Shown: piece by piece, positions 1-64,000 of the stretch
How the letters are laid out: each line of letters starts with the position of its first letter
Numbering within the stretch: the first letter of the stretch is position 1
DNA from: Candidatus Roizmanbacteria bacterium
GTDB taxonomy: Bacteria; Patescibacteriota; Microgenomatia; UBA1406; HO2-37-13b
Direction of reading: 5' to 3'
DNA: 64,000 nt
NCBI GenBank assembly: GCA_038127095.1
Contig: JAYPGZ010000004.1
Span: forward strand, 16,663 to 80,662
Notes under the pieces: generated by a model
Database searches by the model: none
Told to the model about the DNA's origin: nothing
Seen by the model: the letters and a program-made list of their open reading frames with translations, nothing else
Position numbers and translations under genes: made by a program

Positions 1-209
1 ATGAGCAGTATTCTGACGGTGAAGCCTTGCAACAAGCAATATTCGAACTTACCAAGACTGTTGGGATACCCCCTAAAAAAGCATTCCAGGCAATCTATTT
101 AGTTCTAATAAACAAGGACCACGGTCCCAAAGCTGGGTGGTTGCTATACGATGAGCTTGTCAGTAATAAGGACTTTCTGATACGTCGATTTACGAGTGAT
201 TTAGCTTAA
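1..209 (+). CDS. 3' end of a gene cut by the window edge; possibly class I lysyl-tRNA synthetase C-terminus
   Basis: Frame 3 is open from nt 3 to TAA 207-209; the track start at 27 is an internal TTG. The peptide AFQAIYLVLINKDHGPKAGWLL resembles, from memory, the conserved C-terminal region of class I LysRS. Not verifiable without a search. Confidence 0.4.
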   Translation, partial: EQYSDGEALQQAIFELTKTVGIPPKKAFQAIYLVLINKDHGPKAGWLLYDELVSNKDFLIRRFTSDLA

Positions 210-218
210 AAGGTGGTG

Positions 219-224
219 TATAAT
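219..224 (+). promoter_or_regulatory. -10 box (TATAAT) for serS, 7 nt from the ATG
   Basis: TATAAT at 219-224, then ttaccct, then ATG at 232. No convincing -35. Confidence 0.4.
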
Positions 225-231
225 TTACCCT

Positions 232-1536
232 ATGCTTTCTATTGATTTTATCCGCGCCAATAAAGAAAAAGTAGAACTTTGTTCGAAGAACAAGAATCGC
301 TCTGTTGATGTAAATGCACTTCTTACACTCGATGATACTCGACGGGAACTGATCGGTAAAGTCCAAAAGCTCCGTGAAGAAAGAAATTCACTTGCAAGTG
401 CAGGTTCCGATGAGAGCGCTCGAGAACGAGGACGAGTAATCAAAGATGAACTTAAAACAATTGAAGCTGAACTTGTTCAAGTTGAAACAAAACTTAATAA
501 TCTTCTTCTTACTGTTCCAAATGTATATCTTGATGAAGTGCCTGTTGGTACTGATGAATCAGGAAATCAAGAAATTTCGCAATGGGGCACAATTCCAGAA
601 TTTGATTTTGACCCATTATCACATATCGAATTGGGAGAGCGTTTAGATCTTTTTGATTTAAAACGAGGAGCTAAAGTTTCTGGTTTCCGAGGCTATTTTT
701 TAAAAAATCAGGCTGTTCAGCTTCAAATGGCACTCATACTTTATGTTATTAATAAGCTTGTTGCAAAAGGGTACACTCCTATTATTGCACCGTCAATTGT
801 TAAGAGTTTTACGTTGTTTGGAAACGGACAATTTCCGTGGGGAAAGGATGAGGTGTATGCATTAAACGATGACGATGCATATTTGGCCGGAACTGCAGAA
901 GTTCCCGTTACTGCATACTATGCAAATGAAACATTTGCAGAAAGTGATTTGCCAAAAAAATTCGTAGCGTTTTCTCCTTGTTTTAGAAAAGAGGCAGGTT
1001 CATACGGAAAAGATACAAAAGGATTATATCGAGTACATGAATTTTTCAAAATAGAACAGGTTATTATAGCAAAGGCAGATATTGATGAGGCTAAGAAATT
1101 GCATGAAGAATTGCAGAAGAATTGTGAAGAAATACTGCAAGAATTGAAACTTCCATATCACGTGTTGCTCATGTGTACCGGCGACATGGGTGAACCCCAA
1201 ATGAAAAAATATGACACTGAAGTGTATATGCCATCTCGAGGAGGCTATGGGGAAACAATGTCTAACTCTATAATGGGTGATTTTCAAACACGACGACTCG
1301 GTATAAAATATAAAGATACCGATGGTAATATGCATTATGCATATTCACTCAATAATACTGCTGTAGCATTCCCTCGAATTCTAATTCCACTACTAGAATT
1401 GAATCAGCAAAAAGATGGTTCAATTAAAATTCCCGAAATGCTGGTAAAATATACAGGCTTTGAAGTTATATCTGCGCGTCATCCTGAGCAGACCAGTCAT
1501 TCTGATCCGGCCGCTGGCGGAGAAGAATCTCATTAA
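232..1536 (+). CDS. serS: seryl-tRNA synthetase
   Basis: 434 aa. N-terminal coiled-coil arm and class II core motifs (FRKEAGSYGKDTKGLYRVHEF, NNTAVAFPRILI). The last ~18 aa (ARHPEQTSHSDPAAGGEESH) are encoded by the dispersed repeat element. Confidence 0.93.
   Translation: MLSIDFIRANKEKVELCSKNKNRSVDVNALLTLDDTRRELIGKVQKLREERNSLASAGSDESARERGRVIKDELKTIEAELVQVETKLNNLLLTVPNVYLDEVPVGTDESGNQEISQWGTIPEFDFDPLSHIELGERLDLFDLKRGAKVSGFRGYFLKNQAVQLQMALILYVINKLVAKGYTPIIAPSIVKSFTLFGNGQFPWGKDEVYALNDDDAYLAGTAEVPVTAYYANETFAESDLPKKFVAFSPCFRKEAGSYGKDTKGLYRVHEFFKIEQVIIAKADIDEAKKLHEELQKNCEEILQELKLPYHVLLMCTGDMGEPQMKKYDTEVYMPSRGGYGETMSNSIMGDFQTRRLGIKYKDTDGNMHYAYSLNNTAVAFPRILIPLLELNQQKDGSIKIPEMLVKYTGFEVISARHPEQTSHSDPAAGGEESH
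1478..1531 (+). repeat. dispersed bipartite element, copy 1 (left half duplicated)
   Basis: GTCATCCTGAGC (1478-1489), GTCATTCTGATC (1496-1507), GAAGAATCTC (1522-1531). Lies inside the 3' end of serS. Confidence 0.7.
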
Positions 1537-1544
1537 ATCACAGT

Positions 1545-4373
1545 ATGTTCAATCCATTCAAAAGTTTTTTTGACTTTAATAAAAAGGAAATCGATCGACT
1601 CGCCAAGCGAGTGGAAGAGATTAATAAACTTGAAGATTCTGTTCGTAACCTAAAAGATAAAGATTTCGCTGCAGAAACCAAAAAGCTGCAGGAACAATTA
1701 AAATCGGGAACATCGCTTGATGAGATTTTGCCATACTCTTTTGCACTCGTTCGCGAAGCAGCTCGTAGAGTTTTGGGAACACGCCACTATGATGTTCAAC
1801 TGATGGCGGGAATTGCGTTGCATGAAGGTACTGTTGCCGAACAAAAAACCGGAGAAGGAAAAACTTTATCTGCAACGTCTCCACTGTATTTAAATGCACT
1901 CACTGGAAAAGGAGTGCACCTTGTTACGGTAAACGATTACTTAGCACGCCGTGATGCAGGGTGGATGGGGCAACTTTTTAGTTTTCTTGGACTTTCTGTT
2001 TCTGCAATAATTTCTGAGCAGTCGTTTATGTACGACCCAACCGTTACTGATACACAAGCAACCGACTGGCGACTCATTCATTTGCGGCCAGTCTCGCGAA
2101 AAGAAGCGTATGATGCCGACATTACCTACGGAATTAATTCAGAATTTGGTTTCGATTATTTGCGTGACAACATGGCCAACGAAATGAGTGGATTAGTGCA
2201 GCGAGGTTTTCATTATGCTATTATAGACGAAGTTGATTCGGTATTAATCGACGAAGCGCGAACTCCGCACATTATTTCTGCCGCCTACGACAAGGACGTT
2301 TCAAAATATTATGACTATGCAACCATTGTTTCCAAATTAAAACCAACCGATTTTACTATCGATGAAAAACAAAGAACCGCGCATTTAACCGAAGCAGGCA
2401 TAGCCACCATTGAAGGAATTTTGAAGGTTGAAAATGTATATGAAAAAGACTTTGATACGGTCTTCCATGTGGAGGCAGCATTAAAAGCTAGAACGCTTTT
2501 TACCAAAGACAAAGATTACATTGTTAAAGATGGTGAAGTAATTATTGTAGATGAATTTACCGGACGACTATTACATGGTCGACGATTTTCGGAAGGGTTA
2601 CATCAGGCAATAGAAGCAAAAGAACGAGTGGAAATCAAACAAGAATCTAGAACGCTTGCGACAGTTTCGTTGCAAAACTACTTTAGAATGTATGAAAAGC
2701 TTGCTGGTATGACAGGAACGGCGGCAACCGAAGCGGAAGAATTTTCAAAAATATATAAATTAAATGTCATTGTCTTTCCAACTCATAATAATGCCCAGCG
2801 TATAGATCACCCCGACTTGATTTACAAAACAGAATTAGGAAAATTTAATGCCGTAGTTGCCGATGTTGCAGCACAGCACAAAACAGGTCGACCAGTGCTT
2901 ATTGGAACCACATCGATTCAAAAAAATGAACTACTTTCACAACTTCTTAAGAAAAATGGTATTCCACATACTTTGCTAAATGCAAAAAATCATTTAAAGG
3001 AAGCGCAAATTATTGCTGCTGCCGGTACAAAAGGAGCAGTAACAGTCGCCACTAACATGGCAGGGCGTGGTGTTGATATTGTTTTGGGTGGTGAAGCACC
3101 CAATAAATATGAGCGAACTGTTGCAGTTGTCGGAGAAGAAAAAGAAGGAAAAAAGAAGAGAGAGCTAGATGATAAAAAAAATGACGAAAAATTTGAAAAG
3201 AAAATGAATGAATGGAGAAAGAAACATGATGAAGTTCTCTCACTCGGAGGTCTATATGTCATCGGAACGGAGCGTCATGAATCTCGACGTATCGACAATC
3301 AGCTTCGAGGACGATCAGGTCGACAAGGTGACGCTGGAGAAACACGGTTCTTTGTTTCACTCGAAGATGATTTAATGAGAATTTTTGGAGGAGAACAAGT
3401 TGCAAAACTCATGAATTTTTTCAATATTCCCGAAGATCAACCGCTTGAACATAAAATGGTTTCTCGAGCGCTTGAACAATCACAAGTAAAAGTCGAGGGA
3501 TTTAACTTTGACATGCGAAAACATTTGGTTGAATATGACGATGTGCTTAATAAGCAAAGAGAAGTTATTTATGCATTGCGCAATCAAATTCTTCGATCTG
3601 AAAGTAAGGAAGTAGATGAAATTGCTTCAAAATTATTTGATGATGAAATTCAATCACTCGTTAATATGTATGTTTATTTTGATGAGGATGACGTGAATTT
3701 TGAAAAACTTTCACAAGAATTTTCACAAATTATCGGCATCGATCCAAAAAAGCTACAAGGTGAACTGGAAAAATTAGATAAGCCGGAAATAGAGGAAGTG
3801 CTGACGAAAAAATTGCAAGCAAGTTATAAGAAAAAGCAAAAAGATCTAGGTGTAGATGTATGGAAACAAGCAGTTCAAATTGTGTATTTATCTACTATTG
3901 ATCGATATTGGACAGAACATTTGACTGCAATTGATGATTTGCGTGATGGAATTCGATTCCGTGGATATGCGCAACTTGATCCGCTAGTAGAGTATAAGAA
4001 TGAAGCGTACACTATGTTTGAAAAATTGTTATCTGATATTAATTACGATGTCTCGCGCCGACTACTTCATATAGAAGTTACACAAAATATTCCTCAAGCG
4101 CAAAGTATCGATGAAAGTAAAATGCAATTATCATCCGCTTCTGCGGTCAATGCATTTGCTGCTCAAAGCGATTCACACGCTGGTCATGACCATATTCACG
4201 ATGATTCCCACGACGGACACGATCATTCCGGCCACACTCATACTCATACACATGTCGAGCAGAGCGTTCCTGCGCAATCCACCAAAATCGGCCGCAACGA
4301 TCCCTGTCCTTGCGGGAGCGGATTAAAATGGAAAAAATGCGGACTTATTAATGCACCCGAGCATAAGGCTTAA
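1545..4373 (+). CDS. secA: preprotein translocase ATPase SecA
   Basis: 942 aa. Motor motifs AEQKTGEGKTL, DEVDSVLIDEARTP, GRGVDIVLGG and TERHESRRIDNQLRGRSGRQGD. C-terminal CPCGSG zinc-finger-like tail preceded by a His-rich tract. Confidence 0.97.
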   Translation: MFNPFKSFFDFNKKEIDRLAKRVEEINKLEDSVRNLKDKDFAAETKKLQEQLKSGTSLDEILPYSFALVREAARRVLGTRHYDVQLMAGIALHEGTVAEQKTGEGKTLSATSPLYLNALTGKGVHLVTVNDYLARRDAGWMGQLFSFLGLSVSAIISEQSFMYDPTVTDTQATDWRLIHLRPVSRKEAYDADITYGINSEFGFDYLRDNMANEMSGLVQRGFHYAIIDEVDSVLIDEARTPHIISAAYDKDVSKYYDYATIVSKLKPTDFTIDEKQRTAHLTEAGIATIEGILKVENVYEKDFDTVFHVEAALKARTLFTKDKDYIVKDGEVIIVDEFTGRLLHGRRFSEGLHQAIEAKERVEIKQESRTLATVSLQNYFRMYEKLAGMTGTAATEAEEFSKIYKLNVIVFPTHNNAQRIDHPDLIYKTELGKFNAVVADVAAQHKTGRPVLIGTTSIQKNELLSQLLKKNGIPHTLLNAKNHLKEAQIIAAAGTKGAVTVATNMAGRGVDIVLGGEAPNKYERTVAVVGEEKEGKKKRELDDKKNDEKFEKKMNEWRKKHDEVLSLGGLYVIGTERHESRRIDNQLRGRSGRQGDAGETRFFVSLEDDLMRIFGGEQVAKLMNFFNIPEDQPLEHKMVSRALEQSQVKVEGFNFDMRKHLVEYDDVLNKQREVIYALRNQILRSESKEVDEIASKLFDDEIQSLVNMYVYFDEDDVNFEKLSQEFSQIIGIDPKKLQGELEKLDKPEIEEVLTKKLQASYKKKQKDLGVDVWKQAVQIVYLSTIDRYWTEHLTAIDDLRDGIRFRGYAQLDPLVEYKNEAYTMFEKLLSDINYDVSRRLLHIEVTQNIPQAQSIDESKMQLSSASAVNAFAAQSDSHAGHDHIHDDSHDGHDHSGHTHTHTHVEQSVPAQSTKIGRNDPCPCGSGLKWKKCGLINAPEHKA

Positions 4374-4382
4374 TGTTTTAAT
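4374..4382 (+). promoter_or_regulatory. candidate extended -10 (TGtTTTAAT), 6 nt from the ATG at 4389
   Basis: TG at 4374-4375, TTTAAT at 4377-4382. Overlaps the secA stop region. Weak hexamer. Confidence 0.3.
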
Positions 4383-4388
4383 ATCTAA

Positions 4389-5219
4389 ATGGAAAAAAGT
4401 TCTATCAAAAATAGAAAAGGACAAAACATTGTTGTTCTTCTAGAAAAGTCAGATAATCAAAAAGGACTTGCGTTTGTTATGCATGGGTTAAGTGGAAACA
4501 AGGAACAACCGCATATTGCCACTTTTGCACAAGCATTCAAAGAAAAAGGATATACCGTAGTACGATTTGATACAACTAACACATTTGGGGAAAGTGATGG
4601 AAAATATGAAGATGCAACTGTAACAAGTTATTTTCAAGATTTGGAAGATGTCATTTCCTGGGCAAAAACACAAGACTGGTATCAAGAGCCGTTTTATCTT
4701 GCAGGACACAGTTTAGGAGGAATATCAGTAATTCTGTATGCTCAAAATCATCCTCATGAAGCCAAAGGACTCGCTCCCATATCATCTCTTGTATCAGGAA
4801 AGCTGAGCTTGACTTTGCATAAAAATAAGGATACCGCTGGAGAATGGAAGCGTACTGGATGGAAAGAAGAAATGAGTAGCTCAGTCCCAGGACGACTCAA
4901 GAGACTACCATGGACGCACATGGAGGATAGGCTCAAATACGATGTTCTACTTGAGGCTGATAAGCTAACGATGCCCGTTCTCCTTATCGTAGGAGAAAAT
5001 GATGACCGTACTCCACCTGAACACCAACAGATGTTATATGACAAACTTCCAGGCGCGAAGGAGATACATATTATTAAAGATGCTCCTCATACTTTTGTTG
5101 AACAGATTCAATTGGAAGAAATAAGAGAGATATTTAGAAAGTGGATCGATAAACCTCCTAATTATTCACACTTGTATACGATCGAAGAGCAAATTTCCAA
5201 AATTTTCTTGAAAGTATAA
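4389..5219 (+). CDS. alpha/beta-fold hydrolase (serine esterase/peptidase-like)
   Basis: 276 aa. Nucleophile elbow GHSLGG; late D and H candidates (ENDDRT, DAPHTF). Confidence 0.75.
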   Translation: MEKSSIKNRKGQNIVVLLEKSDNQKGLAFVMHGLSGNKEQPHIATFAQAFKEKGYTVVRFDTTNTFGESDGKYEDATVTSYFQDLEDVISWAKTQDWYQEPFYLAGHSLGGISVILYAQNHPHEAKGLAPISSLVSGKLSLTLHKNKDTAGEWKRTGWKEEMSSSVPGRLKRLPWTHMEDRLKYDVLLEADKLTMPVLLIVGENDDRTPPEHQQMLYDKLPGAKEIHIIKDAPHTFVEQIQLEEIREIFRKWIDKPPNYSHLYTIEEQISKIFLKV

Positions 5220-5946
5220 ACAGCAGAAAGGAAAAGATCATGAACCACGCAATACTTGTCACTGCTGCATTTCCCGAAAATGCTCTTGTGGGTATTGCGA
5301 TTACAAACAAGAGTGGTGTTACCAAAAGTACAAAAGAGCTACCAAATCGGCTCATAATTTCCGGGGGGTATCGCATTATTCCAGCAGTTGTATACAGCAA
5401 GCCAACCACATTATCTAATCGCGGTTGCCACATGACTATTGTTGAAACAAGAAACCAAAATGAATAAGAAGAAATAATTGCGATAATAATAAGTAGCACA
5501 TATAAAGTAACATGAGTGAAGGTAATAGCGATGTTGTATGAAATTGTGGTATATATTACAAACGCAATACCTAAGATAACTCGCGCAAGTTCGTCATACG
5601 AAACTTGCCAAATGCTCATTAAAAATTGTGAGTCAATCGGTTTTAATAAAAGCGTGTCCAATCGACCACTCAAAATCGTACGAGAAAATTCATGAAAGTT
5701 CTTAACAAATAGAAAGCGAAATAGTCCCCACATTATGCCGAATGTGCCGGTAAGTAAATACAGTTCTGCTTTAGACCATCCATATATCGATTGTATACGA
5801 TAGGTCAAGATAAATATTGATATGTAGTGAAAAATTCCCCATGTAAGAGATCCAACTAAATGGCTAAAAAAACCTGCTCGGTACGTAATTATCGAAGATA
5901 ATCCGATCAATGAAAACTGTTTATATATATGAACGTAACGTCTCAT
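5158..5946 (-). CDS. ABC-2 type transporter permease (second permease)
   Basis: Multi-TM protein. I prefer ATG 5946 (MRRYVHIYKQF...) because the track start at 6132 overlaps the upstream permease by 185 nt, whereas 5946 lies 1 nt after its TAG (5948-5950). Confidence 0.7.
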   Translation of the reverse strand: MRRYVHIYKQFSLIGLSSIITYRAGFFSHLVGSLTWGIFHYISIFILTYRIQSIYGWSKAELYLLTGTFGIMWGLFRFLFVKNFHEFSRTILSGRLDTLLLKPIDSQFLMSIWQVSYDELARVILGIAFVIYTTISYNIAITFTHVTLYVLLIIIAIISSYSFWFLVSTIVMWQPRLDNVVGLLYTTAGIMRYPPEIMSRFGSSFVLLVTPLLFVIAIPTRAFSGNAAVTSIAWFMIFSFLLFILSRKFWKFALRSYTSVNN

Positions 5947-5947
5947 A

Positions 5948-6727
5948 CTATTGGCCAACTCCACTAAACTTTCTAATTCCAAAATACCATAGCAGTTTAT
6001 ACGTACATCCAAAAATTGCAATCCATAAAACTTGCATGACAATAATCCAAAGCTGCATGTGTGAAGTGGTATTTCCCAGTAGGGTAATTGCTGGAAAGTA
6101 AATGAAGTATGCAAAAGGCAGCGTGTATGCAATCGAACTCATCCAAAGTGGTAAAAATGACAAAGGTATCATCATGCCAGAAAGAATCATCCGTACCACC
6201 TCCCATGTATTTAATATTCCGTTCATGTCTATAATCCAAAAAGCAATAAGTGAAATTGTTGCTTGAATTATAAATGAGAGTAAATACGCCAATATGATAA
6301 TGAGTACTGATGCAGACGAAATAACTACCGGTGGTATTGCGATAAAATATGAAAGTAGCATGTATGCGGCAATTCCATACAACCCTTGAATAAGTCGGTG
6401 TGGTAATTCCTCAAAAAAACTAAGTAATAAATAAGGAAATGGACGCGTTAAATATCGAACTAACTCGCCAGAGCGAATATCGCTCTTGGCAATTTTCTCT
6501 TCAATATGTGAAATAAGTGTTGTATTAAGAATAATTAGGAGTAAGTAATACGAGTTTATCTGTGTCTGACTAAATCCCGAAATCGTTGATTGTTTTGCAA
6601 ACGCTCCTTGCCAGAAAAGAATGAGCATAAGAGGATTAATAATATTAATTATGAAATAAACAAATGCTCGTGATCGTACTTGTAGTACATCTTCAAAATG
6701 GAGAGTGAGAATTCTTAAATATCTCAT
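5948..6727 (-). CDS. ABC-2 type transporter permease (first permease)
   Basis: 259 aa with about 6 TM. Directly follows the ATPase after a 2-nt gap. A three-gene ATPase plus two permeases module of an uncharacterised ABC-2 type. Confidence 0.7.
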   Translation of the reverse strand: MRYLRILTLHFEDVLQVRSRAFVYFIINIINPLMLILFWQGAFAKQSTISGFSQTQINSYYLLLIILNTTLISHIEEKIAKSDIRSGELVRYLTRPFPYLLLSFFEELPHRLIQGLYGIAAYMLLSYFIAIPPVVISSASVLIIILAYLLSFIIQATISLIAFWIIDMNGILNTWEVVRMILSGMMIPLSFLPLWMSSIAYTLPFAYFIYFPAITLLGNTTSHMQLWIIVMQVLWIAIFGCTYKLLWYFGIRKFSGVGQ

Positions 6728-6729
6728 AA

Positions 6730-7707
6730 TTACACAGATGCAGTAAAGAATTCTCGAACAACGTCTTCAATGCTCGGTTCTTCTACTGTAAATTCATCGA
6801 CATCAAATTTATCAAGAATATGTGCTGCTACATGATTTGTTTTTTCACGATTAACCAATAATTCAATTTTTGAATTTCCGATTTTTTTTGCTTCCCCAAA
6901 TTGCATAAATGCTTCTAGAGTAATAGGAGTGTTAAACGTAAATGTTAATATTTTATGGGGAGAATATTTTTGAACTAACGTTGCAAGCTTTCCATCGTAC
7001 ATTATTTTTCCTTGATCAATAAATATAATTCTTTTACATAATTTTTTTACATCTTCCATGTAGTGGCTGGTAAGTAGAATAGTTGATTCATACTTTGCGT
7101 TGTACTCCTTAATAAAATCACGTAAATTTTGTTGCATAACAACATCAAGTCCAATAGTGGGTTCATCTAAAAATAATATTTCAGGGGAATGAATTAATTG
7201 ATTAATTAGTTCACATTTCATACGTTGCCCTAGTGAAAGTTTGCGAACTTGTACATGCATAATATCAACTACGTCAAGTAGTTCGGTAAGCTCTTTAATA
7301 ATGTTTTCAAAACGAGATGTTTCTACTTCATAAATTTCTTTGTTGAGTAAAAATGATTCGTATGGAGGAAGATCCATCCATAGTTGATTTTTCTGACCCA
7401 TAACGAGTGAGATTTTCTTCAAAAATTGCGTTTTTCTATCAAATGGTTTGTAACCTGCTACTGATACTTTTCCAGAAGTGGGGTAAATAAGTCCGGACAG
7501 ACATTTGAGGGTTGTTGTTTTTCCCGCGCCGTTTGGGCCAATGAATCCAATAAGCTCTCCTTTTTCAATCGAAAACGAAACATCATTGACCGCATATTTA
7601 GTAACGTATTCTCGACTAAAAAGTGATTTAAATGACCCGGCAATTCCAGGCGCTTTTTTGTATGAAGAAAATGTTTTAGTTAAATGTTCTACGGAAATTA
7701 TTGACAT
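6730..7707 (-). CDS. ABC transporter ATP-binding protein
   Basis: Walker A GPNGAGKTT, signature LSLGQRM, Walker B ILFLDEPT. Start moved to ATG 7707 (MSIISVEHL); the track start at 7725 is a TTG inside the -10 box. Confidence 0.9.
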   Translation of the reverse strand: MSIISVEHLTKTFSSYKKAPGIAGSFKSLFSREYVTKYAVNDVSFSIEKGELIGFIGPNGAGKTTTLKCLSGLIYPTSGKVSVAGYKPFDRKTQFLKKISLVMGQKNQLWMDLPPYESFLLNKEIYEVETSRFENIIKELTELLDVVDIMHVQVRKLSLGQRMKCELINQLIHSPEILFLDEPTIGLDVVMQQNLRDFIKEYNAKYESTILLTSHYMEDVKKLCKRIIFIDQGKIMYDGKLATLVQKYSPHKILTFTFNTPITLEAFMQFGEAKKIGNSKIELLVNREKTNHVAAHILDKFDVDEFTVEEPSIEDVVREFFTASV

Positions 7708-7713
7708 GCATTC

Positions 7714-7722
7714 ATTGTAGCA
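7714..7722 (-). promoter_or_regulatory. extended -10 (TGcTACAAT) for the ABC operon, 6 nt from the ATG at 7707
   Basis: The minus strand reads tgcTACAATgaatgcATG. Confidence 0.5.
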
Positions 7723-7756
7723 CAAAATGACATCATGGCTTTGCTAAAGAGTAGGT

Positions 7757-7784
7757 GTCATTCTGAGCGCATGCGAAGGATCTC
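7757..7784 (+). repeat. dispersed bipartite element, copy 2
   Basis: GTCATTCTGAGC-gcatgc-GAAGGATCTC. Its reverse complement encodes the last residues (EILRMRSE) and the TGA stop of eno. Confidence 0.75.
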
Positions 7785-9014
7785 AACTTGCTCAATCTCA
7801 ATTAGTCTATTGTATTTGGCAAGTCGTTCGCTTCTGCTCATGCTGCCAGCTTTTAAATAATCTGCATCACACGCGTATGATAGGTCGGCAATAAATGAAT
7901 CTTCCGTTTCACCAGAACGGTGAGAAATGACTACTTTCATATCGGCATCTTTTGCAAGTTTTATTGCTTCTACGGTTTCGTAAAGTGTGCCGATTTGATT
8001 GGGTTTAATTAGTACCGCATTAGTTGCTTTTTGCGCGATTCCTTTTTGAATACGGGTCGGATCTGTCGTATATAAGTCATCTCCAACTATAAGACCAGTA
8101 TCGCCAAAGTTTTTAGTAAACGTTGAAAAGTTGCTCCAATCATCTTCTGCAAATGGATCTTCGAAAGAATATACTCCAAATGTAGTTTGAAGCGTATGGT
8201 AATAGGCGGAAAGTTCTTGTGCAGATAGGCTTTTATTTTGTTTTTTAAAGAAATATGCTCCATCTTTATATAGTTCCGAAGCAGCAATGTCGACGCCATA
8301 CTTAATATCTTGTTCGTGATTAGAAAGGTTAACAGCGCGTTGAATTATCTCAAACACTGCCTCGTTAGAATCTAGGATCGGAGAGTAGCCGCCTTCGTCA
8401 CCTTTGAGCAATGAAAGATTTTCTTTATTAAGTAATTCTCCTAAGGTTTGGAAAACTTCTTGGGCAATTTCCACAGCCTTGCTTGGAGATGTGCTTTGGG
8501 GAATAATCATAAATTCCTGAATATCAAAATTCCAGTTTGCGTGAGCACCGCCATTGACAATATTTACCATGAGTTTCAAAAATTGGGGTTTTGTTTTTGG
8601 GAAATAATATTCATTAAGTGTTTTCCATAGCGGTTCGTTCTTATAAAGTGAGAATGCCCGGGCGCAGGCAAGTGAAACAGCCAAAATTGAATTTGCTCCC
8701 AATCGCGATTTATTTTCAGTTCCATCAAGCGCTATCATCTTATCATCAAGTTCTTGAAGTAAACCGATGTCGTGCCCTTTTAATAAAGTATTAATTTCAG
8801 TATTAATATTGTTATCTGCTTTTCGAACTCCTTTTCCTGCAAATGCATTTTTGTCACCATCGCGCAGTTCTACTTTTTCATGAACTCCAGTAGACGCTCC
8901 ACTAGGAACTGATGCTTTTGCTATCATGCCATTTTGTAATTCAACATATGCTTCTACAGTCGGATTGCCGCGGGAATCAAGAATTTGAATTGCATGAATT
9001 GAGTGGATTTTCAT
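7758..9014 (-). CDS. eno: enolase
   Basis: ILDSRGNPTVEA near the N-terminus, SHRSGETED, KYNRLIEIE. Start at ATG 9014 (MKIHSIHAIQILDSRGNPT) gives the canonical N-terminus. The track start at 9053 lies inside an inverted repeat. Confidence 0.95.
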   Translation of the reverse strand: MKIHSIHAIQILDSRGNPTVEAYVELQNGMIAKASVPSGASTGVHEKVELRDGDKNAFAGKGVRKADNNINTEINTLLKGHDIGLLQELDDKMIALDGTENKSRLGANSILAVSLACARAFSLYKNEPLWKTLNEYYFPKTKPQFLKLMVNIVNGGAHANWNFDIQEFMIIPQSTSPSKAVEIAQEVFQTLGELLNKENLSLLKGDEGGYSPILDSNEAVFEIIQRAVNLSNHEQDIKYGVDIAASELYKDGAYFFKKQNKSLSAQELSAYYHTLQTTFGVYSFEDPFAEDDWSNFSTFTKNFGDTGLIVGDDLYTTDPTRIQKGIAQKATNAVLIKPNQIGTLYETVEAIKLAKDADMKVVISHRSGETEDSFIADLSYACDADYLKAGSMSRSERLAKYNRLIEIEQVEILRMRSE

Positions 9015-9030
9015 ATTAAGAAGCAACTCC

Positions 9031-9099
9031 GTGAAAACGTTATTTGCTCGCAATTCACCCCATGGGGGACCCCAATTGACTTCGCAAACAAGTTTTCAC
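9031..9099. other. 69-nt imperfect inverted repeat with a GC-rich centre, between the exonuclease gene and eno
   Basis: GTGAAAAC (9031-9038) pairs with GTTTTCAC (9092-9099). Inner arms TTATTTGC/GCAAACAA and CAATT/CAATTG. The centre CACCCCATGGGGGACCCC is self-complementary. Confidence 0.5.
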
Positions 9100-9112
9100 T
9101 ACGTTGCAATTT

Positions 9113-10045
9113 CTAGAATAAATCTAACTGATCCGTTTTTTCCTTTACTTTTTCAACCTTTTCAATCCTAGCTGTTGGCTGTTTACTATCAAAATATCTC
9201 TTAAGCAACGTATTAAATTCTAGCTTTTCAAAAAAATCTCTTAGACTTTGATTGTACGGTTTTCGTACACAATTATCAATTGAAATGTCGAGCTCTAAAT
9301 CTCGAACTATAGTTGCAAGTTTCTGCGACATAAATGCGCTTTCTTTGCCTTTTTCCAATAACTCTCGTGTTTTGGGTGAAGTAACTTCATCGAGGTGATC
9401 ATAAATATTTGCGACCGTTTTAAATTGAGCGAGTAGTGTTGCTGCTGTTTTTGGACCAATGCCCGACACGCCTTTATAGTTATCAGAAGGATCTCCCATA
9501 AGGCCTTTTAACTCAGGAATTTTATCGGCTGGGATCCCAAAACGCTCTAATGCAGTTTCTGGAGTATATAATTGTATTTCGGTAAGTCCCTTTTTAGGAG
9601 CAATGACAAATGTTTTATCATCAACGAGCTGTACAATATCTTTGTCACCGGTAAGAATGTATGTAGTGAAACCCTGAGCATAGGCACGTTTTGAAATTGT
9701 TCCAATAACATCATCTGCCTCAAATCCTGCCTTTTCAATATGAGTAATTCCGGCGCTTTCCAAAAATTCTTTAACATAGGGAAATTGTTTTGACAGTTCA
9801 TCTTCCATTTCGGGACGATGGCTTTGATACTCCGCATATAATTCTTTCCGAAAAGTCTTTACGGGAGTATCAAAACATACACATACATGCGTAGGAGAAA
9901 AGTCATCGATTGTTTTAAGTAGCATAGAAGCAAATCCATACACAGCATTGGTAAGAGTGCCATTGTGAGTTTTAAATCCGGGAAGCGCATGGTATGCACG
10001 GTGAATTAATGCATTACCATCAATTATCAGAAGGATGTTATTCAT
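9113..10045 (-). CDS. standalone 5'-3' exonuclease (Pol I N-terminal/FEN-like domain)
   Basis: 310 aa. LLIIDGNALIHRAYHAL, GFEADDVIGT, TGDKDIVQL, and the H3TH segment GVSGIGPKTAATLL. No polymerase domain follows. Confidence 0.9.
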   Translation of the reverse strand: MNNILLIIDGNALIHRAYHALPGFKTHNGTLTNAVYGFASMLLKTIDDFSPTHVCVCFDTPVKTFRKELYAEYQSHRPEMEDELSKQFPYVKEFLESAGITHIEKAGFEADDVIGTISKRAYAQGFTTYILTGDKDIVQLVDDKTFVIAPKKGLTEIQLYTPETALERFGIPADKIPELKGLMGDPSDNYKGVSGIGPKTAATLLAQFKTVANIYDHLDEVTSPKTRELLEKGKESAFMSQKLATIVRDLELDISIDNCVRKPYNQSLRDFFEKLEFNTLLKRYFDSKQPTARIEKVEKVKEKTDQLDLF

Positions 10046-11886
10046 TTTTTTCCTACCAAACGAAGGAACTCTTCATCATCGAGGCTCTCTTTTTTTACCA
10101 GTTCTGCAGCTACTTTGTCAAGTACCTTACGGTTCTTTTTCAAAATTGAACAAGCCTTTTCGTAGCATTCAGTAAGAATTGACTTTACTTCAGCATCTAT
10201 TTGGCCCATGATATTTTCAGAAATACTATTTTGCTCCCATGATTGTCGACCCCATTGGGTGACATCAAAACTTGGTCCGTAGTTTACTGGTCCCAGTTTA
10301 CTCATGCCGTACTCAACTACCATTGCTCGTGCAATCTTAGTTGCCTGATCAAAGTCATTTGACGCACCTGTAGTTATTTCTCCGAATACGGTTTCTTCAG
10401 CAGCACGTCCACCCATCATTGATACGATCATTTGAAGCAAATGAGTTTTTGTTTCATGTAGTCGATCAGCTTTAGGTGGAATAAGCGTGAATCCTAAGGC
10501 CATTCCACGCGAAACGATTGAAATACGATGAATAGGATCTGTGTTGGGTTGGAAATATGTAACAATAGCATGACCCGCTTCATGATAGGCGGTAATATTG
10601 CGATCAGCATCTGTTTGTAATCTTTTCTTTTCAGGACCTAGTTTTACTTTTGTAGCAGCTTCTTCTAAATCTGTCATAAAAATTGTTGTATGATCTTGAC
10701 GAGCGGCGGCAATAGCAGCCTCGTTGAGCATATTCTCAATATCTGCTCCCGAAAACCCAACGGTTCGTTTTGCAATTTTTTCCCAAGAAACATTTTTATC
10801 AAATGGTTTTCCCTTTGCGTGGATTTTTAATATTGCTTGTCGACCTTCAACGTCGGGGTAATCTAGAATAATACGTCGATCAAATCGACCTGGTCGAAGT
10901 AACGCAGGATCAAGTAAATCTCCTCGGTTTGTTGCGGCTATTACGATAACTTTGTCATTTGGACTAAATCCATCCATTTCTACTAAAATTTGATTTAAAG
11001 TCTGCTCACGTTCATCATGGGCTGGCATTGCTCCTTGTGACCGTGTTCGACCTATTGCATCTACTTCATCAATAAAAATAATCGCAGGTCCTTCTTTTTT
11101 TGCGGTAGCAAATAAGTCGCGTACGCGTGCTGCTCCAATTCCAACAAGCATTTCCATAAATTCAGAACCTGCAATTGAGAAAAAAGGAACATTACTTTCG
11201 CCAGCAACTGCTTTTGCTAACAATGTTTTACCTGTTCCTGCTGGACCAAATAGCAATACTCCTTTTGGAGATCGTGCGCCTAATTTTTGATATTTTTTTG
11301 GATTTTTAAGGAAATCTACAATTTCTTCAAGTTCTTTTTTTGCCTCATTTACTCCAGCTACATCTGCAAAAGTAATTCTCGACATTTCTTTTGAATACTT
11401 TTTGCTTTTAGCTTGTCCGAATGAAAAGACAGAATCTTGTGCACCACGCGCTTGTCGGAATAAGAATATAAAGAAAGCAATCATAAGCACTGTTGGTAAC
11501 AGATTTGAAAGGAAGTTAGATAATGCAGAATTTGATTCGGAATCCTTAACGGTAATATTTACAGAACTTGCATCGATTTCTGCTTGTTGCAAGAGCGTTA
11601 AAAAACTACTGTTTGTTTCTTTGTTCGATCGTACTGTTGATCCATTTTTGTATGTAGTCGTTATTTTATTTGAATCAATAACTACACTTTTTACCTTTTT
11701 TGCCTTAATGTCTTGCATTATTTGTGTCACTGGCTTTTCAGGATATTGACTATTTGGTGAAATAAAAGACGAAAACAGTGTTACCGTAAAGAAAGAAAAT
11801 AACAACACAAGAAACAGTGTTTTAATATTCAGTTTAAACTGAAATGATGAAGCTTTTTGTTTTGGTTTTTTTGTATTTTCGGGCAT
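10042..11886 (-). CDS. ftsH: ATP-dependent zinc metalloprotease FtsH
   Basis: 614 aa. N-terminal TM segments, Walker [14 protein letters not shown], Walker [10 protein letters not shown], zinc motif HEAGHA. Confidence 0.97.
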
Positions 11887-11895
11887 TGTGTGGCT

Positions 11896-11904
11896 ATTTT
11901 AGCA
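11896..11904 (-). promoter_or_regulatory. extended -10 (TGcTAAAAT) for ftsH, 9 nt from the ATG at 11886
   Basis: The minus strand reads ctgcTAAAATagccacacaATG. Confidence 0.5.
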
Positions 11905-11967
11905 GGTTTTTGGTAAAATTGCTAGCAGTAAAGCGCTCCAAAAGAGTCATCTTGAACTAGTTTCAGG

Positions 11968-13044
11968 ATGCTAATATTTATGAAAATCATTTCAAAAGAC
12001 TCTATAACACAAAAGGAACTTATTAGAGAAATAAAATCGGTCATTTTGGCCGGGGGACTGGTTGTCTTACCATCGGACACTGTGTATGGATTATGCGTCG
12101 ATTCACGCTCAAAGACTGCCGTAGAAAAACTTATTTCTTTTAAGCGTCGCCCAGCGGGGAAGCCTATCTCGGTCTTCGTTGGGAGCGTAGATCGAGCTCA
12201 TACGTATGTTTCTCTCAATAAGAGTCAAAACGCTCTCTTAAATCAACTTGCTCCCGGACCATATACATTCGTCTTACCCTCAAAGAGAGTATTGCGACCA
12301 GAGCTTGAATCGGAACAGGGTAATTTGGGAATTAGAATCCCTAACAACAAGTTCATTAATGACCTTATAGATGCCCTTGATTTCCCCATAACCGCAACAT
12401 CTGCAAACCTGGCTGGTTCACCTCCGCATTACTCGGTTGAGTCACTTTTAGAGAGTTTGTCAGACAAAAAGAAGCAAGAAATCGATCTTATTATTGATGC
12501 TGGGAAACTTCCATATAATAAGCCATCTACCGTTTTAGATTTAAGTCAAGAAACAGTCGCTGTTTTGCGCGCGGGTGATACTCAAGTAAGTGAGAGTTAT
12601 ACCTCTACCTCAGCCCTACAAACGGCGACTATTGGAAAAAAGATACTTGCGCATTTAAAAAAAAAGGCTCTCGATAAGCCTGCCATTATTATCTTGCAGG
12701 GGGAGCTTGGAGCGGGTAAAACAACACTCATTAAGGCCATAGGGGGCGAGCTTGGCATACGCAATATTGTTTCTCCAACATATGTTGTATGTTATGAGTA
12801 TCCTACGACCGATAAACATTTCAAACTTTTTCACCATTGTGATTTTTACAATATTAAGGAAGGTGACGAACTTAATTTTTTAGGCATCGATCAAATGCTC
12901 AAGCCCAACACGCTCGTTGCTATTGAATGGGGCGAAAAAAGCGGTCCAATTTTTGATTTGTTAACGAGCAAAGCATGTGTTGCCGTAATTTCCATGAGTT
13001 ATTTAAGTCAAGAAAGTCGAAAAGTTGACATTACATATTTATGA
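11968..13044 (+). CDS. fusion protein: TsaC/YrdC-like L-threonylcarbamoyladenylate synthase domain plus TsaE (YjeE) P-loop domain
   Basis: aa ~15-205 carry YrdC motifs (VVLPSDTVYGL, PGPYTFVL, ATSANLAG, PSTVLD). aa ~225-358 carry TsaE motifs (LQGELGAGKTTLIKAI, VSPTY, AIEWGEK). The start could be ATG 11968 or 11980. Confidence 0.8.
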   Translation: MLIFMKIISKDSITQKELIREIKSVILAGGLVVLPSDTVYGLCVDSRSKTAVEKLISFKRRPAGKPISVFVGSVDRAHTYVSLNKSQNALLNQLAPGPYTFVLPSKRVLRPELESEQGNLGIRIPNNKFINDLIDALDFPITATSANLAGSPPHYSVESLLESLSDKKKQEIDLIIDAGKLPYNKPSTVLDLSQETVAVLRAGDTQVSESYTSTSALQTATIGKKILAHLKKKALDKPAIIILQGELGAGKTTLIKAIGGELGIRNIVSPTYVVCYEYPTTDKHFKLFHHCDFYNIKEGDELNFLGIDQMLKPNTLVAIEWGEKSGPIFDLLTSKACVAVISMSYLSQESRKVDITYL

Positions 13045-14060
13045 TAATTCTAGCAATCGATACTTCATGTGATGAAACATCTGTAGCTGTTACCGACGGG
13101 CAGAAGATTCTTGTCAATAAAATTTATTCCCAAGTATTAATACATAAAAAATGGGGTGGCGTGGTGCCTAATCTTGCAAAACGAGCTCATGAAGAACATA
13201 TTGATGTGGTGGTTAATGAAGTGTTAAAAAAAGTTGAACAATCTGAAATTGATGCTTTTGCAGTAACATATGGTCCGGGACTTGCTGTGGCACTGGAAGT
13301 AGGAATCTTGAAGACAAAAGAACTGGCATTAAAATACAATAAGCCACTCATTGCGGTTAATCACATGGAAGGGCATATTTATTCGTGTTTTGCACAAAAT
13401 AGTGCAGGGAATCCTAAGAGTACGTTTAAATTTCCCTACATAGCTCTATTAATTTCTGGCGGACACACAGAACTAGTGTTGTTCAAAGACCATGGTAATT
13501 ATGAAATGCTTGGTCAAACGCTTGATGATGCTGCTGGCGAAGCGCTCGATAAAGCGGCTAAATTAATTGGTCTCGGGTATCCGGGTGGAGCAGTAATTGA
13601 AGAGCTTGCACGCAAAGGAGATAAAACATTTCTCACATTGCCTCGTCCAATGAAAGGATCTAAAGATTTAAATTTTTCATTTTCAGGACTTAAAACATCT
13701 TTTTATTATTATTATCGTGATTTAACTGATAAGCAGAAAAACGAGCAACTTTTCGATCTTGCTGCTTCGTATCAGGAAGCTGTTTTTGATAGCGTTTTGT
13801 ATAAGCTTGAGAAAGCGATTGTGCAAACTGGGGTAAGTTCGCTTGTTGTTGGTGGAGGAGTTGGTGCAAATCTATACTTACGCGAGCGTATTAGGAAGCT
13901 AGCCAAAAAACATGCAGGCAATGTTCAATTTCCTCCGTACAAGTATTTGTATGGCGATAACGCTGCTATGATTGGAATTGCTGCCCACTTTAAAGCTCAA
14001 AAAAAAGAATTTGTGGAGGATCTATCTGTGTTACAACGAGTACCTCGATTAAGTCTCTAG
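13041..14060 (+). CDS. tsaD: tRNA N6-adenosine threonylcarbamoyltransferase TsaD (Kae1/Gcp family)
   Basis: ILAIDTSCDETSVAV, NHMEGH metal motif, GGGVGAN. ATGA overlap with the tsaC-tsaE fusion. Confidence 0.93.
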   Translation: MIILAIDTSCDETSVAVTDGQKILVNKIYSQVLIHKKWGGVVPNLAKRAHEEHIDVVVNEVLKKVEQSEIDAFAVTYGPGLAVALEVGILKTKELALKYNKPLIAVNHMEGHIYSCFAQNSAGNPKSTFKFPYIALLISGGHTELVLFKDHGNYEMLGQTLDDAAGEALDKAAKLIGLGYPGGAVIEELARKGDKTFLTLPRPMKGSKDLNFSFSGLKTSFYYYYRDLTDKQKNEQLFDLAASYQEAVFDSVLYKLEKAIVQTGVSSLVVGGGVGANLYLRERIRKLAKKHAGNVQFPPYKYLYGDNAAMIGIAAHFKAQKKEFVEDLSVLQRVPRLSL

Positions 14061-14062
14061 TT

Positions 14063-14100
14063 GTCATTCTGAGCGTAGCGAAGAATCTCCGAAGGATCTC
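14063..14100 (+). repeat. dispersed bipartite element, copy 3 (right half duplicated)
   Basis: GTCATTCTGAGC-gtagc-GAAGAATCTC-c-GAAGGATCTC. It fills the 42-nt gap between the convergent tsaD and DsbA-like genes. Confidence 0.75.
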
Positions 14101-14102
14101 AG

Positions 14103-14750
14103 TTACTTTGCAGCCGCCAATTCTGCATCGATCAATTTGCTAAAATCAGCCAAAGAACTTGGGTTATCTAATTTAACTCCATTCAAAAAGAACGTTGGGG
14201 TTGAATTTACCCCTAGCGCAACGCCGCTATTTCGATCGTCATCAATTTTTTTATCTTGTGCGTCAGTATTATCTTTTTTGAATTGATCCATATTTAGTTT
14301 TAGCTGTTTAGCATATGACTCAAAAATCTTTTGTGGGTCTTTTTCTTTTTCCCAGTTACGTTGGTTGTTAAAGAGTAAATCACCCATTTGGTAGAATTTA
14401 CCCTGTTTGCCAGCCGCTTCGGCCACACGTGCTGCGGCAACCGCATTTTCATGCTGTTGTAAAGGAAAATGTCGTTGTACAAATGCAATTCTATCGTTAT
14501 ATTTTTCAACAACCTGTTTAATAAGAGGGTGATATTGTCCACAGGCAGGGCACTGGAAGTCGCTATATTCTACTAAGACAACTTTGGCATCTTTATTGCC
14601 AGTAACATAATCAAAATCACGAATCGGAATATTCTGTTTAACTACGGTTTTGGGAGTAGAGGTAAGATACCATGCACCGAATAAGATGCTAATTGTAATA
14701 ACGGTTCCTAGCAGTACTAAGCCAACTTTTTTAGGTGTAATATCTTCCAT
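14103..14750 (-). CDS. membrane-anchored DsbA-like thiol:disulfide oxidoreductase
   Basis: N-terminal TM (VGLVLLGTVITISILFGAWYL) and a thioredoxin-fold CPAC active site (DFQCPACGQYHP). Confidence 0.8.
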   Translation of the reverse strand: MEDITPKKVGLVLLGTVITISILFGAWYLTSTPKTVVKQNIPIRDFDYVTGNKDAKVVLVEYSDFQCPACGQYHPLIKQVVEKYNDRIAFVQRHFPLQQHENAVAAARVAEAAGKQGKFYQMGDLLFNNQRNWEKEKDPQKIFESYAKQLKLNMDQFKKDNTDAQDKKIDDDRNSGVALGVNSTPTFFLNGVKLDNPSSLADFSKLIDAELAAAK

Positions 14751-14759
14751 AGAAAATGT

Positions 14760-14768
14760 ATTATATCA
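14760..14768 (-). promoter_or_regulatory. extended -10 (TGaTATAAT), 9 nt from the ATG at 14750
   Basis: The minus strand reads gtgaTATAATacattttctATG. Confidence 0.5.
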
Positions 14769-14772
14769 CATG

Positions 14773-14845
14773 TGGCTGGGGGGAGAGTCGAACTCCCGAC
14801 CCCTCGCTTATGAAACGAATGCTCTAACCACTGAGCTACCCAGCC
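14773..14845 (-). tRNA. tRNA with CAT anticodon (elongator Met, or Ile2 if lysidine-modified)
   Basis: The minus strand folds by hand as GGCTGGG-TA-GCTC-AGTGGTTA-GAGC-A-TTCGT-TTCATAA-GCGAG-GGGTC-GGGAG-TTCGACT-CTCCC-CCCAGCC-A. G1:C72 argues against an initiator. CCA is not encoded. Confidence 0.9.
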
Positions 14846-14882
14846 AATTCAGGTTATATTATACAATAGAGCAGTCAAAAGG

Positions 14883-15476
14883 TCATTGAAAGCTGTGTTT
14901 TGCAGGAATAACCCTTCTTCTAATAAGTAACATTAGTGTAAATGACCAGTTGATAAGCGCGATAGAAGCAGGATAAAATGTTGTTGCAATTGAATACGAT
15001 TGTATAGCAAACAGAGATATCGCAAACTGAAGTCCACCGATAAAGTAGCTAATAAGTGTTTCATCGTACGGTTTATGATATGATTTTCGAATTGTTGGAA
15101 CCAAAGCTAAAGCATCTGTTATGGAAACTAGTATGGCTGCTAAAGTAGGAGTTTTTGTAATGACCCAGCTTATTAATGCTAATAATGCTCCAAACAATGC
15201 TAGCCAGTCTGCTATCACAATTTCTTTTTCACCATATTTAAATGACAGAATAAATATACCTGCACAACCAAGAACTGACAAACCCATAACCCACGCTCCT
15301 GGCCCTGCTCCTGACGTGACTTGCCCAACAAAACTAATAAGAGTGAGGAAAGTCCAAACTAAATATGTAAATCTGTGTGGTTTTGTCTTGCCAGCAAAAA
15401 TATCGCGAAAGTAAAGAGAATAACTATAAATGCCGATTAGCAACGAGACGACGGCGATTATTTGAATTGTACTCAT
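14883..15476 (-). CDS. polytopic membrane protein of unknown function
   Basis: 197 aa with about 6-7 hydrophobic segments and no motif I recognise. The ATG lies 5 nt after tRNA-Pro, and the stop lies 37 nt before tRNA(CAT). Confidence 0.6.
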   Translation of the reverse strand: MSTIQIIAVVSLLIGIYSYSLYFRDIFAGKTKPHRFTYLVWTFLTLISFVGQVTSGAGPGAWVMGLSVLGCAGIFILSFKYGEKEIVIADWLALFGALLALISWVITKTPTLAAILVSITDALALVPTIRKSYHKPYDETLISYFIGGLQFAISLFAIQSYSIATTFYPASIALINWSFTLMLLIRRRVIPAKHSFQ

Positions 15477-15481
15477 TTATG

Positions 15482-15552
15482 TCGGGGTGGGGAGAGTCGA
15501 ACTCCCGCCTCACGGTCCCAAACCGCGAATTCTACCGCTATACTACACCCCG
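15482..15552 (-). tRNA. tRNA-Pro (TGG anticodon)
   Basis: Minus strand: acceptor CGGGGTG/CACCCCG, anticodon arm CGCGG-TTTGGGA-CCGTG, T arm GGGAG-TTCGACT-CTCCC, discriminator A. I could not draw a clean D-stem by hand. CCA is not encoded. Confidence 0.8.
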
Positions 15553-15561
15553 TATTTGTTA

Positions 15562-15567
15562 ATTATA
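15562..15567 (-). promoter_or_regulatory. -10 box (TATAAT) 9 nt upstream of the tRNA-Pro 5' end
   Basis: The minus strand reads caagTATAATtaacaaataCGGGG. No good -35. Confidence 0.35.
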
Positions 15568-15595
15568 CTTGATCTTTCCCTATATTTCCTGGTAT

Positions 15596-15606
15596 TGTTA
15601 TACAAT
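15596..15606 (+). promoter_or_regulatory. -10 region for the sugar transferase gene (TGtTATACAAT: TACAAT 6 nt, or TATACA 8 nt, from the ATG at 15613)
   Basis: Sequence tgttatacaataggcctATG. Confidence 0.4.
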
Positions 15607-15612
15607 AGGCCT

Positions 15613-16272
15613 ATGAATATATTTTCAGGGGAAACATATAAGAATACACTCAAGCGAGTTGTAGACATTGTTGGCGCACTTTTTTTAATTGTTTTATTCT
15701 CACCTGTTTGTCTGGTTGCTGCTATTTGTATTAAGTTAACTTCAAAAGGACCAGTTTTGGCAGACGTTCCGCAACGAGTAGGACTCAATGGCAAGCTCTT
15801 CACCATGCACAAATTTCGTTCTATGATTCTGAATGCACATAATATGCTGCGTAATGATGAAGAATTTAAACAGTTGTACGAGGAATACAAAAAAAGTAGT
15901 TTTAAATTAAAAAGAGATCCCCGAATTACTACAGTTGGAAAGTTTCTGCGTAAACATTCAATAGATGAAATTCCACAATTTATTAATGTGCTTGCAGGAG
16001 AAATGAGTTTGGTAGGACCACGTGCGTATTATCAAGATGAATTGGAAGATCAACAAGAAAAGTATCCTCACACACGTCCGCTTGTTGCTAAAGTACTTTC
16101 AGTTCGTCCTGGTATTACGGGTTTATGGCAAGTATCTGGAAGATCTGAAATAAATTTTGATAAACGTATCGCTATTGACGCAACATATGTAGATACTGTA
16201 TCATTAAAGACGGATTTATTGATTATGCTCAAAACCCCGTTGGAAATGATTCAGGGGAAAGGTGCGGTATGA
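15613..16272 (+). CDS. polyprenyl-phosphate glycosyl-1-phosphate transferase (bacterial sugar transferase, WbaP/EpsL C-terminal type)
   Basis: N-terminal TM, then LKRVVDIVGALFLIVLFSP, KFRSM, SIDEIPQFINVLAGEMSLVGPR, PGITGLWQVSGR. The track start at 15487 overlaps tRNA-Pro, so I use ATG 15613. Confidence 0.88.
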   Translation: MNIFSGETYKNTLKRVVDIVGALFLIVLFSPVCLVAAICIKLTSKGPVLADVPQRVGLNGKLFTMHKFRSMILNAHNMLRNDEEFKQLYEEYKKSSFKLKRDPRITTVGKFLRKHSIDEIPQFINVLAGEMSLVGPRAYYQDELEDQQEKYPHTRPLVAKVLSVRPGITGLWQVSGRSEINFDKRIAIDATYVDTVSLKTDLLIMLKTPLEMIQGKGAV

Positions 16273-18137
16273 TATTACGTAAAAAGAAATTTCATCACAC
16301 CGGAAAAAAACGCAGAAAGGCCAAAATTTTTTGGACATTCGTAGTATTGGCTCTCTTTTTAACATTCTATGCTATTATTCCGCTCAAGAATATAAACACG
16401 AAAAGTCGTGAAGTGATTGCGAGTGCACGCGTTGTCAAAACGTCACTCAAGGGCGATGATATAGCCAAAGTGCAATCTGACATGAACGATATGCAGGCCA
16501 AATTCGATTCAATGCAAAAAGATGCAAAGAAAATTTACTGGATGCGGTTTATACCAATAGTAGGCTGGTATGTTTCTGACTTTAAAAATGGTGTTGAAGC
16601 TGGTGCACATCTTATGAAGGCTGGGCAAAAGGGAATTACTGCAATTACTCCGTATGCAGATTTAATTGGTTTTAAAAAAGGGCAGGCAGGGTTTGCAGAT
16701 CGGTCAGCCGACGATCGTATACAAACAGCTGTGTTAACACTAGATAAACTTGTTCCTCAAGTTGATGCAATTGCTGTCGATATCGACGCTGCAAAAAAAG
16801 AAATTGAGCAGATTGATCCAAGTAAATATCCAGGAAAATATGGCGAAAAAGTTGCATATTATCAAGAGCAATTTGATAGTGTTGCATCACTGTTTGTTAA
16901 TGCAAAGCCATTCATAAAAAAAGTACCAAACTTGTTGGGCGCTCACGGAGAACGAACGTATATTGTTGTATTTCAAAATGATAAAGAATTACGCCCAACG
17001 GGTGGTTTCTTAACTGCGTACGCAATTTTTAAAATGAAAAATGGGAAGATGTCTGCACAGCGTTCAGAAGATATTTATAACCTTGATGCTTCTATTTCAA
17101 ATCATCCAAAGGCTCCTGCGCCTATTTTGGCCTATCATAAGGGTGTCTATCAGCTCAACATTCGTGATAGTAATTTAAGTCCCGACTATGTTGAATCGAT
17201 GAAGGAATTTGAAAAGCTCTACGCAAAGAGTAGTCAAAAAGTTGCATACGACGGTATTATTGCCGTTGACACCAAAGTTTTAGTAGACATGTTGCGTGTA
17301 CTTGGCGACACACAAGCCGGAGGAATTAACTTCTCTGCAAAGCAAGATGATCGTTGTGATTGCCCACAAGTTATTTATGAATTGCTCAACGATATTGATC
17401 GACCAGTCAATTACATTAAAAATGATCGAAAGGGAATTCTTGGACAACTACTCTATGCAATCATGCAAAAAGCCCTTGGATCATCTCCTTCACAGTATTG
17501 GGGACAATTAACGCAAGATGGTATTACAAACCTTGAAGAGAAACATATTCTTATGTATTTGAAAGATGAACAAGAGCAAAAGGCGGTGGAGGCAATTAAC
17601 TTTGCAGGACGTATGCAGCAAGTTACAGGAGATTTCTTGCATATTAATGACACAAACTTTGCAGGAGCAAAATCAAACTTATATGTAAAACACGATGTTA
17701 CAAGTGATACCAAAATTGATTCAAATGGCACTGTGCAAAGAACAATAACTATTCGTTATAAGAATCCATATCGTGCGTCTGACTGTAATCTTGAGCGAGG
17801 CGGATTGTGCTTAAATGCACCACTTCGAAACTGGCTTCGACTATATGTTCCAGAAGGTAGTAAATTAATAAGCTTTAAGGGCTCTCAAAAAAAGACACAA
17901 ACATATGACGAACTTGGAAAGACTGTATTTGAGGGTTTTATGACGGTAAATCCAATGGGTTCGGCACTTGTTACTGTAACGTATGAACTTCCATTTAAAG
18001 TAGCAAAACAGAAAGATTATACACTCTATATACAGAAGCAGCCAGGAACTGTGGGTCACGCATATACAGTCACAGTAAACAATAAATTGCGTTCAAATAC
18101 CCCCCTTGTCAAAGATTACGAGCTTACTTTACAATAA
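16269..18137 (+). CDS. membrane-anchored extracytoplasmic protein, DUF4012-like
   Basis: 622 aa. N-terminal TM. The segment ERTYIVVFQNDKELRPTGGFLTAY matches my recollection of the DUF4012 signature. ATGA overlap with the sugar transferase. Confidence 0.5.
   Translation: MILRKKKFHHTGKKRRKAKIFWTFVVLALFLTFYAIIPLKNINTKSREVIASARVVKTSLKGDDIAKVQSDMNDMQAKFDSMQKDAKKIYWMRFIPIVGWYVSDFKNGVEAGAHLMKAGQKGITAITPYADLIGFKKGQAGFADRSADDRIQTAVLTLDKLVPQVDAIAVDIDAAKKEIEQIDPSKYPGKYGEKVAYYQEQFDSVASLFVNAKPFIKKVPNLLGAHGERTYIVVFQNDKELRPTGGFLTAYAIFKMKNGKMSAQRSEDIYNLDASISNHPKAPAPILAYHKGVYQLNIRDSNLSPDYVESMKEFEKLYAKSSQKVAYDGIIAVDTKVLVDMLRVLGDTQAGGINFSAKQDDRCDCPQVIYELLNDIDRPVNYIKNDRKGILGQLLYAIMQKALGSSPSQYWGQLTQDGITNLEEKHILMYLKDEQEQKAVEAINFAGRMQQVTGDFLHINDTNFAGAKSNLYVKHDVTSDTKIDSNGTVQRTITIRYKNPYRASDCNLERGGLCLNAPLRNWLRLYVPEGSKLISFKGSQKKTQTYDELGKTVFEGFMTVNPMGSALVTVTYELPFKVAKQKDYTLYIQKQPGTVGHAYTVTVNNKLRSNTPLVKDYELTLQ
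18130..18135 (+). promoter_or_regulatory. -10 box (TACAAT), 6 nt from the recO ATG at 18142
   Basis: ttTACAATaatttgATG. Overlaps the stop codon of the preceding gene. Confidence 0.35.
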
Positions 18138-18141
18138 TTTG

Positions 18142-18672
18142 ATGAGGTATCGTAGTGATGTAGGAATTATCCTTAAAAAAAACCAACTCCTGGGTGACAA
18201 TATTTTAGTCACCATTTTTTCGCTATCTAAGGGCAAGATTATCCTAAAAGCATATGGCGTAAAAAAAATGAATAGTAAACGCATGGCACATTTGGAAACA
18301 GGAAACTACATTTCATTTTCGAGTTACCAAAAAGACTCATATTCAACGCTTACGGAAACAGACCTTATCTATGGTTATTCTAAAATTCGTAAATCAAGCG
18401 AAAAGTTAGCATATCTGTTTACGTATTTATTTGTATTAAATCGAGTTCTGCCAGAAGATCAGCCAGAAGAATCGCTGTTTATGAATGCAAAGGCTTTTTT
18501 GAAAGAACTGAATAATTCATCTACATTTGTAACTAACGATCTAATGCGGCATTTTGATGAACTACTTTTTGCTGCAGGATATCTTTCCGATGAAAAGCGA
18601 AGTCGAGTCGATTATGACACGATGCTATTTGTTGAAGAAGTAATCGGTAGAAAAGTAAGCGTGAGTTTTTAA
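18142..18672 (+). CDS. recO: short RecO-like DNA repair protein (OB-fold N-domain; no Cys zinc motif seen)
   Basis: MRYRSDVGIILKKNQLLGDNILVTIFSLSKGKIILKAYGVKK...RMAHLETGNYISF has the RecO N-terminal pattern. 176 aa from ATG 18142. Confidence 0.6.
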   Translation: MRYRSDVGIILKKNQLLGDNILVTIFSLSKGKIILKAYGVKKMNSKRMAHLETGNYISFSSYQKDSYSTLTETDLIYGYSKIRKSSEKLAYLFTYLFVLNRVLPEDQPEESLFMNAKAFLKELNNSSTFVTNDLMRHFDELLFAAGYLSDEKRSRVDYDTMLFVEEVIGRKVSVSF

Positions 18673-19754
18673 GTCAGTTTTTCGTATTCAGTGTCCTTGA
18701 GTGATTTTACTAAATCCGAAAGTTTGGGTGCAGATGACTTTTTCGTTACAAGCATTACGTCTTCTGTGTTGACAATTACAAAGTCATCTAGGTCGAGTGT
18801 GACAATGAGTTTTTCTGCGTCATAATTGTAAATAATAGAATTTGCAGTATTTTTTGCAAGTACTTGTCCATGGGTTACGTTAGCTTCAGGAGACGTTTCT
18901 AATGCTTCTTTAAGTGCTTCCCATGCACCTATATCAGACCATCCTACATCTAAGGTTAGAACATATGATTCAGATCCATCGAGTTTTTCATAAATCGCAT
19001 TGTCTACATGTACAGTGGGAATTTGAGGATACTCTGAGTCAAGAACCTCTTGAAAAGAATCGGTGCCATATGCATTAGCTATTGCATTAGTATGAATAAA
19101 AACATCAGGAGCATGTAATTGGAAGAGTTCGTTTAAGAATGCAGGGGTTGTCATAAAATAGCCAAGATTCCATGCATGATGTCCACTTTGATAAAATCGT
19201 TGAGCAGTTTCGCTGTCGGGCTTGTACTTAAAGCTTTTGAAAGAGTGAATGTCGGCATCAACGCCTAAATCTATTTTATCTCCGTATTCAATCCACCCTA
19301 AATTCTCACTTGCAAACCGGGGCTTGTGTCCAATAAAAATAATTTTATGTGGATCTTTTTCAATTATGTTTCGTGATGACATATTTGCATTCATGATTTC
19401 TTGAGGTTTTTTTATTAAATGATCGCTCCACATATTGAGTACGGATACATCAGGAAAGTTTTTTGCAAGAATGCCAAATATAAAAGCGACTGCCGCTCCG
19501 ACATCTCGTCGACACGGTTCTCCAATAATATTATCTGCTGGAATTTGAGGGAGCTGTTTGCGTATTATATTTACATATTCAGCACCTGTAGAAATATAAA
19601 TATCTTCTGGAGCATACTTTTGACTTATTACCGCAACTTGAAGCTGAATGGTTGATTTGCCGTTTACGAGTGGTTCAAACTGTTTTGGGCTATTTTTGCG
19701 CGAAAGAGGCCACATGCGTGTACCAGCTCCCCCGGCAAAAATAACTGCTTTCAT
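18669..19754 (-). CDS. mannose-1-phosphate guanylyltransferase-like nucleotidyltransferase
   Basis: MKAVIFAGGAGTRMWPLSRKNSPKQF N-terminus typical of the ManC/GMP family. 361 aa. Confidence 0.8.
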   Translation of the reverse strand: MKAVIFAGGAGTRMWPLSRKNSPKQFEPLVNGKSTIQLQVAVISQKYAPEDIYISTGAEYVNIIRKQLPQIPADNIIGEPCRRDVGAAVAFIFGILAKNFPDVSVLNMWSDHLIKKPQEIMNANMSSRNIIEKDPHKIIFIGHKPRFASENLGWIEYGDKIDLGVDADIHSFKSFKYKPDSETAQRFYQSGHHAWNLGYFMTTPAFLNELFQLHAPDVFIHTNAIANAYGTDSFQEVLDSEYPQIPTVHVDNAIYEKLDGSESYVLTLDVGWSDIGAWEALKEALETSPEANVTHGQVLAKNTANSIIYNYDAEKLIVTLDLDDFVIVNTEDVMLVTKKSSAPKLSDLVKSLKDTEYEKLT

Positions 19755-19756
19755 GT

Positions 19757-20872
19757 TTAATTATTTTGTATGTATTGCGCGAACTTTTTAATAAATATAT
19801 CTTTACTAAATTTTTCAGCTTGTTTAGGACCATCTTTTTTTGCTGATATTGCTAGAGTGTAGTACATTGTTTCGAACTTTTCAAGCGCTTCTGTAAGCGA
19901 TTTTTCTGATTGGTGTGCAAACAGAATTCCAGTAATATTAGGCAGAATTGTCTCTGCTACTCCACTTTCTTGATATGAGATGACTGGACACCCAAAAAAC
20001 TGTGCCTCAAGTGCAGTGTATCCAAAATCTTCTTTCTGGGGCATTATCAGTGCCTTAGCGTGTGAATAATATTCGGCTAGTTCCTGATCAGTAACGCTTT
20101 CAATAAATGTTATATTCTTACCCGCAATATTCTTTAAGCGCGCTAATTGCGAGCCTGTTCCTACAACGATGAGCTTCTTTGCCAGATTATTGAACATGTT
20201 TATTACCAAATCGATTCTTTTATATTGTTCCAAACGAGAAACTACTAAGTAGTATTCAGCCCGCGATCGTAATGTGCTAATCGTAGTTGGTTTGAGCTCA
20301 TTCCAGTAGTTTATATCAAAAGGAGGGTATAGTACTTCGGCGTCACGATGGTAGTACGTACCAATATTACGAGAAACTAGCTTTGAAATTCCTATGAGCT
20401 TGTCTGGTCTTTGAGCGGCGATGTAGTCCCATCTCTTTAGATAGACACTATATTGTAAGAAGCTAATAATTCGATCGAGTTTCGATTTGTAGGCTTCGGG
20501 TTGATCCCATAAAAAACGTGTAGGTGAAAGCATCAAACATACATGATGTGTGTCGGGGCGGGTTACGACACTTTTGGCAAACGAAGAAGTAACAGAAATA
20601 ACCATGTCATACGTTGAAAAATTCAGACTCTCAAAGGCAAATGGATACAATGGTACGCAAAGAGTGCGATTGGACTTTATAACATTTGGTAACTTGGAAA
20701 TAAATGATGTTTTAAAATGAAATTGCTTTGCCCAAGGGGCTTTTTCATAGTCGCAGTATGATGTGTAAAAATCTGCAGTCGGATACATTTCCTTGAGTGT
20801 TAAAAGAACCCGTTCTGCACCTCCCCATTTATCAATCCAATCATACACAATTGCAATTTTCTTGTTTTTCAT
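19757..20872 (-). CDS. glycosyltransferase, GT4-like (GT-B fold)
   Basis: C-terminal motif PQKEDFGYTALEAQFFGCPVI. Confidence 0.8.
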   Translation of the reverse strand: MKNKKIAIVYDWIDKWGGAERVLLTLKEMYPTADFYTSYCDYEKAPWAKQFHFKTSFISKLPNVIKSNRTLCVPLYPFAFESLNFSTYDMVISVTSSFAKSVVTRPDTHHVCLMLSPTRFLWDQPEAYKSKLDRIISFLQYSVYLKRWDYIAAQRPDKLIGISKLVSRNIGTYYHRDAEVLYPPFDINYWNELKPTTISTLRSRAEYYLVVSRLEQYKRIDLVINMFNNLAKKLIVVGTGSQLARLKNIAGKNITFIESVTDQELAEYYSHAKALIMPQKEDFGYTALEAQFFGCPVISYQESGVAETILPNITGILFAHQSEKSLTEALEKFETMYYTLAISAKKDGPKQAEKFSKDIFIKKFAQYIQNN

Positions 20873-20889
20873 AAATGGCGGTATATCTC

Positions 20890-22002
20890 TTATGGCAGTT
20901 TATTTATGCATTCAGCATAAATATGCTGTGTTTTTTTCGTCATGTTTGCAAATGAAAAGCGCTTTGTGTCAAGTTTCGGAATGGTGAGCTTTTTGTTTGA
21001 TGCCTCTGTAAGTGCGTCGCGAATTGAAGTGCTATTGTAAGGATCAAAACGAGGAGTATGTTCGTGAACAATTTCATTGAAAACGGGAATGTTTGAAGCA
21101 ATAACAGGACATCCAAAATACTGTGCCTCAACAACTGGTAGTCCAAAACCTTCAGAAAGTGATGGTTGTACGAGTGCCTTTGCATTTTTGAAAAGCGCAA
21201 TTTTTTGTGCTTGAGAAATATTAAATAACTGCAATATTTTACTGGTAAGACCAAGACGTGATATAAGTTGTGAAATATTATGTGAGAAAAAATCTTTAGG
21301 ACCAACGAGTAGTAATTTTTCAGGAATCGAAGCAGTAGCATATGCCTTCAATAGGTTCTCAACATTCTTGTGTGGGTAAGAATTGCCTACATATATATAA
21401 AACGGTGAGTTGTCTAAAAAAAGTCGTATGGATCTGAGTATTGACGTATCTTCATCCATTTTTTGCAATTCAAAATCAATTCCTTCATTTGTAACCACAA
21501 TTTTGTGACTATACATATTTCCAAATGACGAAAGAATGTCACTTCGTACAGCTTCAGAAGGAACGATTACATACGAGCTATTTCGCATTCCCTGTAATAA
21601 AACCTTTTTATATGCGACGTGCTTGATATGAAATAGTGGCGATGGCAGTGTGGTTGCGCGACCTGTTTTAAAAAGCAGCGGAGTAAGGTCGTGTATTGTT
21701 ATCACAAACGGTTTTTTGTAGAAATAGGGAAAACTAAAATAGGTAAAATGCATGACATCTAAATTGTCTTTATAAAGTGTCTTGAGAAACATTGTCTGTT
21801 CTGCCGTAGAATGCCAGCGATACGGAGCGTGTCGTTTCGTTATGCGTTCTTTATCTGGAATATACTTGAAATCTTCGGAATATGCGTAAACATAGTATTC
21901 TATTTCGGTGTCAGCAGTATCAAGGTAATGTAATAAATTACGTATATATACGCCTACTCCTGTCTGCTGAATCAATCGTGCGTCTATGCCAATTCTTTTC
22001 AT
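20890..22002 (-). CDS. glycosyltransferase, GT4-like
   Basis: PSLSEGFGLPVVEAQYFGCPVIASN. Confidence 0.8.
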   Translation of the reverse strand: MKRIGIDARLIQQTGVGVYIRNLLHYLDTADTEIEYYVYAYSEDFKYIPDKERITKRHAPYRWHSTAEQTMFLKTLYKDNLDVMHFTYFSFPYFYKKPFVITIHDLTPLLFKTGRATTLPSPLFHIKHVAYKKVLLQGMRNSSYVIVPSEAVRSDILSSFGNMYSHKIVVTNEGIDFELQKMDEDTSILRSIRLFLDNSPFYIYVGNSYPHKNVENLLKAYATASIPEKLLLVGPKDFFSHNISQLISRLGLTSKILQLFNISQAQKIALFKNAKALVQPSLSEGFGLPVVEAQYFGCPVIASNIPVFNEIVHEHTPRFDPYNSTSIRDALTEASNKKLTIPKLDTKRFSFANMTKKTQHIYAECINKLP

Positions 22003-22910
22003 CGGGGAAGTTTAGATTTTAAAGTAATAAGATGATGAACAATCATATTTTGAAATCGAGAATTTTTCTTAGCGAGGCGCTTGTTATAAAAAATACTCAT
22101 GGCCTCAAAGAAATGATTCCCTGTCTTTTTCTGAACTCTGACTGTACTTTTTTGCAATCCGCTTTGGTATTTTAAGTGCACGACTGTAAAGAGAGGATAG
22201 TAGATAATGCGATAGCCAAGCTCCTTAATACGAAACGACAGATCTATATCTTCGCCATACATAAAATAGTCTTCATCAAATCCGTGAATTTTTTTCAAAA
22301 GATCAGTGCGTGAAAAATAAAATGCACCGGTTGGGGAATCTATTTCGTGTATCGTTGTGAGATTTAAGTGGGTCAAATGATAACCTCCAAAAACTCGATT
22401 GAGAAATGGAACTGGAGCAAACATTTTTTCTAACCGAGAAAAATAGGTAAATGCGTTCCATAAACTAGGAAATCCTCGGTGACTTGCTGGATCAATATTT
22501 CCATTTGGCAATTCTACACGAACGGTAAGTGCTCCTACTTTTTTATGTTCGTCCATGTAATGAACTATATCTGCAAAATTCACATCGGTAACATAGACAT
22601 CGGAATTTAAAAATAATACGTATTTTCCTGAAGCTATTGCAAGACCCCTATTGTTTCCCTTAGAAAATCCCATATTTTCCTCAAGAAACAATGCTTTCAC
22701 TTCTATGTTTTTACCTTCCGACCGACAGTCTTTTATCATTTCAACAGAACCGTCAGTTGAGTTGTTATCTACCATGATTATTTCAGTTGAAACAGAAGGT
22801 GATTGTTGTAGTGCGTTCTCAAGATGTTCAAAGCACTGCCGTGTAACGTCAAGAGTATTATACGAAACAATGATGATTGACAAATCTTTCATATCGGTTA
22901 TCGAAACCAA
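21999..22910 (-). CDS. glycosyltransferase family 2
   Basis: LSIIIVSYNT, VDNNSTDGS, FLNSDV (DxD-like), GFSKGNN. Confidence 0.85.
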   Translation of the reverse strand: MVSITDMKDLSIIIVSYNTLDVTRQCFEHLENALQQSPSVSTEIIMVDNNSTDGSVEMIKDCRSEGKNIEVKALFLEENMGFSKGNNRGLAIASGKYVLFLNSDVYVTDVNFADIVHYMDEHKKVGALTVRVELPNGNIDPASHRGFPSLWNAFTYFSRLEKMFAPVPFLNRVFGGYHLTHLNLTTIHEIDSPTGAFYFSRTDLLKKIHGFDEDYFMYGEDIDLSFRIKELGYRIIYYPLFTVVHLKYQSGLQKSTVRVQKKTGNHFFEAMSIFYNKRLAKKNSRFQNMIVHHLITLKSKLPR

Positions 22911-23503
22911 GCTGCTCTACCTAGTTTGTAGTGGAGGTTTTTTTCTTTTCTTTGGCCAATTTCTTTTGCGGGAACTCCACCGACAATAGTATATGGAGCA
23001 ACGTCTTTTGTAACGACAGCCCCTGCAGCCACAATAGCGCCTGTGCCTATTGTTACACCAGGTAGAATTATTGCACGAGGTCCTATAAATACATAATCCT
23101 GGATTGTAACTGGAGCAAGTATAATTTCTTCCGCAGCAGCAAAGTGTTCGCTATGTATATTATGTTCACTGTTGTAAATCATGACCTGCGATGCAATATC
23201 TACATGATCTCCTATGACAAGTTTAGCACGACCGTCTAAAACAGCGAATTCCCCTATAATCGTATCTTTACCAATATGAATATTTAATGGATCATAAAAT
23301 CGGGCATGCATGTGAATGGCTGAGCCGTTACCAATATGCATTCCTGCAAATCGATACACAACTCGTCGTATATGGTGAAATGGCATGCAACCTGTCAAAT
23401 GAACGAAGAAAACTACTATCTCGAGTAAGATAGTCCGTATGCGAACAGCAATCTTATATGCTAATTCGTCTATCGATAGAGTCTTTCCTGTTTTATCTTT
23501 CAT
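22898..23503 (-). CDS. hexapeptide-repeat (left-handed beta-helix) acyl/acetyltransferase with an N-terminal hydrophobic segment
   Basis: Repeats IGDHVDIASQVMIY and VFIGPRAIILPGVTIGTGAIVAAGAVV. Confidence 0.8.
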   Translation of the reverse strand: MKDKTGKTLSIDELAYKIAVRIRTILLEIVVFFVHLTGCMPFHHIRRVVYRFAGMHIGNGSAIHMHARFYDPLNIHIGKDTIIGEFAVLDGRAKLVIGDHVDIASQVMIYNSEHNIHSEHFAAAEEIILAPVTIQDYVFIGPRAIILPGVTIGTGAIVAAGAVVTKDVAPYTIVGGVPAKEIGQRKEKNLHYKLGRAAWFR

Positions 23504-23532
23504 AGCTTTTTTTAACCTTGTGGATTGTAGCT

Positions 23533-24630
23533 TTAATTATGGCTTGCTACATCTTTTAATACTTTAAGTGTCTTTTTAGCACATTGTTCCCAGCTAAATT
23601 CGCTTACTCTCTGAGCTCCTTTATTTTTCATTGAGGTGCGAAGTTCTTTGCTGGTAAGTACTTTATTAATAGTATGTACCATATCCATTGTATCATTTGG
23701 ATCAAAGTATGCACAAGCATTGCCACAAATTTCAGGTAAGCTTGAATTGTTTGAAACTATAACAGGACAGCCTGCATGCATAGCTTCAAGCGGAGGATTT
23801 CCAAATCCTTCATACAATGAAGGAAGCACTAATGCTTGTGCATGCTTATACAGAGTGTTTTTCTCATTCTCCGACACATATCCGGTGAATACTACATCAT
23901 CTTGGAGCCGTAGCTCTTTGACTCGTTCAAAAATCTCATCGTACAACCATCCCTTTTTTCCAACTATATATAGCTTTAAGTCTGAGTGTACTTTTTTGAG
24001 AATACTGAATGATTCAATGAGTTTAGCAACGTTTTTACGAGGCTGGAGTGTTCCTACATATAACAAGTAAGGAGCGGTTGGCGTCTTAAACTCTTTTGGA
24101 GTATCGGTAGCGCTAGACTGGTTGAACCCATTGTGAATAACGGTAATTTTTTCTTCCGGTGTTTTATAGTGTTTAATAATATCTTTTCTTGTATTCTCAG
24201 ATACAGAAATGATCTTTTTGGAATGTTTAAGCGCGTAGCTAGTCCAGTTTTTCAGCTTATACAAATCTTTTTTTAAAAACTCTTCGGGATAATAAAAATA
24301 AGCCACGTCATGGATAGTGACAACAGTCTTTACAGAGCTAAATCGAGGTATGTAATGAGCAGGGCAAAACAAAACATCAGGGCGTTTATGAGTTGCCAAA
24401 TATGCTGGAAAGAATACTTGACTCCATGCAACTGAGCCCGCAATTACCACATACTTAAAATTCTCATTTTGTTTTGGAAGATCCGAAAGGGGAGTTTTTC
24501 TCAAATAAATTACGAATTTATTTTCCTCACTGGCGTTCTTGTAAAATTCTTTCAATATATTAAAGGTATACATCGAAACACCAACTCGTTCGTTTACATT
24601 CGCTTCATTTCCATCAATTCCAATTATCAT
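23533..24630 (-). CDS. glycosyltransferase, GT4-like
   Basis: PSLYEGFGNPPLEAMHAGCPVIVSN. Confidence 0.8.
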   Translation of the reverse strand: MIIGIDGNEANVNERVGVSMYTFNILKEFYKNASEENKFVIYLRKTPLSDLPKQNENFKYVVIAGSVAWSQVFFPAYLATHKRPDVLFCPAHYIPRFSSVKTVVTIHDVAYFYYPEEFLKKDLYKLKNWTSYALKHSKKIISVSENTRKDIIKHYKTPEEKITVIHNGFNQSSATDTPKEFKTPTAPYLLYVGTLQPRKNVAKLIESFSILKKVHSDLKLYIVGKKGWLYDEIFERVKELRLQDDVVFTGYVSENEKNTLYKHAQALVLPSLYEGFGNPPLEAMHAGCPVIVSNNSSLPEICGNACAYFDPNDTMDMVHTINKVLTSKELRTSMKNKGAQRVSEFSWEQCAKKTLKVLKDVASHN

Positions 24631-25697
24631 ACGGTGATCGCAGCAAGTAAATTTTTGTAAAAATGCTGTGCGTCAAAATTTTGAGATCGCAGTTTTCCGG
24701 CGCTGCGTAGTTTTTCTTGCATTGATGTATTCGTGATTAATTCAGCTATTTTTAGACGTATATCATCGACGTTTTCTGGATCAAATAGTAATGCAATGTT
24801 TTTACCAATCTCCGCCAGTGACGAAGTGTTTGACGTTGCCACTGGGCAGCCAAGTGCCATTGCTTCTACAACAGGATATCCGAAACCCTCATATAGTGAC
24901 GGATATACAAAGCACAAAGCGTTCTTATATAGCTGATATAAATCTTCGTCAGGAACAAATCCTAAAAATTTAACACGATCAGAATTATGTATTTTTTGAT
25001 TTCCCCATCCAGTTGGTCCTACAACTAACAAATCTGTGTCAGCGACATTTGCATTCTCGAATGCCTCAACAAGACGAGCAATATTTTTACGTGGCTCTAG
25101 TTTGCCAACCGAAAGGATATACTTTTTTGAAGGAATAACAAAATTCGATTTTGGCAATGGGTTTGGAATCGTAACAGCCGGATAGAGCACCTGTATCTTA
25201 CGTTCGGGGATTGCAAGGAGTTTTACCAGATCATCCTTTGTTGCTTGGGAATCAGCAAGAATCAAATCAACTTCTTTTTTTACATATGCTAGGCGTCTCT
25301 TCTGCACCGCCAATATCTTTTTATGAACAGTTTCAGGATATTTCATAAAAACCAAATCATGAACAACCGTAACCTTCTTTGCGCTGCTTGGAGGCTGTGT
25401 CCAGTCGGACGAGAGAAAAATGTCCTGTTTTCCAATAAATTTCTCAATTGGGTATATGTGTGCTTGGTTCCAGAGAATGTCAAGAGCTGTAGGTGGGAGT
25501 TTTGCAGTTATAAGAGAGTGTTTCTCTTCGATACGCGCCTTTAGCTCTTGTGGGAGTGATCGGCGAAGTGACGAAAAGAAAAACGTATACTCATTTTTTG
25601 TATCAAACTCCAAAATCGCATCAATCATTGATCGCACATATCGAGCTACTCCAGTTCCTTCATATGCTACTTGTGAAATATCTATTCCGATTTTCAT
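24627..25697 (-). CDS. glycosyltransferase, GT4-like
   Basis: PSLYEGFGYPVVEAMALGCPVATSN. Confidence 0.8.
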   Translation of the reverse strand: MKIGIDISQVAYEGTGVARYVRSMIDAILEFDTKNEYTFFFSSLRRSLPQELKARIEEKHSLITAKLPPTALDILWNQAHIYPIEKFIGKQDIFLSSDWTQPPSSAKKVTVVHDLVFMKYPETVHKKILAVQKRRLAYVKKEVDLILADSQATKDDLVKLLAIPERKIQVLYPAVTIPNPLPKSNFVIPSKKYILSVGKLEPRKNIARLVEAFENANVADTDLLVVGPTGWGNQKIHNSDRVKFLGFVPDEDLYQLYKNALCFVYPSLYEGFGYPVVEAMALGCPVATSNTSSLAEIGKNIALLFDPENVDDIRLKIAELITNTSMQEKLRSAGKLRSQNFDAQHFYKNLLAAITV

Positions 25698-26896
25698 GAA
25701 TGTTTAATATGCTGATACACGCGCTCTAATTTGGCTGCAATTTTAGGATATGCGTATTGCTCTTCAACCAATCTGCGTGCATTTGAACGAATAGAGACAA
25801 ATAAATCGTGATCTTGTAATATGAGCTTTGCTTTTTGAGCAAATTCGTCGGCGTTTTTAGCAATTAAGACGTTTTTCCCATCGTGTACATCAAGTCCTGC
25901 GACACCAGTCTTGGAAGATATCACCGGTAATCCAGAAGCCATTGCCCCCAAAATTTTCAAGCGTGTTCCTCCGGGTCCTTCCAGTGGTGCAATGAATATC
26001 AAGCCTTTTCCGTATGCTTCTTTTACTGCGGCAATACTTGTTTTTGGTAAATCCAGTATTTCAATACGCTCGCCCGTAAGATGTACAATTTTTTCACGTG
26101 CATATTGGCCAGCAATTATACAGCGGGCCTCAGGTATTTCTTTTAAGATTTTAGGAAAAACTTTTTGTGCTAAAATTTCGGCGCCTTCCACATTTTGTAG
26201 CCATGAAAAATTGGCTACGTATAAAAATGTAACATCTGTTCTGTTTATTTTTTTTGAATATAGTTCCATCAAATCTTCCCCAGCTGCATTGGGAATTATC
26301 TCCACAGGGAGATTAGGTATTAATTTATGCATTTCATGCTTATCTTCTTCGGAAACCGCACCAACAATCGATGCTTTTTGCCAGTAGGTTTTTTCCCAGT
26401 ACTTTAATTTCATAATATCTATTTTCAGTAATTTAGGAAGGAGCGGAATTGGAAGGTTGTCGATGTAATGCTGATACACCCGATATTCTATTGTTTGTTC
26501 AACCAACAAAATAGGAACGTTTGTTTTGGGAATATGAGGCATGACATAAAATGTTTCAGCATGAATAAGGTCGATCTGCTCTCGTTTGAGTAATTTCTCC
26601 ACAACAACGCGCGCTTCTTGTGAATAATTACGAACAACCACAAAGGGTAAAAAACCGAACACGCTTTTAAAAATATTTTTGAATGTCCATGGTGTTTTTG
26701 ATCGGCTACATGCATGAATTTCTTTACAATATTTTTGTAAATGCGCAATATGTTCTTTTTCAGTATTCTGTTTGATAAGTCCAATGAGATAAATTTCATG
26801 ATGTTTACTCAGTTCTTTAATGAGATTGTAAGAACGTATTTGTCCTCCGGAAGAAGGAGGATACGGTAAGTACGGAGTCAGCATCAGTATTTTCAT
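25694..26896 (-). CDS. glycosyltransferase, GT4-like
   Basis: N-terminal PYPPSSGGQIRSYNL; C-terminal LEGPGGTRLKILGAMASGLPVISS. Confidence 0.75.
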   Translation of the reverse strand: MKILMLTPYLPYPPSSGGQIRSYNLIKELSKHHEIYLIGLIKQNTEKEHIAHLQKYCKEIHACSRSKTPWTFKNIFKSVFGFLPFVVVRNYSQEARVVVEKLLKREQIDLIHAETFYVMPHIPKTNVPILLVEQTIEYRVYQHYIDNLPIPLLPKLLKIDIMKLKYWEKTYWQKASIVGAVSEEDKHEMHKLIPNLPVEIIPNAAGEDLMELYSKKINRTDVTFLYVANFSWLQNVEGAEILAQKVFPKILKEIPEARCIIAGQYAREKIVHLTGERIEILDLPKTSIAAVKEAYGKGLIFIAPLEGPGGTRLKILGAMASGLPVISSKTGVAGLDVHDGKNVLIAKNADEFAQKAKLILQDHDLFVSIRSNARRLVEEQYAYPKIAAKLERVYQHIKHS

Positions 26897-28353
26897 AGCT
26901 TAAAAATCGTGGCTTTATTACTTTCAAAAACTACCGAAAAATCAGGTACTTTTTTGACTTCGATGATGACATCTGGTTTATCGGTCACAAAGTAGTTGGC
27001 ACCACGTTTGCGCAAATCATGCAGATCTTCTGTAACGGCCGGATATCCACGACGGTTTGCGTTATAAAGCAGCGTAGTATCTCCAACAGTGTCCGTAACC
27101 ACAATAGCATCCTCTTCAGTAATGAGCTTGATCGCTTGTGCGGTGCTAACCATACTATCTGAAATATTGTAGTAATCTTTTACTCGCTCATATGAAAAAA
27201 GCCACGAACCTGCAAAGATTACGACAATTGAAGCAATTAGCATGGTTTGATTTGCTACCTTTTTTCCGAGTTGCATAAAGAGCGATACGCCCAAACCCAC
27301 AAAAATAGCGACTGCAGGCAAAATAACTACTTGATAGTAATCGTGCTGGACATTTCCACCTTGAAAAGTAAAAAGGTACAACAGCGCACTTGCGCCAATT
27401 GAATAAAATAGCGCGCTTTTAAGCGGTTTTTTTATAATTCCTGCCATTAAGAAAACAATAGTGTATCCTCCCAGCAGCAAAATCAGAATTCTTTCAAAAA
27501 AAATCCAGCGGAAAAACGCGGGTCTAAAAAAGACCGACTTTAATTCTCCTCCTGTATTTACGCCAAAAAAAAGCCAATCACTTGCTGGGATTCCCTGAGG
27601 AAATTGGGTAATGTATAAACGCCATGCCGCTAGTGGAGCAACAGCTCCAATGAAATATATATATAAAGGAATCTGTGCAATAACACCAAATCCGTATTTC
27701 TTAAACATAAGATATACAACTGGAAGGAGATAGAAAATAACAGTAGGCTTGGTGAGTAGCCCAAACATAATCATAAACATCGAAAGTAGCAAAAGCACCG
27801 TACTATTTATTGTCGATTTTGAAGAGTGTTTTGCAAATTTATATGCAAAGAAAATGCCCATAAACATAAATGAAACTGCTGGAGTGTCGGGTAGTATGAC
27901 GCGCGAATAGTATATAAAAAAGGGGAATACTGCATATGTAAGTGCTGCTGCAATAGCTGCCGTTTGACTTTCTTCAAAATAGAGTAAGTAGTAAATAATG
28001 CTGATTGTTATCAGTGAGAACAAAATCGTTACTAAACGCCCGTGTTGTTCAATTGGTACAAATGGGAGTGCTGTATGGAACGTGGCTATTATGCTCTGAT
28101 AAATGGGAAATTCCACGTATCGCAAGCCTTCAGGATTGTATTGTCCTGTTTGTACATTTGAAAGGTCATCATAGCGAGGTTTTAACAAGTCGATCCCATC
28201 TTTAGCATAATTACGAGCAACTGCTGCTGTATCTGCTTGTCTCCATGAATGCCAGTCAGCAAGCGGTGCGGTAAATTTATAGAGTCGTACTACAAATGCT
28301 AGTAGTAATATCGCTCCAAGTATAAGCGTATTTTTTTTTGAAAAGAAATTCAT
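26893..28353 (-). CDS. polytopic GT-C glycosyltransferase, ArnT/PMT-like (GT39/GT83-type)
   Basis: 486 aa with more than 10 TM. The first loop ADWHSWRQADTAAVARNY is typical of lipid-P-sugar dependent GT-C enzymes. Soluble C-terminal domain. Confidence 0.7.
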   Translation of the reverse strand: MNFFSKKNTLILGAILLLAFVVRLYKFTAPLADWHSWRQADTAAVARNYAKDGIDLLKPRYDDLSNVQTGQYNPEGLRYVEFPIYQSIIATFHTALPFVPIEQHGRLVTILFSLITISIIYYLLYFEESQTAAIAAALTYAVFPFFIYYSRVILPDTPAVSFMFMGIFFAYKFAKHSSKSTINSTVLLLLSMFMIMFGLLTKPTVIFYLLPVVYLMFKKYGFGVIAQIPLYIYFIGAVAPLAAWRLYITQFPQGIPASDWLFFGVNTGGELKSVFFRPAFFRWIFFERILILLLGGYTIVFLMAGIIKKPLKSALFYSIGASALLYLFTFQGGNVQHDYYQVVILPAVAIFVGLGVSLFMQLGKKVANQTMLIASIVVIFAGSWLFSYERVKDYYNISDSMVSTAQAIKLITEEDAIVVTDTVGDTTLLYNANRRGYPAVTEDLHDLRKRGANYFVTDKPDVIIEVKKVPDFSVVFESNKATIFKL

Positions 28354-28361
28354 GGTATATA

Positions 28362-29849
28362 TTATTTTCGAGCACTGTCAAGGCGTCCAACAAAAATTCC
28401 TAACGTAAACCACAGAATGTAAGCAACTTTTGAAGCTTCAAATACATCGATATATCCAGCATTAATCATTAAACCCGCTAGACCAAATAAGAGTGATGTA
28501 AAAATGTATTGTTCGTTTTCGGCAACTTTTTTAATACCAAGTCTGAGATAGTTTCCAATTGAATAAAGAACAAATAAAAATAAACCAAATCCCAACAGTC
28601 CAAATTCTCCTAGCCATCGTAGATAATCATTATCAGTTGATTCAGTAATTGAAGAAGGTCCTGTTCCTAGCAGTGGATTTTTAAGTAATGCATTAATTGC
28701 ACGAGGCCATTCTACCTGTAAGCGTGTAGCAAAAGATATATCGGTTGCAACCGCTGAAACTTCTTTGTAATTTGCAGAATTTGTAGCTCCTGGTACGTTG
28801 CCTAGTCCACTTTTGGTAGCCTCTTTAATTGCTTCATTGATTGATTGTGCTTTAATTGCCGCAGCTTCTGAAGACTGCTGTGTCTGTTTGTTAATCTGAA
28901 TAAATGACGTACCTGCAGGGAGTTCTTTACTATTGATTCGTTGTGAAACTACCACCTGACCGGTTTGTTCGTTTACTAAAATTTGTTTAATTTGAAATGT
29001 TTTAAGGAGACGCTGTGTAAGATCCTTTTGAGAATAAGCAAGAATGAGGGAAAGAAGAAATACAAAGGCAAAGTGTCGGTAACGCTTTATGTATAGTAAA
29101 AATAACGGTGTGGTAACGATGTAGGCTAAAAACGAAGATCTGGAAGCTGTTAGCATGAGTATGAATACTCCGAGAATGAAGATGACATATAAAGAATAAT
29201 GGAGAAGAGTCTTCTTTTTTGTTGCGATGAATGTACCAATAATAATCGGCAGTGTAAGTACTAAATACGCCGCTAAATCGTAGTGTCCGCCAAATGTTGA
29301 AGAAATTCGAGCTTCTGGAGTCAAGAACAATATATGGCCTTTTGCGAATTCTGGATTCATGGTAGATACTGCTGGGAAATCAAAGAATCGTTGACCAATA
29401 CCGTAAAAACATACGAGTGTAAATGATGCTATTAAGCTGCCCAGTAGCCAATTAAATTGTTTTTTGCTACGGACTGCATTAACTGCGATGAAGAAAATTA
29501 TCATATATTCAACTCGTCGCGCAGCGTGAAGTAGTGCTAGCTGATGATATGGGAGTGTTTTTGTTATGAATATTCCACTTACAACCGACAGGAATACAGC
29601 TCCCCAAAACAATACGATCGGTTTAGTAAAGATTGGATGCAGCGTAGCTTTTTTTCGAAGAAGCTGTACGACAAATACAGCAGCAACAAATGCTACATAA
29701 AAGTCTTCAAGACGAATAGCAATATATGTGTACGTTACAAAATGAAAAGGGAGTTTTGGATACAGCGGAATAATAAAAACAAATGCCGTTAATAAAATCG
29801 TAAGCAAATTGTCATCAATTGTTTTTAGCAATTCCCAGAGCTTGCGCAT
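28362..29849 (-). CDS. O-antigen ligase/polymerase-like (Wzy_C-type) membrane protein
   Basis: 495 aa with more than 10 TM and a ~110-aa hydrophilic loop (aa ~295-400). Topology-based call only. Confidence 0.5.
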   Translation of the reverse strand: MRKLWELLKTIDDNLLTILLTAFVFIIPLYPKLPFHFVTYTYIAIRLEDFYVAFVAAVFVVQLLRKKATLHPIFTKPIVLFWGAVFLSVVSGIFITKTLPYHQLALLHAARRVEYMIIFFIAVNAVRSKKQFNWLLGSLIASFTLVCFYGIGQRFFDFPAVSTMNPEFAKGHILFLTPEARISSTFGGHYDLAAYLVLTLPIIIGTFIATKKKTLLHYSLYVIFILGVFILMLTASRSSFLAYIVTTPLFLLYIKRYRHFAFVFLLSLILAYSQKDLTQRLLKTFQIKQILVNEQTGQVVVSQRINSKELPAGTSFIQINKQTQQSSEAAAIKAQSINEAIKEATKSGLGNVPGATNSANYKEVSAVATDISFATRLQVEWPRAINALLKNPLLGTGPSSITESTDNDYLRWLGEFGLLGFGLFLFVLYSIGNYLRLGIKKVAENEQYIFTSLLFGLAGLMINAGYIDVFEASKVAYILWFTLGIFVGRLDSARK

Positions 29850-30711
29850 ATGTTTTTTTTAAGTACTCGTTGTTTGTAACGACTCCAATTGCAATACTAA
29901 CAAGTGCTTTAAATTGTAGCATAAACCGTAGAACTTGTAATTGCAAGCGGCTAGTGTGTTTTTTATAGAAATACAAGAATCCTTTAAAAACCTGTATGAT
30001 TGGCTCGCTACGACCATTGCTCGAAGCGCTTCCCAGGTGAATAATACGAGATTGTGGGTAAAAGCCTGTCATTAATCCAACCTGCCGTGCTCGGTACAAT
30101 AAATCAATTTCTTCCATATACATGAATATTGCTTCATCGAATCCGCCAAGACTTTCAAAGTCACCTTTTTTACACATAAAACATGCTCCCGAAACCCAAT
30201 CTACTCGTTTGGTGAATCGTGGTGAAAAACGGGTTAAACCGTAATAATCTCCGCGCAGAAAAAGGGCTGCAAACACTACTGGTAGTGTATAAAAGTATCC
30301 TGCCGACGCTTGAGGAGTTTTTCCATCTTTTTCAATAAGCTTTGGTCCAACGAATGCAAATGTATTTAAGTCGCTGGTAAAAAAGGAGTAAAGGGAGCCA
30401 ATCGCGTCGTCTAAAATCTCAGTATCCGAATTAAGGAAAAGAAGATGTGTCCCTGTTGCCTGTTTGACTGCCGCATTATTACCCCGAGAAAATCCCAAGT
30501 TTTCTTTACTTTCTATAATTTTTAAGGGGAATGTGGAGTGCTTTTTAAATTCCTCAAGCATTGCAACAGAATCGTCTTTGGAATCATTATCTAAAACAAT
30601 AATTTCCATTTTAAAAGGAGCTTCTTTAAGCGACGTAACAATACTCTCCAAACACCGCTTCGTAATCGAGGACGTATTGAAGGAAATTATAATAATTGAA
30701 AGATCAGTCAT
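29815..30711 (-). CDS. glycosyltransferase family 2 (possible polyprenyl-phosphate sugar synthase partner of the GT-C)
   Basis: LSIIIISFNT, LDNDSKDDS, FLNSDTE, GFSRGNN. Start moved to ATG 30711 (MTDLSIIII), supported by the -10 box. Confidence 0.8.
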   Translation of the reverse strand: MTDLSIIIISFNTSSITKRCLESIVTSLKEAPFKMEIIVLDNDSKDDSVAMLEEFKKHSTFPLKIIESKENLGFSRGNNAAVKQATGTHLLFLNSDTEILDDAIGSLYSFFTSDLNTFAFVGPKLIEKDGKTPQASAGYFYTLPVVFAALFLRGDYYGLTRFSPRFTKRVDWVSGACFMCKKGDFESLGGFDEAIFMYMEEIDLLYRARQVGLMTGFYPQSRIIHLGSASSNGRSEPIIQVFKGFLYFYKKHTSRLQLQVLRFMLQFKALVSIAIGVVTNNEYLKKTYAQALGIAKNN

Positions 30712-30717
30712 ACGTTT

Positions 30718-30726
30718 AGTATAGCA
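30718..30726 (-). promoter_or_regulatory. extended -10 (TGcTATACT) for the 12-gene glycan operon, 6 nt from the ATG at 30711
   Basis: The minus strand reads ctgcTATACTaaacgtATG. Repeat element copy 4 abuts it upstream. Confidence 0.5.
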
Positions 30727-30727
30727 G

Positions 30728-30754
30728 GTCATCCTGAGCGAGGCGAATGATTCC
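30728..30754 (+). repeat. dispersed bipartite element, copy 4 (diverged right half)
   Basis: GTCATCCTGAGC-gaggc-GAATGATTCC. Confidence 0.6.
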
Positions 30755-30768
30755 AGTTCATGTTTTTT

Positions 30769-30796
30769 TTGACAGGCAGAAAAAAAAGTGTATAAT
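30769..30796 (+). promoter_or_regulatory. near-consensus sigma70-type promoter (TTGACA-16-TATAAT)
   Basis: TTGACA at 30769-30774 and TATAAT at 30791-30796. The predicted TSS near 30803 leaves a ~24-nt AU-rich leader before the ATG at 30827. Confidence 0.6.
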
Positions 30797-30826
30797 CGGG
30801 ATATTATATTGTTGTGACAATTAAAT

Positions 30827-31690
30827 ATGGCATCAAAAGCAGAAAATACTCAAGCATATTCTCATGAACTTCAACAACCCACTGCGCATGAATGGGTACA
30901 TCAAGTGACAGCGGCTTTAGGTGAAAATGGATCTTTGACAAGAGCAAATAGCGTAATACTGCAAATTTCGCTAGCAGAACGACTTTATACGACATTTGGT
31001 TATGATCGGTCAAAAATTATTGTCGCTGGTACATACAGAAGACACAAAACACCTGATGAAGCACAAATTGCAAAAGGTCAACTAGATGAACTTCAAAGAG
31101 AATTAATAGAACAGCAAAATCAAACCGCTTATAGAGTGATCGCAGAAAGACAAGTGGCTGGTATCATTCAGGATTATTTTCAAGTAGATCGGGATTTTGA
31201 CCAATACTTAGATGCATTGAAATGGGTAGATGATGTCAAAAAGCACAACGTGATTCAAAGAGATGTTGAGGGAATGCAGTTTACGCTCGTTGCCGATACT
31301 CGACATGTTTTGGACAATGCGAATAAAGAAATGCATTTGAAAGATGAAGAGCTTGATCGTGTTCTAAAAGATCGTTTAGCTGTACAATTTGGACCATTTT
31401 CCAATGATGTGTACACTGTTCTATATTCGCCTATCCTAGATGATTCAAATCGGGCCCAAGAGATTGCGCGTCTACAAGATTGTCTAACTGAAAGTCCTTG
31501 GTCAGGATTGTTGCATACCGAAAGTATATCGCAATTTGATACTAAAGGTAATATTATAAATACACTAACAAGTCGCAATCTTGCAGCAGAACGGCTTCGC
31601 TTCTTGTTAACAACTCATACGGTTGGACAACCTAATACCGTAGGAATTCTTTTCAATTTTGAATCAAGACTTGCTGAACAGGTACGATAA
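30827..31690 (+). CDS. hypothetical soluble protein (no recognisable motif)
   Basis: 287-aa ORF with no TM or signal peptide. An in-frame TGA at 30815 excludes an upstream start. Confidence 0.55.
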   Translation: MASKAENTQAYSHELQQPTAHEWVHQVTAALGENGSLTRANSVILQISLAERLYTTFGYDRSKIIVAGTYRRHKTPDEAQIAKGQLDELQRELIEQQNQTAYRVIAERQVAGIIQDYFQVDRDFDQYLDALKWVDDVKKHNVIQRDVEGMQFTLVADTRHVLDNANKEMHLKDEELDRVLKDRLAVQFGPFSNDVYTVLYSPILDDSNRAQEIARLQDCLTESPWSGLLHTESISQFDTKGNIINTLTSRNLAAERLRFLLTTHTVGQPNTVGILFNFESRLAEQVR

Positions 31691-31707
31691 AATTATTAGC
31701 CTTTTTC

Positions 31708-31716
31708 TGCTATACT
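31708..31716 (+). promoter_or_regulatory. extended -10 (TGcTATACT) for glyQS, 7 nt from the ATG at 31724
   Basis: ctgcTATACTttcttttATG. Confidence 0.5.
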
Positions 31717-31723
31717 TTCTTTT

Positions 31724-33100
31724 ATGAATTCGCAAGCTTCATTAGATAAAGTTACTGCTCTTGCTAAGCGCCGGGGATTTATTTATCCTTCATCCGACAT
31801 TTATGGCGGCATGGCAAATAGCTGGGATTTTGGACATTACGGAACACTTCTAAAAAACAATATTCGCGACATGTGGTGGAAACACTATGTTTTGGATCGA
31901 CCTGACATGATAGGAATTGAGGCGAGTATTTTTTTGAACCCAAAAGTATGGCAGGCAAGTGGGCATGTGGCAAACTTCACCGATGCCATGGTTGATTGTA
32001 AAAATTGCAAGACTCGAACACGAGCTGATCATTTAATTGAAGGAGCGCTTAAAGACACAAAGGTTGAAGGTTTGCCTGTTGAAGAACTAACCGAGCTTAT
32101 TAAGAAAAACGCTATTAAATGTCCAAAATGTGGGCTCTCCGACTGGACTGACGTTCGTCAGTTTAACTTACTATTTGAAACAAAATTAGGGATTGTAGAA
32201 AGTGAAAAGTCCCAGGTGTATTTGCGCGGAGAACTGGCACAAGGTATTTTTATTAACTTCAAGAATGTGTTAAATTCCATGCGAGTCAAGCTCCCATTTG
32301 GAATTGCACAAGTTGGTAAGGCTTTCAGAAATGAAATAACCATGGGTCAGTCAGTTCATCGAACGTTAGAGTTTGACTTAATGGAATTTGAGTATTTTAT
32401 TGATCCTAAAAACTGGGAGTCAACATATAATGCGTGGCACGACGATATGTGGCAGTTTGCACTCTCTTTGGGACTAAAGGAGGAAAATCTGCGTTGGCGC
32501 GAGCATGAAGAATTTGAGCGAGCGCACTATTCCAAAAAAACCGCTGATATTGAATATGAATATCCATTTGGGTTTAAAGAAATGTTTGGGATTGCGTACC
32601 GCACCGATTTTGATTTGAAAAACCACATGGAGCAATCAGGGGTAGATATGCACTACACCGATAAAGATGGTAACAAGTACGTTCCGCATGTAGTCGAGCC
32701 TACATTTGGGCTTTCACGACTTGTGGGAGTTGTTTTGACCGATGCGTATTGCGAGGAAAGTGTTGGAGAAAATACTCGTACAGTGCTTAAATTACATCCG
32801 AAACTCGCACCTATTAAAGTTGCCATATTTCCATTGCAAAAAGATGAAAAGCTACAGGCTGAGGCAAAGGAAATATACAACTCATTAAGCAAGCAATTTG
32901 TTTGTGAATTTGATGATGCAGGAAATATTGGAAAAATGTATCGTCGACAAGACGAGATTGGAACACCGTTTTGTATAACGGTTGATTACGAAACTGAATC
33001 AGATGGAAAAGTCACTATACGCGATCGTGACAGCATGAAGCAAGAACGTGTTGAAATCGCTCAACTTTCTGAGTATATTGAAAAAAAGTTAACAATATAA
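31724..33100 (+). CDS. glyQS: glycyl-tRNA synthetase, dimeric (alpha2) class II type
   Basis: RRGFIYPSSDIYGG, GKAFRNEI, EPTFGLSRL, and a C-terminal anticodon-binding domain. Confidence 0.93.
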   Translation: MNSQASLDKVTALAKRRGFIYPSSDIYGGMANSWDFGHYGTLLKNNIRDMWWKHYVLDRPDMIGIEASIFLNPKVWQASGHVANFTDAMVDCKNCKTRTRADHLIEGALKDTKVEGLPVEELTELIKKNAIKCPKCGLSDWTDVRQFNLLFETKLGIVESEKSQVYLRGELAQGIFINFKNVLNSMRVKLPFGIAQVGKAFRNEITMGQSVHRTLEFDLMEFEYFIDPKNWESTYNAWHDDMWQFALSLGLKEENLRWREHEEFERAHYSKKTADIEYEYPFGFKEMFGIAYRTDFDLKNHMEQSGVDMHYTDKDGNKYVPHVVEPTFGLSRLVGVVLTDAYCEESVGENTRTVLKLHPKLAPIKVAIFPLQKDEKLQAEAKEIYNSLSKQFVCEFDDAGNIGKMYRRQDEIGTPFCITVDYETESDGKVTIRDRDSMKQERVEIAQLSEYIEKKLTI

Positions 33101-33102
33101 CT

Positions 33103-33570
33103 ATGAAAAATAAAAACACTCAGGTTGCTGTTGGAATTTTAGTTTCAGTACTTGTAATTGGGGCATTAGTGATGATTGGAATGAAAAAATCGGGCAGTAC
33201 TCAAGAAGCAGACGATTCAAATTTACCACAGGTAGAAGTAATACCAACAGTGGGAGCTTCTACCAAGGTTGTGCTTGAATCGGGCAAGGCAAAAGGAGAA
33301 GTGAAACTAAGTATTGAAGGTATGCCAGAAGGTACCACAGGATTTGAGTATGAGCTTGCATATAATACCAAAGGAGATGTTCAGCAAGGAGCCATTGGAA
33401 CTGTTATGGATGTTGAGGGAAAATCATCGTATGACAAAACAATTTGTTTATGTAGTGAGTCTTCCGGAACACGACGATATCACGAGCTCGTCGATAATAT
33501 GATAACCGTCTCTATTAAATTTGACACGGCTTCAGGTCCTCGTAAGTTTGAGAAAGAATTCGAGATTTAA
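33103..33570 (+). CDS. small membrane-anchored extracytoplasmic protein, unknown function
   Basis: 155 aa. N-terminal TM (VAVGILVSVLVIGALVMIG) followed by a beta-rich domain. 2-nt gap after glyQS. Confidence 0.55.
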   Translation: MKNKNTQVAVGILVSVLVIGALVMIGMKKSGSTQEADDSNLPQVEVIPTVGASTKVVLESGKAKGEVKLSIEGMPEGTTGFEYELAYNTKGDVQQGAIGTVMDVEGKSSYDKTICLCSESSGTRRYHELVDNMITVSIKFDTASGPRKFEKEFEI

Positions 33571-33584
33571 AAGAACATACGGTG

Positions 33585-33593
33585 TGATATAAT
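33585..33593 (+). promoter_or_regulatory. extended -10 (TGaTATAAT), 8 nt from the ATG at 33602
   Basis: gtgaTATAATcggctcgtATG. Confidence 0.5.
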
Positions 33594-33601
33594 CGGCTCG
33601 T

Positions 33602-33874
33602 ATGTCGGCTGAGATATTCCATACTATCGGTAAACGAATGGTTAGTCAGCATGTTCCCTCTGAGGGTCGTGTTGAGCTCCCACTAGGTAAAAACGGTACT
33701 ATTGTGTGTACGAGCCTGGGTGGTGTGTCTGAGGTTATGGTTTGGCAATATGATTCAAATCCCTTGCCCGATCACCCAGATTCTTCATGCAGACTACTTG
33801 GTATTGTGCCTCCATCGGGAATGCTGGTTGTCCCCGTGACTCAACGTCAGCGGGTGACCATTCATCATACATAA
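33602..33874 (+). CDS. small hypothetical protein (90 aa), visibly more GC-rich than its neighbours
   Basis: The ORF is supported mainly by the -10 box at the leaderless-type distance. No motif recognised. Confidence 0.45.
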   Translation: MSAEIFHTIGKRMVSQHVPSEGRVELPLGKNGTIVCTSLGGVSEVMVWQYDSNPLPDHPDSSCRLLGIVPPSGMLVVPVTQRQRVTIHHT

Positions 33875-33928
33875 TTAATACTCCTTGTTTTTCCCCTCGA
33901 ATCAATACGAAATATGCTTATTTACCCC

Positions 33929-33957
33929 TTGACATCGCTCTAAATTGAGCCTAAAAT
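33929..33957 (+). promoter_or_regulatory. dcw-cluster promoter (TTGACA-17-TAAAAT), 8 nt from the mraZ ATG
   Basis: TTGACA at 33929-33934, TAAAAT at 33952-33957, ATG at 33966. Confidence 0.65.
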
Positions 33958-33965
33958 GGTTGTAA

Positions 33966-34364
33966 ATGGCATTTTTTGGTGAATATAAAGTTTCAATAAC
34001 GGCTGGGGGAAGAATAGTGTTACCGAAAAAGATACGAGAACAGGTGAAAGGAGAAGTATTTATACTCACCAAGGGATTTGACGTTTGTCTGGGGGGATAT
34101 GATAAGGCTGATTGGGACAAGCGATCAGATGCACTTTTACAAGTTTCGCTTCTTGACCGAGACGACATCGACCGTCGCCGATACATTTTTTCAGGTGCAC
34201 AAGAAATTGGGCTAGATGAACAAGGACGTTTTGTTATCCCAAAGTCACTAGCAGCATTTTCTGGTGCAAGTTCTGGAGAAGTTGTAATTATCGGTGTTGG
34301 CGACCACTTTGAAATTTGGGAACAAAAACGCTGGAATCAATATTCCAAAGCGACAAAACAATAA
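33966..34364 (+). CDS. mraZ: transcriptional regulator MraZ
   Basis: Two SpoVT/AbrB-like halves (GRIVLPKKIREQ and GRFVIPKSLAAF). First gene of the dcw cluster. Confidence 0.9.
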   Translation: MAFFGEYKVSITAGGRIVLPKKIREQVKGEVFILTKGFDVCLGGYDKADWDKRSDALLQVSLLDRDDIDRRRYIFSGAQEIGLDEQGRFVIPKSLAAFSGASSGEVVIIGVGDHFEIWEQKRWNQYSKATKQ

Positions 34365-34365
34365 T

Positions 34366-35157
34366 ATGCATACACCTGTCTTATTTAATGAGGTGCTAGA
34401 AGGACTACGAGTAATTCCACAGGGAAAGTATGTTGATGGCACCTATGGACAAGGTGGTCACGCACGAGCAATTGCTCAAAAAGGGGGTATGGTATTGGGT
34501 ATTGATTTGGATGCGGACCAGGTACATAAGAGTGACAAAGACTTAGTGCGAGTCGTACACGGTAACTATGCAGATATTGCTCAAATTGCAAAAGACGAAG
34601 GTTTTTACCCTGTCGAAGGAGTGCTTCTCGATTTTGGATTGTCTATGGAGCAATTAAGTCATAGTAATCGTGGTTTTAGCTATAAACATGGTCAGGAACC
34701 TCTCGATATGCGAATTAATGGCAAATCTGAGCATATAACTGCTGCAGACATTATAAACACATATTCTCGACAAGAATTGGCAGATATGTTTAGTCGAAAT
34801 GCTGAACAGCTTGGTGGTAATACACTTGCCAATGCAATCAAAAGTGGTGGTACTGTTGCAACAGTTGCCGATGTGGTTGATCGAATTGGATCAGAAAGCG
34901 AAAGTACTTTAAAAAGAGTTTTTCAAGCGCTACGTATAGAAGTCAACCATGAGTTCGACAATATAAAAGCAGGAATCGAGGGAGCATACGAAATTACAAA
35001 AGTTGGAGGAAGAATTGCAATTATTAGTTTCCACTCTGTAGAAGATCGCATTGTAAAACAATGGGCACGGGGAAAGGGTTTGAAAGAAATTACAAAGAAA
35101 AAAGGAGGAACGCACGCTTTTGAACGAAGTGCGGTGTTACGAATTTACGAAAAATAA
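34366..35157 (+). CDS. rsmH: 16S rRNA (cytosine1402-N4)-methyltransferase RsmH
   Basis: MHTPVLFNEVLEGL, DGTYGQGGHA, ISFHSVEDRIVK. Start at ATG 34366, 1 nt after the mraZ stop. Confidence 0.9.
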   Translation: MHTPVLFNEVLEGLRVIPQGKYVDGTYGQGGHARAIAQKGGMVLGIDLDADQVHKSDKDLVRVVHGNYADIAQIAKDEGFYPVEGVLLDFGLSMEQLSHSNRGFSYKHGQEPLDMRINGKSEHITAADIINTYSRQELADMFSRNAEQLGGNTLANAIKSGGTVATVADVVDRIGSESESTLKRVFQALRIEVNHEFDNIKAGIEGAYEITKVGGRIAIISFHSVEDRIVKQWARGKGLKEITKKKGGTHAFERSAVLRIYEK

Positions 35158-35158
35158 T

Positions 35159-35419
35159 ATGAAAATACTATACGGATTGTTACTAACTGCTATGATTACC
35201 GTAAATATTTATTTATTTGCACAAGGAATAGTGGTCTCAGACAATGTGCAACGACTTGAACTTGCAACACAGAAGTTGAAAACGGAAAATAGTGAATTAC
35301 AAGCCCAATTATATAAGGTAAATTCACTTGATAACCTTGAGCTTATTGCTCAGGATTTAGGATTTACACAAAAGTCACAGCCACTTTTTCTTGATACGCC
35401 CGCATACGCTTCTCGATAA
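35159..35419 (+). CDS. ftsL: FtsL/DivIC-like cell division protein
   Basis: 86 aa. A single TM followed by a coiled coil (QRLELATQKLKTENSELQAQLYK). Canonical position between rsmH and ftsI. Confidence 0.6.
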   Translation: MKILYGLLLTAMITVNIYLFAQGIVVSDNVQRLELATQKLKTENSELQAQLYKVNSLDNLELIAQDLGFTQKSQPLFLDTPAYASR

Positions 35420-35421
35420 GG

Positions 35422-35427
35422 TATCAT
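35422..35427 (+). promoter_or_regulatory. weak -10-like hexamer (TATCAT), 6 nt from the ftsI ATG
   Basis: ggTATCATagaagtATG. Could be chance. Confidence 0.25.
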
Positions 35428-35433
35428 AGAAGT

Positions 35434-37098
35434 ATGAATAGATTGCTGAGTGTTGCAATATTTTTTAGCGTAATACTATTACTTATAATAGTTCGCTTGA
35501 GTTACATTCAAATTCTTCGCCCAGATTCCTTTTACTCAAACAATTATTTACACACCGATACAATTTCAGCTTCGCGTGGAGAAATCTTTGATCGTAATCG
35601 GGAAGCGTTAGTACTTAATAGAACTACATATCAAGCATTTGCGCTCCCGCAAAAAATTACTGATAAGGAAGCGTTCATTAAAAAAATTGATAGCATACTG
35701 AAAATCGGTGAAGCAACAATCGACGCTAAACTTGATATGTCAAAGCAGTGGATTCCAATAAAGTCAGGAGTGAGCCAGGCAGACAGAAAAAAACTTGCAG
35801 CTCTAAAGCTTGATGCGTTGGGATTTGATGAGCAATCATCTCGATTTTACCCTGAGTCCTCGCTTGCGGCACAACTACTCGGCTTTGTAGGAAAAGATAA
35901 TGAAGGTGACGATATTGGCTATTTTGGTATAGAAGGATTTTACTCACGTGATTTGGCCGGTTTACCTGGTCTTTTTCTTACTGAGCGCGATATGCTTGGT
36001 AAACCAATCTTTGTTGGTACACAAGATATGGTGAGCGGTGAAGATGGACGTGATTTGTATTTGACAATTGATAAAGTAGTTCAGCATATAGCAAAGTCCA
36101 AATTACTGGCAGGGATAGAACGATATCAAGCTAAAGAAGGCTGCGTAATTATTGCTAATCCCAAAACGATGGAAATTCTAGCTCTTACGTGTTTGCCTGA
36201 CTATGATCCAGATCAATATTACAAATTTTCTGAAAGCTATTTTACTAATCCAACTATTACTAATCTTTTTGAACCTGGATCTATTTTCAAACCTCTTATT
36301 GTTGCAAGCGCATTAAATGAAAATGTAATTAAGCCTGACGAAACATTTAATGAAGATGGTCCTGCGATCGTTTCAGGTTACCAAATAAAAACGTGGAACG
36401 ATAAGTACGAAGGCAAAATTACGTTTACCAGGTCGCTCGAAAAGTCTTCTAATGTAGGTATGGTTCGTGTTGGAGAACGATTAGGCGAAAAAAAACTCTA
36501 TGAATATTTGCAGAAATTCGGAGTTGGAGAAGCAACAAATATTGACTTGCAAGGTGAAGTAACGGGGTATTTAAAGCCACAGAAGGATTTTTACAAAATC
36601 GACTTTGCAACGGCAACATTTGGTCAGGGGCTTGTGGTAACACCTATTCAAATGATACGAGCATTTGCGTCGTTACTGAATGGTGGGTATATTATGGAAC
36701 CACATGTTGTTAAAACACTCAAAACAAGCGATGGTAATGTAAAGGATATTAATCCCAAAACTCTTCGAAGAATATTTTCAGACAAAACATCCTTACAAAT
36801 TAGAAATATGCTCAAGCAAACTGTAGAGCATGCCGAGGCAAAATGGGATCGTCCGGCAGGCTACTCAATTGGTGGTAAAACTGGAACTGCGCAGGTTGCA
36901 GTTGAAGGTCAATATGATGCATCAAAAACGGTTGCTTCATTTATTGGGTTTGCACCAGTAGATGATCCCAAATTCGTTGCGCTTGTTATCTATAAAGAGC
37001 CAAAAAGTTCTCCGTGGGGTAGTGAAACAGCAGCGCCTACATTCTTCCAAATCGCAAAAGAGTTGCTAGTTTATTATAATATAGCTCCAGATAAGTAA
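35434..37098 (+). CDS. ftsI: class B penicillin-binding protein (FtsI/PBP2-type transpeptidase)
   Basis: N-terminal TM. SxxK (SIFKP), SxN (KSSNVG), KTGTA. Confidence 0.9.
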   Translation: MNRLLSVAIFFSVILLLIIVRLSYIQILRPDSFYSNNYLHTDTISASRGEIFDRNREALVLNRTTYQAFALPQKITDKEAFIKKIDSILKIGEATIDAKLDMSKQWIPIKSGVSQADRKKLAALKLDALGFDEQSSRFYPESSLAAQLLGFVGKDNEGDDIGYFGIEGFYSRDLAGLPGLFLTERDMLGKPIFVGTQDMVSGEDGRDLYLTIDKVVQHIAKSKLLAGIERYQAKEGCVIIANPKTMEILALTCLPDYDPDQYYKFSESYFTNPTITNLFEPGSIFKPLIVASALNENVIKPDETFNEDGPAIVSGYQIKTWNDKYEGKITFTRSLEKSSNVGMVRVGERLGEKKLYEYLQKFGVGEATNIDLQGEVTGYLKPQKDFYKIDFATATFGQGLVVTPIQMIRAFASLLNGGYIMEPHVVKTLKTSDGNVKDINPKTLRRIFSDKTSLQIRNMLKQTVEHAEAKWDRPAGYSIGGKTGTAQVAVEGQYDASKTVASFIGFAPVDDPKFVALVIYKEPKSSPWGSETAAPTFFQIAKELLVYYNIAPDK

Positions 37099-37102
37099 TT
37101 GT

Positions 37103-38305
37103 ATGTATAAAAAATTAGTCAATTTTGTAGTTAATGAACTCTTTCACAAGTGTGAGGCTTTTGTTGCTCGCTTATACTACCGTCATCCTGAACAAAAAGT
37201 TAAAGTGATTGGTATTACCGGCACCGATGGAAAAACTACGACTACCCATGCGATTTATCACCTACTTACCAGTAGTGGTAAAAAAGCTTCAATGATCTCT
37301 TCGGTTTATGCAAATATTGCGGGGCATACGGCCGATACCGGTTTTCACGTAACTACACCGCGTGGATGGGTCTTATACAAGTATCTTAGTGAAGCTGTAA
37401 ATGCAGGAAGTGAGTATTTTGTTCTAGAAACAACATCCCATTCGTTGGTACAGAATCGTGTGTGGGGAATTTCATTTGAAATAGGAGTGCTTACTAATAT
37501 TACGCAAGAACATAGTAAAGAACATGCGACATTTGATGATTATGTTGCTGCAAAAGCTCGATTATTGCTTAGAGCACAAAAAAGCATTGTCAATAAGGAT
37601 GCAAAAATTTTCCCCGTCATTAAGGAAATACTTGAAAAAAATAATAAATCATATAGTACGTATTCGATACACGATAAAACCGCAGATACTGTATGGACTG
37701 ACTCAATCAAAACGTCATTGATGGAGGATTTTAACAAACAGAATATCCTTGCGGCTATTGCCGTTTGTGAAGGTTTGGGTTTTAATAAAAAAGATATTTT
37801 GCCTGCGATTTCATCTTTTACTCTTCCAAAAGGTCGTATGGATATTGTGCATAAGGGAGATTTTATGGTAGTTATTGATTTTGCCCATACGCCAAATTCA
37901 ATTCATAAGGTGCTTGAACAAATAAAGAAAAACTATTTGAAAAATGGTGGAAACATTATTCATGTTTTTGGATCAGCAAGTGAGCGCGACGACATAAAAC
38001 GTCCACTCATGGGCAAAGCAAGCGCTCAGTTTTCTGATTATATTATTCTTACTGAAGAAGATTATCGACATGAAGATGTTGCCAAAATTTGCTCTGAAAT
38101 TGCAGCCGGATTTAATACCAAAACACAGTATGAAATAGAACCTGATCGATTGAAGGCAATTCAAAAGGCAATTTCTATGGCAAAAAAGAATGATATAGTG
38201 GTTTTAACGGGTAAAAGTCATGAAAAAAGTTTGGCCCGTAAAGGTGCAGAATATCCATGGGATGAATATCAAGCAGTTAAAGACGCGCTGATAGAACGAA
38301 AATAA
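37103..38305 (+). CDS. murE: MurE-like Mur ligase, N-terminally short
   Basis: P-loop GITGTDGKTTT already at aa 38-48. LETTSHSLVQNRV, TNITQEHSKEH, DFAHTPNS (MurE-type rather than the MurF DxYNANP). The DNPR position reads EDYR. Confidence 0.65.
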   Translation: MYKKLVNFVVNELFHKCEAFVARLYYRHPEQKVKVIGITGTDGKTTTTHAIYHLLTSSGKKASMISSVYANIAGHTADTGFHVTTPRGWVLYKYLSEAVNAGSEYFVLETTSHSLVQNRVWGISFEIGVLTNITQEHSKEHATFDDYVAAKARLLLRAQKSIVNKDAKIFPVIKEILEKNNKSYSTYSIHDKTADTVWTDSIKTSLMEDFNKQNILAAIAVCEGLGFNKKDILPAISSFTLPKGRMDIVHKGDFMVVIDFAHTPNSIHKVLEQIKKNYLKNGGNIIHVFGSASERDDIKRPLMGKASAQFSDYIILTEEDYRHEDVAKICSEIAAGFNTKTQYEIEPDRLKAIQKAISMAKKNDIVVLTGKSHEKSLARKGAEYPWDEYQAVKDALIERK

Positions 38306-38306
38306 T

Positions 38307-39629
38307 ATGAACAATATATACATGGTAGGAATAAAAGGAGTAGGAATGACTGCCCTGGCAGTATATTTGAAAGAGCGAGGTAAAAATGTGTGGGGGAGTG
38401 ATGTAGATGAAACATTTCCCACAGACTCCGTGCTGCGTGAGCATGATATTGATGTATCGCTTGGGTTTGATACAGCGCATATTGATGACTCAATTGATTT
38501 AGTAATTACGACCGGAGCCCATGGGGGACTTACAAATATCGAGGTTACTCAAGCAGAGAGAAAGAAGATCCCTGTTTACACCCAGGCATACGAGCTTGGG
38601 CAAATTATGGAGTCGTACCAACATAAAATTGCCGTGTGTGGAGCCCATGGAAAAACTACTACCAGTGCAATGGCAGCGTTTGTACTCAATGAACTTGGAT
38701 ATAAAAGTTCTCATGTAATCGGGGCTTCCCGCTTTTCTGGACTCTATGGAGGTCATTATGGAGGTGATGATTATCTGGTAGTGGAAGCGGATGAATATGC
38801 TACTTCCCCGGGAGTAGATAATACAGCTCGATTCCTCTCATTGAATCCAACTATCATTATTTGTACAAATATTGATTTTGATCATCCTGATATTTACGCA
38901 TCGATTGAAGAAGTCAAGGCAGCCTATCTGAAATTTTTCCAAAAACTTAACCCGCAAACAGGAACGCTTATTTACAATGGCCACAATGAGCATCTTAAGG
39001 AGCTTGTTGGAAAGCTTTCCATTAAAAATCTTATTCCCTATTATGAAACAGATACAGAAATTACCCTCTCTATTCCCGGACGTCACAATAAGTTGAATGC
39101 ACAAGGAATTCTAAAACTTGCGGGAGTGTTAGGTATTGATACACAGCGATGTTTAGGAGCATTGCGAGCGTTTAGGGGAGTAAATCGACGGTTTGAAAAA
39201 ATAGTAGACAGTCTCTATGACGATTATGCTCATCATCCGGCAGAACTTCTAACAACTGTGGAATCTGCGCGACAACTCTTAAAGCAACAAAAAGGGGGGA
39301 AAGTTATTTTGGTTTTCCAACCACATACGTTTTCTCGAACAAGTGCGTTACTCACAGAGTTTGCGCAGGCACTTTCGGAGGCAGATACCGCGTTTGTACT
39401 AGATGTGTTCGCTTCGGCTCGCGAAGGTACATCAGAGTTAGGAACATCGCAACAAGTAGTTGAAGAGGCAAACCGATTGGGACACTCAAATGTAGCGTAC
39501 TCCACAAGAGCGGATTTAATCGAAAATTTGAAGAAAATCTATCAAAAAGGCGATATTATCGTTACCGCAGGTGCTGGTAGCATTTATGAGGCCCATAGTG
39601 ATATAATAAGAGGCTTATTGTCTTCCTAA
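38307..39629 (+). CDS. murC: UDP-N-acetylmuramate--L-alanine ligase
   Basis: MVGIKGVGMTALAVYL N-terminal Rossmann motif, CGAHGKTTTSAM, DDYAHHPAEL. Confidence 0.9.
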   Translation: MNNIYMVGIKGVGMTALAVYLKERGKNVWGSDVDETFPTDSVLREHDIDVSLGFDTAHIDDSIDLVITTGAHGGLTNIEVTQAERKKIPVYTQAYELGQIMESYQHKIAVCGAHGKTTTSAMAAFVLNELGYKSSHVIGASRFSGLYGGHYGGDDYLVVEADEYATSPGVDNTARFLSLNPTIIICTNIDFDHPDIYASIEEVKAAYLKFFQKLNPQTGTLIYNGHNEHLKELVGKLSIKNLIPYYETDTEITLSIPGRHNKLNAQGILKLAGVLGIDTQRCLGALRAFRGVNRRFEKIVDSLYDDYAHHPAELLTTVESARQLLKQQKGGKVILVFQPHTFSRTSALLTEFAQALSEADTAFVLDVFASAREGTSELGTSQQVVEEANRLGHSNVAYSTRADLIENLKKIYQKGDIIVTAGAGSIYEAHSDIIRGLLSS

Positions 39630-39668
39630 TCCCAATCTTACATGGGAGTAGGATTGCCATATTGAATC

Positions 39669-40583
39669 ATGAACACACTAAATCAATTGCAAGAAATTCT
39701 GGGAAACGATCGGGTACAAGCAAACTTTGTGCTAGCGCCATTTACCACGTTTAAAATGGGTGGGCCCGCCGAATTTTATTTCGAAGCCAAAACTCTTGAG
39801 GAGCTTGTACTTGCTGCAAAAACAGCTCACAAACTTAATATTAAGCTTACGCTTCTTGGAGGTATTTCTAATGTTGTTATATCTGATGAAGGTGTAAAGG
39901 GCTTAGTAGTCCGAAATAAATATTCTGAAAAAGAAATTGTTAAAGAGGAAGAAGGATTTGTATATATGAAAGTAAGCTCAGGATATTCTATTAGTGCGCT
40001 TGCCGGTCAAACAGCTGCTGAGGGACTTTGTGGTCTTGAATACCATTTAGGTTTGCCAGGAAGTGTGGGTGGCGCCATTTACATGAACTCAAAATGGACA
40101 AATCCTCTCTGCTATGTTGGTGACGTAGTAGATTCTGTATTACTCATTGATCAAAGTGGAGACACAAGAGTGGAACAGAAAGAATATTTTAAGTTCGCAT
40201 ATGATTACAGTATTCTTCATGAAACGCATGAATTAGTCGGCTATGTTATTTTTAAATTTTCTAAACTAGATGCATCGGTGCTAACTACTCGTGGACATGA
40301 GGCTATTGAGTATCGAAAAAAAACTCAGCCATATGGTGTTGCAAGTTCTGGCTGTTTTTTTCAAAATATCGATGGTCAGTCGGCAGGCAAGTTGATCGAT
40401 GACTTAGGATTTAAGGGTTTTAGAGTAGGAGACCTTGAGGTATCTGATATTCACGCAAACTTTATTATTAATCATGGTAAAGGCACTGTTTCAGACTTTA
40501 AAAAAATAGTAGAATCAATTAAGCAAAAAGCATTGCAAGAAAAAGGATTGCAGTTACATGAAGAAATTAGATTTATTCAATAA
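39669..40583 (+). CDS. murB: UDP-N-acetylenolpyruvoylglucosamine reductase
   Basis: LAPFTTFKMGGPAEFY FAD-binding N-terminus, SSGCFFQN, GDLEVSDIHANFIINHG. Confidence 0.9.
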   Translation: MNTLNQLQEILGNDRVQANFVLAPFTTFKMGGPAEFYFEAKTLEELVLAAKTAHKLNIKLTLLGGISNVVISDEGVKGLVVRNKYSEKEIVKEEEGFVYMKVSSGYSISALAGQTAAEGLCGLEYHLGLPGSVGGAIYMNSKWTNPLCYVGDVVDSVLLIDQSGDTRVEQKEYFKFAYDYSILHETHELVGYVIFKFSKLDASVLTTRGHEAIEYRKKTQPYGVASSGCFFQNIDGQSAGKLIDDLGFKGFRVGDLEVSDIHANFIINHGKGTVSDFKKIVESIKQKALQEKGLQLHEEIRFIQ

Positions 40584-40587
40584 TAGT

Positions 40588-41934
40588 ATGTCACCAGAAG
40601 ATGCATTTATCGTAACAGGAGGGAAGCCAATCAGTGGATCAGTTACTGTGTCTGGTGCAAAAAATGTTGCTTTGAAAGTGGTTATAGCTGCGCTCATGCT
40701 AGAAAAGCCAGTCACACTTAAAAATATTCCACATATTAAGGATATTGAAGAACTTCTCACGCTCATTAGTGGCCTTGGTGGAAAGTGGGAGTTTGTTGCT
40801 AAAAATACGCTTTTGGTCGATGGAACATCTCTTTCGCACGATACTGTTGATTTGTTATACGGGTCCAAAATACGCGTTTCATTCATGATGTTTGCCCCTC
40901 TTTTATATCGACTCGGCACTGCGCTTATTCCAAATCCGGGTGGATGTCGTATAGGAGCTCGCTCAATTGATAGAGTTATTGATATGATGAAGCAATTTGG
41001 AGTGAGTGTTCAATACAATTCAAAAACAGGCTACTATACTGCAACTCGAAACACCGATCAATTTAAGGCTATTAATTATCGGTTTGATAAAAAAACACAT
41101 ACAGGAACAGAATTGGCGCTTCTTTTTGCGGCATGTGCACAGGGTACTACAACACTCGAAAATTGTGCGCTTGAGCCTGAAATTGATGATCTTATCGATT
41201 TTTTGAATATGAATGGTGCAAAGATTAAACGTGCCCAAGACTCTATAGTTATCAATGGGGTTAAGGAATTAAGCAATCGAAGTAGTGTGGGTGAATTTAC
41301 CATTATGGGTGATAGAAATGAAGCAGTTACGTATGCTGTACTTGCGCTGGCAACAAAAGGTGATATTACTGTTTACGGTGCTGATGCAAAACACTTGGGC
41401 CCATTTGTTGAAAAAGTACGCGAAGCTGGCGGAGGAATTGAGGAGAAAAAAAATGCTATTCGTTTTTATTTTAAAAAGGATCTTCAACACACCTATGTTG
41501 TTACCTTACCACATCCGGGTTTTATGACTGATTGGCAGGCTCCATGGGCTGTTCTTATGACTCAGGCACATGGTAAATCAACGCTCCATGAAACAGTTTT
41601 TGAAAGTCGATTTGGATATGTTAAGGAATTAAAAAAAATGGGTGCATCAATTACTTTTTTTCAACCTCAGTTAGAAGATCCTCACCATACATACCAATTC
41701 AAGAGTAGTAAAAACAAAGTATATAAAAATCAAGCAATTGAAATTACGGGTAATACTCCATTACATAATGCCGTGCTTAAAGTGACCGACATGAGAGCGG
41801 GGGCAAGTTTAATTATCGCTGCACTTATTGCTACTGGGGAGTCAGTGGTAGATGGAGCCACAATTATTGATCGAGGATATGAAGATATTGTTGAAAAATT
41901 AACTGGATTGGGTGCTTCTATTCGTCGAGTATAA
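40588..41934 (+). CDS. murA: UDP-N-acetylglucosamine 1-carboxyvinyltransferase
   Basis: VSGAKNVALKVVIAAL; catalytic Cys loop NPGGCRIGARSID. I prefer ATG 40588, 4 nt after the murB stop, over the track start at 40558. Confidence 0.92.
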   Translation: MSPEDAFIVTGGKPISGSVTVSGAKNVALKVVIAALMLEKPVTLKNIPHIKDIEELLTLISGLGGKWEFVAKNTLLVDGTSLSHDTVDLLYGSKIRVSFMMFAPLLYRLGTALIPNPGGCRIGARSIDRVIDMMKQFGVSVQYNSKTGYYTATRNTDQFKAINYRFDKKTHTGTELALLFAACAQGTTTLENCALEPEIDDLIDFLNMNGAKIKRAQDSIVINGVKELSNRSSVGEFTIMGDRNEAVTYAVLALATKGDITVYGADAKHLGPFVEKVREAGGGIEEKKNAIRFYFKKDLQHTYVVTLPHPGFMTDWQAPWAVLMTQAHGKSTLHETVFESRFGYVKELKKMGASITFFQPQLEDPHHTYQFKSSKNKVYKNQAIEITGNTPLHNAVLKVTDMRAGASLIIAALIATGESVVDGATIIDRGYEDIVEKLTGLGASIRRV

Positions 41935-41935
41935 A
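41930..41935 (+). promoter_or_regulatory. -10-like hexamer (TATAAA), 6 nt from the HAD gene ATG at 41942
   Basis: gagTATAAAactattATG. Overlaps the murA stop. Confidence 0.3.
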
Positions 41936-41941
41936 ACTATT

Positions 41942-42508
41942 ATGAAATTACTACTAATGGATCTTGACGATACGCTCATTGACACTGCCGCATTTAAACA
42001 TGCACTTTTTCAAAAAATAGCAAGCGTATATGAAATTGATATAGAGCATGTTTTAACTGTGTATCAAGAGTACAGATCAAGGCTTGATATGGATGATTGG
42101 ATATACGACTTTACCATGGCTTTTGATCAGGAAGTATGGTTTTCAAGTAAGGACTTAGGTCGTATGGGTATTCCTATTGTTGCTCACAAAGAAATGGTAG
42201 AGTTTGTAAAGAAATTTACTGGCACTAAGGTTATTTTTTCGTTAGGAAATATTAAACTCCAAAAACAAAAAATAGAGGTTGCACAATTGCGTAATCTATT
42301 TAATAGTATAATAATCACCAATAAATCAAAAATAGACGTGCTTGCTGCATGGGCAACAAACGGGGCTCTGGTAATTGACAATGTTGAATATAAAGATGTT
42401 GTTTTAGTAGATGATAATGAGAAGTTTCTCGAACAGGTACGAGAATTATTTCCATGGATTATTACGCTTAATCCTAGCCAGATGATTACAAAACCAATTC
42501 AAAACTAA
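41942..42508 (+). CDS. HAD-superfamily hydrolase/phosphatase
   Basis: Motif I MDLDDTLIDT; late VLVDDN motif. 188 aa from ATG 41942. Confidence 0.7.
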   Translation: MKLLLMDLDDTLIDTAAFKHALFQKIASVYEIDIEHVLTVYQEYRSRLDMDDWIYDFTMAFDQEVWFSSKDLGRMGIPIVAHKEMVEFVKKFTGTKVIFSLGNIKLQKQKIEVAQLRNLFNSIIITNKSKIDVLAAWATNGALVIDNVEYKDVVLVDDNEKFLEQVRELFPWIITLNPSQMITKPIQN

Positions 42509-42509
42509 C

Positions 42510-43715
42510 ATGCAAAAAATCCCACTTGTAATTTTGGCGGCAGGAAATGGAACTCGTCTGCGACCGCTAACCACACACTTGCCAAAACCTCTCATTCAGT
42601 TTTTGGGGAAACCTGTTATGCAGCATAGTATGGAGGCTGCTCTACCATATGTAAGCGAATTTATTTGTGTGGTCGGTGCTCATGAAGAAAAAATTAGAGA
42701 CTACTTTGGAAACTCATTTAATGGGGTTCCCATAACCTATATTGTTCAAAAAGAACAATCAGGAACTGGGCATGCTTTTAACATGGCACAAAGTGCTATT
42801 ACGTCAGATACATTCATGGCTATCTACGGTGACGATGTATATCAAGCGGATCTATTTGAGAGGATTGCACAGCATAATGGTTTTGCTGTTATAGGGCAGA
42901 AAAAAGAAAATTGGAAAAGTTTTGGTGTATTGCAAACTGATGAGAATCATCGTTTGGTTAAAGTGGTTGAAAAACCTACTACTTTTGTAGGTGATCTTGT
43001 TAATACGGGTCTTTTTAAATTAGGCGCCGACATATTTTCGATGTATCATACCATTTCGTTATCAAAGCGAGGAGAGTATGAATTAACCGATCTTATTAGT
43101 GAATATATAAAAAATCATCAAGTAACTGTCATTGAAGTTCAAAAGGGGTGGTATCCACTTTCATATCCATGGAGTCTTTTAGATGTTGTTGCACAACTTA
43201 CTTCAGAAATGACTCCATCTAATCAGGGGACTATTGAACCGGGTGCTGTAATACGCGGATCTGTTCATATTGGAGAAGGAACGATAATAAAATCAGGTGC
43301 GTATATTGAAGGTAACTTTCACATAGGCAAGAATTGTATTATTGGCCCTAACTGCTATTTGAAAGGTTTTGGATCAATAGGTGATAATTGTGTCATTGGA
43401 AATGCAGTAGAGATCTGTCGATCAATAATTGGCACCGGTGTAAACGTTCGGCATTTATCTTACGTTGGCGATAGTGTTATTGGAAACAATGTGAATTTAG
43501 CAGCAGGAACAGTTCTTGCTAACCTGCGCCACGACGGTAAGAATATTCGCGTGACGGTGAATGGTATTAGCGTGGATAGTGGTCGTAATAAATTAGGTGC
43601 AATTGTAGGGGATAATGTAAAAACAGGAATTCATTCGAGTGTGCTTCCTGGTCGTAAACTTGAGGCCGGACGTGTTACCCTGCCAGCTGAAGTAGTGCGT
43701 GAAGATAAACCATGA
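42510..43715 (+). CDS. sugar-1-phosphate nucleotidyltransferase with a C-terminal hexapeptide acyltransferase domain (GlmU-like, archaeal-type architecture)
   Basis: LVILAAGNGTRLRPLTTHLPKPL; the C-terminal ~150 aa are left-handed beta-helix repeats (IGKNCIIGPNCYL, IGDNCVIGNAVEI, IGNNVNLAAGTVL). Confidence 0.75.
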   Translation: MQKIPLVILAAGNGTRLRPLTTHLPKPLIQFLGKPVMQHSMEAALPYVSEFICVVGAHEEKIRDYFGNSFNGVPITYIVQKEQSGTGHAFNMAQSAITSDTFMAIYGDDVYQADLFERIAQHNGFAVIGQKKENWKSFGVLQTDENHRLVKVVEKPTTFVGDLVNTGLFKLGADIFSMYHTISLSKRGEYELTDLISEYIKNHQVTVIEVQKGWYPLSYPWSLLDVVAQLTSEMTPSNQGTIEPGAVIRGSVHIGEGTIIKSGAYIEGNFHIGKNCIIGPNCYLKGFGSIGDNCVIGNAVEICRSIIGTGVNVRHLSYVGDSVIGNNVNLAAGTVLANLRHDGKNIRVTVNGISVDSGRNKLGAIVGDNVKTGIHSSVLPGRKLEAGRVTLPAEVVREDKP

Positions 43716-44677
43716 AAAAAATAGTTGTAATTGGCGGAGGAGCGGGTACTTCAGTTGTCTTGCGTGGTTTGCGTGACTATTCAGTATCTTTAACTGCTAT
43801 TGTAAGTATGATGGATAGCGGGGGAAGTACGGGTCGTTTACGTAAGCAATATGGAGTGTTACCTCCAGGTGATATTCGACAAAGTCTGGTTGCTCTTTCT
43901 CACGCACCAGCGGATATTCAAAAGCTATTCTTGTACCGATATGCTTCAGGTGACTTAAAAGGTCATAATATCGGCAATATTATTCTTTCAACTCTAGAGA
44001 AAATTGCTCCTGACTATGTAACTTCAATTAAACTTGCATCACAGCTTTTGCAAGTTGAAGGTGACGTTATTCCGATAACAACTCAAAATGTCCAACTATG
44101 TGCTGAATATGAAGATGGTGATATTATCAACGATGAACATTTGATCGATAGTGCACGTCATAAATCTGTACGAATAAAACGTGCGTATTTGTATCCGATT
44201 GCGTCTGCAACACCTGAAGCGCTACAAGCCATAAGAAATGCTGATTATATTATTATTGGCCCGGGCGATTTGTATACGAGTTTAATTCCAAATTTTTTAG
44301 TAAAAGGAGTAGCTTCGTCAATCAAAGAAAGTAGCGCTAAAATTATTTTGATAACTAATTTAATGACTAAGCGAGGGCAGACAACCAAGTACGCTGCCTC
44401 GCATCATGTTTTGGATTTGGAACGTTACATGGGCAAGAAAGCGAGTTACGTACTGATAAATTCGGAAGAAATTCCATCAGAAATTGTTTCGTATTACAAG
44501 AAATACCGCGAGCATGTTGTGCAAGACGATCTTGTATCTAGTGCAGTAGCTTCTAGAAAGCCGCTCCTAAATGATCAAATATTTGAGAAAGCAAAAGAAG
44601 ATAAGGCAAAACGTAGTCTTGTACGTCATGATAGTATAAAACTAGGAAGTGCTATAATGGAAATAATAGCAAGTTAA
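43712..44677 (+). CDS. YvcK/GlmR (CofD-like, UPF0052) family protein
   Basis: KIVVIGGGAGTSVVLRGL, AIVSMMDSGGSTGRLR, GPGDLYTSLIPN. Confidence 0.8.
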   Translation: MKKIVVIGGGAGTSVVLRGLRDYSVSLTAIVSMMDSGGSTGRLRKQYGVLPPGDIRQSLVALSHAPADIQKLFLYRYASGDLKGHNIGNIILSTLEKIAPDYVTSIKLASQLLQVEGDVIPITTQNVQLCAEYEDGDIINDEHLIDSARHKSVRIKRAYLYPIASATPEALQAIRNADYIIIGPGDLYTSLIPNFLVKGVASSIKESSAKIILITNLMTKRGQTTKYAASHHVLDLERYMGKKASYVLINSEEIPSEIVSYYKKYREHVVQDDLVSSAVASRKPLLNDQIFEKAKEDKAKRSLVRHDSIKLGSAIMEIIAS

Positions 44678-44679
44678 TT

Positions 44680-45036
44680 ATGCAGCACATTATTCATCGA
44701 CACGCAAAATCATTTGGCCATGCCTGGCGTGGAGTAGGGCATGCACTGCGTACACAACCAAATTTTTTGGTTCATTTAGTTCTGTCAGCCATCGCTGTTA
44801 TGCTCGGCTACACACTTGCTATTTCTTTGGTCGAAAGTATGATATTGGTTGTTGTTATTATGTGTGGTCTTGCAATTGAGCTTATAAATACTGCTATAGA
44901 AGAGGCATGCAATGCGATCGATACTAATTTCCGGGAAGAAATTAAAATAGCAAAGGATGCAGCTGCAGGTGCAATGTTAGTATATGCAATCGGAGCAATT
45001 GTAATTGCGGGACTTATTTTCTTGCCAAAATTATAA
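44680..45036 (+). CDS. dgkA: diacylglycerol/undecaprenol kinase (DgkA family)
   Basis: 118 aa with 3 TM. HAWRGVGHALRTQPNF, IELINTAIEEACNAID. Confidence 0.8.
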   Translation: MQHIIHRHAKSFGHAWRGVGHALRTQPNFLVHLVLSAIAVMLGYTLAISLVESMILVVVIMCGLAIELINTAIEEACNAIDTNFREEIKIAKDAAAGAMLVYAIGAIVIAGLIFLPKL

Positions 45037-45038
45037 CT

Positions 45039-46076
45039 ATGTCATTGTATTTATTAGCTTTTTTTATGTCTTTTGTGACTAATCTTATTCTTATTATTCC
45101 CTTCATTGATTTTTTGTACAAAATGAAATTTCAGCGTGCAAAGCAGGTTACACGAGATGTTTTTGATGAACGTACACCAATTTTCGATAAGCTACACGCT
45201 GTCAAAGCAGGTATTCCTGTTGGAGGAGGTGTATTAATATCTGCAACAACATTGATCATGTTCATAGCATGTATCGCGTACTTTATGATTTCTGGAAAAA
45301 ACATTGTTTCAAATTATGCTTCTGTTTTTTCTGAAATTAAAATCATCATTTTTACACTCGTCTCCTTTTCGCTATTAGGATTGTATGACGACTTGAAAAA
45401 GATGCTGTTTCTAGGGGACGGATCGTTTTTTGGATTGCGCCTCCGGCACAAATTCATCATCGAAATTATTTTGGCGAGCATTATTTCGTACATGATGTAT
45501 ACGGAGCTCAAGATAGATATTCTTCATGTCCCGTTCTTTGGAGTATATGAGATTTCATGGTTCTATATGGTATTTGCTACTTTTGTTATTGTGTCGTTTG
45601 CAAATGCTGTGAACATAACAGATGGACTTGATGGTATGGCAAGTGGCGCGTTAACCATTGCGCTTCTTGCGTTCTGGGCTGTTTCAATTTCTATCCTTGA
45701 CACACCACTGCTTGTATTTATAGCACTCTGGCTTGGTGGACTTATTGCGTTTTTGTATTTTAATATCTATCCTGCACGCTTAATGTTGGGTGATACTGGC
45801 TCTCTTGCTTTTGGTGCAACTTTTGCCGTTATTGGTTTACTACTTGGTAAATCATTTGCATTGCCAATTATTGGAGGCGTATTTGTTATAGAAATTACGA
45901 GTTCACTTATTCAGTTGTTAAGTAAACAGTTTCGTGGTAAAAAAGCATTTCCTGTAGCTCCTCTGCACTTGTGGTTACAGCTCCGAGGGTGGGCAGAGCC
46001 GACCGTGGTCATGCGTGTGTGGATTGCCGGTGCGTTATTTGCAACATTCGGATTGATGGTGGCATTTGTGAAATAA
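45039..46076 (+). CDS. mraY: phospho-N-acetylmuramoyl-pentapeptide transferase
   Basis: About 10 TM. NAVNITDGLDGMA, MLGDTGSLAFG. Confidence 0.93.
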   Translation: MSLYLLAFFMSFVTNLILIIPFIDFLYKMKFQRAKQVTRDVFDERTPIFDKLHAVKAGIPVGGGVLISATTLIMFIACIAYFMISGKNIVSNYASVFSEIKIIIFTLVSFSLLGLYDDLKKMLFLGDGSFFGLRLRHKFIIEIILASIISYMMYTELKIDILHVPFFGVYEISWFYMVFATFVIVSFANAVNITDGLDGMASGALTIALLAFWAVSISILDTPLLVFIALWLGGLIAFLYFNIYPARLMLGDTGSLAFGATFAVIGLLLGKSFALPIIGGVFVIEITSSLIQLLSKQFRGKKAFPVAPLHLWLQLRGWAEPTVVMRVWIAGALFATFGLMVAFVK

Positions 46077-46090
46077 CCATATAACACGTG

Positions 46091-46096
46091 TATAAT
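46091..46096 (+). promoter_or_regulatory. -10 box (TATAAT), 6 nt from the ATG at 46103
   Basis: gtgTATAATgaggatATG. The track start at 46088 is the GTG immediately before the box. Confidence 0.4.
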
Positions 46097-46102
46097 GAGG
46101 AT

Positions 46103-47449
46103 ATGCAAAAGGCCACAGTTTTTGAATTTTCTTCCATAACTCCTGATTGGAGTAAAAAAATCATTGCTTTTGAATACACAATATACTTCGAAGATGGAAA
46201 AAAACTTGTTTTTACGGAAAGAATTGGTCTTCCTGCAGTTCCATTTGTAGTTCATCACGATAGTGAAGCAGTTATTGCTGCCCTCGAAGCGCTCCATTTA
46301 ATAATCGGCGTGAGTTATTACAAACTATATTGCCCTGAAACGATTACCGCACCCCACTACAAGTTATCTGCTCAACAGGCGACATTCTGGAATACTGTGT
46401 ATACAAAGGGCTTGGGCGAATTTTTCTATCAGAATAAGATGCAATTTAAAGATCTTGTCAATTTTCCCGTACATACGCACCCGCCTAAACTCTCACATGG
46501 CTTTCATAAGAAGTCTGGGAAGTCGCTTGTATTAATAGGAGGTGGAAAAGACTCGTTGGTAACAGGTGAACTAGTAAAACAAGCAGGACATAAAATCACT
46601 GCTCTGTATTCACACCCAATTCAAGAACGTTCTTTAGAAGTTTTGGGAATTTCAGGTTTAAAATTTTCGCGCTCAATTGATCCCCAACTATTTACGCTTA
46701 ATAGTCTTCCTTTTACGCAGAATGGACATGTGCCAATTACTGCTCTTTTATCGTTTTTAGGAGTTCTGTGTGCGGTGCTTTATGGATTTGATAATGTTAT
46801 TCTTTCAAATGAACGCAGCGCAAATTATGGCAATATCGACTACCTGGGAAAGGAAATCAATCATCAGTGGAGTAAGTCGATTGAATGTGAAAAGCTATTA
46901 AGTGATTATGTGTCAAATTATGTTTGTCCTGGCGTTACGTATTTTTCACTTTTAAGACCTTTTTATGAAATAAAAATCGTACAGATATTTACACAATTTC
47001 CCAAATATTTTCCGGTCTTTGCAAGTTGTAATAGAAACTTCAAGCAACAAAATGATGGGTCTAAGAATTGGTGCGGTGAATGCCCAAAGTGTGCATTTGT
47101 GTTTGCATTATTGAGTGCGTACGTTCCAAAGATAAAGCTTGTAGATATTTTCGGAAAAAATTTGTTTGATGACCCTCAGCTTCTTGATACATATAAAGAA
47201 CTATTAGGAGTTATTAATAGTAAGCCATTTGAATGTGTCGGAACGCCTCATGAAACAATGTATGCAATGCACGAAGCGTACAAATGGGGAGAATATGCTC
47301 AAACGCCAGTAATGCAATACTTCAATCAAGAAGTTATGCCAACTATTCCTGATATTTCTTCTATTGAAAAAGAAGTGTTATCGTACGGTGATGATAGTAA
47401 TATTCCCGACGAATTTAAAACCATAGTGAAAGAGTATGCTCATAAGTAA
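46103..47449 (+). CDS. PP-loop-like ATPase-fold protein with a C-terminal Cys cluster; candidate MurL-type UDP-MurNAc-L-Ala-L-Glu epimerase
   Basis: GGGKDS at nt 46538-46555 (PP-loop SGGxDS variant). C-x14-C-x2-C-x2-C (SCN...WCGECPKC, last three Cys at 47072-47092). Sits between mraY and murD and overlaps murD by 14 nt. Confidence 0.4.
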   Translation: MQKATVFEFSSITPDWSKKIIAFEYTIYFEDGKKLVFTERIGLPAVPFVVHHDSEAVIAALEALHLIIGVSYYKLYCPETITAPHYKLSAQQATFWNTVYTKGLGEFFYQNKMQFKDLVNFPVHTHPPKLSHGFHKKSGKSLVLIGGGKDSLVTGELVKQAGHKITALYSHPIQERSLEVLGISGLKFSRSIDPQLFTLNSLPFTQNGHVPITALLSFLGVLCAVLYGFDNVILSNERSANYGNIDYLGKEINHQWSKSIECEKLLSDYVSNYVCPGVTYFSLLRPFYEIKIVQIFTQFPKYFPVFASCNRNFKQQNDGSKNWCGECPKCAFVFALLSAYVPKIKLVDIFGKNLFDDPQLLDTYKELLGVINSKPFECVGTPHETMYAMHEAYKWGEYAQTPVMQYFNQEVMPTIPDISSIEKEVLSYGDDSNIPDEFKTIVKEYAHK

Positions 47450-48659
47450 ACTACGAGAGTTTAAAAAAATTCTTATTGTCGGATATGGTGTGGAAGGAAA
47501 GTCGACACATGCTTTTTTACAAAAGTATCATCCAACGGCTCAGGTGACTATTGTTGATAAGCGCGATGGGAAAGACTATTTAGATAATCAACATGATTAT
47601 GATTTGGCGATAAAAACTCCGAGTGTTTTTTCTAAAGAAATCCATATTCCGTATACGACGCAAACAAATATTTTTTTTGCGAATACAATGCAAAAAAAGA
47701 TAGGTATAACAGGATCAAAGGGAAAAAGTTCAACATGCACACTTCTTCATTCAGTTCTTTCCAAAGGCGGCTTGCCGGTAAAGCTATTGGGAAATATTGG
47801 ATATCCAATGCTTGACTATTTTTTAGGAGATATGCATGATGAGGATATATTTATTATTGAGCTTTCAAGTTACCAACTAACCGATTGTCAATTTTCACCA
47901 CATATTGCCTGTTTTCTAAATATATTTTCTGATCATATTACTCAACACGGTTCGTTTCAGGAGTATTTTAATGCGAAGGCAACTATTGCTAAATACAGTT
48001 CAGCCAATGACTTCTTTGTATATAATGGAACGTTTCCAGATATTGCCGAACTTGCCGCTATGACTAAAGCGCATGCTATCGATTTTACCAGGACTTCTCA
48101 ACCAGTATTGCAACACACTCAACTTAGTGGTGATTCTATTAAAGCAGCCTACGAAATTGCACGCATACTGCATGTTCCAAATAACGTCATAGCAGAATGT
48201 GTTGCACGTTTTTCTGGTCTTCCACATCGATTACAGTTGGTGGGGGAGTATCGGGGAATAACATTTATTAATGATTCTTCAGCAACAACTCCAGAAGCTG
48301 CTGCGTTTGCAATAACTCAGTTGAAAAAAATAACGACAATATTGTTAGGTGGACTTAATCGCCAATTGCAAACACGCCAGATAATTGAGGCAGCAAAAAA
48401 AAGGCATGTTAAGCAGTTTATACTTTTTCCAGATGTACAGGAAATGTTAAAGAAGCAACTTTTGCAAGCAGGTATTTTGGAACGTAATATCTATTTTGCT
48501 AACGATATGCAGGAAGCTGTAAGTATCTGCTTCGCAAATTCAATGCCAGGAGATGTTTGTCTTCTCTCTCCGGGATTTGCAAGTTACAATCAGTATCAAA
48601 ATTTTCCTGCACGCGGAGAAGACTTCATTCGTTTAGTCCAACAAAACGCTTTGCAATAA
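47436..48659 (+). CDS. murD: UDP-N-acetylmuramoylalanine--glutamate ligase (MurD family; D- versus L-Glu specificity unresolved)
   Basis: ILIVGYGVEGKST Rossmann N-terminus, GITGSKGKSSTCTLL, FINDSSATTPEAA. Confidence 0.88.
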   Translation: MLISKLREFKKILIVGYGVEGKSTHAFLQKYHPTAQVTIVDKRDGKDYLDNQHDYDLAIKTPSVFSKEIHIPYTTQTNIFFANTMQKKIGITGSKGKSSTCTLLHSVLSKGGLPVKLLGNIGYPMLDYFLGDMHDEDIFIIELSSYQLTDCQFSPHIACFLNIFSDHITQHGSFQEYFNAKATIAKYSSANDFFVYNGTFPDIAELAAMTKAHAIDFTRTSQPVLQHTQLSGDSIKAAYEIARILHVPNNVIAECVARFSGLPHRLQLVGEYRGITFINDSSATTPEAAAFAITQLKKITTILLGGLNRQLQTRQIIEAAKKRHVKQFILFPDVQEMLKKQLLQAGILERNIYFANDMQEAVSICFANSMPGDVCLLSPGFASYNQYQNFPARGEDFIRLVQQNALQ

Positions 48660-48663
48660 TCAT

Positions 48664-49770
48664 ATGATACGAAGAGTAAAACGTGCGGAATTGGCACAAG
48701 CAGTAAAAAATCGAAAAAATTCGCTTATACTTTTTTTTCTTCCTATTATTCTCACTATTGTTGGTTTATTCTTCATTTTTGACGCATCTTCCATAAGCGC
48801 GTTTAGAAATTTCGGAGATAGCTTTTATTTTTTTAAAGCACAGGCTCTTTGGATGATGATAGGAATAACATCGATGATATTTTTTTCTCGATTTGATTAT
48901 CACAAATTGTACTATTTAGCATTTCCTGCGCTAATTGTTTCAATTTTGCTCTTGGTAGCCGTATTGATTCCAGGAATAGGAATCAAGGTACTGGGTGCGC
49001 GACGTTGGATTTCATTAGGAGGAGCGTCGTTGCAGCCCTCTGAAATTGCAAAATTTGGAGTCATTTTATATTTATGCTCGTGGTTTCGCTATAAGGAACG
49101 AAATCGATTTGGATCTTTTTTGCTGCTGCTTGGGCTCGTCGTAGCATTAATAATGATACAACCCGACATGGGAACGGCAATTATTATTGGGGGACTCTTT
49201 GTTATTGTGTATTATTTAGCGGGTAACAGCTTGAGTCATCTATTCTTTTTGGTGCCAATGGGACTTGTAACAGCGCTTGCACTTATTAAAATTGCTCCAT
49301 ATCGATTGAAACGGCTAACGGTTTTTCTTGATCCTTCAAGTGACCCCATGGGAATTGGATATCATGTAAATCAAATTTTAATTTCATTGTCCGGAGGAGG
49401 GCTCTTTGGTAGGGGATTATCTGCTTCTCGACAAAAATATCAGTTCTTGCCAGAAGCTCACACTGATTCGATTTTTGCTATCATCGGAGAAGAAGTCGGA
49501 TTTATGGGTAGCATGTTGCTTATACTTGCATTCGCAACGTTACTTATTAATATTTATGTTGTTGCAAAAAATTCTAACGATCGGTTGGGTCAATTACTTG
49601 CAGGAGCAGTATTTACCCTGGTATCATTGCAGGTAGTTATTAACTTGGGAAGTATGGTGGGAATTATGCCGCTGACCGGTGTTCCGTTACCGTTTATTTC
49701 TTATGGAGGATCAAGTTTGCTTATTTTCTTCTCACTCATGGGAGTGGTTATAAATATTTCACGAAAATGA
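48664..49770 (+). CDS. ftsW: SEDS-family peptidoglycan glycosyltransferase FtsW
   Basis: About 10 TM. RWISLGGASLQPSEIAK, PEAHTDSIFA. In its dcw position. Confidence 0.88.
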   Translation: MIRRVKRAELAQAVKNRKNSLILFFLPIILTIVGLFFIFDASSISAFRNFGDSFYFFKAQALWMMIGITSMIFFSRFDYHKLYYLAFPALIVSILLLVAVLIPGIGIKVLGARRWISLGGASLQPSEIAKFGVILYLCSWFRYKERNRFGSFLLLLGLVVALIMIQPDMGTAIIIGGLFVIVYYLAGNSLSHLFFLVPMGLVTALALIKIAPYRLKRLTVFLDPSSDPMGIGYHVNQILISLSGGGLFGRGLSASRQKYQFLPEAHTDSIFAIIGEEVGFMGSMLLILAFATLLINIYVVAKNSNDRLGQLLAGAVFTLVSLQVVINLGSMVGIMPLTGVPLPFISYGGSSLLIFFSLMGVVINISRK

Positions 49771-50849
49771 AAATACTTATTACAGGAGGGCATATCACAA
49801 CAGCTTTGGCTGTTTTAGATGAGCTTCAGAAACATACCGACATAGATATTGTGGTGGTTGGAAGAAAATATGCTGTAGATTACGAGACGACAGAGTCGTT
49901 TGAATATAAAACACTCAAGGAAAAAAATATTAGATTTGTACATTTACCTGCAGGTAGACTTACTAGGTTGTTTTCTCTATATTCAGTTGTGAGTTTCCTT
50001 AAATTTCCAATAGGTTTTGTGCGTTCATTCATAATATTGCAACAGGAGAAACCAGACTACGTGTTAAGTTTTGGTGGGTATATTGCATTACCGATTGCGC
50101 TCGTAGCATACGCGTTGGGTATTCCTGTATTTACTCATGAGCAAACCATGCGACCAGGTTCAACAAATAAGTTTATTGGGAGATTTGCAAAAAAAGTCTT
50201 TATATCTTTTCAAGATGCGAGTACGCATTTTCCTAAACATAAAACGATATTGACCGGTAATCCAGTGCGATCATGTATTTTAAATGTTGATAATAAGCCT
50301 CAAACGAGACCAGTTGTATTAGTTATGGGCGGCTCACTTGGGTCGCATAGTATTAATCTGCATATTGAAAAGATTATTCACGAGCTTGTTAAAACATGTT
50401 TAGTTATCCATCAAACTGGGAATATTGCACAGTATGGAGATTTTGCTCGATTGAAACTGAAGGAATCTGAGTACTATAGAGTGTATGAACATTTTGATGA
50501 TAAGCAACTGGTGACGTTTTATGCGCAATCGACTGTTGTCGTTGCTCGCTCAGGAGCAAATACGGTAAGTGAACTTATTATGCTTCAAAAACCAAGCGTA
50601 CTCATTCCGCTTCCTTGGTCGGCAAACGGAGAGCAGAAGGCACAAGCGGAATTTATGCAAAAAAATGGAGTAAGTGAAATTTTTGATCAAAAGCAAGATA
50701 GTTCTGTTTTACTCGATATGATTCAGACTGTATTGTCACAGGAAGCCACCTACCAAAACAATTTTGCTCGGTTGAAAGATCAGCAAGAAATCATAGCGCA
50801 TGGTGCGTCTATTATTGTCGACCAAGTACTTCATGAAAAGAATTCCTAA
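49767..50849 (+). CDS. murG: UDP-GlcNAc:lipid I GlcNAc transferase MurG
   Basis: ILITGGHITTALAV, VARSGANTVSELIML, HEQTMRPG. Confidence 0.88.
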   Translation: MKILITGGHITTALAVLDELQKHTDIDIVVVGRKYAVDYETTESFEYKTLKEKNIRFVHLPAGRLTRLFSLYSVVSFLKFPIGFVRSFIILQQEKPDYVLSFGGYIALPIALVAYALGIPVFTHEQTMRPGSTNKFIGRFAKKVFISFQDASTHFPKHKTILTGNPVRSCILNVDNKPQTRPVVLVMGGSLGSHSINLHIEKIIHELVKTCLVIHQTGNIAQYGDFARLKLKESEYYRVYEHFDDKQLVTFYAQSTVVVARSGANTVSELIMLQKPSVLIPLPWSANGEQKAQAEFMQKNGVSEIFDQKQDSSVLLDMIQTVLSQEATYQNNFARLKDQQEIIAHGASIIVDQVLHEKNS

Positions 50850-51525
50850 GCGAACTATTATTCTATTTGCATTCCTTAGTGCAATTATTCTTTCTTTTAC
50901 TGTATATAAAATATTTTTGATCCAATCAATAGAATTGTTTGGCGCATCAACGCTTATTGGACTTGATCAATTTTCCCGCAAACCATCATTTTTTATTAAC
51001 ACTGAACAAGCGTCTCGTGCGCTCTTAAATGCTAATCCGACCTTTGAAAACATTGAATTGAACATGGTGTATCCAAATACGCTCAAGATTACAGCGACTA
51101 AAAGTAGTGCCGTTGCTGTGTTGAAAGTATCGAATGGATACTATGAGATTAGTCATACAGGTAGAATTTTGGCGAAGGTCCGCAAGAAAGAGACGAAGTT
51201 GCCAGAAATTGTGCTTCAGCAATTATTGCCATATGAATCATACGTAGTAGGTCAATTCATGAATAAGCAAGAAGTTTTGTTTGCAGCCTATCTTCTGGAT
51301 AAATTTGCACAAAATGCTATTCCTATCGAGACTGTTGAAATGCAGGGTTTTGATGTGGTACTATGTAAAGGAGCTGGACGTACATATGTATTTTCAGCCA
51401 GTAAAGACAAGGTTGCTCAATTTTCAGACGTTGCCGTTATATATCGGCAGTTTTTTATTGAAGGAAAAAAATTTAGTAAGATTGACGTACGTTTTGATAA
51501 CCCGATTATCGTATTTGAAAAGTAA
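50833..51525 (+). CDS. ftsQ: FtsQ/DivIB-like cell division protein
   Basis: N-terminal TM (IILFAFLSAIILSFTVYKIFL) followed by a POTRA-like region. Position between murG and ftsA. Start at ATG 50833. Confidence 0.6.
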   Translation: MKRIPKRTIILFAFLSAIILSFTVYKIFLIQSIELFGASTLIGLDQFSRKPSFFINTEQASRALLNANPTFENIELNMVYPNTLKITATKSSAVAVLKVSNGYYEISHTGRILAKVRKKETKLPEIVLQQLLPYESYVVGQFMNKQEVLFAAYLLDKFAQNAIPIETVEMQGFDVVLCKGAGRTYVFSASKDKVAQFSDVAVIYRQFFIEGKKFSKIDVRFDNPIIVFEK

Positions 51526-51528
51526 ATT

Positions 51529-52803
51529 ATGACAGATCGAATTATTTCAGGAATTGACATTGGAACGAGCAAAACTGCTGTATTAATTGCCAAGATAGGA
51601 GATGAAGAATCACAGCCACGCATTATGGGTTTTGCTTCTGTGCCGTCAAAAGGGGTACGAAAAGGTCAAATAGTCGATATTAACCAGGTAACCCAAACAG
51701 TTGAATCTGCAATAGATAAAGCTGAGCGTATGGCAGGTACTAAAATCTCCAATGCGCTCGTAAGTGTGGGCGGACCTCATATTGAATCGCTCAATTCGCA
51801 TGGTGTGGTTGCGGTAGCTCAGCCTGAAGTTGAAATCTCGAACGAAGATATTGATCGTGTGGTTGATGCGGCCAAAGCTATTTCAATTTCTTCGACACGA
51901 GAAGTTATTGAAGTAGTCCCTCGAGAATTTATTGTTGATGGTCAAGGTGGGATAAAAAATCCAATTGGAATGAGCGGCGTACGTCTTGAAGTGAATACGC
52001 ATATTATTACTGCAAGTTTAACAAATTTGCGTAATATCGATCGATGCTTGTCAGATCTGGGAGTCGATAATCAGGTCTCAATTTTTTCCGGCCTCAGTTC
52101 TTCTTTGGCAGCATTGTCAGATACTGAAAAAGAGTTGGGTGTTGTTTGTGTTGATATAGGAGGCGGTAAAACCGACATCTGTATTTATGTAGAAGGTGCG
52201 CTGTCCTATTCTTCTTCAATTCCTATTGGGGCACGTCATATAACCAATGATATTGCGGTTGGTTTGCGCGTGTCACTCGATTCTGCAGAACAAATCAAAA
52301 TGCATCTTTCAAAGCCTCATAAAGAATCAACAACTCATACTCGAACCGAAGATGAAATTAACATATCGAGCTTGAATTTGCCAGAAGGCTTGACTAAAAT
52401 TTCTCGAAAAACAGTTGTAGAAGGCATTATTCGTCCTCGATTGGAAGAAATTTTTGCCTATGTCTTAAAGCAGATTGAAAAAAGTGGATTTATTACCGCG
52501 GTTCCTTCTGGACTCGTAGTTGTTGGTGGGGGAGCATTAACTGTTGGCGTGCTTGAAAGTGCTCGTCGTTCAGTTGGATTGCCTGCCCGACTAGGTACGC
52601 CTCAAAATGTTACTGGTTTAGTCGATGAGGTTTTGTTTCCCCAATATGCAACTGTTGTAGGATTGTTGCTGTATTCAAATAATGAGCAAGTTCAAGATGG
52701 TCAAAAAATATCTATGAAGAGTTTTGATAAAATGCTCAAAAATATGTCGTTCCAAGGATCGGTAAAGAAAATACAAGACATGGTAAAGTCGTTTATGCCA
52801 TGA
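51529..52803 (+). CDS. ftsA: cell division protein FtsA
   Basis: Actin-fold motifs GIDIGTSKTAVLIA, VCVDIGGGKTDI, VVVGGGALTVG. Confidence 0.93.
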   Translation: MTDRIISGIDIGTSKTAVLIAKIGDEESQPRIMGFASVPSKGVRKGQIVDINQVTQTVESAIDKAERMAGTKISNALVSVGGPHIESLNSHGVVAVAQPEVEISNEDIDRVVDAAKAISISSTREVIEVVPREFIVDGQGGIKNPIGMSGVRLEVNTHIITASLTNLRNIDRCLSDLGVDNQVSIFSGLSSSLAALSDTEKELGVVCVDIGGGKTDICIYVEGALSYSSSIPIGARHITNDIAVGLRVSLDSAEQIKMHLSKPHKESTTHTRTEDEINISSLNLPEGLTKISRKTVVEGIIRPRLEEIFAYVLKQIEKSGFITAVPSGLVVVGGGALTVGVLESARRSVGLPARLGTPQNVTGLVDEVLFPQYATVVGLLLYSNNEQVQDGQKISMKSFDKMLKNMSFQGSVKKIQDMVKSFMP

Positions 52804-52809
52804 TATACT
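52801..52809 (+). promoter_or_regulatory. extended -10 (TGaTATACT), 10 nt from the ftsZ ATG
   Basis: The TG belongs to the ftsA TGA stop. TATACT at 52804-52809, ATG at 52820. Confidence 0.45.
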
Positions 52810-52819
52810 AACCAAAACT

Positions 52820-53974
52820 ATGCTCATTAAACCCAATGCTGGACAGCCAGCGAAAATTAAAGTAGTAGGTATTGGAGGCGGTGGAGGAAATGCCCTCGCT
52901 ACGATGATAGCGCAAGAAGATATTAAGGGCGTTGAATTCATTGTGATGAATACCGACGCACAGGCTTTGCTTGCTCATGCTGCCGATACCAAAATACAAA
53001 TAGGCGATAACCTGACGAAAGGTTTGGGATCCGGAGGTAATCCAGATGTTGGACAGCGAGCGGCGGAAGAATCTCGAGAAAAAATTAAGGAAGCGCTCGA
53101 AGGGGCAGGCATGGTATTTATTGCTGCTGGTGAAGGTGGAGGTACAGGTACAGGAGCAGCGCCTATTGTTGCGGAAGTAAGTAGAGAGACTGGAGCATTA
53201 ACAGTGGCTGTTGTTACCAAGCCTTTTTCATTTGAAGGTAATCGTCGTAAACTTACTGCACAAGATGGCATTGATCGCCTTCGAGATAAGGTAGACACAC
53301 TCATTGTTATACCAAACCAAAAGGTGCTCGAAATTATTGATACCAAGGTAAGCATGATTGATGCGTTCAAAAAGGTCGATTCTGTATTGCATCAGGGAGT
53401 AAAAGGTATAGCAGAGCTTATTACTGTTCCAGGTCTTATAAACGTTGACTTTGCCGATGTGCGCTCGATTATGAAAGATGCCGGTACAGCGCTTATGGGT
53501 ATTGGTACAGGAACAGGTGAAAAACGAGTGCAAAGCGCAGTAAAACAGGCAATTTCTTCTCCACTGCTTGAAGCTTCAATACAAGGAGCAAAAGGAGTGC
53601 TATTTAATGTAATAGGAGGTCCTGATCTTTCAATGGCAGAAGTAGACGAAGCAGCATCTATTCTACAAAAAACAGTTGATCCGGATGCGGAAATTATTTT
53701 TGGTGCGGTAATCCAGGAAAAAATGGCTGGCGATGTAAAAATAATTGTTATTGCGACTAAGTTTGATGAGCAACGACTACATTTTGCTAATCAGTATTCG
53801 GGTATGTATGACGAAAATGATGAAGATAAAGCCACGGTCGATGAAGATGAGGCAACAGTTGCATCGGTGCGCCCAGATAATAATGAAACACCAAAAGCTC
53901 GTCCAGTTCAAACAACTAATTCCGACATGGACGACGATGAATTCGATATTCCCACATTTCTGAGAAAAAAATAA
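52820..53974 (+). CDS. ftsZ: cell division GTPase FtsZ
   Basis: GIGGGGGNA, tubulin signature GGGTGTGAAP, C-terminal peptide DDEFDIPTFLRKK. Confidence 0.98.
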   Translation: MLIKPNAGQPAKIKVVGIGGGGGNALATMIAQEDIKGVEFIVMNTDAQALLAHAADTKIQIGDNLTKGLGSGGNPDVGQRAAEESREKIKEALEGAGMVFIAAGEGGGTGTGAAPIVAEVSRETGALTVAVVTKPFSFEGNRRKLTAQDGIDRLRDKVDTLIVIPNQKVLEIIDTKVSMIDAFKKVDSVLHQGVKGIAELITVPGLINVDFADVRSIMKDAGTALMGIGTGTGEKRVQSAVKQAISSPLLEASIQGAKGVLFNVIGGPDLSMAEVDEAASILQKTVDPDAEIIFGAVIQEKMAGDVKIIVIATKFDEQRLHFANQYSGMYDENDEDKATVDEDEATVASVRPDNNETPKARPVQTTNSDMDDDEFDIPTFLRKK

Positions 53975-53975
53975 T

Positions 53976-54728
53976 ATGCGTTTTAAATTTATCCAGCTAA
54001 ACCTATGGTTTAGCGGAAAATTACTTGAAAATGCTATTAACTTCTTAAACAAAGAAAAACCAGATATTGTAGCCTTACAAGAAGTATACTGGCCCCAGTC
54101 AAATAGGAATGACAGTCGCTTTATGTCTTTGCAGATTCTTAAAAAAGAGCTGGGACTACACCATATTGATTTCGCGCCTTCATTCTTGGATGTGGGTGAA
54201 GAGGATTCATTGTGGGGACTTGCTGTCCTTTCAAAGTACCCAATAACTAACTCGCAATCTACATTTATTAGTGGAAGTTTCAATGCGTATGTGCGTGAAA
54301 AAATGACTGATTTTGGTGATTTGCCAAGGAATTTGCAGCATACGTCCATCAAGGTCAACTCTTCTCTTATTCATGTATTAAATGTTCATGGTATTTGGGG
54401 TTTTGACGAAGATGATAATGAACGTCGTCTTGCTATGGCAGATAAAATCATCTCGCAAATTCCTTTTAATGAGCCCACCATTGTGTGTGGTGATTTAAAC
54501 GTAGGACAACATACAAAAACAATTGCCAGGCTTGAGCGACAATTACACAATGTTTTTAAAGGTGAATTGGTAACATCTTTTAATACCAATGTAAAGAAAG
54601 AGGGAAATTTTGCTTCCTCAGTGGTTGATTTTGTTTTTGTAAGTAACCATTTACGCGTAGTCAATCATTCAGCCCCTGATGTAAACGTATCTGACCACCT
54701 CCCACTTGTATGCGAATTTGAAGTGTAA
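53976..54728 (+). CDS. endonuclease/exonuclease/phosphatase (EEP) family protein
   Basis: PDIVALQEV near the N-terminus; C-terminal SDHLPL catalytic motif. 1-nt gap after ftsZ. Confidence 0.75.
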   Translation: MRFKFIQLNLWFSGKLLENAINFLNKEKPDIVALQEVYWPQSNRNDSRFMSLQILKKELGLHHIDFAPSFLDVGEEDSLWGLAVLSKYPITNSQSTFISGSFNAYVREKMTDFGDLPRNLQHTSIKVNSSLIHVLNVHGIWGFDEDDNERRLAMADKIISQIPFNEPTIVCGDLNVGQHTKTIARLERQLHNVFKGELVTSFNTNVKKEGNFASSVVDFVFVSNHLRVVNHSAPDVNVSDHLPLVCEFEV

Positions 54729-54730
54729 TT

Positions 54731-54739
54731 TGCTATAAT
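54731..54739 (+). promoter_or_regulatory. extended -10 (TGcTATAAT), 7 nt from the ileS ATG
   Basis: ttgcTATAATtacactcATG. Confidence 0.5.
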
Positions 54740-54746
54740 TACACTC

Positions 54747-57530
54747 ATGTTTAAACCTACAGAACCGAACTTGAACATTCCGCAAATGGAGGAAGAAATT
54801 CTCTCGTTCTGGAAGGAAAACAATACTTTTCAAAAGTCTGTTGAAAATCGTCCGGCGGATAAGCTATGGACATTTCTTGATGGGCCCCCATTCATAACAG
54901 GTCTCCCACATTATGGAACTCTCTTACCAAGTATTGCAAAAGATCTGTTTCCTCGATTCTGGACAATGAAAGGGTATCGAGTTCGACGTGTGTGGGGTTG
55001 GGATTGTCATGGTCTTCCCGCTGAGAATAAAGTGGAAAATAAACTGGGAATTAAGCGCAAAAAAGATATTGAAGAAAAAATCGGCGTTAAAAAATTCATT
55101 GATGAATGCAAGCTTTATGTGAGTGACGTTTCAAGTGAATGGGAATGGTACATTGACCATGTTGCTCGATGGGTCGATTTTAAGCATGCGTATAAAACAA
55201 TGGATTTGCCATACATGGAGAGTGTTATGTGGGTGTTTAAGCAAATGTATGATAAGGATCTTATTTATAAGGGTCTTCGAGTATCGTTGTACTGTCCGCA
55301 CTGTTCCACGCCAATCTCTAACTTTGAAGTTGCTATGGATGGAGATAATTATCAAACAGTTACAGAGCCAGGGACCGTGTATAAATATAAACTACTAGAT
55401 GAAGATGTATATTTGCTTGCATGGTCAACTACTCCATGGACAAAACTTGTAACCACAGCACTTGCTGTCAATCCTAAACTTGAATATTCAAAAGTCTCTC
55501 AGAATAATGAAACATATATATTAGCTTCTTCCACTCTTGCAATGCTTAAAGGAGAATATACCGTAGTGGAGCGATTCACAGGAGACAAACTAATCGATAA
55601 AAAATTCGAAGGTCATTATGATTTCTTTGGTCACGAGGAGGGAAAGCGACTTTTTGAAGTTGTTGGAGCCGATTTTGTAACCGAAGGTGATGGAACGGGA
55701 ATTGTTACGCTTGCAGCATACGGAGAAGATGATATGGCCGCTATGAAAGAATTCAACATTCAAGTAGCCTTGCACTTGGATGACGAGGGGAAATTTATCG
55801 AAACGGTTCCACAATGGGCCGGCAAGTACTATTTAGATGTTAACGAGGAGATTGATAAGGAACTTGAAGGCAGAGGACTGGTGTATGCAACAGATCCGTA
55901 TGAGCATACTGTTCCAACATGTTGGCGATGTCATACTCGATTAATTTACTCGCCTCAAGATGCATGGTATGTCAATGTTCAAAAGCTCAAGACACAATTG
56001 CTTGAAACAAACAAGTCGGTAAACTGGTTTCCTGATCATTTCAAGCACGGACGTTTTGAAAAGAGTCTTCAGGCTGCTCCAGATTGGTGTATTTCACGCA
56101 GTCGTTATTTTGGATCTCCGGTTCCTGTGTGGGAATGTGGCAATGGTCATCGATTTGTGCCAGGCTCTATAGCCGAACTTGAAGAACGTTCAGGTGTGAA
56201 AGTGACCGATTTGCATAAGCCCGTTATTGATGAAGTTGTCGTACCGTGTAGCGAATGTGATCAAGTTGCGCATAGAGTATCTGAGGTGCTTGATAGCTGG
56301 ATCGAAGCAGGTAGTGCTCCCTATGGAGAACGCCACTATCCATTTGGTGAAGAAAAAGATTTAGCCAAATTTTTTCCTCCAGATTTTATCGTTGAATATA
56401 CGGGGCAAATTAGAGCGTGGTTTTATGTATTGCATGTAATTTCCAACTCATTGTTTGAAACACATGCATTTAAAAATGTTGTGGTGAATGGAGTAATATT
56501 GGGAACCGATGGGCGAAAAATGAGTAAGAACTTTGGTAACTATCCTGATCCAAAAGAGCTTCTTTCCAAATATGGCGGCGATGCATTGCGTTTGTATTTC
56601 ATGGCTTCACCGGTAATGCGTGGAGAAGACATTGTAATTTCTGAAGAAGATTATAAGAATCAAATACGTGCAACCTTACTTCCAATTATCAATATCTATA
56701 GTTTTTTTGCAATGTATGCAAACACAGCACATTGGACTCCATCAGTCAAATCTATTAATGAACTAGAACTACACGTGCTCGATCGGTGGATTCTTTCACG
56801 TTTAGGAACACTTGAAAAAACGATGACAGATTCATTAAATGCGTATGACACAGCTACAGCAATTACCTCGTTACGAGAATTTGTTGACGATTGGTCAAAG
56901 TGGTATATTAGACGAAGTCGTGATCGAGTTGGAGAAGTGTTCTATGAAACAACCTATTATGTACTTACGAATTTTGCAAAATTAGTTGCACCAGTAATTC
57001 CATTTACTGCAGAATACTTATATAAACGATTAACAACAAGTGATTCGGTACACTTGCAAAACTGGCCAGAAGAAAATACCCAATACATTAACAAAGATCT
57101 TGAAGGGAGTATGAAACTTGCTCGATCGCTCGTAGAAGAGGGTCATGCGTTTCGCAAGAAGAATGCATTTAAGGTTCGAAAGCCGCTTCTTACGTTGGCG
57201 TTAGAATCACACGAAGGAGTTGAGCATATTACAGATGAGATTTGGGCAATTGTGCTCGAGGAATTAAATGTGAAAAATATTTCAGTAGGTGATTTTCACT
57301 ATCCAAAGGTGCCAGTTCAGGTCACTCAACAGGAACTTGATGATGAAGAAACGGTGCGTGATTTGATTCGATCAATTCAACAAGAACGCAAAATTCTTGG
57401 ATTGTTACCGGGAGATAAAGTGTCTTTAGTTTTACCCACATACCCAAAGAAATTTGAAGAATTTATTATGAAAAAGGTTTTAGCTACTTCTATTGAGACT
57501 GGAGAAAAACTACTAGTCGTCAAAGTTTAG
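54747..57530 (+). CDS. ileS: isoleucyl-tRNA synthetase (type 2-like)
   Basis: LDGPPFITGLPHYGT (HIGH region), WGWDCHGLPAE, editing-domain WSTTPWT, KMSKNFGNYPDP (KMSKS region). Confidence 0.9.
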   Translation: MFKPTEPNLNIPQMEEEILSFWKENNTFQKSVENRPADKLWTFLDGPPFITGLPHYGTLLPSIAKDLFPRFWTMKGYRVRRVWGWDCHGLPAENKVENKLGIKRKKDIEEKIGVKKFIDECKLYVSDVSSEWEWYIDHVARWVDFKHAYKTMDLPYMESVMWVFKQMYDKDLIYKGLRVSLYCPHCSTPISNFEVAMDGDNYQTVTEPGTVYKYKLLDEDVYLLAWSTTPWTKLVTTALAVNPKLEYSKVSQNNETYILASSTLAMLKGEYTVVERFTGDKLIDKKFEGHYDFFGHEEGKRLFEVVGADFVTEGDGTGIVTLAAYGEDDMAAMKEFNIQVALHLDDEGKFIETVPQWAGKYYLDVNEEIDKELEGRGLVYATDPYEHTVPTCWRCHTRLIYSPQDAWYVNVQKLKTQLLETNKSVNWFPDHFKHGRFEKSLQAAPDWCISRSRYFGSPVPVWECGNGHRFVPGSIAELEERSGVKVTDLHKPVIDEVVVPCSECDQVAHRVSEVLDSWIEAGSAPYGERHYPFGEEKDLAKFFPPDFIVEYTGQIRAWFYVLHVISNSLFETHAFKNVVVNGVILGTDGRKMSKNFGNYPDPKELLSKYGGDALRLYFMASPVMRGEDIVISEEDYKNQIRATLLPIINIYSFFAMYANTAHWTPSVKSINELELHVLDRWILSRLGTLEKTMTDSLNAYDTATAITSLREFVDDWSKWYIRRSRDRVGEVFYETTYYVLTNFAKLVAPVIPFTAEYLYKRLTTSDSVHLQNWPEENTQYINKDLEGSMKLARSLVEEGHAFRKKNAFKVRKPLLTLALESHEGVEHITDEIWAIVLEELNVKNISVGDFHYPKVPVQVTQQELDDEETVRDLIRSIQQERKILGLLPGDKVSLVLPTYPKKFEEFIMKKVLATSIETGEKLLVVKV

Positions 57531-57533
57531 TAC

Positions 57534-58559
57534 ATGAAAAAAAAGCCAGATATTCTTATCATTCTTTCTATTGCGGGTTTGTGTATGTTTTCACTGTTTA
57601 ACTTATTTGGTATTTCTCAGGCATTTTTTGTGAGTCAGCTCCTTTTTATTATTGCCGGTTTTATTGCATTTTTTATAATGAATCGAATTGGTATTGATAT
57701 TTTACGGATAAATGCAGGCATGACATACTTCGTTTTTATTGTGCTCCTTATCTTAACGTACATTACCGGAGACGTAATTCGTGGGTCGCGACGATGGATT
57801 GATTTGGTCGTTTTTAATTTCCAGCCTTCAGAATTCTTAAAACCGTTTTTTGTAATTTATATGGCAGATCTATTTGCCAAAAAAAGCCTTGCAACATCAA
57901 CGCTCATTAAAGCATCTAGTTTATTTGTAATTGTTTTTCTCATTGTTTTGAAACAGCCCGACTTAGGAACTGCCCTTCTATATTTAGGAACGTTTACTGG
58001 AATGATATTTTTTGCTGGTCTTTCTTTGAGATATTTTGTCTCTGGTCTTTTATTCTTTTTAATTAGTAGCCCTCTTGTGTGGCAGTCGCTTAAAACGTAT
58101 CAAAAACAGCGAATTTTGAGTTTTATTGATCCAAGTCATGATATATCTGGTGTTGCGTATAATGTTATTCAATCGGTGATTACAGTAGGTTCAGGTGGAT
58201 TGTTGGGAAAAGGATTGGGACTCGGTACCCAATCCCGCTTCTTATTTTTACCTGAAAATCACACTGATTTTGCGTTCGCATCACTAGTAGAACAATTTGG
58301 ATTTGTGGGGGGAGCGGCTATTATTTGTCTATATTGTGTGTTATTGTATCGGCTGTTATTGGTAGTCCGTGATCGGAAAAAAGAGTATTTTTATTATCTT
58401 TATACTGTTGGAGTAATACTTTTTATAACAATTTCAGTAATTATTAATATTGGTATGAACATGGGAATTGTGCCGGTTACCGGTATTGCCTTGCCATTTA
58501 TTTCTTATGGAGGCTCGTCGATTGTATCAACCATGATTCTTGTTGGTCTTGCGCTTTAG
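57534..58559 (+). CDS. rodA: SEDS-family protein RodA-like
   Basis: RWIDLVVFNFQPSEFLK, PENHTDFAFA. Second SEDS paralog, located outside the dcw cluster. Confidence 0.7.
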   Translation: MKKKPDILIILSIAGLCMFSLFNLFGISQAFFVSQLLFIIAGFIAFFIMNRIGIDILRINAGMTYFVFIVLLILTYITGDVIRGSRRWIDLVVFNFQPSEFLKPFFVIYMADLFAKKSLATSTLIKASSLFVIVFLIVLKQPDLGTALLYLGTFTGMIFFAGLSLRYFVSGLLFFLISSPLVWQSLKTYQKQRILSFIDPSHDISGVAYNVIQSVITVGSGGLLGKGLGLGTQSRFLFLPENHTDFAFASLVEQFGFVGGAAIICLYCVLLYRLLLVVRDRKKEYFYYLYTVGVILFITISVIINIGMNMGIVPVTGIALPFISYGGSSIVSTMILVGLAL

Positions 58560-58577
58560 TTGTCAATGAATCTACAG

Positions 58578-58606
58578 TTGCGATCAGGCGGTAAATCGAT
58601 TATAAT
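58578..58606 (+). promoter_or_regulatory. promoter (TTGCGA-17-TATAAT), 6 nt from the rplU ATG
   Basis: TTGCGA at 58578-58583, TATAAT at 58601-58606, ATG at 58613. Confidence 0.65.
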
Positions 58607-58612
58607 TACTCT

Positions 58613-58921
58613 ATGAAACTTGCAGTTGTTAAAACAGGAGGAAAACAATACGTGGTTGGCGCAGGAGATACTATTGTAGTAGATAGTATTCACGCTGAGG
58701 CAGGTAAAACTGTTGAACTTGATTTGTTGGCACTTCTTGATAACGAAAAATTAACAGTAGATTTAGGAACTCCTCTTTTGAAAACTAAGGCTAAAGCCAC
58801 CGTTATTGATCATGTGAAAGGCGATAAAGTGCACGTAGCTCGTTTTAAAGCTAAGACTCGTTATCGAAAAGCACGCGGTTTTCGAGCACAACTTACCCAG
58901 TTAAAAGTCGAATCATTTTAA
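58613..58921 (+). CDS. rplU: 50S ribosomal protein L21
   Basis: MKLAVVKTGGKQYVV..., KAKTRYRKARGFR. Confidence 0.93.
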   Translation: MKLAVVKTGGKQYVVGAGDTIVVDSIHAEAGKTVELDLLALLDNEKLTVDLGTPLLKTKAKATVIDHVKGDKVHVARFKAKTRYRKARGFRAQLTQLKVESF

Positions 58922-58927
58922 TAAACC

Positions 58928-59182
58928 ATGGCACATACAAAGTCACAGAAGGCGGCAAAAGGCAATAGAGATAGTATCTCCAAGCGACTTGGAGTAAAAC
59001 TCTATGGTGGAGAAAAGGTATCTGTTGGAAATGTGATTGTGCGTCAACGAGGAATGAAATTTTCTGCTGGGGAAAATGTAAAATTAGGAAAAGATTTTAC
59101 TGCTTATGCTCTTGCTGATGGAGAGGTTGTTTTCAAGAAACGTGCAGGAAAAAAATACGTAACGGTTGCCTCTTCTAAATAA
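58928..59182 (+). CDS. rpmA: 50S ribosomal protein L27
   Basis: [16 protein letters not shown]...[15 protein letters not shown]. Confidence 0.93.
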
Positions 59183-59261
59183 TTCATTCACACTACTTTC
59201 CGTAACCACTGAGTGTTTCCTTGTTAGTACATCTTATATACAAATTAGAAGTAGTATTTTA

Positions 59262-59267
59262 TATACT
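59262..59267 (+). promoter_or_regulatory. -10 box (TATACT), 6 nt from the ATG at 59274
   Basis: tataTATACTaaataaATG. Confidence 0.4.
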
Positions 59268-59273
59268 AAATAA

Positions 59274-59819
59274 ATGCGAGTAAATGTTGAAGAGGTTCTA
59301 AGGACAATTCATGAACAGTCCGACCCGATAGTTCAAGCAGAGCTTATTGAAAAAGCTGTAAATGCAGGAATTCGCGTGGTGCAAATTGCACATGAACTCG
59401 ATATGTCTTCATCATACGTAAGTCATTTGCGTCGTCTAAAAAAGTTGCCCCCGCTTATTATTAATGGTTATTATGATAAAACGATTTCACTTAGTCATCT
59501 GTTTATACTATCGCGTCTAACTACGCCAGAAGAAATGATAAGCACCTATGAAGAAGTACTTACTCAGAATTTATCTGCTGCACAAACGGAAAGAAGAGTG
59601 TTTGAGAGAATGTCTGGCAAGCAAATACAGGGAAAAAAACTTTCTAAAGAATGGTTCGATGATCTTGGTAACGTATTTAAAGGTATTTCCTCGACAATTT
59701 CAGTTACCGCTATTCAAACTCGCCGTAAAGGCGAAATCGTTCTTACATTCAATGGATCTCTCGAGCAAACGAGTGCACTGTTTGAAAAAATCAAGACTCA
59801 CTTAAAAAAGGATTCGTAA
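59274..59819 (+). CDS. ParB/Spo0J-like HTH protein lacking the N-terminal ParB (CTP-binding) domain
   Basis: aa 20-85 match the ParB HTH pattern (QAELIEKAVNAGIRVVQIAHELDMSSSYVSHLRRLKKLPPLIINGYYDKTISLSHLFILSRL). There is nothing upstream of it in the ORF. Confidence 0.5.
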   Translation: MRVNVEEVLRTIHEQSDPIVQAELIEKAVNAGIRVVQIAHELDMSSSYVSHLRRLKKLPPLIINGYYDKTISLSHLFILSRLTTPEEMISTYEEVLTQNLSAAQTERRVFERMSGKQIQGKKLSKEWFDDLGNVFKGISSTISVTAIQTRRKGEIVLTFNGSLEQTSALFEKIKTHLKKDS

Positions 59820-60357
59820 CAGGTCCCATATTGGAGACTGGAAAATAACGGTAAATTACTTTTCCAATTATATTTACTTGAGGTATAAATCCGAATTCAC
59901 GAGAATCTGAAGAATGTGTGCGATTGTCACCTAATACAAATACATAGTCTTGTGGAACAGTAACCTCTTCTCCTTCTTGCATAAACCCTGTTTGAAATGT
60001 TTTGGTTGGTTCCGTGATGTATGGTTCTTCAAGAAGTGCTCCATTTCGATATACGTGTTCTTTTTGTATTTTGATTCGATCTCCTGGCACTCCAATTATT
60101 CTCTTCACAAAATCGACCTCACTATTGCTCAAAGAGGCAAAAACAATAATATCGCCATATTTGGGTTTGTCTAGTCGGTATGCTATTTTACTGGTAAGAA
60201 TATAGTCGTGAGTTTGGAATGTTTTTTCCATAGATGCGCCTTGAACCTGATTGGGCGCAATAATGAATAGATATAAGACAATAAACAGAGAGCCAACAAA
60301 GACTACTGTTTCAAGAATATCCATGACAAAATCTATCAGGCGTTTTACGACTTGCAT
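59791..60357 (-). CDS. lepB: signal peptidase I
   Basis: N-terminal TM, catalytic GASMEKTF (SMxPT-like), KRIIGVPGD, GDNRTHSSDSREFG. Start at ATG 60357 (M3) is favoured by the -10 spacing. Confidence 0.9.
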   Translation of the reverse strand: MQVVKRLIDFVMDILETVVFVGSLFIVLYLFIIAPNQVQGASMEKTFQTHDYILTSKIAYRLDKPKYGDIIVFASLSNSEVDFVKRIIGVPGDRIKIQKEHVYRNGALLEEPYITEPTKTFQTGFMQEGEEVTVPQDYVFVLGDNRTHSSDSREFGFIPQVNIIGKVIYRYFPVSNMGPVTNPFLSES

Positions 60358-60363
60358 ACGCAT

Positions 60364-60392
60364 ATTTTAGAAGAGTTGAAAGTAAAAAACAA
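60364..60392 (-). promoter_or_regulatory. lepB promoter (TTGTTT-17-TAAAAT), 6 nt from the ATG at 60357
   Basis: Minus strand: TTGTTT at 60387-60392 and TAAAAT at 60364-60369. Back-to-back with the tRNA-Val -10. Confidence 0.45.
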
Positions 60393-60394
60393 GG

Positions 60395-60400
60395 TATAAT
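60395..60400 (+). promoter_or_regulatory. -10 box (TATAAT) 11 nt upstream of tRNA-Val
   Basis: aaggTATAATataacgtcataGCGCGC. The only TTGAAA upstream is 13 nt away, which is too close to serve as a -35. Confidence 0.4.
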
Positions 60401-60411
60401 ATAACGTCATA

Positions 60412-60483
60412 GCGCGCATAGCTCAGTGGTAGAGCACTTCATTCACATTGAAGGGGTCCGTGGTTCAAATCCACGTGCGCGTA
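60412..60483 (+). tRNA. tRNA-Val (CAC anticodon)
   Basis: GCGCGCA-TA-GCTC-AGTGGTA-GAGC-A-CTTCA-TTCACAT-TGAAG-GGGTC-CGTGG-TTCAAAT-CCACG-TGCGCGT-A. G1:U72 wobble. CCA not encoded. Confidence 0.9.
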
Positions 60484-60490
60484 CTGCAAG

Positions 60491-62761
60491 TTAGGCGAGG
60501 AAGTAGTTTCTGCGAGCGATAATAAATCCAAGAAGTAAGAGTCCTATGACCGTTATAGTAGGATAGTTTTTTTGAGCAAGCTTTTCCTGACACTCTTTGT
60601 CGCACTTTGCTAGTTTAGGTTTCGATTCGGTTTTTGCCTTTGCAACAGTCTTTTGCGCACCTTTTACTGCTCCATACCCGCTATATGTACCTTGTGTGGT
60701 ATTTGCTGCAGTTGGAAGCAGGGTACCGCCGAGTAAGCTTACTGCAGGAGAGTTGGTAGTTGCATTAGTAGTAGAAGTACTTGTAGTGCTATTGCTTGCT
60801 GATCCTGAGTTGCTTTCTGATCGTTTATTAATGCGTACCATTGCCGTTGAGTTGTTGTTGCTGTAATTTGCTTCGCTGCGCGAGCTACTAATGCTTGCGG
60901 TGTTTGCTAAATCTGATTGCTCAAGTGAACTGTCAGTCTTCACCATAACTGAGACCGCTCCTGTTTGTCCTGGTTCAAGGCGTCCGATATTCCACGTAAC
61001 GGTATTTCCTGCTACAGTTGATCCTGCCGGTGTTCCAAGAAGTGTTAGCTGTGCAGGTAAGGAATCGACTATTTTTACATTGTCTGTAAATGTATTTCCA
61101 AAATTTCCGTACGCAATGGTGTAGGTGAAATTATCACCGGCATTGTGACTTGGTTGGTCAACCATTTTAGAAACTACCAGTTCTGGTCGTGGGAAAATAA
61201 TGTTTCCGACAAAATCATCAAAAATATTTATTACGGCAAAAAACCAGTTGTCTCCGGTGATATTAGTATTGCCCATGGTAACTATATTTGCATTTGTTTG
61301 AGCATTGCCAGTATTTATTGAGGCGTTGAACCGACCGGCTTCATTTCGTCCGGTATTGGACAGTAGGTTAATATTATTATCTACAGTTAAATTATTCGTG
61401 TTTTCAATAACAACTGTAGACTTATTTAATTGATTTGCATTGCTTTGCAAGGAGTCACCCGTATTTGTAATGAGTGTGGAATAAAGGTTTGGCGCAGAAG
61501 GATTACCTGCTTGTGGAATAAGCATATATGAGCTATCTAAACCAATAACTTGACCATCCCATTTTCCATACCGATTAATTAATAGAATAAAGAAATTATT
61601 CGCTAAATAATTCGAATTGACCATGTCGATAACATTGTGGCTACTGTTTGCGTCACCGGTCACAATTGATCCGAGCGTATTGAAATTAACAGTATCGATC
61701 ATTACGTTGTCACCTGTTGTATTGGAACTAGCTACACGCTCAGTAACAGTAGCATTATTGGTATTTTTTATTATTGTTTCTTTTTCATTAGTGACAGACT
61801 GATTGACTTGTGTGCTGTTACCAGTGTTGGTAACCTGCGATCCGAAAATAAGTGGGGTAAAACTGTTGTGTAATACATCTAGTTCATACGGTAAAATAAT
61901 GTCTCCATGTTGGCTGCCAAATAAGTTGATAACCCCATAGAAGTAGCAATTTCCAACCAGATTTGTGTTTGCCATTGTAAATAAGTTAAGAGCGGAATAT
62001 GCATCGCCTGTATTGACTGAAGTTCCTGAAGATATGTTATTTATCGCAGAATTATCTCCAGTGTTTGATGTAAGGGTAATATCATTCTGAATAGTAGCAT
62101 TATTATTGTTTCTGATGACAAGTTCTGAGTTAGTTGTAGAAGTATCGATGAGCTTTACGTTATTTCCTGAGTTTTCAATGGTAAATGATTCTGGAGTAAC
62201 AATTGTTCCAGGAGCAAAACACGGTACAATAGAAGATAGGTTAATGTCTTGATTGCTGTCTTCAAAAACGTCCTTAATAACGACTGCTGCACTTTGTGCA
62301 ACTACGTTTGTATTTACTACAGTTGAAATGTTCTGAACAGTTTGCGCGTCTCCAGTAGTTATGGAATTTGTTCCGCCATTGAGAGCGATATTGTCAGTAA
62401 GGGTATTGTCGCCAGTATTGTTAGTAGCATCTATTGAGCGATCAATATCCGCATTATTCGTATTTTCAATTGTAGTCTCAAGGGTATTAGTTTCAGATGT
62501 GGTAACTACAACGTCGTTTCCAGTATTTGTTTCATAAGTAACTTCTTCTGGAGTAATTATAAGTGTCGCCGAATCGGTGGCTGATGTGTCAGTCGTTATC
62601 TGTTCATCTGTTCCAGCTTGATCGGTTACGGTTGGAGTCGGTGTTGGTTGCGTAATTTCTTCAGCAAGAATAGGGGAAAGCGAATTTAAAAAAATGCAAA
62701 AAATAATCAAGACCGATACTATTTTTTGAGTTGTCGTAGAAGTTGCAATACGGGTTATCAT
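60491..62761 (-). CDS. large surface protein: signal/anchor, Thr/Pro linker, four ~100-aa Asn-rich repeats, DUF11-like domain, Ser/Thr/Asn-rich stalk, C-terminal TM with RR tail
   Basis: Start at ATG 62761 (MITRIATSTTTQKIVSVLIIFCIFLNSLSPILA). Repeats at nt ~61190-62539 each carry TNTGN..(E/K)NTNNA..NTGDN..TGDA..NTN. DUF11-like LVVSKMVDQP...WNIGRLEPGQTGAVSVMVK at ~60935-61180. C-terminal ITVIGLLLLGFIIARRNYFLA. Confidence 0.75.
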   Translation of the reverse strand: MITRIATSTTTQKIVSVLIIFCIFLNSLSPILAEEITQPTPTPTVTDQAGTDEQITTDTSATDSATLIITPEEVTYETNTGNDVVVTTSETNTLETTIENTNNADIDRSIDATNNTGDNTLTDNIALNGGTNSITTGDAQTVQNISTVVNTNVVAQSAAVVIKDVFEDSNQDINLSSIVPCFAPGTIVTPESFTIENSGNNVKLIDTSTTNSELVIRNNNNATIQNDITLTSNTGDNSAINNISSGTSVNTGDAYSALNLFTMANTNLVGNCYFYGVINLFGSQHGDIILPYELDVLHNSFTPLIFGSQVTNTGNSTQVNQSVTNEKETIIKNTNNATVTERVASSNTTGDNVMIDTVNFNTLGSIVTGDANSSHNVIDMVNSNYLANNFFILLINRYGKWDGQVIGLDSSYMLIPQAGNPSAPNLYSTLITNTGDSLQSNANQLNKSTVVIENTNNLTVDNNINLLSNTGRNEAGRFNASINTGNAQTNANIVTMGNTNITGDNWFFAVINIFDDFVGNIIFPRPELVVSKMVDQPSHNAGDNFTYTIAYGNFGNTFTDNVKIVDSLPAQLTLLGTPAGSTVAGNTVTWNIGRLEPGQTGAVSVMVKTDSSLEQSDLANTASISSSRSEANYSNNNSTAMVRINKRSESNSGSASNSTTSTSTTNATTNSPAVSLLGGTLLPTAANTTQGTYSGYGAVKGAQKTVAKAKTESKPKLAKCDKECQEKLAQKNYPTITVIGLLLLGFIIARRNYFLA

Positions 62762-62771
62762 GTAAGCCCGT

Positions 62772-62800
62772 ATTATAAAACATTGGCTATTATATTTCAA
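62772..62800 (-). promoter_or_regulatory. promoter (TTGAAA-17-TATAAT), 10 nt from the ATG at 62761
   Basis: Minus strand: TTGAAA at 62795-62800 and TATAAT at 62772-62777. The TTG of the -35 is the spurious track start codon. Confidence 0.65.
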
Positions 62801-62832
62801 CCGATAGCAAGTAAAAGTTAGCTATATACGGG

Positions 62833-62877
62833 AATCCCCCCGCTCTCTGTACCTTTCGGCTGAGAAGCGGGGGGATT
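62833..62877. terminator. 12-bp perfect GC-rich hairpin between the two surface-protein genes
   Basis: AATCCCCCCGCT (62833-62844) pairs with AGCGGGGGGATT (62866-62877). The 21-nt loop has inner CTC/GAG and CC-TTTC-GG pairing. A T-run follows on the plus strand only (TTTTATT), not on the coding minus strand. Confidence 0.45.
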
Positions 62878-62928
62878 TTATTAAAAGCGCTTTAATTCCC
62901 TGTTGATCTAAGAATGATCACTCTTGGA

Positions 62929-64000
62929 TTAAAGCCAAGCCAACCAAGCAAGAAGTCCCAAAGCTCCACCCATATAGGTTGAGTTATGGTTTCCTCCAGC
63001 CATGAAATTGTGTCCCGCACCGGCATTTCCGGTGAATGTACCAAATCCGCCAACATTACTACTTGAAGTGTTTGCGCCACTTGTGTTTGAAGCAAAAGCG
63101 GTTTGAACGCCTAAGTATGTGTTAGCATTTAAAGCAGTAGCGACGGTGGTGTTGTTAGCACTTAAATTAAGTGTTGCACTAGCACCAGTGTTCAATACGT
63201 CTGCTAAGTTGCTTCCCATTGGTAAGTTAAGTCCCACACCAGTTTGATTGCTATTTCCGTTTACGTCGAAATTAGCAAGTGATGCTGCATTTCCAGTTCC
63301 GATAACTCCGGTTCCAATGTTTGCATTGGAAGAGTTATTACCGGTATTGTTGGCAGCAAGTACTGTTTGTGCGACGAACATGTTGTTTTGAGAGAAAACA
63401 GTCAAAACATCAGTTTGGTTGGTGCTTGAATTCAATGTAAAGTTAGAACCTGTGTTGGTAACAAGATTGTTATTACCAGTGCAGGTGTTACAAGGAGTTC
63501 CAGCAAGACCCAAAACTTGAGTTCCGTTATGGTTTCCTTCAACATTCATGTTGCTTACAGAAACTGCATCACCGGTCAAAATTCCTGTGTTTCCAATGTT
63601 TGAATTAGAAACGTTATTACCAGTGTTGTTATTTGAAGCGTTGGTTTGAGCAACGGCCAAATTGTTACTATTTGTAACGCCGACTACTGTTGTAGAGTTA
63701 GCGCTCAAATTTCCGGTAAAGTTTGATCCAGTGTTGGCAACATCACTGTAGTTGTTAGCTCCTCCGTTAGAAGGAAGAACGACTGCAGTTGAATTGCTGT
63801 TTACATCAGTGTTCATGTTAGAAACTGATCCAGCATTGCCAGTTACAATTCCTGCTCCAGTTGAACAACATAAGCTAATGTTTCCTTCTTGAACATTGTT
63901 TCCAGTGTTGTTGTTAGAGACATCAGTTTGTGAAACGGTTGCGTTGTTTACGTTAGTAACATTGACAACAGTTGTGTTGTTAGCTGAGCTGTTTACAGTT
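62929..64000 (-). CDS. Asn/Thr/Gly-rich repeat protein, 5'-truncated by the window edge (paralogous in style to the 60491-62761 protein)
   Basis: My hand translation of 63817-63999 in the same frame has no stop, so the ORF continues beyond the track ATG at 63816 to the window end. At least 4 repeats of ~88 aa: NTGSNfT.N.S.N.T...(V/L).QT....NNTGNN.SN.N(I/V)G..G..TG(N/D)A.S..N..V.GN(H/S)N.T. Ends with hydrophobic GGALGLLAWLAWL. Confidence 0.7.
   Translation of the reverse strand, partial: TVNSSANNTTVVNVTNVNNATVSQTDVSNNNTGNNVQEGNISLCCSTGAGIVTGNAGSVSNMNTDVNSNSTAVVLPSNGGANNYSDVANTGSNFTGNLSANSTTVVGVTNSNNLAVAQTNASNNNTGNNVSNSNIGNTGILTGDAVSVSNMNVEGNHNGTQVLGLAGTPCNTCTGNNNLVTNTGSNFTLNSSTNQTDVLTVFSQNNMFVAQTVLAANNTGNNSSNANIGTGVIGTGNAASLANFDVNGNSNQTGVGLNLPMGSNLADVLNTGASATLNLSANNTTVATALNANTYLGVQTAFASNTSGANTSSSNVGGFGTFTGNAGAGHNFMAGGNHNSTYMGGALGLLAWLAWL

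Follow-up and report, generated by a model that had tools for sequence, protein, structure and literature searches.

The DNA in front of rplU raises the question of where a transcript begins when a promoter-like −10 hexamer stands directly before a start codon, and whether such an arrangement is a peculiarity of one gene or a habit of the organism. The window, by which we mean the whole 64,000-nucleotide stretch that was analyzed, belongs to a Patescibacteria/CPR bacterium of the Microgenomates; it is compact, has a G+C content of 38%, and carries about 60 genes and three tRNAs. An earlier reading made from the sequence alone (the sequence-only reading) had listed 20 gene starts, including that of rplU, at which a −10-like hexamer ends 6 to 10 nt before the ATG, and had proposed leaderless initiation as the default for the first genes of operons. 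All 20 hexamer/ATG pairs were found at the positions, on the strands, and with the gaps that had been listed, and the −35 elements were also exact (Table 1). The accompanying description of these genes as transcription unit heads, each following an intergenic gap or a change of direction, applied to most of them but not to recO, HAD, ftsI, hydrolase, ftsZ, and ileS, which begin 4 to 18 nt past the stop codon of an upstream gene. Several of the hexamers lie hard against neighboring features. The TTTAAT of the hydrolase is located within the 15-nt gap behind the upstream stop, the TATAAA of HAD includes the TAA stop of the upstream gene, and the −10 element of recO overlaps an upstream stop codon as well. 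The −10 of ftsZ overlaps the stop codon of ftsA, an arrangement kept in close relatives only, and that of the DsbA-like gene starts 3 nt past the 3′ end of tRNA-Met.

Table 1. Promoter-like elements and start codons at 20 genes of the window. Lengths in nt between elements are spacers; the last length in each row is the gap between the −10 hexamer and the ATG. p, per-position score under the weight matrix described in the text.
Gene	Span	Strand	Elements	ATG	p
serS	219..234	+	TATAAT, 7 nt	232	3e-4
hydrolase	4374..4391	+	TGtTTTAAT, 6 nt	4389	0.015 (weak, probably chance)
ABC ATPase	7705..7722	-	TGcTACAAT, 6 nt	7707 (M7)	2e-4
ftsH (divergent head)	11884..11904	-	TGcTAAAAT, 9 nt	11886	7e-5
DsbA-like	14748..14768	-	TGaTATAAT, 9 nt	14750	5e-5
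sugar transferase	15601..15615	+	TACAAT, 6 nt	15613 (M43 of long ORF)	3e-4
recO	18106..18144	+	TTGTCA, 18 nt, TACAAT, 6 nt	18142 (M13)	1e-4
GT2 glycosyltransferase	30709..30726	-	TGcTATACT, 6 nt	30711 (M8)	3e-4
glyQS	31708..31726	+	TGcTATACT, 7 nt	31724	1e-4
orf90	33585..33604	+	TGaTATAAT, 8 nt	33602	3e-5
mraZ	33929..33968	+	TTGACA, 17 nt, TAAAAT, 8 nt	33966	1.2e-3 (borderline)
ftsI	35422..35436	+	TATCAT, 6 nt	35434	1.4e-3 (borderline)
HAD	41930..41944	+	TATAAA, 6 nt	41942	about 0.015-0.017 (chance level)
PP-loop ORF	46091..46105	+	TATAAT, 6 nt	46103 (M6)	9e-4
ftsZ	52801..52822	+	TGaTATACT, 10 nt	52820	2e-4
ileS	54731..54749	+	TGcTATAAT, 7 nt	54747	4e-5
rplU	58578..58615	+	TTGCGA (58578-58583), 17 nt, TATAAT (58601-58606), TACTCT	58613	2e-4
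ParB-HTH protein	59262..59276	+	TATACT, 6 nt	59274	5e-4
lepB	60355..60392	-	TTGTTT, 17 nt, TAAAAT, 6 nt	60357 (M3)	2e-4
surface protein (DUF11)	62759..62800	-	TTGAAA, 17 nt, TATAAT, 10 nt	62761 (M14)	8e-6

A loose hexamer was defined as a five-of-six match in which A2 and T6 were fixed, and 857 such hexamers occur on the two strands of the window. Because loose hexamers are so common, finding one close to a given ATG is weak evidence. When ATGs were counted downstream of all 857 loose hexamers in the window, the profile was flat and showed no enrichment, as the sheer number of hexamers swamps the signal. A generic promoter and terminator scan of the window showed no excess over shuffled sequence and was therefore uninformative on position. 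Start-centered counts were made for 59 open reading frames (ORFs) in the window with motif-blind starts, the first in-frame ATG being taken in every case. A hexamer stood at a gap of 6 to 10 nt in 17 of the 59 genes (7, 4, 2, 2, and 2 matches at gaps of 6, 7, 8, 9, and 10 nt, respectively), against 3.0 expected from the rate of 0.6 hits per position at gaps of 11 to 45 nt (P = 2e-8). When any in-frame ATG within the first 45 codons was admitted, 19 genes had a hexamer at a gap of 6 to 10 nt, compared with 3 to 7 in shifted control windows. Moreover, the window contains nine perfect TGnTATA[AC]T sequences, of which six end 6 to 10 nt before the ATG of a gene (P about 1e-14). The 20 cases were also scored with a position weight matrix built from distant relatives only: 16 reached a per-position p below 1e-3, mraZ and ftsI came to about 1.2-1.4e-3, and the hydrolase and HAD, at about 0.015, were no better than chance. 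As a negative control, the same pipeline was applied to 100 kb of E. coli K-12, where a hexamer appeared at that gap in 1 of 83 genes.

A search with IleS returned relatives in Patescibacteria/CPR Microgenomates genomes only (Levy-, Roizman-, Gottesman-, Davies-, Woese-, and Curtissbacteria). Many of the records are titled "uncultured Gammaproteobacteria," which appears to be a default of submission. Two loci, L001 and L002, are close to the window (88 to 90% IleS identity), and the remaining relatives are at 55 to 62%. A set independent of the window was assembled from 80 loci, each from a different species and together amounting to 1.33 Mb, with 1,094 heuristic gene calls for which the first ATG was taken as the start. 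All 80 loci surround ileS and therefore draw repeatedly on a limited number of gene families, such that the fractions reported from them are not genome-wide. Across the whole set of species, the hexamer peaked sharply at gaps of 6 to 9 nt and was nearly missing at 5 nt. A hexamer at a gap of 6 to 9 nt was present in 102 of 270 divergently transcribed genes (about 15 expected; P = 1e-49), in 94 of 337 genes with an upstream gap of at least 40 nt (about 13 expected; P = 1e-46), and in 66 of 168 genes with an upstream gap of 5 to 39 nt (about 8 expected; P = 1e-37). Among genes coupled to the upstream gene (less than 5 nt), 5 of 229 had it (6.9 expected; P = 0.81). For the noncoupled genes pooled, the count was 262 of 775 versus about 36 expected (28 to 39% by class). 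The onset was abrupt, from 2 hits at a gap of 5 nt to 35 to 39 hits at 6 nt in each of the divergent and at-least-40-nt classes, and the signal was found in every labeled Microgenomates candidate phylum, at 29 to 56% of noncoupled genes versus 0 to 12% in controls. Set against internal-gene and shifted-window controls, the distance distribution that the sequence-only reading had put forward as the deciding comparison came out in its favor, both in the window and in the 80 related species. We conclude that the pairing of −10 hexamer and ATG is confirmed as a real pattern and is not due to chance.

To what extent the hexamers are promoters was indicated by their surroundings. Near-start hexamers from the relatives, 289 in number, were aligned, and 5,279 hexamers inside coding sequence served as the control. 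The 289 sites were enriched in their −35 region for T at −35 (0.62), T at −34 (0.51), G at −33 (0.46), and A at −31 (0.51), which amounts to TTGaaa at a 17-nt spacer, as well as for T at −17 (0.61) and for the T at −15 (0.52) and G at −14 (0.48) of an extended −10 element. Neither the −35 region nor T−17 nor the TG extension had been among the search criteria, and all were absent around the control hexamers from coding regions. The sites of the relatives thus combine the −35 TTGaaa, the TG extension, and the TAtAAT that are characteristic of sigma-70/sigma-A promoters. The ileS promoter illustrates the full arrangement, as it reads cTTGAAg, 17 nt, cTACAAT, tgaagct, ATG in many species, and the rplU promoter is nearly invariant between the window and L001 and L002 within flanks that diverge. 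An artifact of in-frame stop codons, by which a TAA inside the hexamer would combine with the first-ATG rule, was considered as a source of the peak and rejected: some 80% of the sites carry T or C at the third position of the hexamer, starts defined by homology gave the same result, and coupled genes showed no peak.

The distance between promoter and gene was calibrated internally by the tRNA genes. A similar −10 element precedes tRNA genes and peaks at a distance of 9 to 12 nt from the mature 5′ end (23 of 54), a spacing that would leave a leader of 2 to 5 nt for RNase P to remove. Protein genes peak at 6 nt, compared with 9 to 12 nt for the tRNAs, and the offset of 6 nt is specific to the ATG. 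Transcription starts about 7 bp past the −10 element across 49 bacteria (PMC12641261). As the commonest gap is 6 nt, the A of the ATG is the seventh base after the −10 element and falls on the usual start position (PMC12641261). A spacing of 6 to 8 nt between Pribnow box and start codon is a recognized signature of leaderless transcription (PMC6028130).

The position of the hexamer is informative only insofar as the ATGs are the true starts. Starts were defined by homology by extrapolating tblastn alignments of window proteins to residue 1. For ileS, 42 of 45 orthologs had a hexamer at a gap of 6 to 10 nt from the homology-defined ATG; the corresponding counts were 44 of 65 for rplU, 23 of 46 for lepB, 4 of 4 for the PP-loop ORF, and 3 of 36 for ftsZ. 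Orthologs of ileS with an N terminus of different length mostly had, again, a −10 element directly before their own ATG. A T-box leader before ileS was also considered, as a hairpin and a T-run abut the ATG in five relatives, but it was rejected when Rfam returned nothing at the gathering score. Relatives of rplU had gaps of up to about 16 nt, which would therefore produce short leaders rather than none.

Seven starts had been moved by the sequence-only reading to an internal ATG that fit the motif, and of the five for which further evidence was obtained, four were supported and one was favored. In the PP-loop ORF, an in-frame TAG separates the upstream GTG from the chosen M6 in L001 and L002; in lepB, the first ATG is not conserved and is absent from the same two loci, in agreement with M3; in the surface protein, the sequence 5′ of M14 contains indels; and in recO, M13 aligns with the first position of the Pfam RecO_N profile. 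The genes called on independent contigs that carry RplU also agree with M3 of lepB (188 amino acids) and M14 of the surface protein (756 amino acids). M43 of the sugar transferase is favored, as no earlier ATG is available and the longer ORF with a GTG start overlaps tRNA-Pro on the other strand. When sorted by start codon, a hexamer at a gap of 6 to 9 nt was found for 34% of ATG, 18% of GTG, and 4 to 7% of TTG, CTG, ATT, and ATA codons, with 3 to 5% in controls; the 18% for GTG is possibly inflated by ATGs located 3 nt downstream. We conclude that the hexamer is tied to ATG and possibly to GTG also, but not to TTG, CTG, ATT, or ATA.

Signals for ribosome binding were sought in the same loci. 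GGAG or GAGG at −20 to −4 was present in 6 to 10% of genes in any class versus 4 to 10% in the in-gene control, and the same crude Shine-Dalgarno (SD) test gave 36% in E. coli. No purine-rich, A-rich, or G-rich positional peak was found before the coupled or nonleaderless genes of the relatives. Among same-strand junctions, ATGA overlaps (82 cases) and gaps of 1 to 4 nt predominated. A search for the 16S rRNA gene in the window and the 80 loci found none present; reduced detection of the anti-SD has been reported in a Parcubacteria subgroup only (Tsurumaki et al. 2022; PMC9297842).

We think it very probable that sigma-70-type promoters abut start codons, that they give rise to mRNAs with either no leader or a leader of 1 to 4 nt, that the 5′ AUG of these mRNAs is recognized directly, and that genes internal to operons depend on the coupling of stop and start codons. 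The promoter would be of the sigma-70/sigma-A type, with a −35 TTGaaa, a 17-nt spacer, and an often extended TRTGn-TAnAAT. The positions, the statistics, the promoter features, their conservation, and the lack of SD motifs were observed directly, and from them we infer the 5′ ends of the transcripts and the mode in which ribosomes are loaded. RNA polymerase starting about 7 nt past the −10 element would produce transcripts whose first base is the A of the ATG when the gap is 6 or 7 nt and transcripts starting 1 to 4 nt before the ATG when the gap is 8 to 10 nt. The earlier prediction of a transcription start on or near the ATG is supported to that extent, with the amendments that gaps of 8 to 10 nt imply 1- to 4-nt leaders and not leaderless mRNAs and that the hydrolase and HAD are at chance level. 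The predicted mRNAs would leave no space upstream of the start codon for a ribosome-binding site and would thus require direct recognition of a 5′-terminal AUG, as occurs on the leaderless mRNAs of Actinobacteria, Deinococcus, and archaea. The downstream genes, which lack SD sequences, would probably be translated by termination-reinitiation at overlapping or abutting stop and start codons.

Other explanations were weighed against direct initiation at promoter-proximal ATGs. One way in which the list of 20 could have come about is by chance in an AT-rich genome, with start codons picked to fit the motif. The abundance of the 857 loose hexamers, the lack of enrichment in the hexamer-centered count, the resemblance of the generic scan to shuffled sequence, the seven starts whose choice had been guided by the motif, and the two cases at chance level would all be expected if so. 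Coincidence nonetheless can hardly produce a motif-blind P of 2e-8 in the window and of 1e-37 to 1e-49 in the relatives; shifted windows that were granted the same freedom yielded 3 to 7 genes versus 19, homology-defined starts gave the same result, and the E. coli control was negative. It is also very improbable that TAnAAT is an A/T-rich translation signal on leadered mRNAs, comparable to the non-SD motif of Bacteroidetes (GeneMarkS-2 group B). Such a signal could be expected in a lineage that lacks SD motifs, and the motif is A/T-rich and occupies the position of a ribosome-binding site. The group B motif, however, also precedes internal genes (PMC6028130), whereas coupled genes were at background here; in addition, neither a −35 TTG separated by a 17-nt spacer nor a TG extension has a role in translation, and the same motif precedes tRNA genes.

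A more serious alternative, though still an unlikely one, is that the promoters are real but secondary, such that most RNAs are leadered or polycistronic and come from upstream while the leaderless isoform is minor, mainly at genes located 4 to 39 nt behind another. The placement of recO, HAD, ftsI, hydrolase, ftsZ, and ileS 4 to 18 nt past a same-strand upstream gene is consistent with read-through, as are the loss of the ftsZ arrangement from all but 3 of 36 orthologs and the lack of an excess of terminator-like sites in the window scan. The same peak was seen, however, at divergent and wide-gap heads, which have no upstream gene from which to be read through. Moreover, the highest excess, 42%, was in the short-gap class, and a full −35/−10 promoter is kept before ileS in 42 of 45 species.

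How widespread the arrangement is depends on the set considered. Of 14 clear heads in the window, 10 have it, and the corresponding share in the relatives is 37%. For short-gap genes the figures are 5 of 12 in the window and 45% in the relatives, and for coupled genes they are 1 of 27 and 4%, the latter percentage being equal to background. Heads with a strong promoter within 150 nt were divided into those with the promoter in the leaderless-type position and those with it in any leadered position, at ratios of 98:57, 94:69, and 66:17 in the three noncoupled classes, a split that is indicative only because its matrix was trained on those same loci. The proposal that leaderless initiation is the default for first genes therefore describes the window, with 10 of 14 heads, better than the relatives, in which about one-third to one-half of first genes and some 60% of promoter-bearing heads have it. 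Leadered genes also exist: at 30827 in the window, TGTATAAT is located 31 nt upstream.

The arrangement resembles GeneMarkS-2 group C (Actinobacteria and Deinococcus-Thermus; M. tuberculosis, Streptomyces, and D. deserti), in which a Pribnow box lies 6 to 8 nt from the start of the operon-first gene and none lies before internal genes (PMC6028130). About 25 to 50% of transcription units are affected in group C (PMC6028130), and ATG, possibly with GTG, would be the 5′-terminal start here as it is there. Unlike the internal and leadered genes of group C, which carry SD sites (PMC6028130), genes of every class had SD motifs at background here. Since this is so even before internal genes, the lineage differs from Actinobacteria (PMC6028130). 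Also unlike group C, the genome is a tiny CPR genome of low GC content (38%), and its promoters often have TG extensions and recognizable −35 boxes. Bacteroidetes, in group B, are similar in that SD motifs are nearly absent across the whole lineage, but there a single non-SD motif stands before all genes, which are leadered, whereas here the sole positioned motif is the promoter and it stands before noncoupled genes only. In archaea of group D (Haloferax and Sulfolobus), most operon-first genes likewise have transcripts that begin at the start codon, and SD sites are used to a limited extent, but the archaeal TATA box is about 22 to 26 nt upstream (PMC6028130), in contrast to the bacterial −10/−35 elements found here, with the −10 at 6 to 9 nt. 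The sequence-only reading knew of no such account for genomes of this type, and our own search of the literature, which was incomplete, met with no report of leaderless genes in CPR, Patescibacteria, Saccharibacteria, or Microgenomates; PGAP uses GeneMarkS-2 internally. We conclude that the mechanism is already known from group C and that its occurrence without SD use in CPR bacteria seems not to have been reported. As read from sequence, the twist on the known kind would be the combination of leaderless heads with a near-total lack of SD use.

The CPR is a large, mostly uncultured share of bacterial diversity and has reduced ribosomes. A broader proposal, for which we see a real but slightly less than even prospect, is that Microgenomates, and possibly more of the CPR, have an essentially SD-free regime in which the promoter sets the translation start, internal genes depend on coupling alone, tRNAs have 2- to 5-nt leaders, and mRNA 5′ ends are occasionally made by tRNA processing. 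If so, a minimal initiation system would match the reduced ribosomes, and the lineage would be a natural test of whether initiation at 5′-terminal AUGs, together with coupling, is enough to produce an entire bacterial proteome. Such genes, having no leader, could have almost no control based in a 5′ untranslated region. The finding would be of use for annotation, genetic tools, and minimal translation systems, and the mechanism is unsurprising in itself. Should first genes prove leaderless and SD sequences unused, the −10 box can improve the annotation of start codons in CPR genomes. Expression cassettes for cultivable CPR bacteria would, by the same reasoning, have the promoter fused directly to the ATG and no E. 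coli-style ribosome-binding site.

One gene of the window, an ORF of 197 amino acids with its ATG at 15476 on the minus strand, begins 5 nt past the discriminator base of tRNA-Pro, at a junction covered by 15474-15552, and lacks its own promoter. Given that distance, 3′ processing of the tRNA would produce a near-leaderless mRNA. The system with which this gene can be compared is the tRNA punctuation of mitochondria, from which it differs as a single case known from sequence alone, in an organism where the bulk of the pattern is promoter dependent.

Frequencies of Shine-Dalgarno motifs were at background before every gene class, both in the whole window and in L001 to L080, the 80 loci around ileS from related Microgenomates species, and no purine-rich positional peak was found upstream of genes in the same data set. 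Same-strand genes in the window and these loci mostly met at ATGA overlaps (82 cases) or across gaps of 1 to 4 nt.

When an in-frame GTG lay upstream of the first ATG in the 80 loci, a −10-like hexamer ended 6 to 9 nt before it in 26 of 146 cases, compared to a control rate of 3%, and this excess suggests that some leaderless genes may start with GUG. Part of the GTG signal may arise from ATGs located 3 nt downstream. TTG codons in the same loci showed no excess of hexamers at 6 to 9 nt. Leaderless GUG starts have been reported for mycobacteria.

Promoters also closely abutted tRNA genes. A −10-like hexamer was located 9 to 12 nt ahead of the mature 5′ end in 23/54 tRNAs of the window and the 80 loci, including all three tRNAs of the window, a spacing that predicts tRNA 5′ leaders of only ~2 to 5 nt. 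Moreover, the position of the extended −10 element of the DsbA-like gene places its −35 region inside the tRNA-Met gene. The 197-amino-acid ORF next to tRNA-Pro had neither a Pfam match nor a −10 element of its own. If tRNA-Pro and the ORF were cotranscribed, tRNA 3′ processing would then generate a near-leaderless mRNA. An mRNA 5′ end made in this way would resemble mitochondrial tRNA punctuation.

Features at tRNA genes and at the surface protein gene start (window positions)
Feature	Coordinates	Strand	Remark
Extended −10 of DsbA-like gene, TGATATAAT	14760-14845 (with tRNA-Met)	minus	starts 3 nt past tRNA-Met 3′ end
197-aa ORF	14883-15476	minus	ATG 5 nt past tRNA-Pro discriminator base (region 15474-15567)
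tRNA-Pro	15481/2-15552	minus	TATAAT 9 nt ahead of mature 5′ end
tRNA promoter regions	14846-14905, 15553-15612 (minus), 60352-60411		tightly abutting −10-like hexamers
Perfect inverted repeat TACGGG-cttacATGataa-CCCGTA	62749-62772	minus	contains start codon of DUF11 surface protein gene

The inverted repeat at the DUF11 surface protein gene was unchanged in the close relatives L001 and L002 while its flanks diverged, and it may fold the 5′ end of the predicted near-leaderless mRNA into a hairpin with a regulatory role. Hairpins also occurred upstream of ileS in L013, L018, L037, L041, and L042, where a G+C-rich hairpin was followed by a run of five to seven T residues that ended directly at the ileS ATG. 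In L042, TTGACA and TATAAT elements were found in and around the hairpin. The hairpins matched neither the T-box nor any other Rfam family at the gathering score, and the arrangement looks like either an attenuator or a terminator in which a promoter is embedded.

Among the closest relatives in L001 to L080, many were deposited as "uncultured Gammaproteobacteria bacterium." These records look mislabeled, as their IleS proteins are 55 to 90% identical to that of the window and the records themselves fall among named Microgenomates MAGs.

Follow-up and report, generated by a model that had tools for sequence, protein, structure and literature searches.

The 756-aa protein described here, encoded in a 64,000-nucleotide stretch of contig JAYPGZ010000004.1 (the window), belongs to a new, large, and uncharacterized family, the Patescibacterial long-hairpin repeat proteins. 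Members of the family are secreted and carry at least four tandem units of ~93 to 97 positions, with N26, G41, N43, T56, G57, N70, and N72 near-invariant; the 756-aa protein has four copies, with repeat HMM E values of 1e-19 to 5e-28. Each repeat is predicted from structural models and covariation to form one long antiparallel beta-hairpin, with arms of ~27 to 33 residues, and a small aromatic capping meander. We give an even chance to the reading that the protein is the membrane-anchored member of a surface structure, built of two or three paralogs, of a Roizmanbacteria-like (Microgenomates, Patescibacteria/CPR) bacterium.

The open reading frame (60491..62800, minus strand) would encode 769 aa if read from a TTG. 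The ATG at 62761 is nevertheless taken as the real start, because close orthologs all open with MITR and the -35 hexamer opens with the TTG at 62800, and the corrected length of 756 aa given in the initial annotation is thereby upheld. Orthologs at 72 to 84% identity use the matching start position, and an identical protein (P0001) is present in public assemblies. The strong promoter reported earlier was also recovered, as one of only three sites scoring at least 11/12 in the whole window. Its -10 hexamer ends 10 nt 5' of the ATG, which implies an mRNA that is leaderless or nearly so, and no Shine-Dalgarno sequence lies between the two. Two orthologous loci, L003 and L002, have an unchanged -10 hexamer and unchanged next 10 nt, and in both the GC-rich hairpin that precedes the promoter is kept despite sequence changes. 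This hairpin is probably the terminator of the upstream gene; Rfam had no match to the conserved intergenic region. Because the gene has a strong promoter to itself and is preceded by a terminator-like hairpin, it need not form one operon with its paralogs.

Table 1. Features of the 756-aa protein gene and its upstream region, in window coordinates.
Feature	Position (nt)	Strand	Residues (aa)	Details
Coding sequence	60491..62761	-		756 aa + stop, from ATG at 62761
C-terminal TM helix and short basic tail (...IIARRNYFLA)	60494..60559	-	735-756	AF2 helix aa 735-755; TM plus RR tail aa 733-756
Disordered stalk, S/T/N-rich then Lys-rich	60560..60826	-	646-734	pLDDT <50 at aa 655-719
CLIPPER (DUF11, PF01345) CnaA-like Ig domain	60827..61180	-	528-645	Pfam E 4e-18
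Repeat 4, aromatic block WFFAVINIFDDFVGNIIFP	61187..61471	-	431-525	Repeat HMM E 5e-27; AF2 strand 438-469, then strands 487-513
Repeat 3, with aromatic block	61532..61834	-	310-410	Repeat HMM E 1.2e-22; AF2 strand 317-348, then strands 371-397
Repeat 2, aromatic block YFYGVINLFGSQHGDIILP	61886..62179	-	195-292	Repeat HMM E 4.7e-28; AF2 strands 202-233, 254-280
Repeat 1	62231..62533	-	77-177	Repeat HMM E 1.9e-19; AF2 strands 85-115, 139-165
Disordered N-terminal linker	62534..62662	-	34-76	PTPTPT at aa 39-44; pLDDT <50 at aa 31-71
Signal peptide	62663..62761	-	1-33	n-, h-, and c-regions; AF2 helix aa 3-27
Promoter, sigma-70-type, TTGAAA-17-TATAAT	62772..62800	-		Score 11/12
GC-rich hairpin between upstream paralog and promoter	62833..62877	-		RNA fold, 116-nt region: -41.2 kcal/mol, z -5.0
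Upstream paralog B	62929..64000	-		Cut by window edge; frame open to base 64000

The layout of the protein agrees with the initial annotation in its signal segment, TPTPTPT/PT linker, S/T/N-rich stalk, KCDKEC string, TM segment with RR tail, and lack of an LPXTG motif. Cleavage of the signal peptide is predicted after ILA and before EE, and the xxA|E(E) cleavage site is conserved among orthologs. The linker (aa 34-76) probably holds what is left of a fifth repeat, of the kind found at the N terminus in many family members. Within the stalk, a GGTLLPTAA motif and a CxxxC pair (C720 and C724; KCDKEC, aa 719-724) are both conserved in close orthologs. The closest approaches to LPXTG are IPQAG at aa 415 and LPTAA at aa 682. 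LPTAA precedes the TM helix by 48 residues; in a sortase signal, only a few residues separate the pentapeptide from a hydrophobic segment and basic tail. S-layer proteins of monoderm bacteria have a recognized wall-binding module and assemble into a two-dimensional lattice; among Pfam profiles for wall binding, including SLH and CWB2, none matched the 756-aa protein. Of the distant family members that were looked at, most also have a hydrophobic C terminus, as a rule with basic residues. From this layout we infer the topology of a secreted surface protein tethered by its C-terminal membrane segment; the signal peptide, C-terminal TM helix, Ig-type domain, and disordered stalk bear out the membrane-tethered surface protein that had been proposed.

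Four repeats of ~100 aa had been placed at nt ~61190-62539, and four were recovered at nt 61187-62533, pairwise 33 to 42% identical over 99 to 115 aligned positions. Local alignment of repeat against repeat scored 141 to 187, versus 46-50 ± 8 for composition-preserving shuffles (z 11.5 to 18.3; 0 of 500 shuffles matched the real scores), so that the repeats are not a product of N/T-rich composition. The sequence motifs follow one another in the order claimed, but they are degenerate rather than exact in each repeat: TNTG[ND] is exact in repeats 1, 3, and 4 (ENSGN in repeat 2), xNxNNA[TD][IV] in repeats 1 to 3 (ENTNNLTV in repeat 4), NTGDN in repeats 1 and 2 (TTGDN in repeat 3, NTGRN in repeat 4), and TGDA in repeats 1 to 3 (TGNA in repeat 4). 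The aromatic blocks that had been quoted for repeats 2 to 4 are exact, and the terminal block of repeat 1 (AAVVIKDVFEDSNQDINLS) is homologous to them but non-aromatic.

The AF2 model of the full-length protein has a pLDDT of 77.7, with most of the repeat blocks above 90, while the repeat-only model (pLDDT 86.5, pTM 0.78) consists of continuous strands of 27 to 33 residues; turns in the models fall at NTGDN and TGDA. Mean-field DCA of 475 repeats revealed a single antiparallel ladder (i+j about 97 to 99) from positions 45/52 to about 22-24/74, and across 996 concatenated repeat pairs this ladder shows up again, symmetrically, in the two blocks. An antiparallel covariation ladder of this kind points to a long hairpin and is impossible in a parallel solenoid. 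Conservation along the hairpin alternates strictly, with an entropy of 2.0 bits at inward positions and 3.2 to 3.4 bits at outward positions. The conserved face is made of Ala, Ile, Val, and Asn, and the variable face is Thr/Asn-rich; N26, G41, N43, T56, G57, N70, and N72 are conserved at 90 to 99%. Since the conserved Asn residues lie on the inward, conserved face, they are likely structural, though not within a solenoid. Per-position conservation gave no conserved exposed surface on the hairpin faces that could serve as a ligand site.

Contacts between neighboring repeats were less distinct. DCA on the 996 concatenated neighbors returned mostly couplings between equivalent positions, which reflect paralogy, and echoes of contacts within a repeat, and in this analysis, dominated as it is by same-position couplings, the inter-repeat coupling A70-B41 (1.11) is barely over the 99th percentile. 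The strongest i to i+17 coupling, (26,43), was seen only in the first block of the concatenated pairs and is thus a repeat-type artifact. A staggered sheet or solenoid built on couplings of the (26,43) type was dropped, as these are confined to the first block. Foldseek with the repeat model gave no significant PDB or viral fold match. The predicted structure is confident and periodic, and the repeat lies outside named families, so that neither of the results which the initial annotation had named as counting against it (a match to a well-characterized family, or a disordered or low-confidence model) was obtained.

That the repeat is not a named family was confirmed by sequence searches against Pfam, NCBIfam, and PDB sequences, all without a match, and by Foldseek, without a significant one; the repeat profile had 0 matches to PDB sequences at E ≤ 10. 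The repeat HMM search that the initial annotation had suggested returned, as clusters at 50% identity, 3,936 at E ≤ 1e-3, 2,796 at E ≤ 1e-10, and 1,443 at E ≤ 1e-30. A search with the full protein gave 171 matches, for which the organism names given by the sources were all Patescibacteria, except for one "Marinimicrobia" MAG; among these matches no source gave the repeat module a name, and literature searches found no description of this ~100-residue repeat. The repeat region had no tblastn match in phages, and a small Parcubacteria paralog used as query had only 5 matches. Kinship with archaeal sheath proteins was considered and rejected, a paper on those proteins reporting no bacterial homologs.

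Family members typically have 4 or 5 repeats. Repeats differ by position, and matching position-specific features recur in the family consensus, which argues for one fixed multi-repeat unit across the family. The architecture of this head is conserved across very deep CPR lineages, while the anchor differs among members (TM, PG_binding_1, and fn3 additions), with PG_binding_1 replacing the TM helix in some. A varying anchor with a constant head is typical of displayed surface modules.

Paralogs with the same repeat lie next to the gene. Upstream paralog B, which corresponds to the second of the upstream genes in related loci, is built of the hairpin repeat, lacks the aromatic block, and ends in a short hydrophobic tail; it matches the 756-aa protein by blastp (E = 5e-4) and is also matched by the repeat HMM, and its full-length ortholog (L003 8646-9830) is a 394-aa protein with a signal peptide. 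Among 32 related genome loci gathered with a 12-sequence alignment, 29 show one or two genes with the repeat, in the same orientation, immediately upstream of the homolog of the 756-aa gene, and these paralogs are the only neighbors conserved across lineages. The upstream-most paralog carries an LPXTG-type motif (LPATG or LPTTG), a TM segment, and a basic tail in 11 loci. Every protein of the paralog set that was inspected has a signal peptide, and the Ig domain is confined to the 756-aa protein. No sortase gene was found in the window, and a sortase signature within 10 kb was found in only 1 of the 32 loci. An SPase I gene near the locus is part of local housekeeping synteny. A link to a dedicated signal peptidase, of the tapA-sipW-tasA kind, was considered and set aside, as SPase I adjoins the genes only in Roizmanbacteria-like loci and two others.

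The DUF11-like Ig-type domain recognized in the initial annotation was corroborated by both profile and fold. The PF01345 match scored 66.2 bits against a cutoff of 24.6, with aa 528-642 covering profile positions 2 to 114 of 114. The domain was modeled at pLDDT >90 with the fold of 9IFR, its best Foldseek match in the PDB (E = 5e-6, target TM 0.72, rmsd 3.4 Å); the pilins BcpA, SpaD, and EbpB were also among the matches. In 9IFR, a K/D/N triad of the CLIPPER domain has been described (Costa et al., bioRxiv 10.1101/2025.04.25.650565; Protein Sci 2025), and a Lys-Asn isopeptide bond with a catalytic Asp occurs in only some DUF11 domains. The candidate triad here comprises K532 in the first strand, D566 (IVDSLP), and N620 (LANTA), spaced 34/54 versus 33/58 in 9IFR, a pattern by which the domain is probably locked by a putative Lys532-Asn620 isopeptide bond. 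D566 and N620 are at least 90% conserved, and among 12 close relatives 2 have another residue in place of K532, so that the bond would not be universal.

These features can be combined into a model of a surface structure shared among the paralogs. Sec secretion would yield a type I membrane protein, held by its C-terminal TM helix with the short basic tail in the cytoplasm. The disordered stalk, of ~90 residues, would span the wall zone, and the one CLIPPER domain beyond it would bear a rigid distal head of four differentiated ~100-residue modules. In each module, hairpin arms with kinks at two near-invariant motifs, NTGxN and TGDA, and with a small aromatic beta-meander after them, would pack their conserved face (Ala/Ile/Val and buried Asn) inside the four-repeat unit and turn the variable Thr/Asn-rich face to solvent. 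The paralog set would offer three anchors (sortase/LPXTG wall-anchored, secreted with a short hydrophobic tail, and membrane-anchored, as in the 756-aa protein) and may assemble hairpin-to-hairpin into one cell-surface structure, which could be a coat, fiber, or contact apparatus of the ultrasmall cell with its variable polar surface outward. We propose this co-assembly on the basis of synteny and the common repeat. A further step, which we put forward tentatively as one possibility, is that wall-anchored, free, and membrane-anchored paralogs polymerize via their hairpin units into an undescribed Patescibacteria-specific envelope structure with a fold that has no solved representative; it could be an S-layer-like coat or host-contact fibers on ultrasmall cells.

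A stand-alone protein of the fibrillar-adhesin type is also conceivable, although we consider it rather doubtful: the four-repeat head would bind a host-cell or substrate surface alone, with the CLIPPER domain and stalk holding it off the membrane, and the paralogs would be separate adhesins with other specificities. Patescibacteria in culture live as episymbionts and require host attachment. The fibrillar-adhesin layout described for DUF11 proteins likewise runs from signal peptide through head and CLIPPER stalk domain to anchor. The hypervariable exposed face of the hairpins, as expected under diversifying selection, and the gene's own promoter with the terminator-like hairpin upstream also speak for this explanation. 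Fibrillar adhesins, however, usually carry many stalk domains in tandem, where this protein has one; the hairpins have no conserved exposed patch, and the head architecture is constant over deep CPR lineages that must differ in their partners. An independent adhesin would moreover leave unexplained the strict co-occurrence of paralogs with the same repeat and complementary anchors.

The beta-solenoid (beta-helix) fiber with stacked Asn ladders suggested in the initial annotation, as in curli, Fap, and autotransporter passenger domains, was not borne out by the predicted fold and is now very unlikely. Near-invariant Asn or Gly residues do occur every ~13 to 17 residues (N26, G41/N43, G57, N70/N72, and N84), some DCA couplings are spaced i to i+13..18, and the best, insignificant, Foldseek matches in the PDB were FapC, CsgA, Ag43, and EtpA. 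Yet a solenoid is built of short strands in coils of 15 to 25 residues, whereas the AF2 strands run on for 27 to 33, and residues paired along the antiparallel ladder, which exceeds 20 residues per arm, would stand 2 to 4 coils apart in a solenoid. The Foldseek matches had E values of 0.5 to 10, TM of about 0.05, and rmsd >30 Å; neither Curlin_rpt, Chlam_PMP, nor any other beta-helix Pfam profile matched at E ≤ 1, hhalign against a CsgA sequence written out by hand gave a probability of 0.1%, and the strongest i to i+17 coupling is the first-block artifact noted above. Least probable, and hard to credit, is a membrane-insertion module, in which contact with a host would lead the four hairpins, by themselves or together with paralog hairpins, to insert as a beta-barrel pore for nutrients, like beta-pore-forming toxins. 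The strictly alternating arms have the length of toxin stem hairpins, and the CPR episymbiotic lifestyle requires a route of metabolite uptake. Against this, neither face (Ala/Val/Ile with buried Asn; Thr/Asn/Asp/Glu) is lipid-like, an aromatic girdle is absent, the hairpins are stably packed in the AF2 model (pTM 0.78), the aromatic blocks resemble core caps, and Foldseek found no match to any pore-forming toxin.

The Patescibacteria (CPR) make up a very large share of bacterial diversity, most of it without cultures, and how their tiny cells build a surface and contact partners is largely obscure. This locus leads to thousands of sequence clusters of secreted proteins named in no domain database, which combine a confidently predicted all-beta module without a match among solved structures with paralogs in three anchoring modes. 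The shared surface structure would thus be a candidate for a lineage-wide one, and a target for structural work, antibodies, and labeling in enrichment cultures. If the protein were merely a monomeric adhesin, it would still represent a new domain family meriting a Pfam entry.

Several known systems share parts of this design. FapC (9NQD), CsgA (8C50), Ag43 (4KH3), and EtpA (8CPK) are likewise all-beta, Asn/Gly/Thr-rich, repetitive, and extracellular, but as the top Foldseek matches they reach only E values of 0.5 to 2.2, TM of 0.04 to 0.06, and rmsd of 32 to 46 Å. The G5-E repeat rods of SasG/Aap in staphylococci are elongated, thin, long-stranded beta-sheets that form a rigid surface projection, and among known designs they come closest to long strands with little globular core. 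The 756-aa protein had no Foldseek PDB match to such rods and no G5 Pfam match, and its one hydrophobic conserved face, unlike SasG/Aap, suggests that several hairpins pack into a core instead of forming one sheet layer. In Gram-positive pili assembled by sortase, the clustered genes encode secreted paralogs that bear LPXTG motifs and isopeptide Ig domains of the CnaA/CnaB type. Clustered secreted paralogs, a CnaA-type Ig domain, and LPXTG within the set recur here; in contrast to the pili, the 756-aa protein itself is without LPXTG, a sortase is not adjacent in 31 of 32 loci, and the common unit is the hairpin repeat instead of an Ig pilin domain, the Ig domain being present in the 756-aa protein only.

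In Streptomyces, the chaplins include short secreted (ChpD-H) and long LPXTG-anchored (ChpA-C) forms, and CsgA/CsgB of curli follow a similar logic: some copies are anchored and can retain or nucleate a polymer at the surface, and others are free. The present locus resembles these systems in its adjacent paralogs with a common repeat unit and different anchors (LPXTG, short hydrophobic tail, and TM). It differs in having no Pfam match (and 0.1% by hhalign against the hand-written CsgA sequence) and in its unit, a long antiparallel hairpin rather than a chaplin domain or curlin strand-turn-strand coil, and polymerization is here only proposed. Fibrillar adhesins are defined by a signal peptide, tandem stalk domains, an adhesive domain, and an anchor (Monzon et al. 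2021, PMC8286594); the 756-aa protein has the signal peptide, one stalk-type domain, and the anchor, and no known adhesive domain was found in it. Compared with fibrillar adhesins with CLIPPER stalks (9IFR), it has one CLIPPER domain in place of a tandem array, a plain TM anchor in place of LPXTG or a Gram-negative system, and, as its head, an undescribed four-repeat hairpin module with same-repeat paralogs nearby. It has in common with them the signal peptide, a distal non-Ig head, a CnaA-like CLIPPER domain, and a C-terminal anchor, and the likeness of the CLIPPER domain extends from the HMM and the fold to the Lys/Asp/Asn pattern on which an intramolecular isopeptide bond depends.

The minus-strand ORF 60491-62800, listed in the window as 769 aa from a TTG, yields 756 aa when translated from the ATG at 62761. 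Alignment indicates that this ATG is the true start, because it is the common alignment start of 12 orthologues (34 to 84% identity; the closest six begin MITR) and the TTG at 62800 belongs to the promoter TTGAAA-17-TATAAT, whose -35 hexamer begins at that base. Translation and orthologue starts thus confirmed both lengths given in the initial annotation, and the signal segment, PT linker, S/T/N-rich stalk, Cys pair, and C-terminal hydrophobic segment with an RR tail that it described were all present (see the table). As it had stated, no LPXTG was found on inspection of the whole protein. Pfam returned no domain besides DUF11, NCBIfam no match, and a PDB sequence search no relevant match. Inside the otherwise variable disordered stalk, GGT(L/I)LPTAA (aa 678-686) is conserved among close orthologues and might be a processing or modification site; its LPTAA (aa 682-686, nt 60704-60718, minus strand; LPTGA in one orthologue) lies 48 residues ahead of the TM helix and is not a canonical sortase signal.

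Features of the 756-aa target protein, its upstream intergenic region and repeat-bearing neighbours (L002, L003, etc. are related genome loci)
Feature	Position or size	Strand	Basis or remark
Signal/hydrophobic N-terminal segment, target	ends ILA|EE	-	sequence
PTPTPT, target	aa 39-44	-	sequence
Repeats 1-4, target	aa 77-177, 195-292, 310-410, 431-525	-	sequence
DUF11 (PF01345), target	aa 528-642	-	Pfam E 4e-18
Disordered stalk, S/T/N-rich then Lys-rich, target	aa 655-719	-	AlphaFold2 model
KCDKEC, target	aa 719-724	-	sequence
C-terminal helix, target	aa 735-755	-	AlphaFold2 model
C-terminal hydrophobic segment, target	ends ARRNYFLA	-	sequence
Invariant 52-nt stretch	about 62877-62928	-	directly after upstream stop codon; window, L003, L002
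GC-rich strong hairpin, intergenic			z -5.0; kept in L003, L002 with stem changes
-35 and -10 boxes, intergenic			conserved element in window, L003, L002
Invariant ACGGGCTTAC	directly ahead of target ATG		window, L003, L002
Gene A, L003	632 aa		signal peptide, four repeat-model matches without aromatic block
Gene A C-terminus, L003			LPATG + TM + KLRK, a sortase signal
Gene B, L003	394 aa		signal peptide, ~4 short repeats on visual inspection, tail GGAWNLLALLAWL
Loci with small partners	e.g. L026 3920-4417, 4483-4977		L016, L021, L026, L027

The four ~100-aa repeats share 33 to 42% pairwise identity, with local alignment scores of 141 to 187 against 46-50 ± 8 for same-composition shuffles (z 11.5 to 18.3), which identifies them, at the sequence level, as real duplications rather than an effect of N/T-rich composition. 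The ordered motifs described for them are present, each being degenerate in one or two repeats, and the aromatic blocks closing repeats 2 to 4 occur as quoted, the block of repeat 1 having a non-aromatic form.

AlphaFold2, run with a 118-sequence family alignment, gave a mean pLDDT of 77.7 for the full protein, with most repeat blocks above 90, and a periodic, confident fold for the repeat region alone (pLDDT 86.5, pTM 0.78). By DSSP, one continuous 31- to 33-residue strand in every repeat runs up to a break at NTGDN; beyond a short tip and a second break, at TGDA, lies a return strand of ~27 residues, and short aromatic-block strands come after it. A repeat HMM built here collected 543 repeats from 118 proteins, and mean-field DCA of 475 of these had as its dominant signal an antiparallel ladder (i+j ~97 to 99), with the pairs (45,52), (43,56), (41,57), (38,59), (36,61), (32,67), (30,69), (28,69), (26,72), and (24,74) in columns of the repeat model; the ladder was equally strong in both halves of 996 concatenated neighboring repeats. 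By AlphaFold2 and covariation together, each repeat is predicted to be a long antiparallel hairpin. The beta-solenoid with stacked Asn ladders proposed in the initial annotation is therefore abandoned, since the ladder pairs would sit several coils apart in a parallel solenoid. The regular Asn spacing that it reported is real and structural, N26, G41, N43, T56, G57, N70, and N72 being 90 to 99% conserved, but is not that of a solenoid.

Conservation alternates strictly along both hairpin arms in the family repeats: inward positions (Leu/Val/Asn/Asn/Ala/Ile/Asn/Ile/Val/Ala, and Ala/Ala/Ala/Val/Asn/Val) have a mean entropy of 2.0 bits, and outward positions, mostly Thr/Asn/Asp/Ser, one of 3.2 to 3.4 bits. 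In the modeled fold the long hairpins are amphipathic and bury their conserved face, and the aromatic block would add a small meander that packs on the end of the return arm, with support from DCA couplings (68,86) and (59,82) and from local turns. Repeats 1 to 4 are differentiated by position across the whole family, which, together with the pTM of the repeat model, argues that the four repeats of the head form a single fixed unit and not a string of separate beads. More than half of the family has an extra (fifth) repeat, whole or half, at the N terminus (consensus ...TGDA...NxN ahead of repeat 1), of which SATDSATLII, in the region aa 60-76 (nt 62534-62584), seems to be all that remains in the target. 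All 12 closest relatives retain C181, in the repeat-1 tail, and C272, at the start of the repeat-2 aromatic block; in the family consensus the repeat-1 tail carries CxxxC, and an inter-repeat C181/C272 disulfide is possible.

The initial annotation recognized no named family in the repeat, and searches of Pfam, NCBIfam, PDB sequences, and Foldseek likewise gave no match to the module. With the repeat-only model as query, Foldseek gave no significant match in the PDB (best E 0.54, TM ~0.05, rmsd >30 Å; the non-significant list was a scatter of beta-solenoids) or among BFVD viral models (best E 9e-3, TM ≤0.1). A 34-sequence repeat profile had no match to PDB sequences at E ≤10, and hhalign against E. 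coli CsgA, using a possibly approximate CsgA sequence, gave a probability of 0.1%. Across 52 diverse family members Pfam never matched the repeat, only Ig-type domains (DUF11 in 24; DUF7507, DUF7619, fn3, NEW3, CARDB).

A full-length search returned 171 homologues, and an identical copy exists in public assemblies. Organism names, where given, were all Patescibacteria (Roizmanbacteria, Levybacteria, Kerfeldbacteria, Minisyncoccia, 'Patescibacteria group') except one MAG labelled Marinimicrobia, and product names were 'hypothetical' or cited an accessory domain only (DUF11, fn3, peptidoglycan-binding). Searching the repeat profile against 1.84 billion cluster representatives gave 3,936 matches at E ≤1e-3, 2,796 at E ≤1e-10, and 1,443 at E ≤1e-30, most with 4 to 6 matched stretches per protein; sampled names were again hypothetical, Parcubacteria, or Patescibacteria. 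What varies across the family is the anchor, the four-repeat head being constant, with many members having a C-terminal TM helix and others PG_binding_1, sometimes with extra fn3 or Ig domains. The window's genes fit a Microgenomates-type CPR genome (dcw cluster, FtsA/FtsZ, IleRS, RodA, L21, signal peptidase I), and its nearest named genomic relatives are Roizmanbacteria. Its closest genomic relatives (73 to 77% protein identity, flanking genes shared with the window) are titled 'uncultured Gammaproteobacteria bacterium'; such 'binchicken' / SRP-coassembly MAG records include L002, L003, L006, and L007, and further ones bear the names Pseudomonadales or Bdellovibrionales. To judge from gene content and from the nearest named relatives, these titles are placeholders or wrong taxonomy.

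DUF11 was recently renamed CLIPPER, and its crystal structure (PDB 9IFR) is a CnaA-like Ig domain, often with an Asp-catalysed Lys-Asn isopeptide bond; such domains typically form fibrillar-adhesin stalks (bioRxiv 10.1101/2025.04.25.650565). The DUF11-like domain noted initially is confident in the AlphaFold2 model, and its best Foldseek PDB match was 9IFR (E 5e-6, target TM 0.72). K532, D566, and N620 occupy the strands expected to hold the isopeptide triad, spaced 34/54 versus 33/58 in 9IFR; among close relatives D566 and N620 are at least 90% conserved and the Lys is kept in 10 of 12. A Lys-Asn isopeptide bond is plausible here.

As the initial annotation held, the promoter is among the window's best, one of only three sites matching the consensus at 11 or more of 12 positions. 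Because only 10 nt separate its -10 hexamer from the ATG, and a Shine-Dalgarno sequence is lacking, a leaderless or almost leaderless mRNA would be expected. The intergenic region (62762-62931, minus strand) is ~90% identical among the window, L003 (9825-10010), and L002 (9825-10010), whereas proteins at these loci are only 73 to 77% identical. Its conserved elements, -35 and -10 boxes included, support the view that the target's own promoter drives real, conserved, and probably strong transcription. Rfam had no family match in this region, which may be a conserved regulatory element beyond a terminator hairpin and promoter.

Of the new findings, the neighboring paralogues tell the most. The next ORF upstream, given as 62929-63816 (295 aa), in fact continues without a stop to the window edge (62929-64000, minus strand) and carries the same hairpin repeat and two Cys pairs (LCCS, CNTC). 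At the 77%-identical locus L003, three consecutive same-strand genes are A, B, and the target orthologue, with B orthologous to the truncated ORF of the window. That ORF ends in a short hydrophobic tail, GGALGLLAWLAWL, too short for a TM helix and without basic residues; such tails recur across lineages. When the repeat HMM was run over all ORFs of 32 genome loci, 29 had one or two co-directional repeat-bearing genes directly upstream of the target homologue. Microgenomates-type loci have the order A (~590 to 700 aa), B (~310 to 420 aa), target; in Moranbacteria-type and other Parcubacteria-labelled loci, a target of 830 to 970 aa is preceded by one or two small secreted proteins (~150 to 165 aa) with one or two minimal ~50-aa hairpin units. 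Several first small partners have Cys-rich termini (e.g., CCKKPQKCPCP, CPCAGQPNCGC), which suggest disulfide-linked polymerisation, and the second combines an acidic region with an amphipathic C-terminal tail. The first upstream gene ends in LPXTG, TM, and basic tail in 11 loci. Neither Pfam nor NCBIfam matched any paralogue, and clustering of all neighboring ORFs left the paralogues as the only neighbors conserved across lineages. The signal peptidase I gene directly downstream (59791-60363, minus strand) is adjacent only in Roizmanbacteria-like loci, L025, and L033; it was accordingly dropped as a dedicated peptidase or part of the system, its position being probably local housekeeping synteny.

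By prediction, the target has a secretion signal, C-terminal TM anchor, Ig stalk domain, disordered S/T-rich spacer, and a distal head of four hairpins with conserved core and variable polar exterior, and its same-repeat neighbors have either LPXTG as a wall anchor or no more than a short hydrophobic tail. We propose that A, B, and the target come together beyond the membrane, where the hairpin unit common to all three would join them in a single surface structure, with the target as membrane-proximal holder and the LPXTG paralogue as wall-linked component; a coat, a fibre, or a partner-cell contact device are candidate roles. The domain layout, the variable head surface, and the separate promoter would be accounted for by the main rival, a monomeric fibrillar-adhesin-like protein, which nevertheless leaves the conserved paralogue set and the deep conservation of the head unexplained. 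Pore formation by the long hairpins is unlikely, as neither hairpin face is lipid-like.

Of the original surface-fibre reading, the surface protein, the unnamed repeat, and the periodic fold stand, and the beta-solenoid does not. A secreted, anchored protein with an Ig stalk is of an already familiar kind; what is new, and widespread in Patescibacteria, is the head module with the long-hairpin fold predicted for it and the set of paralogues with different anchors. The repeat is a good candidate for a new domain family, and the locus a testable lead on CPR surface architecture. Although without sequence or fold relationship to the target, chaplins, with their short secreted and long LPXTG forms, and CsgA/CsgB follow a similar paralogue logic.
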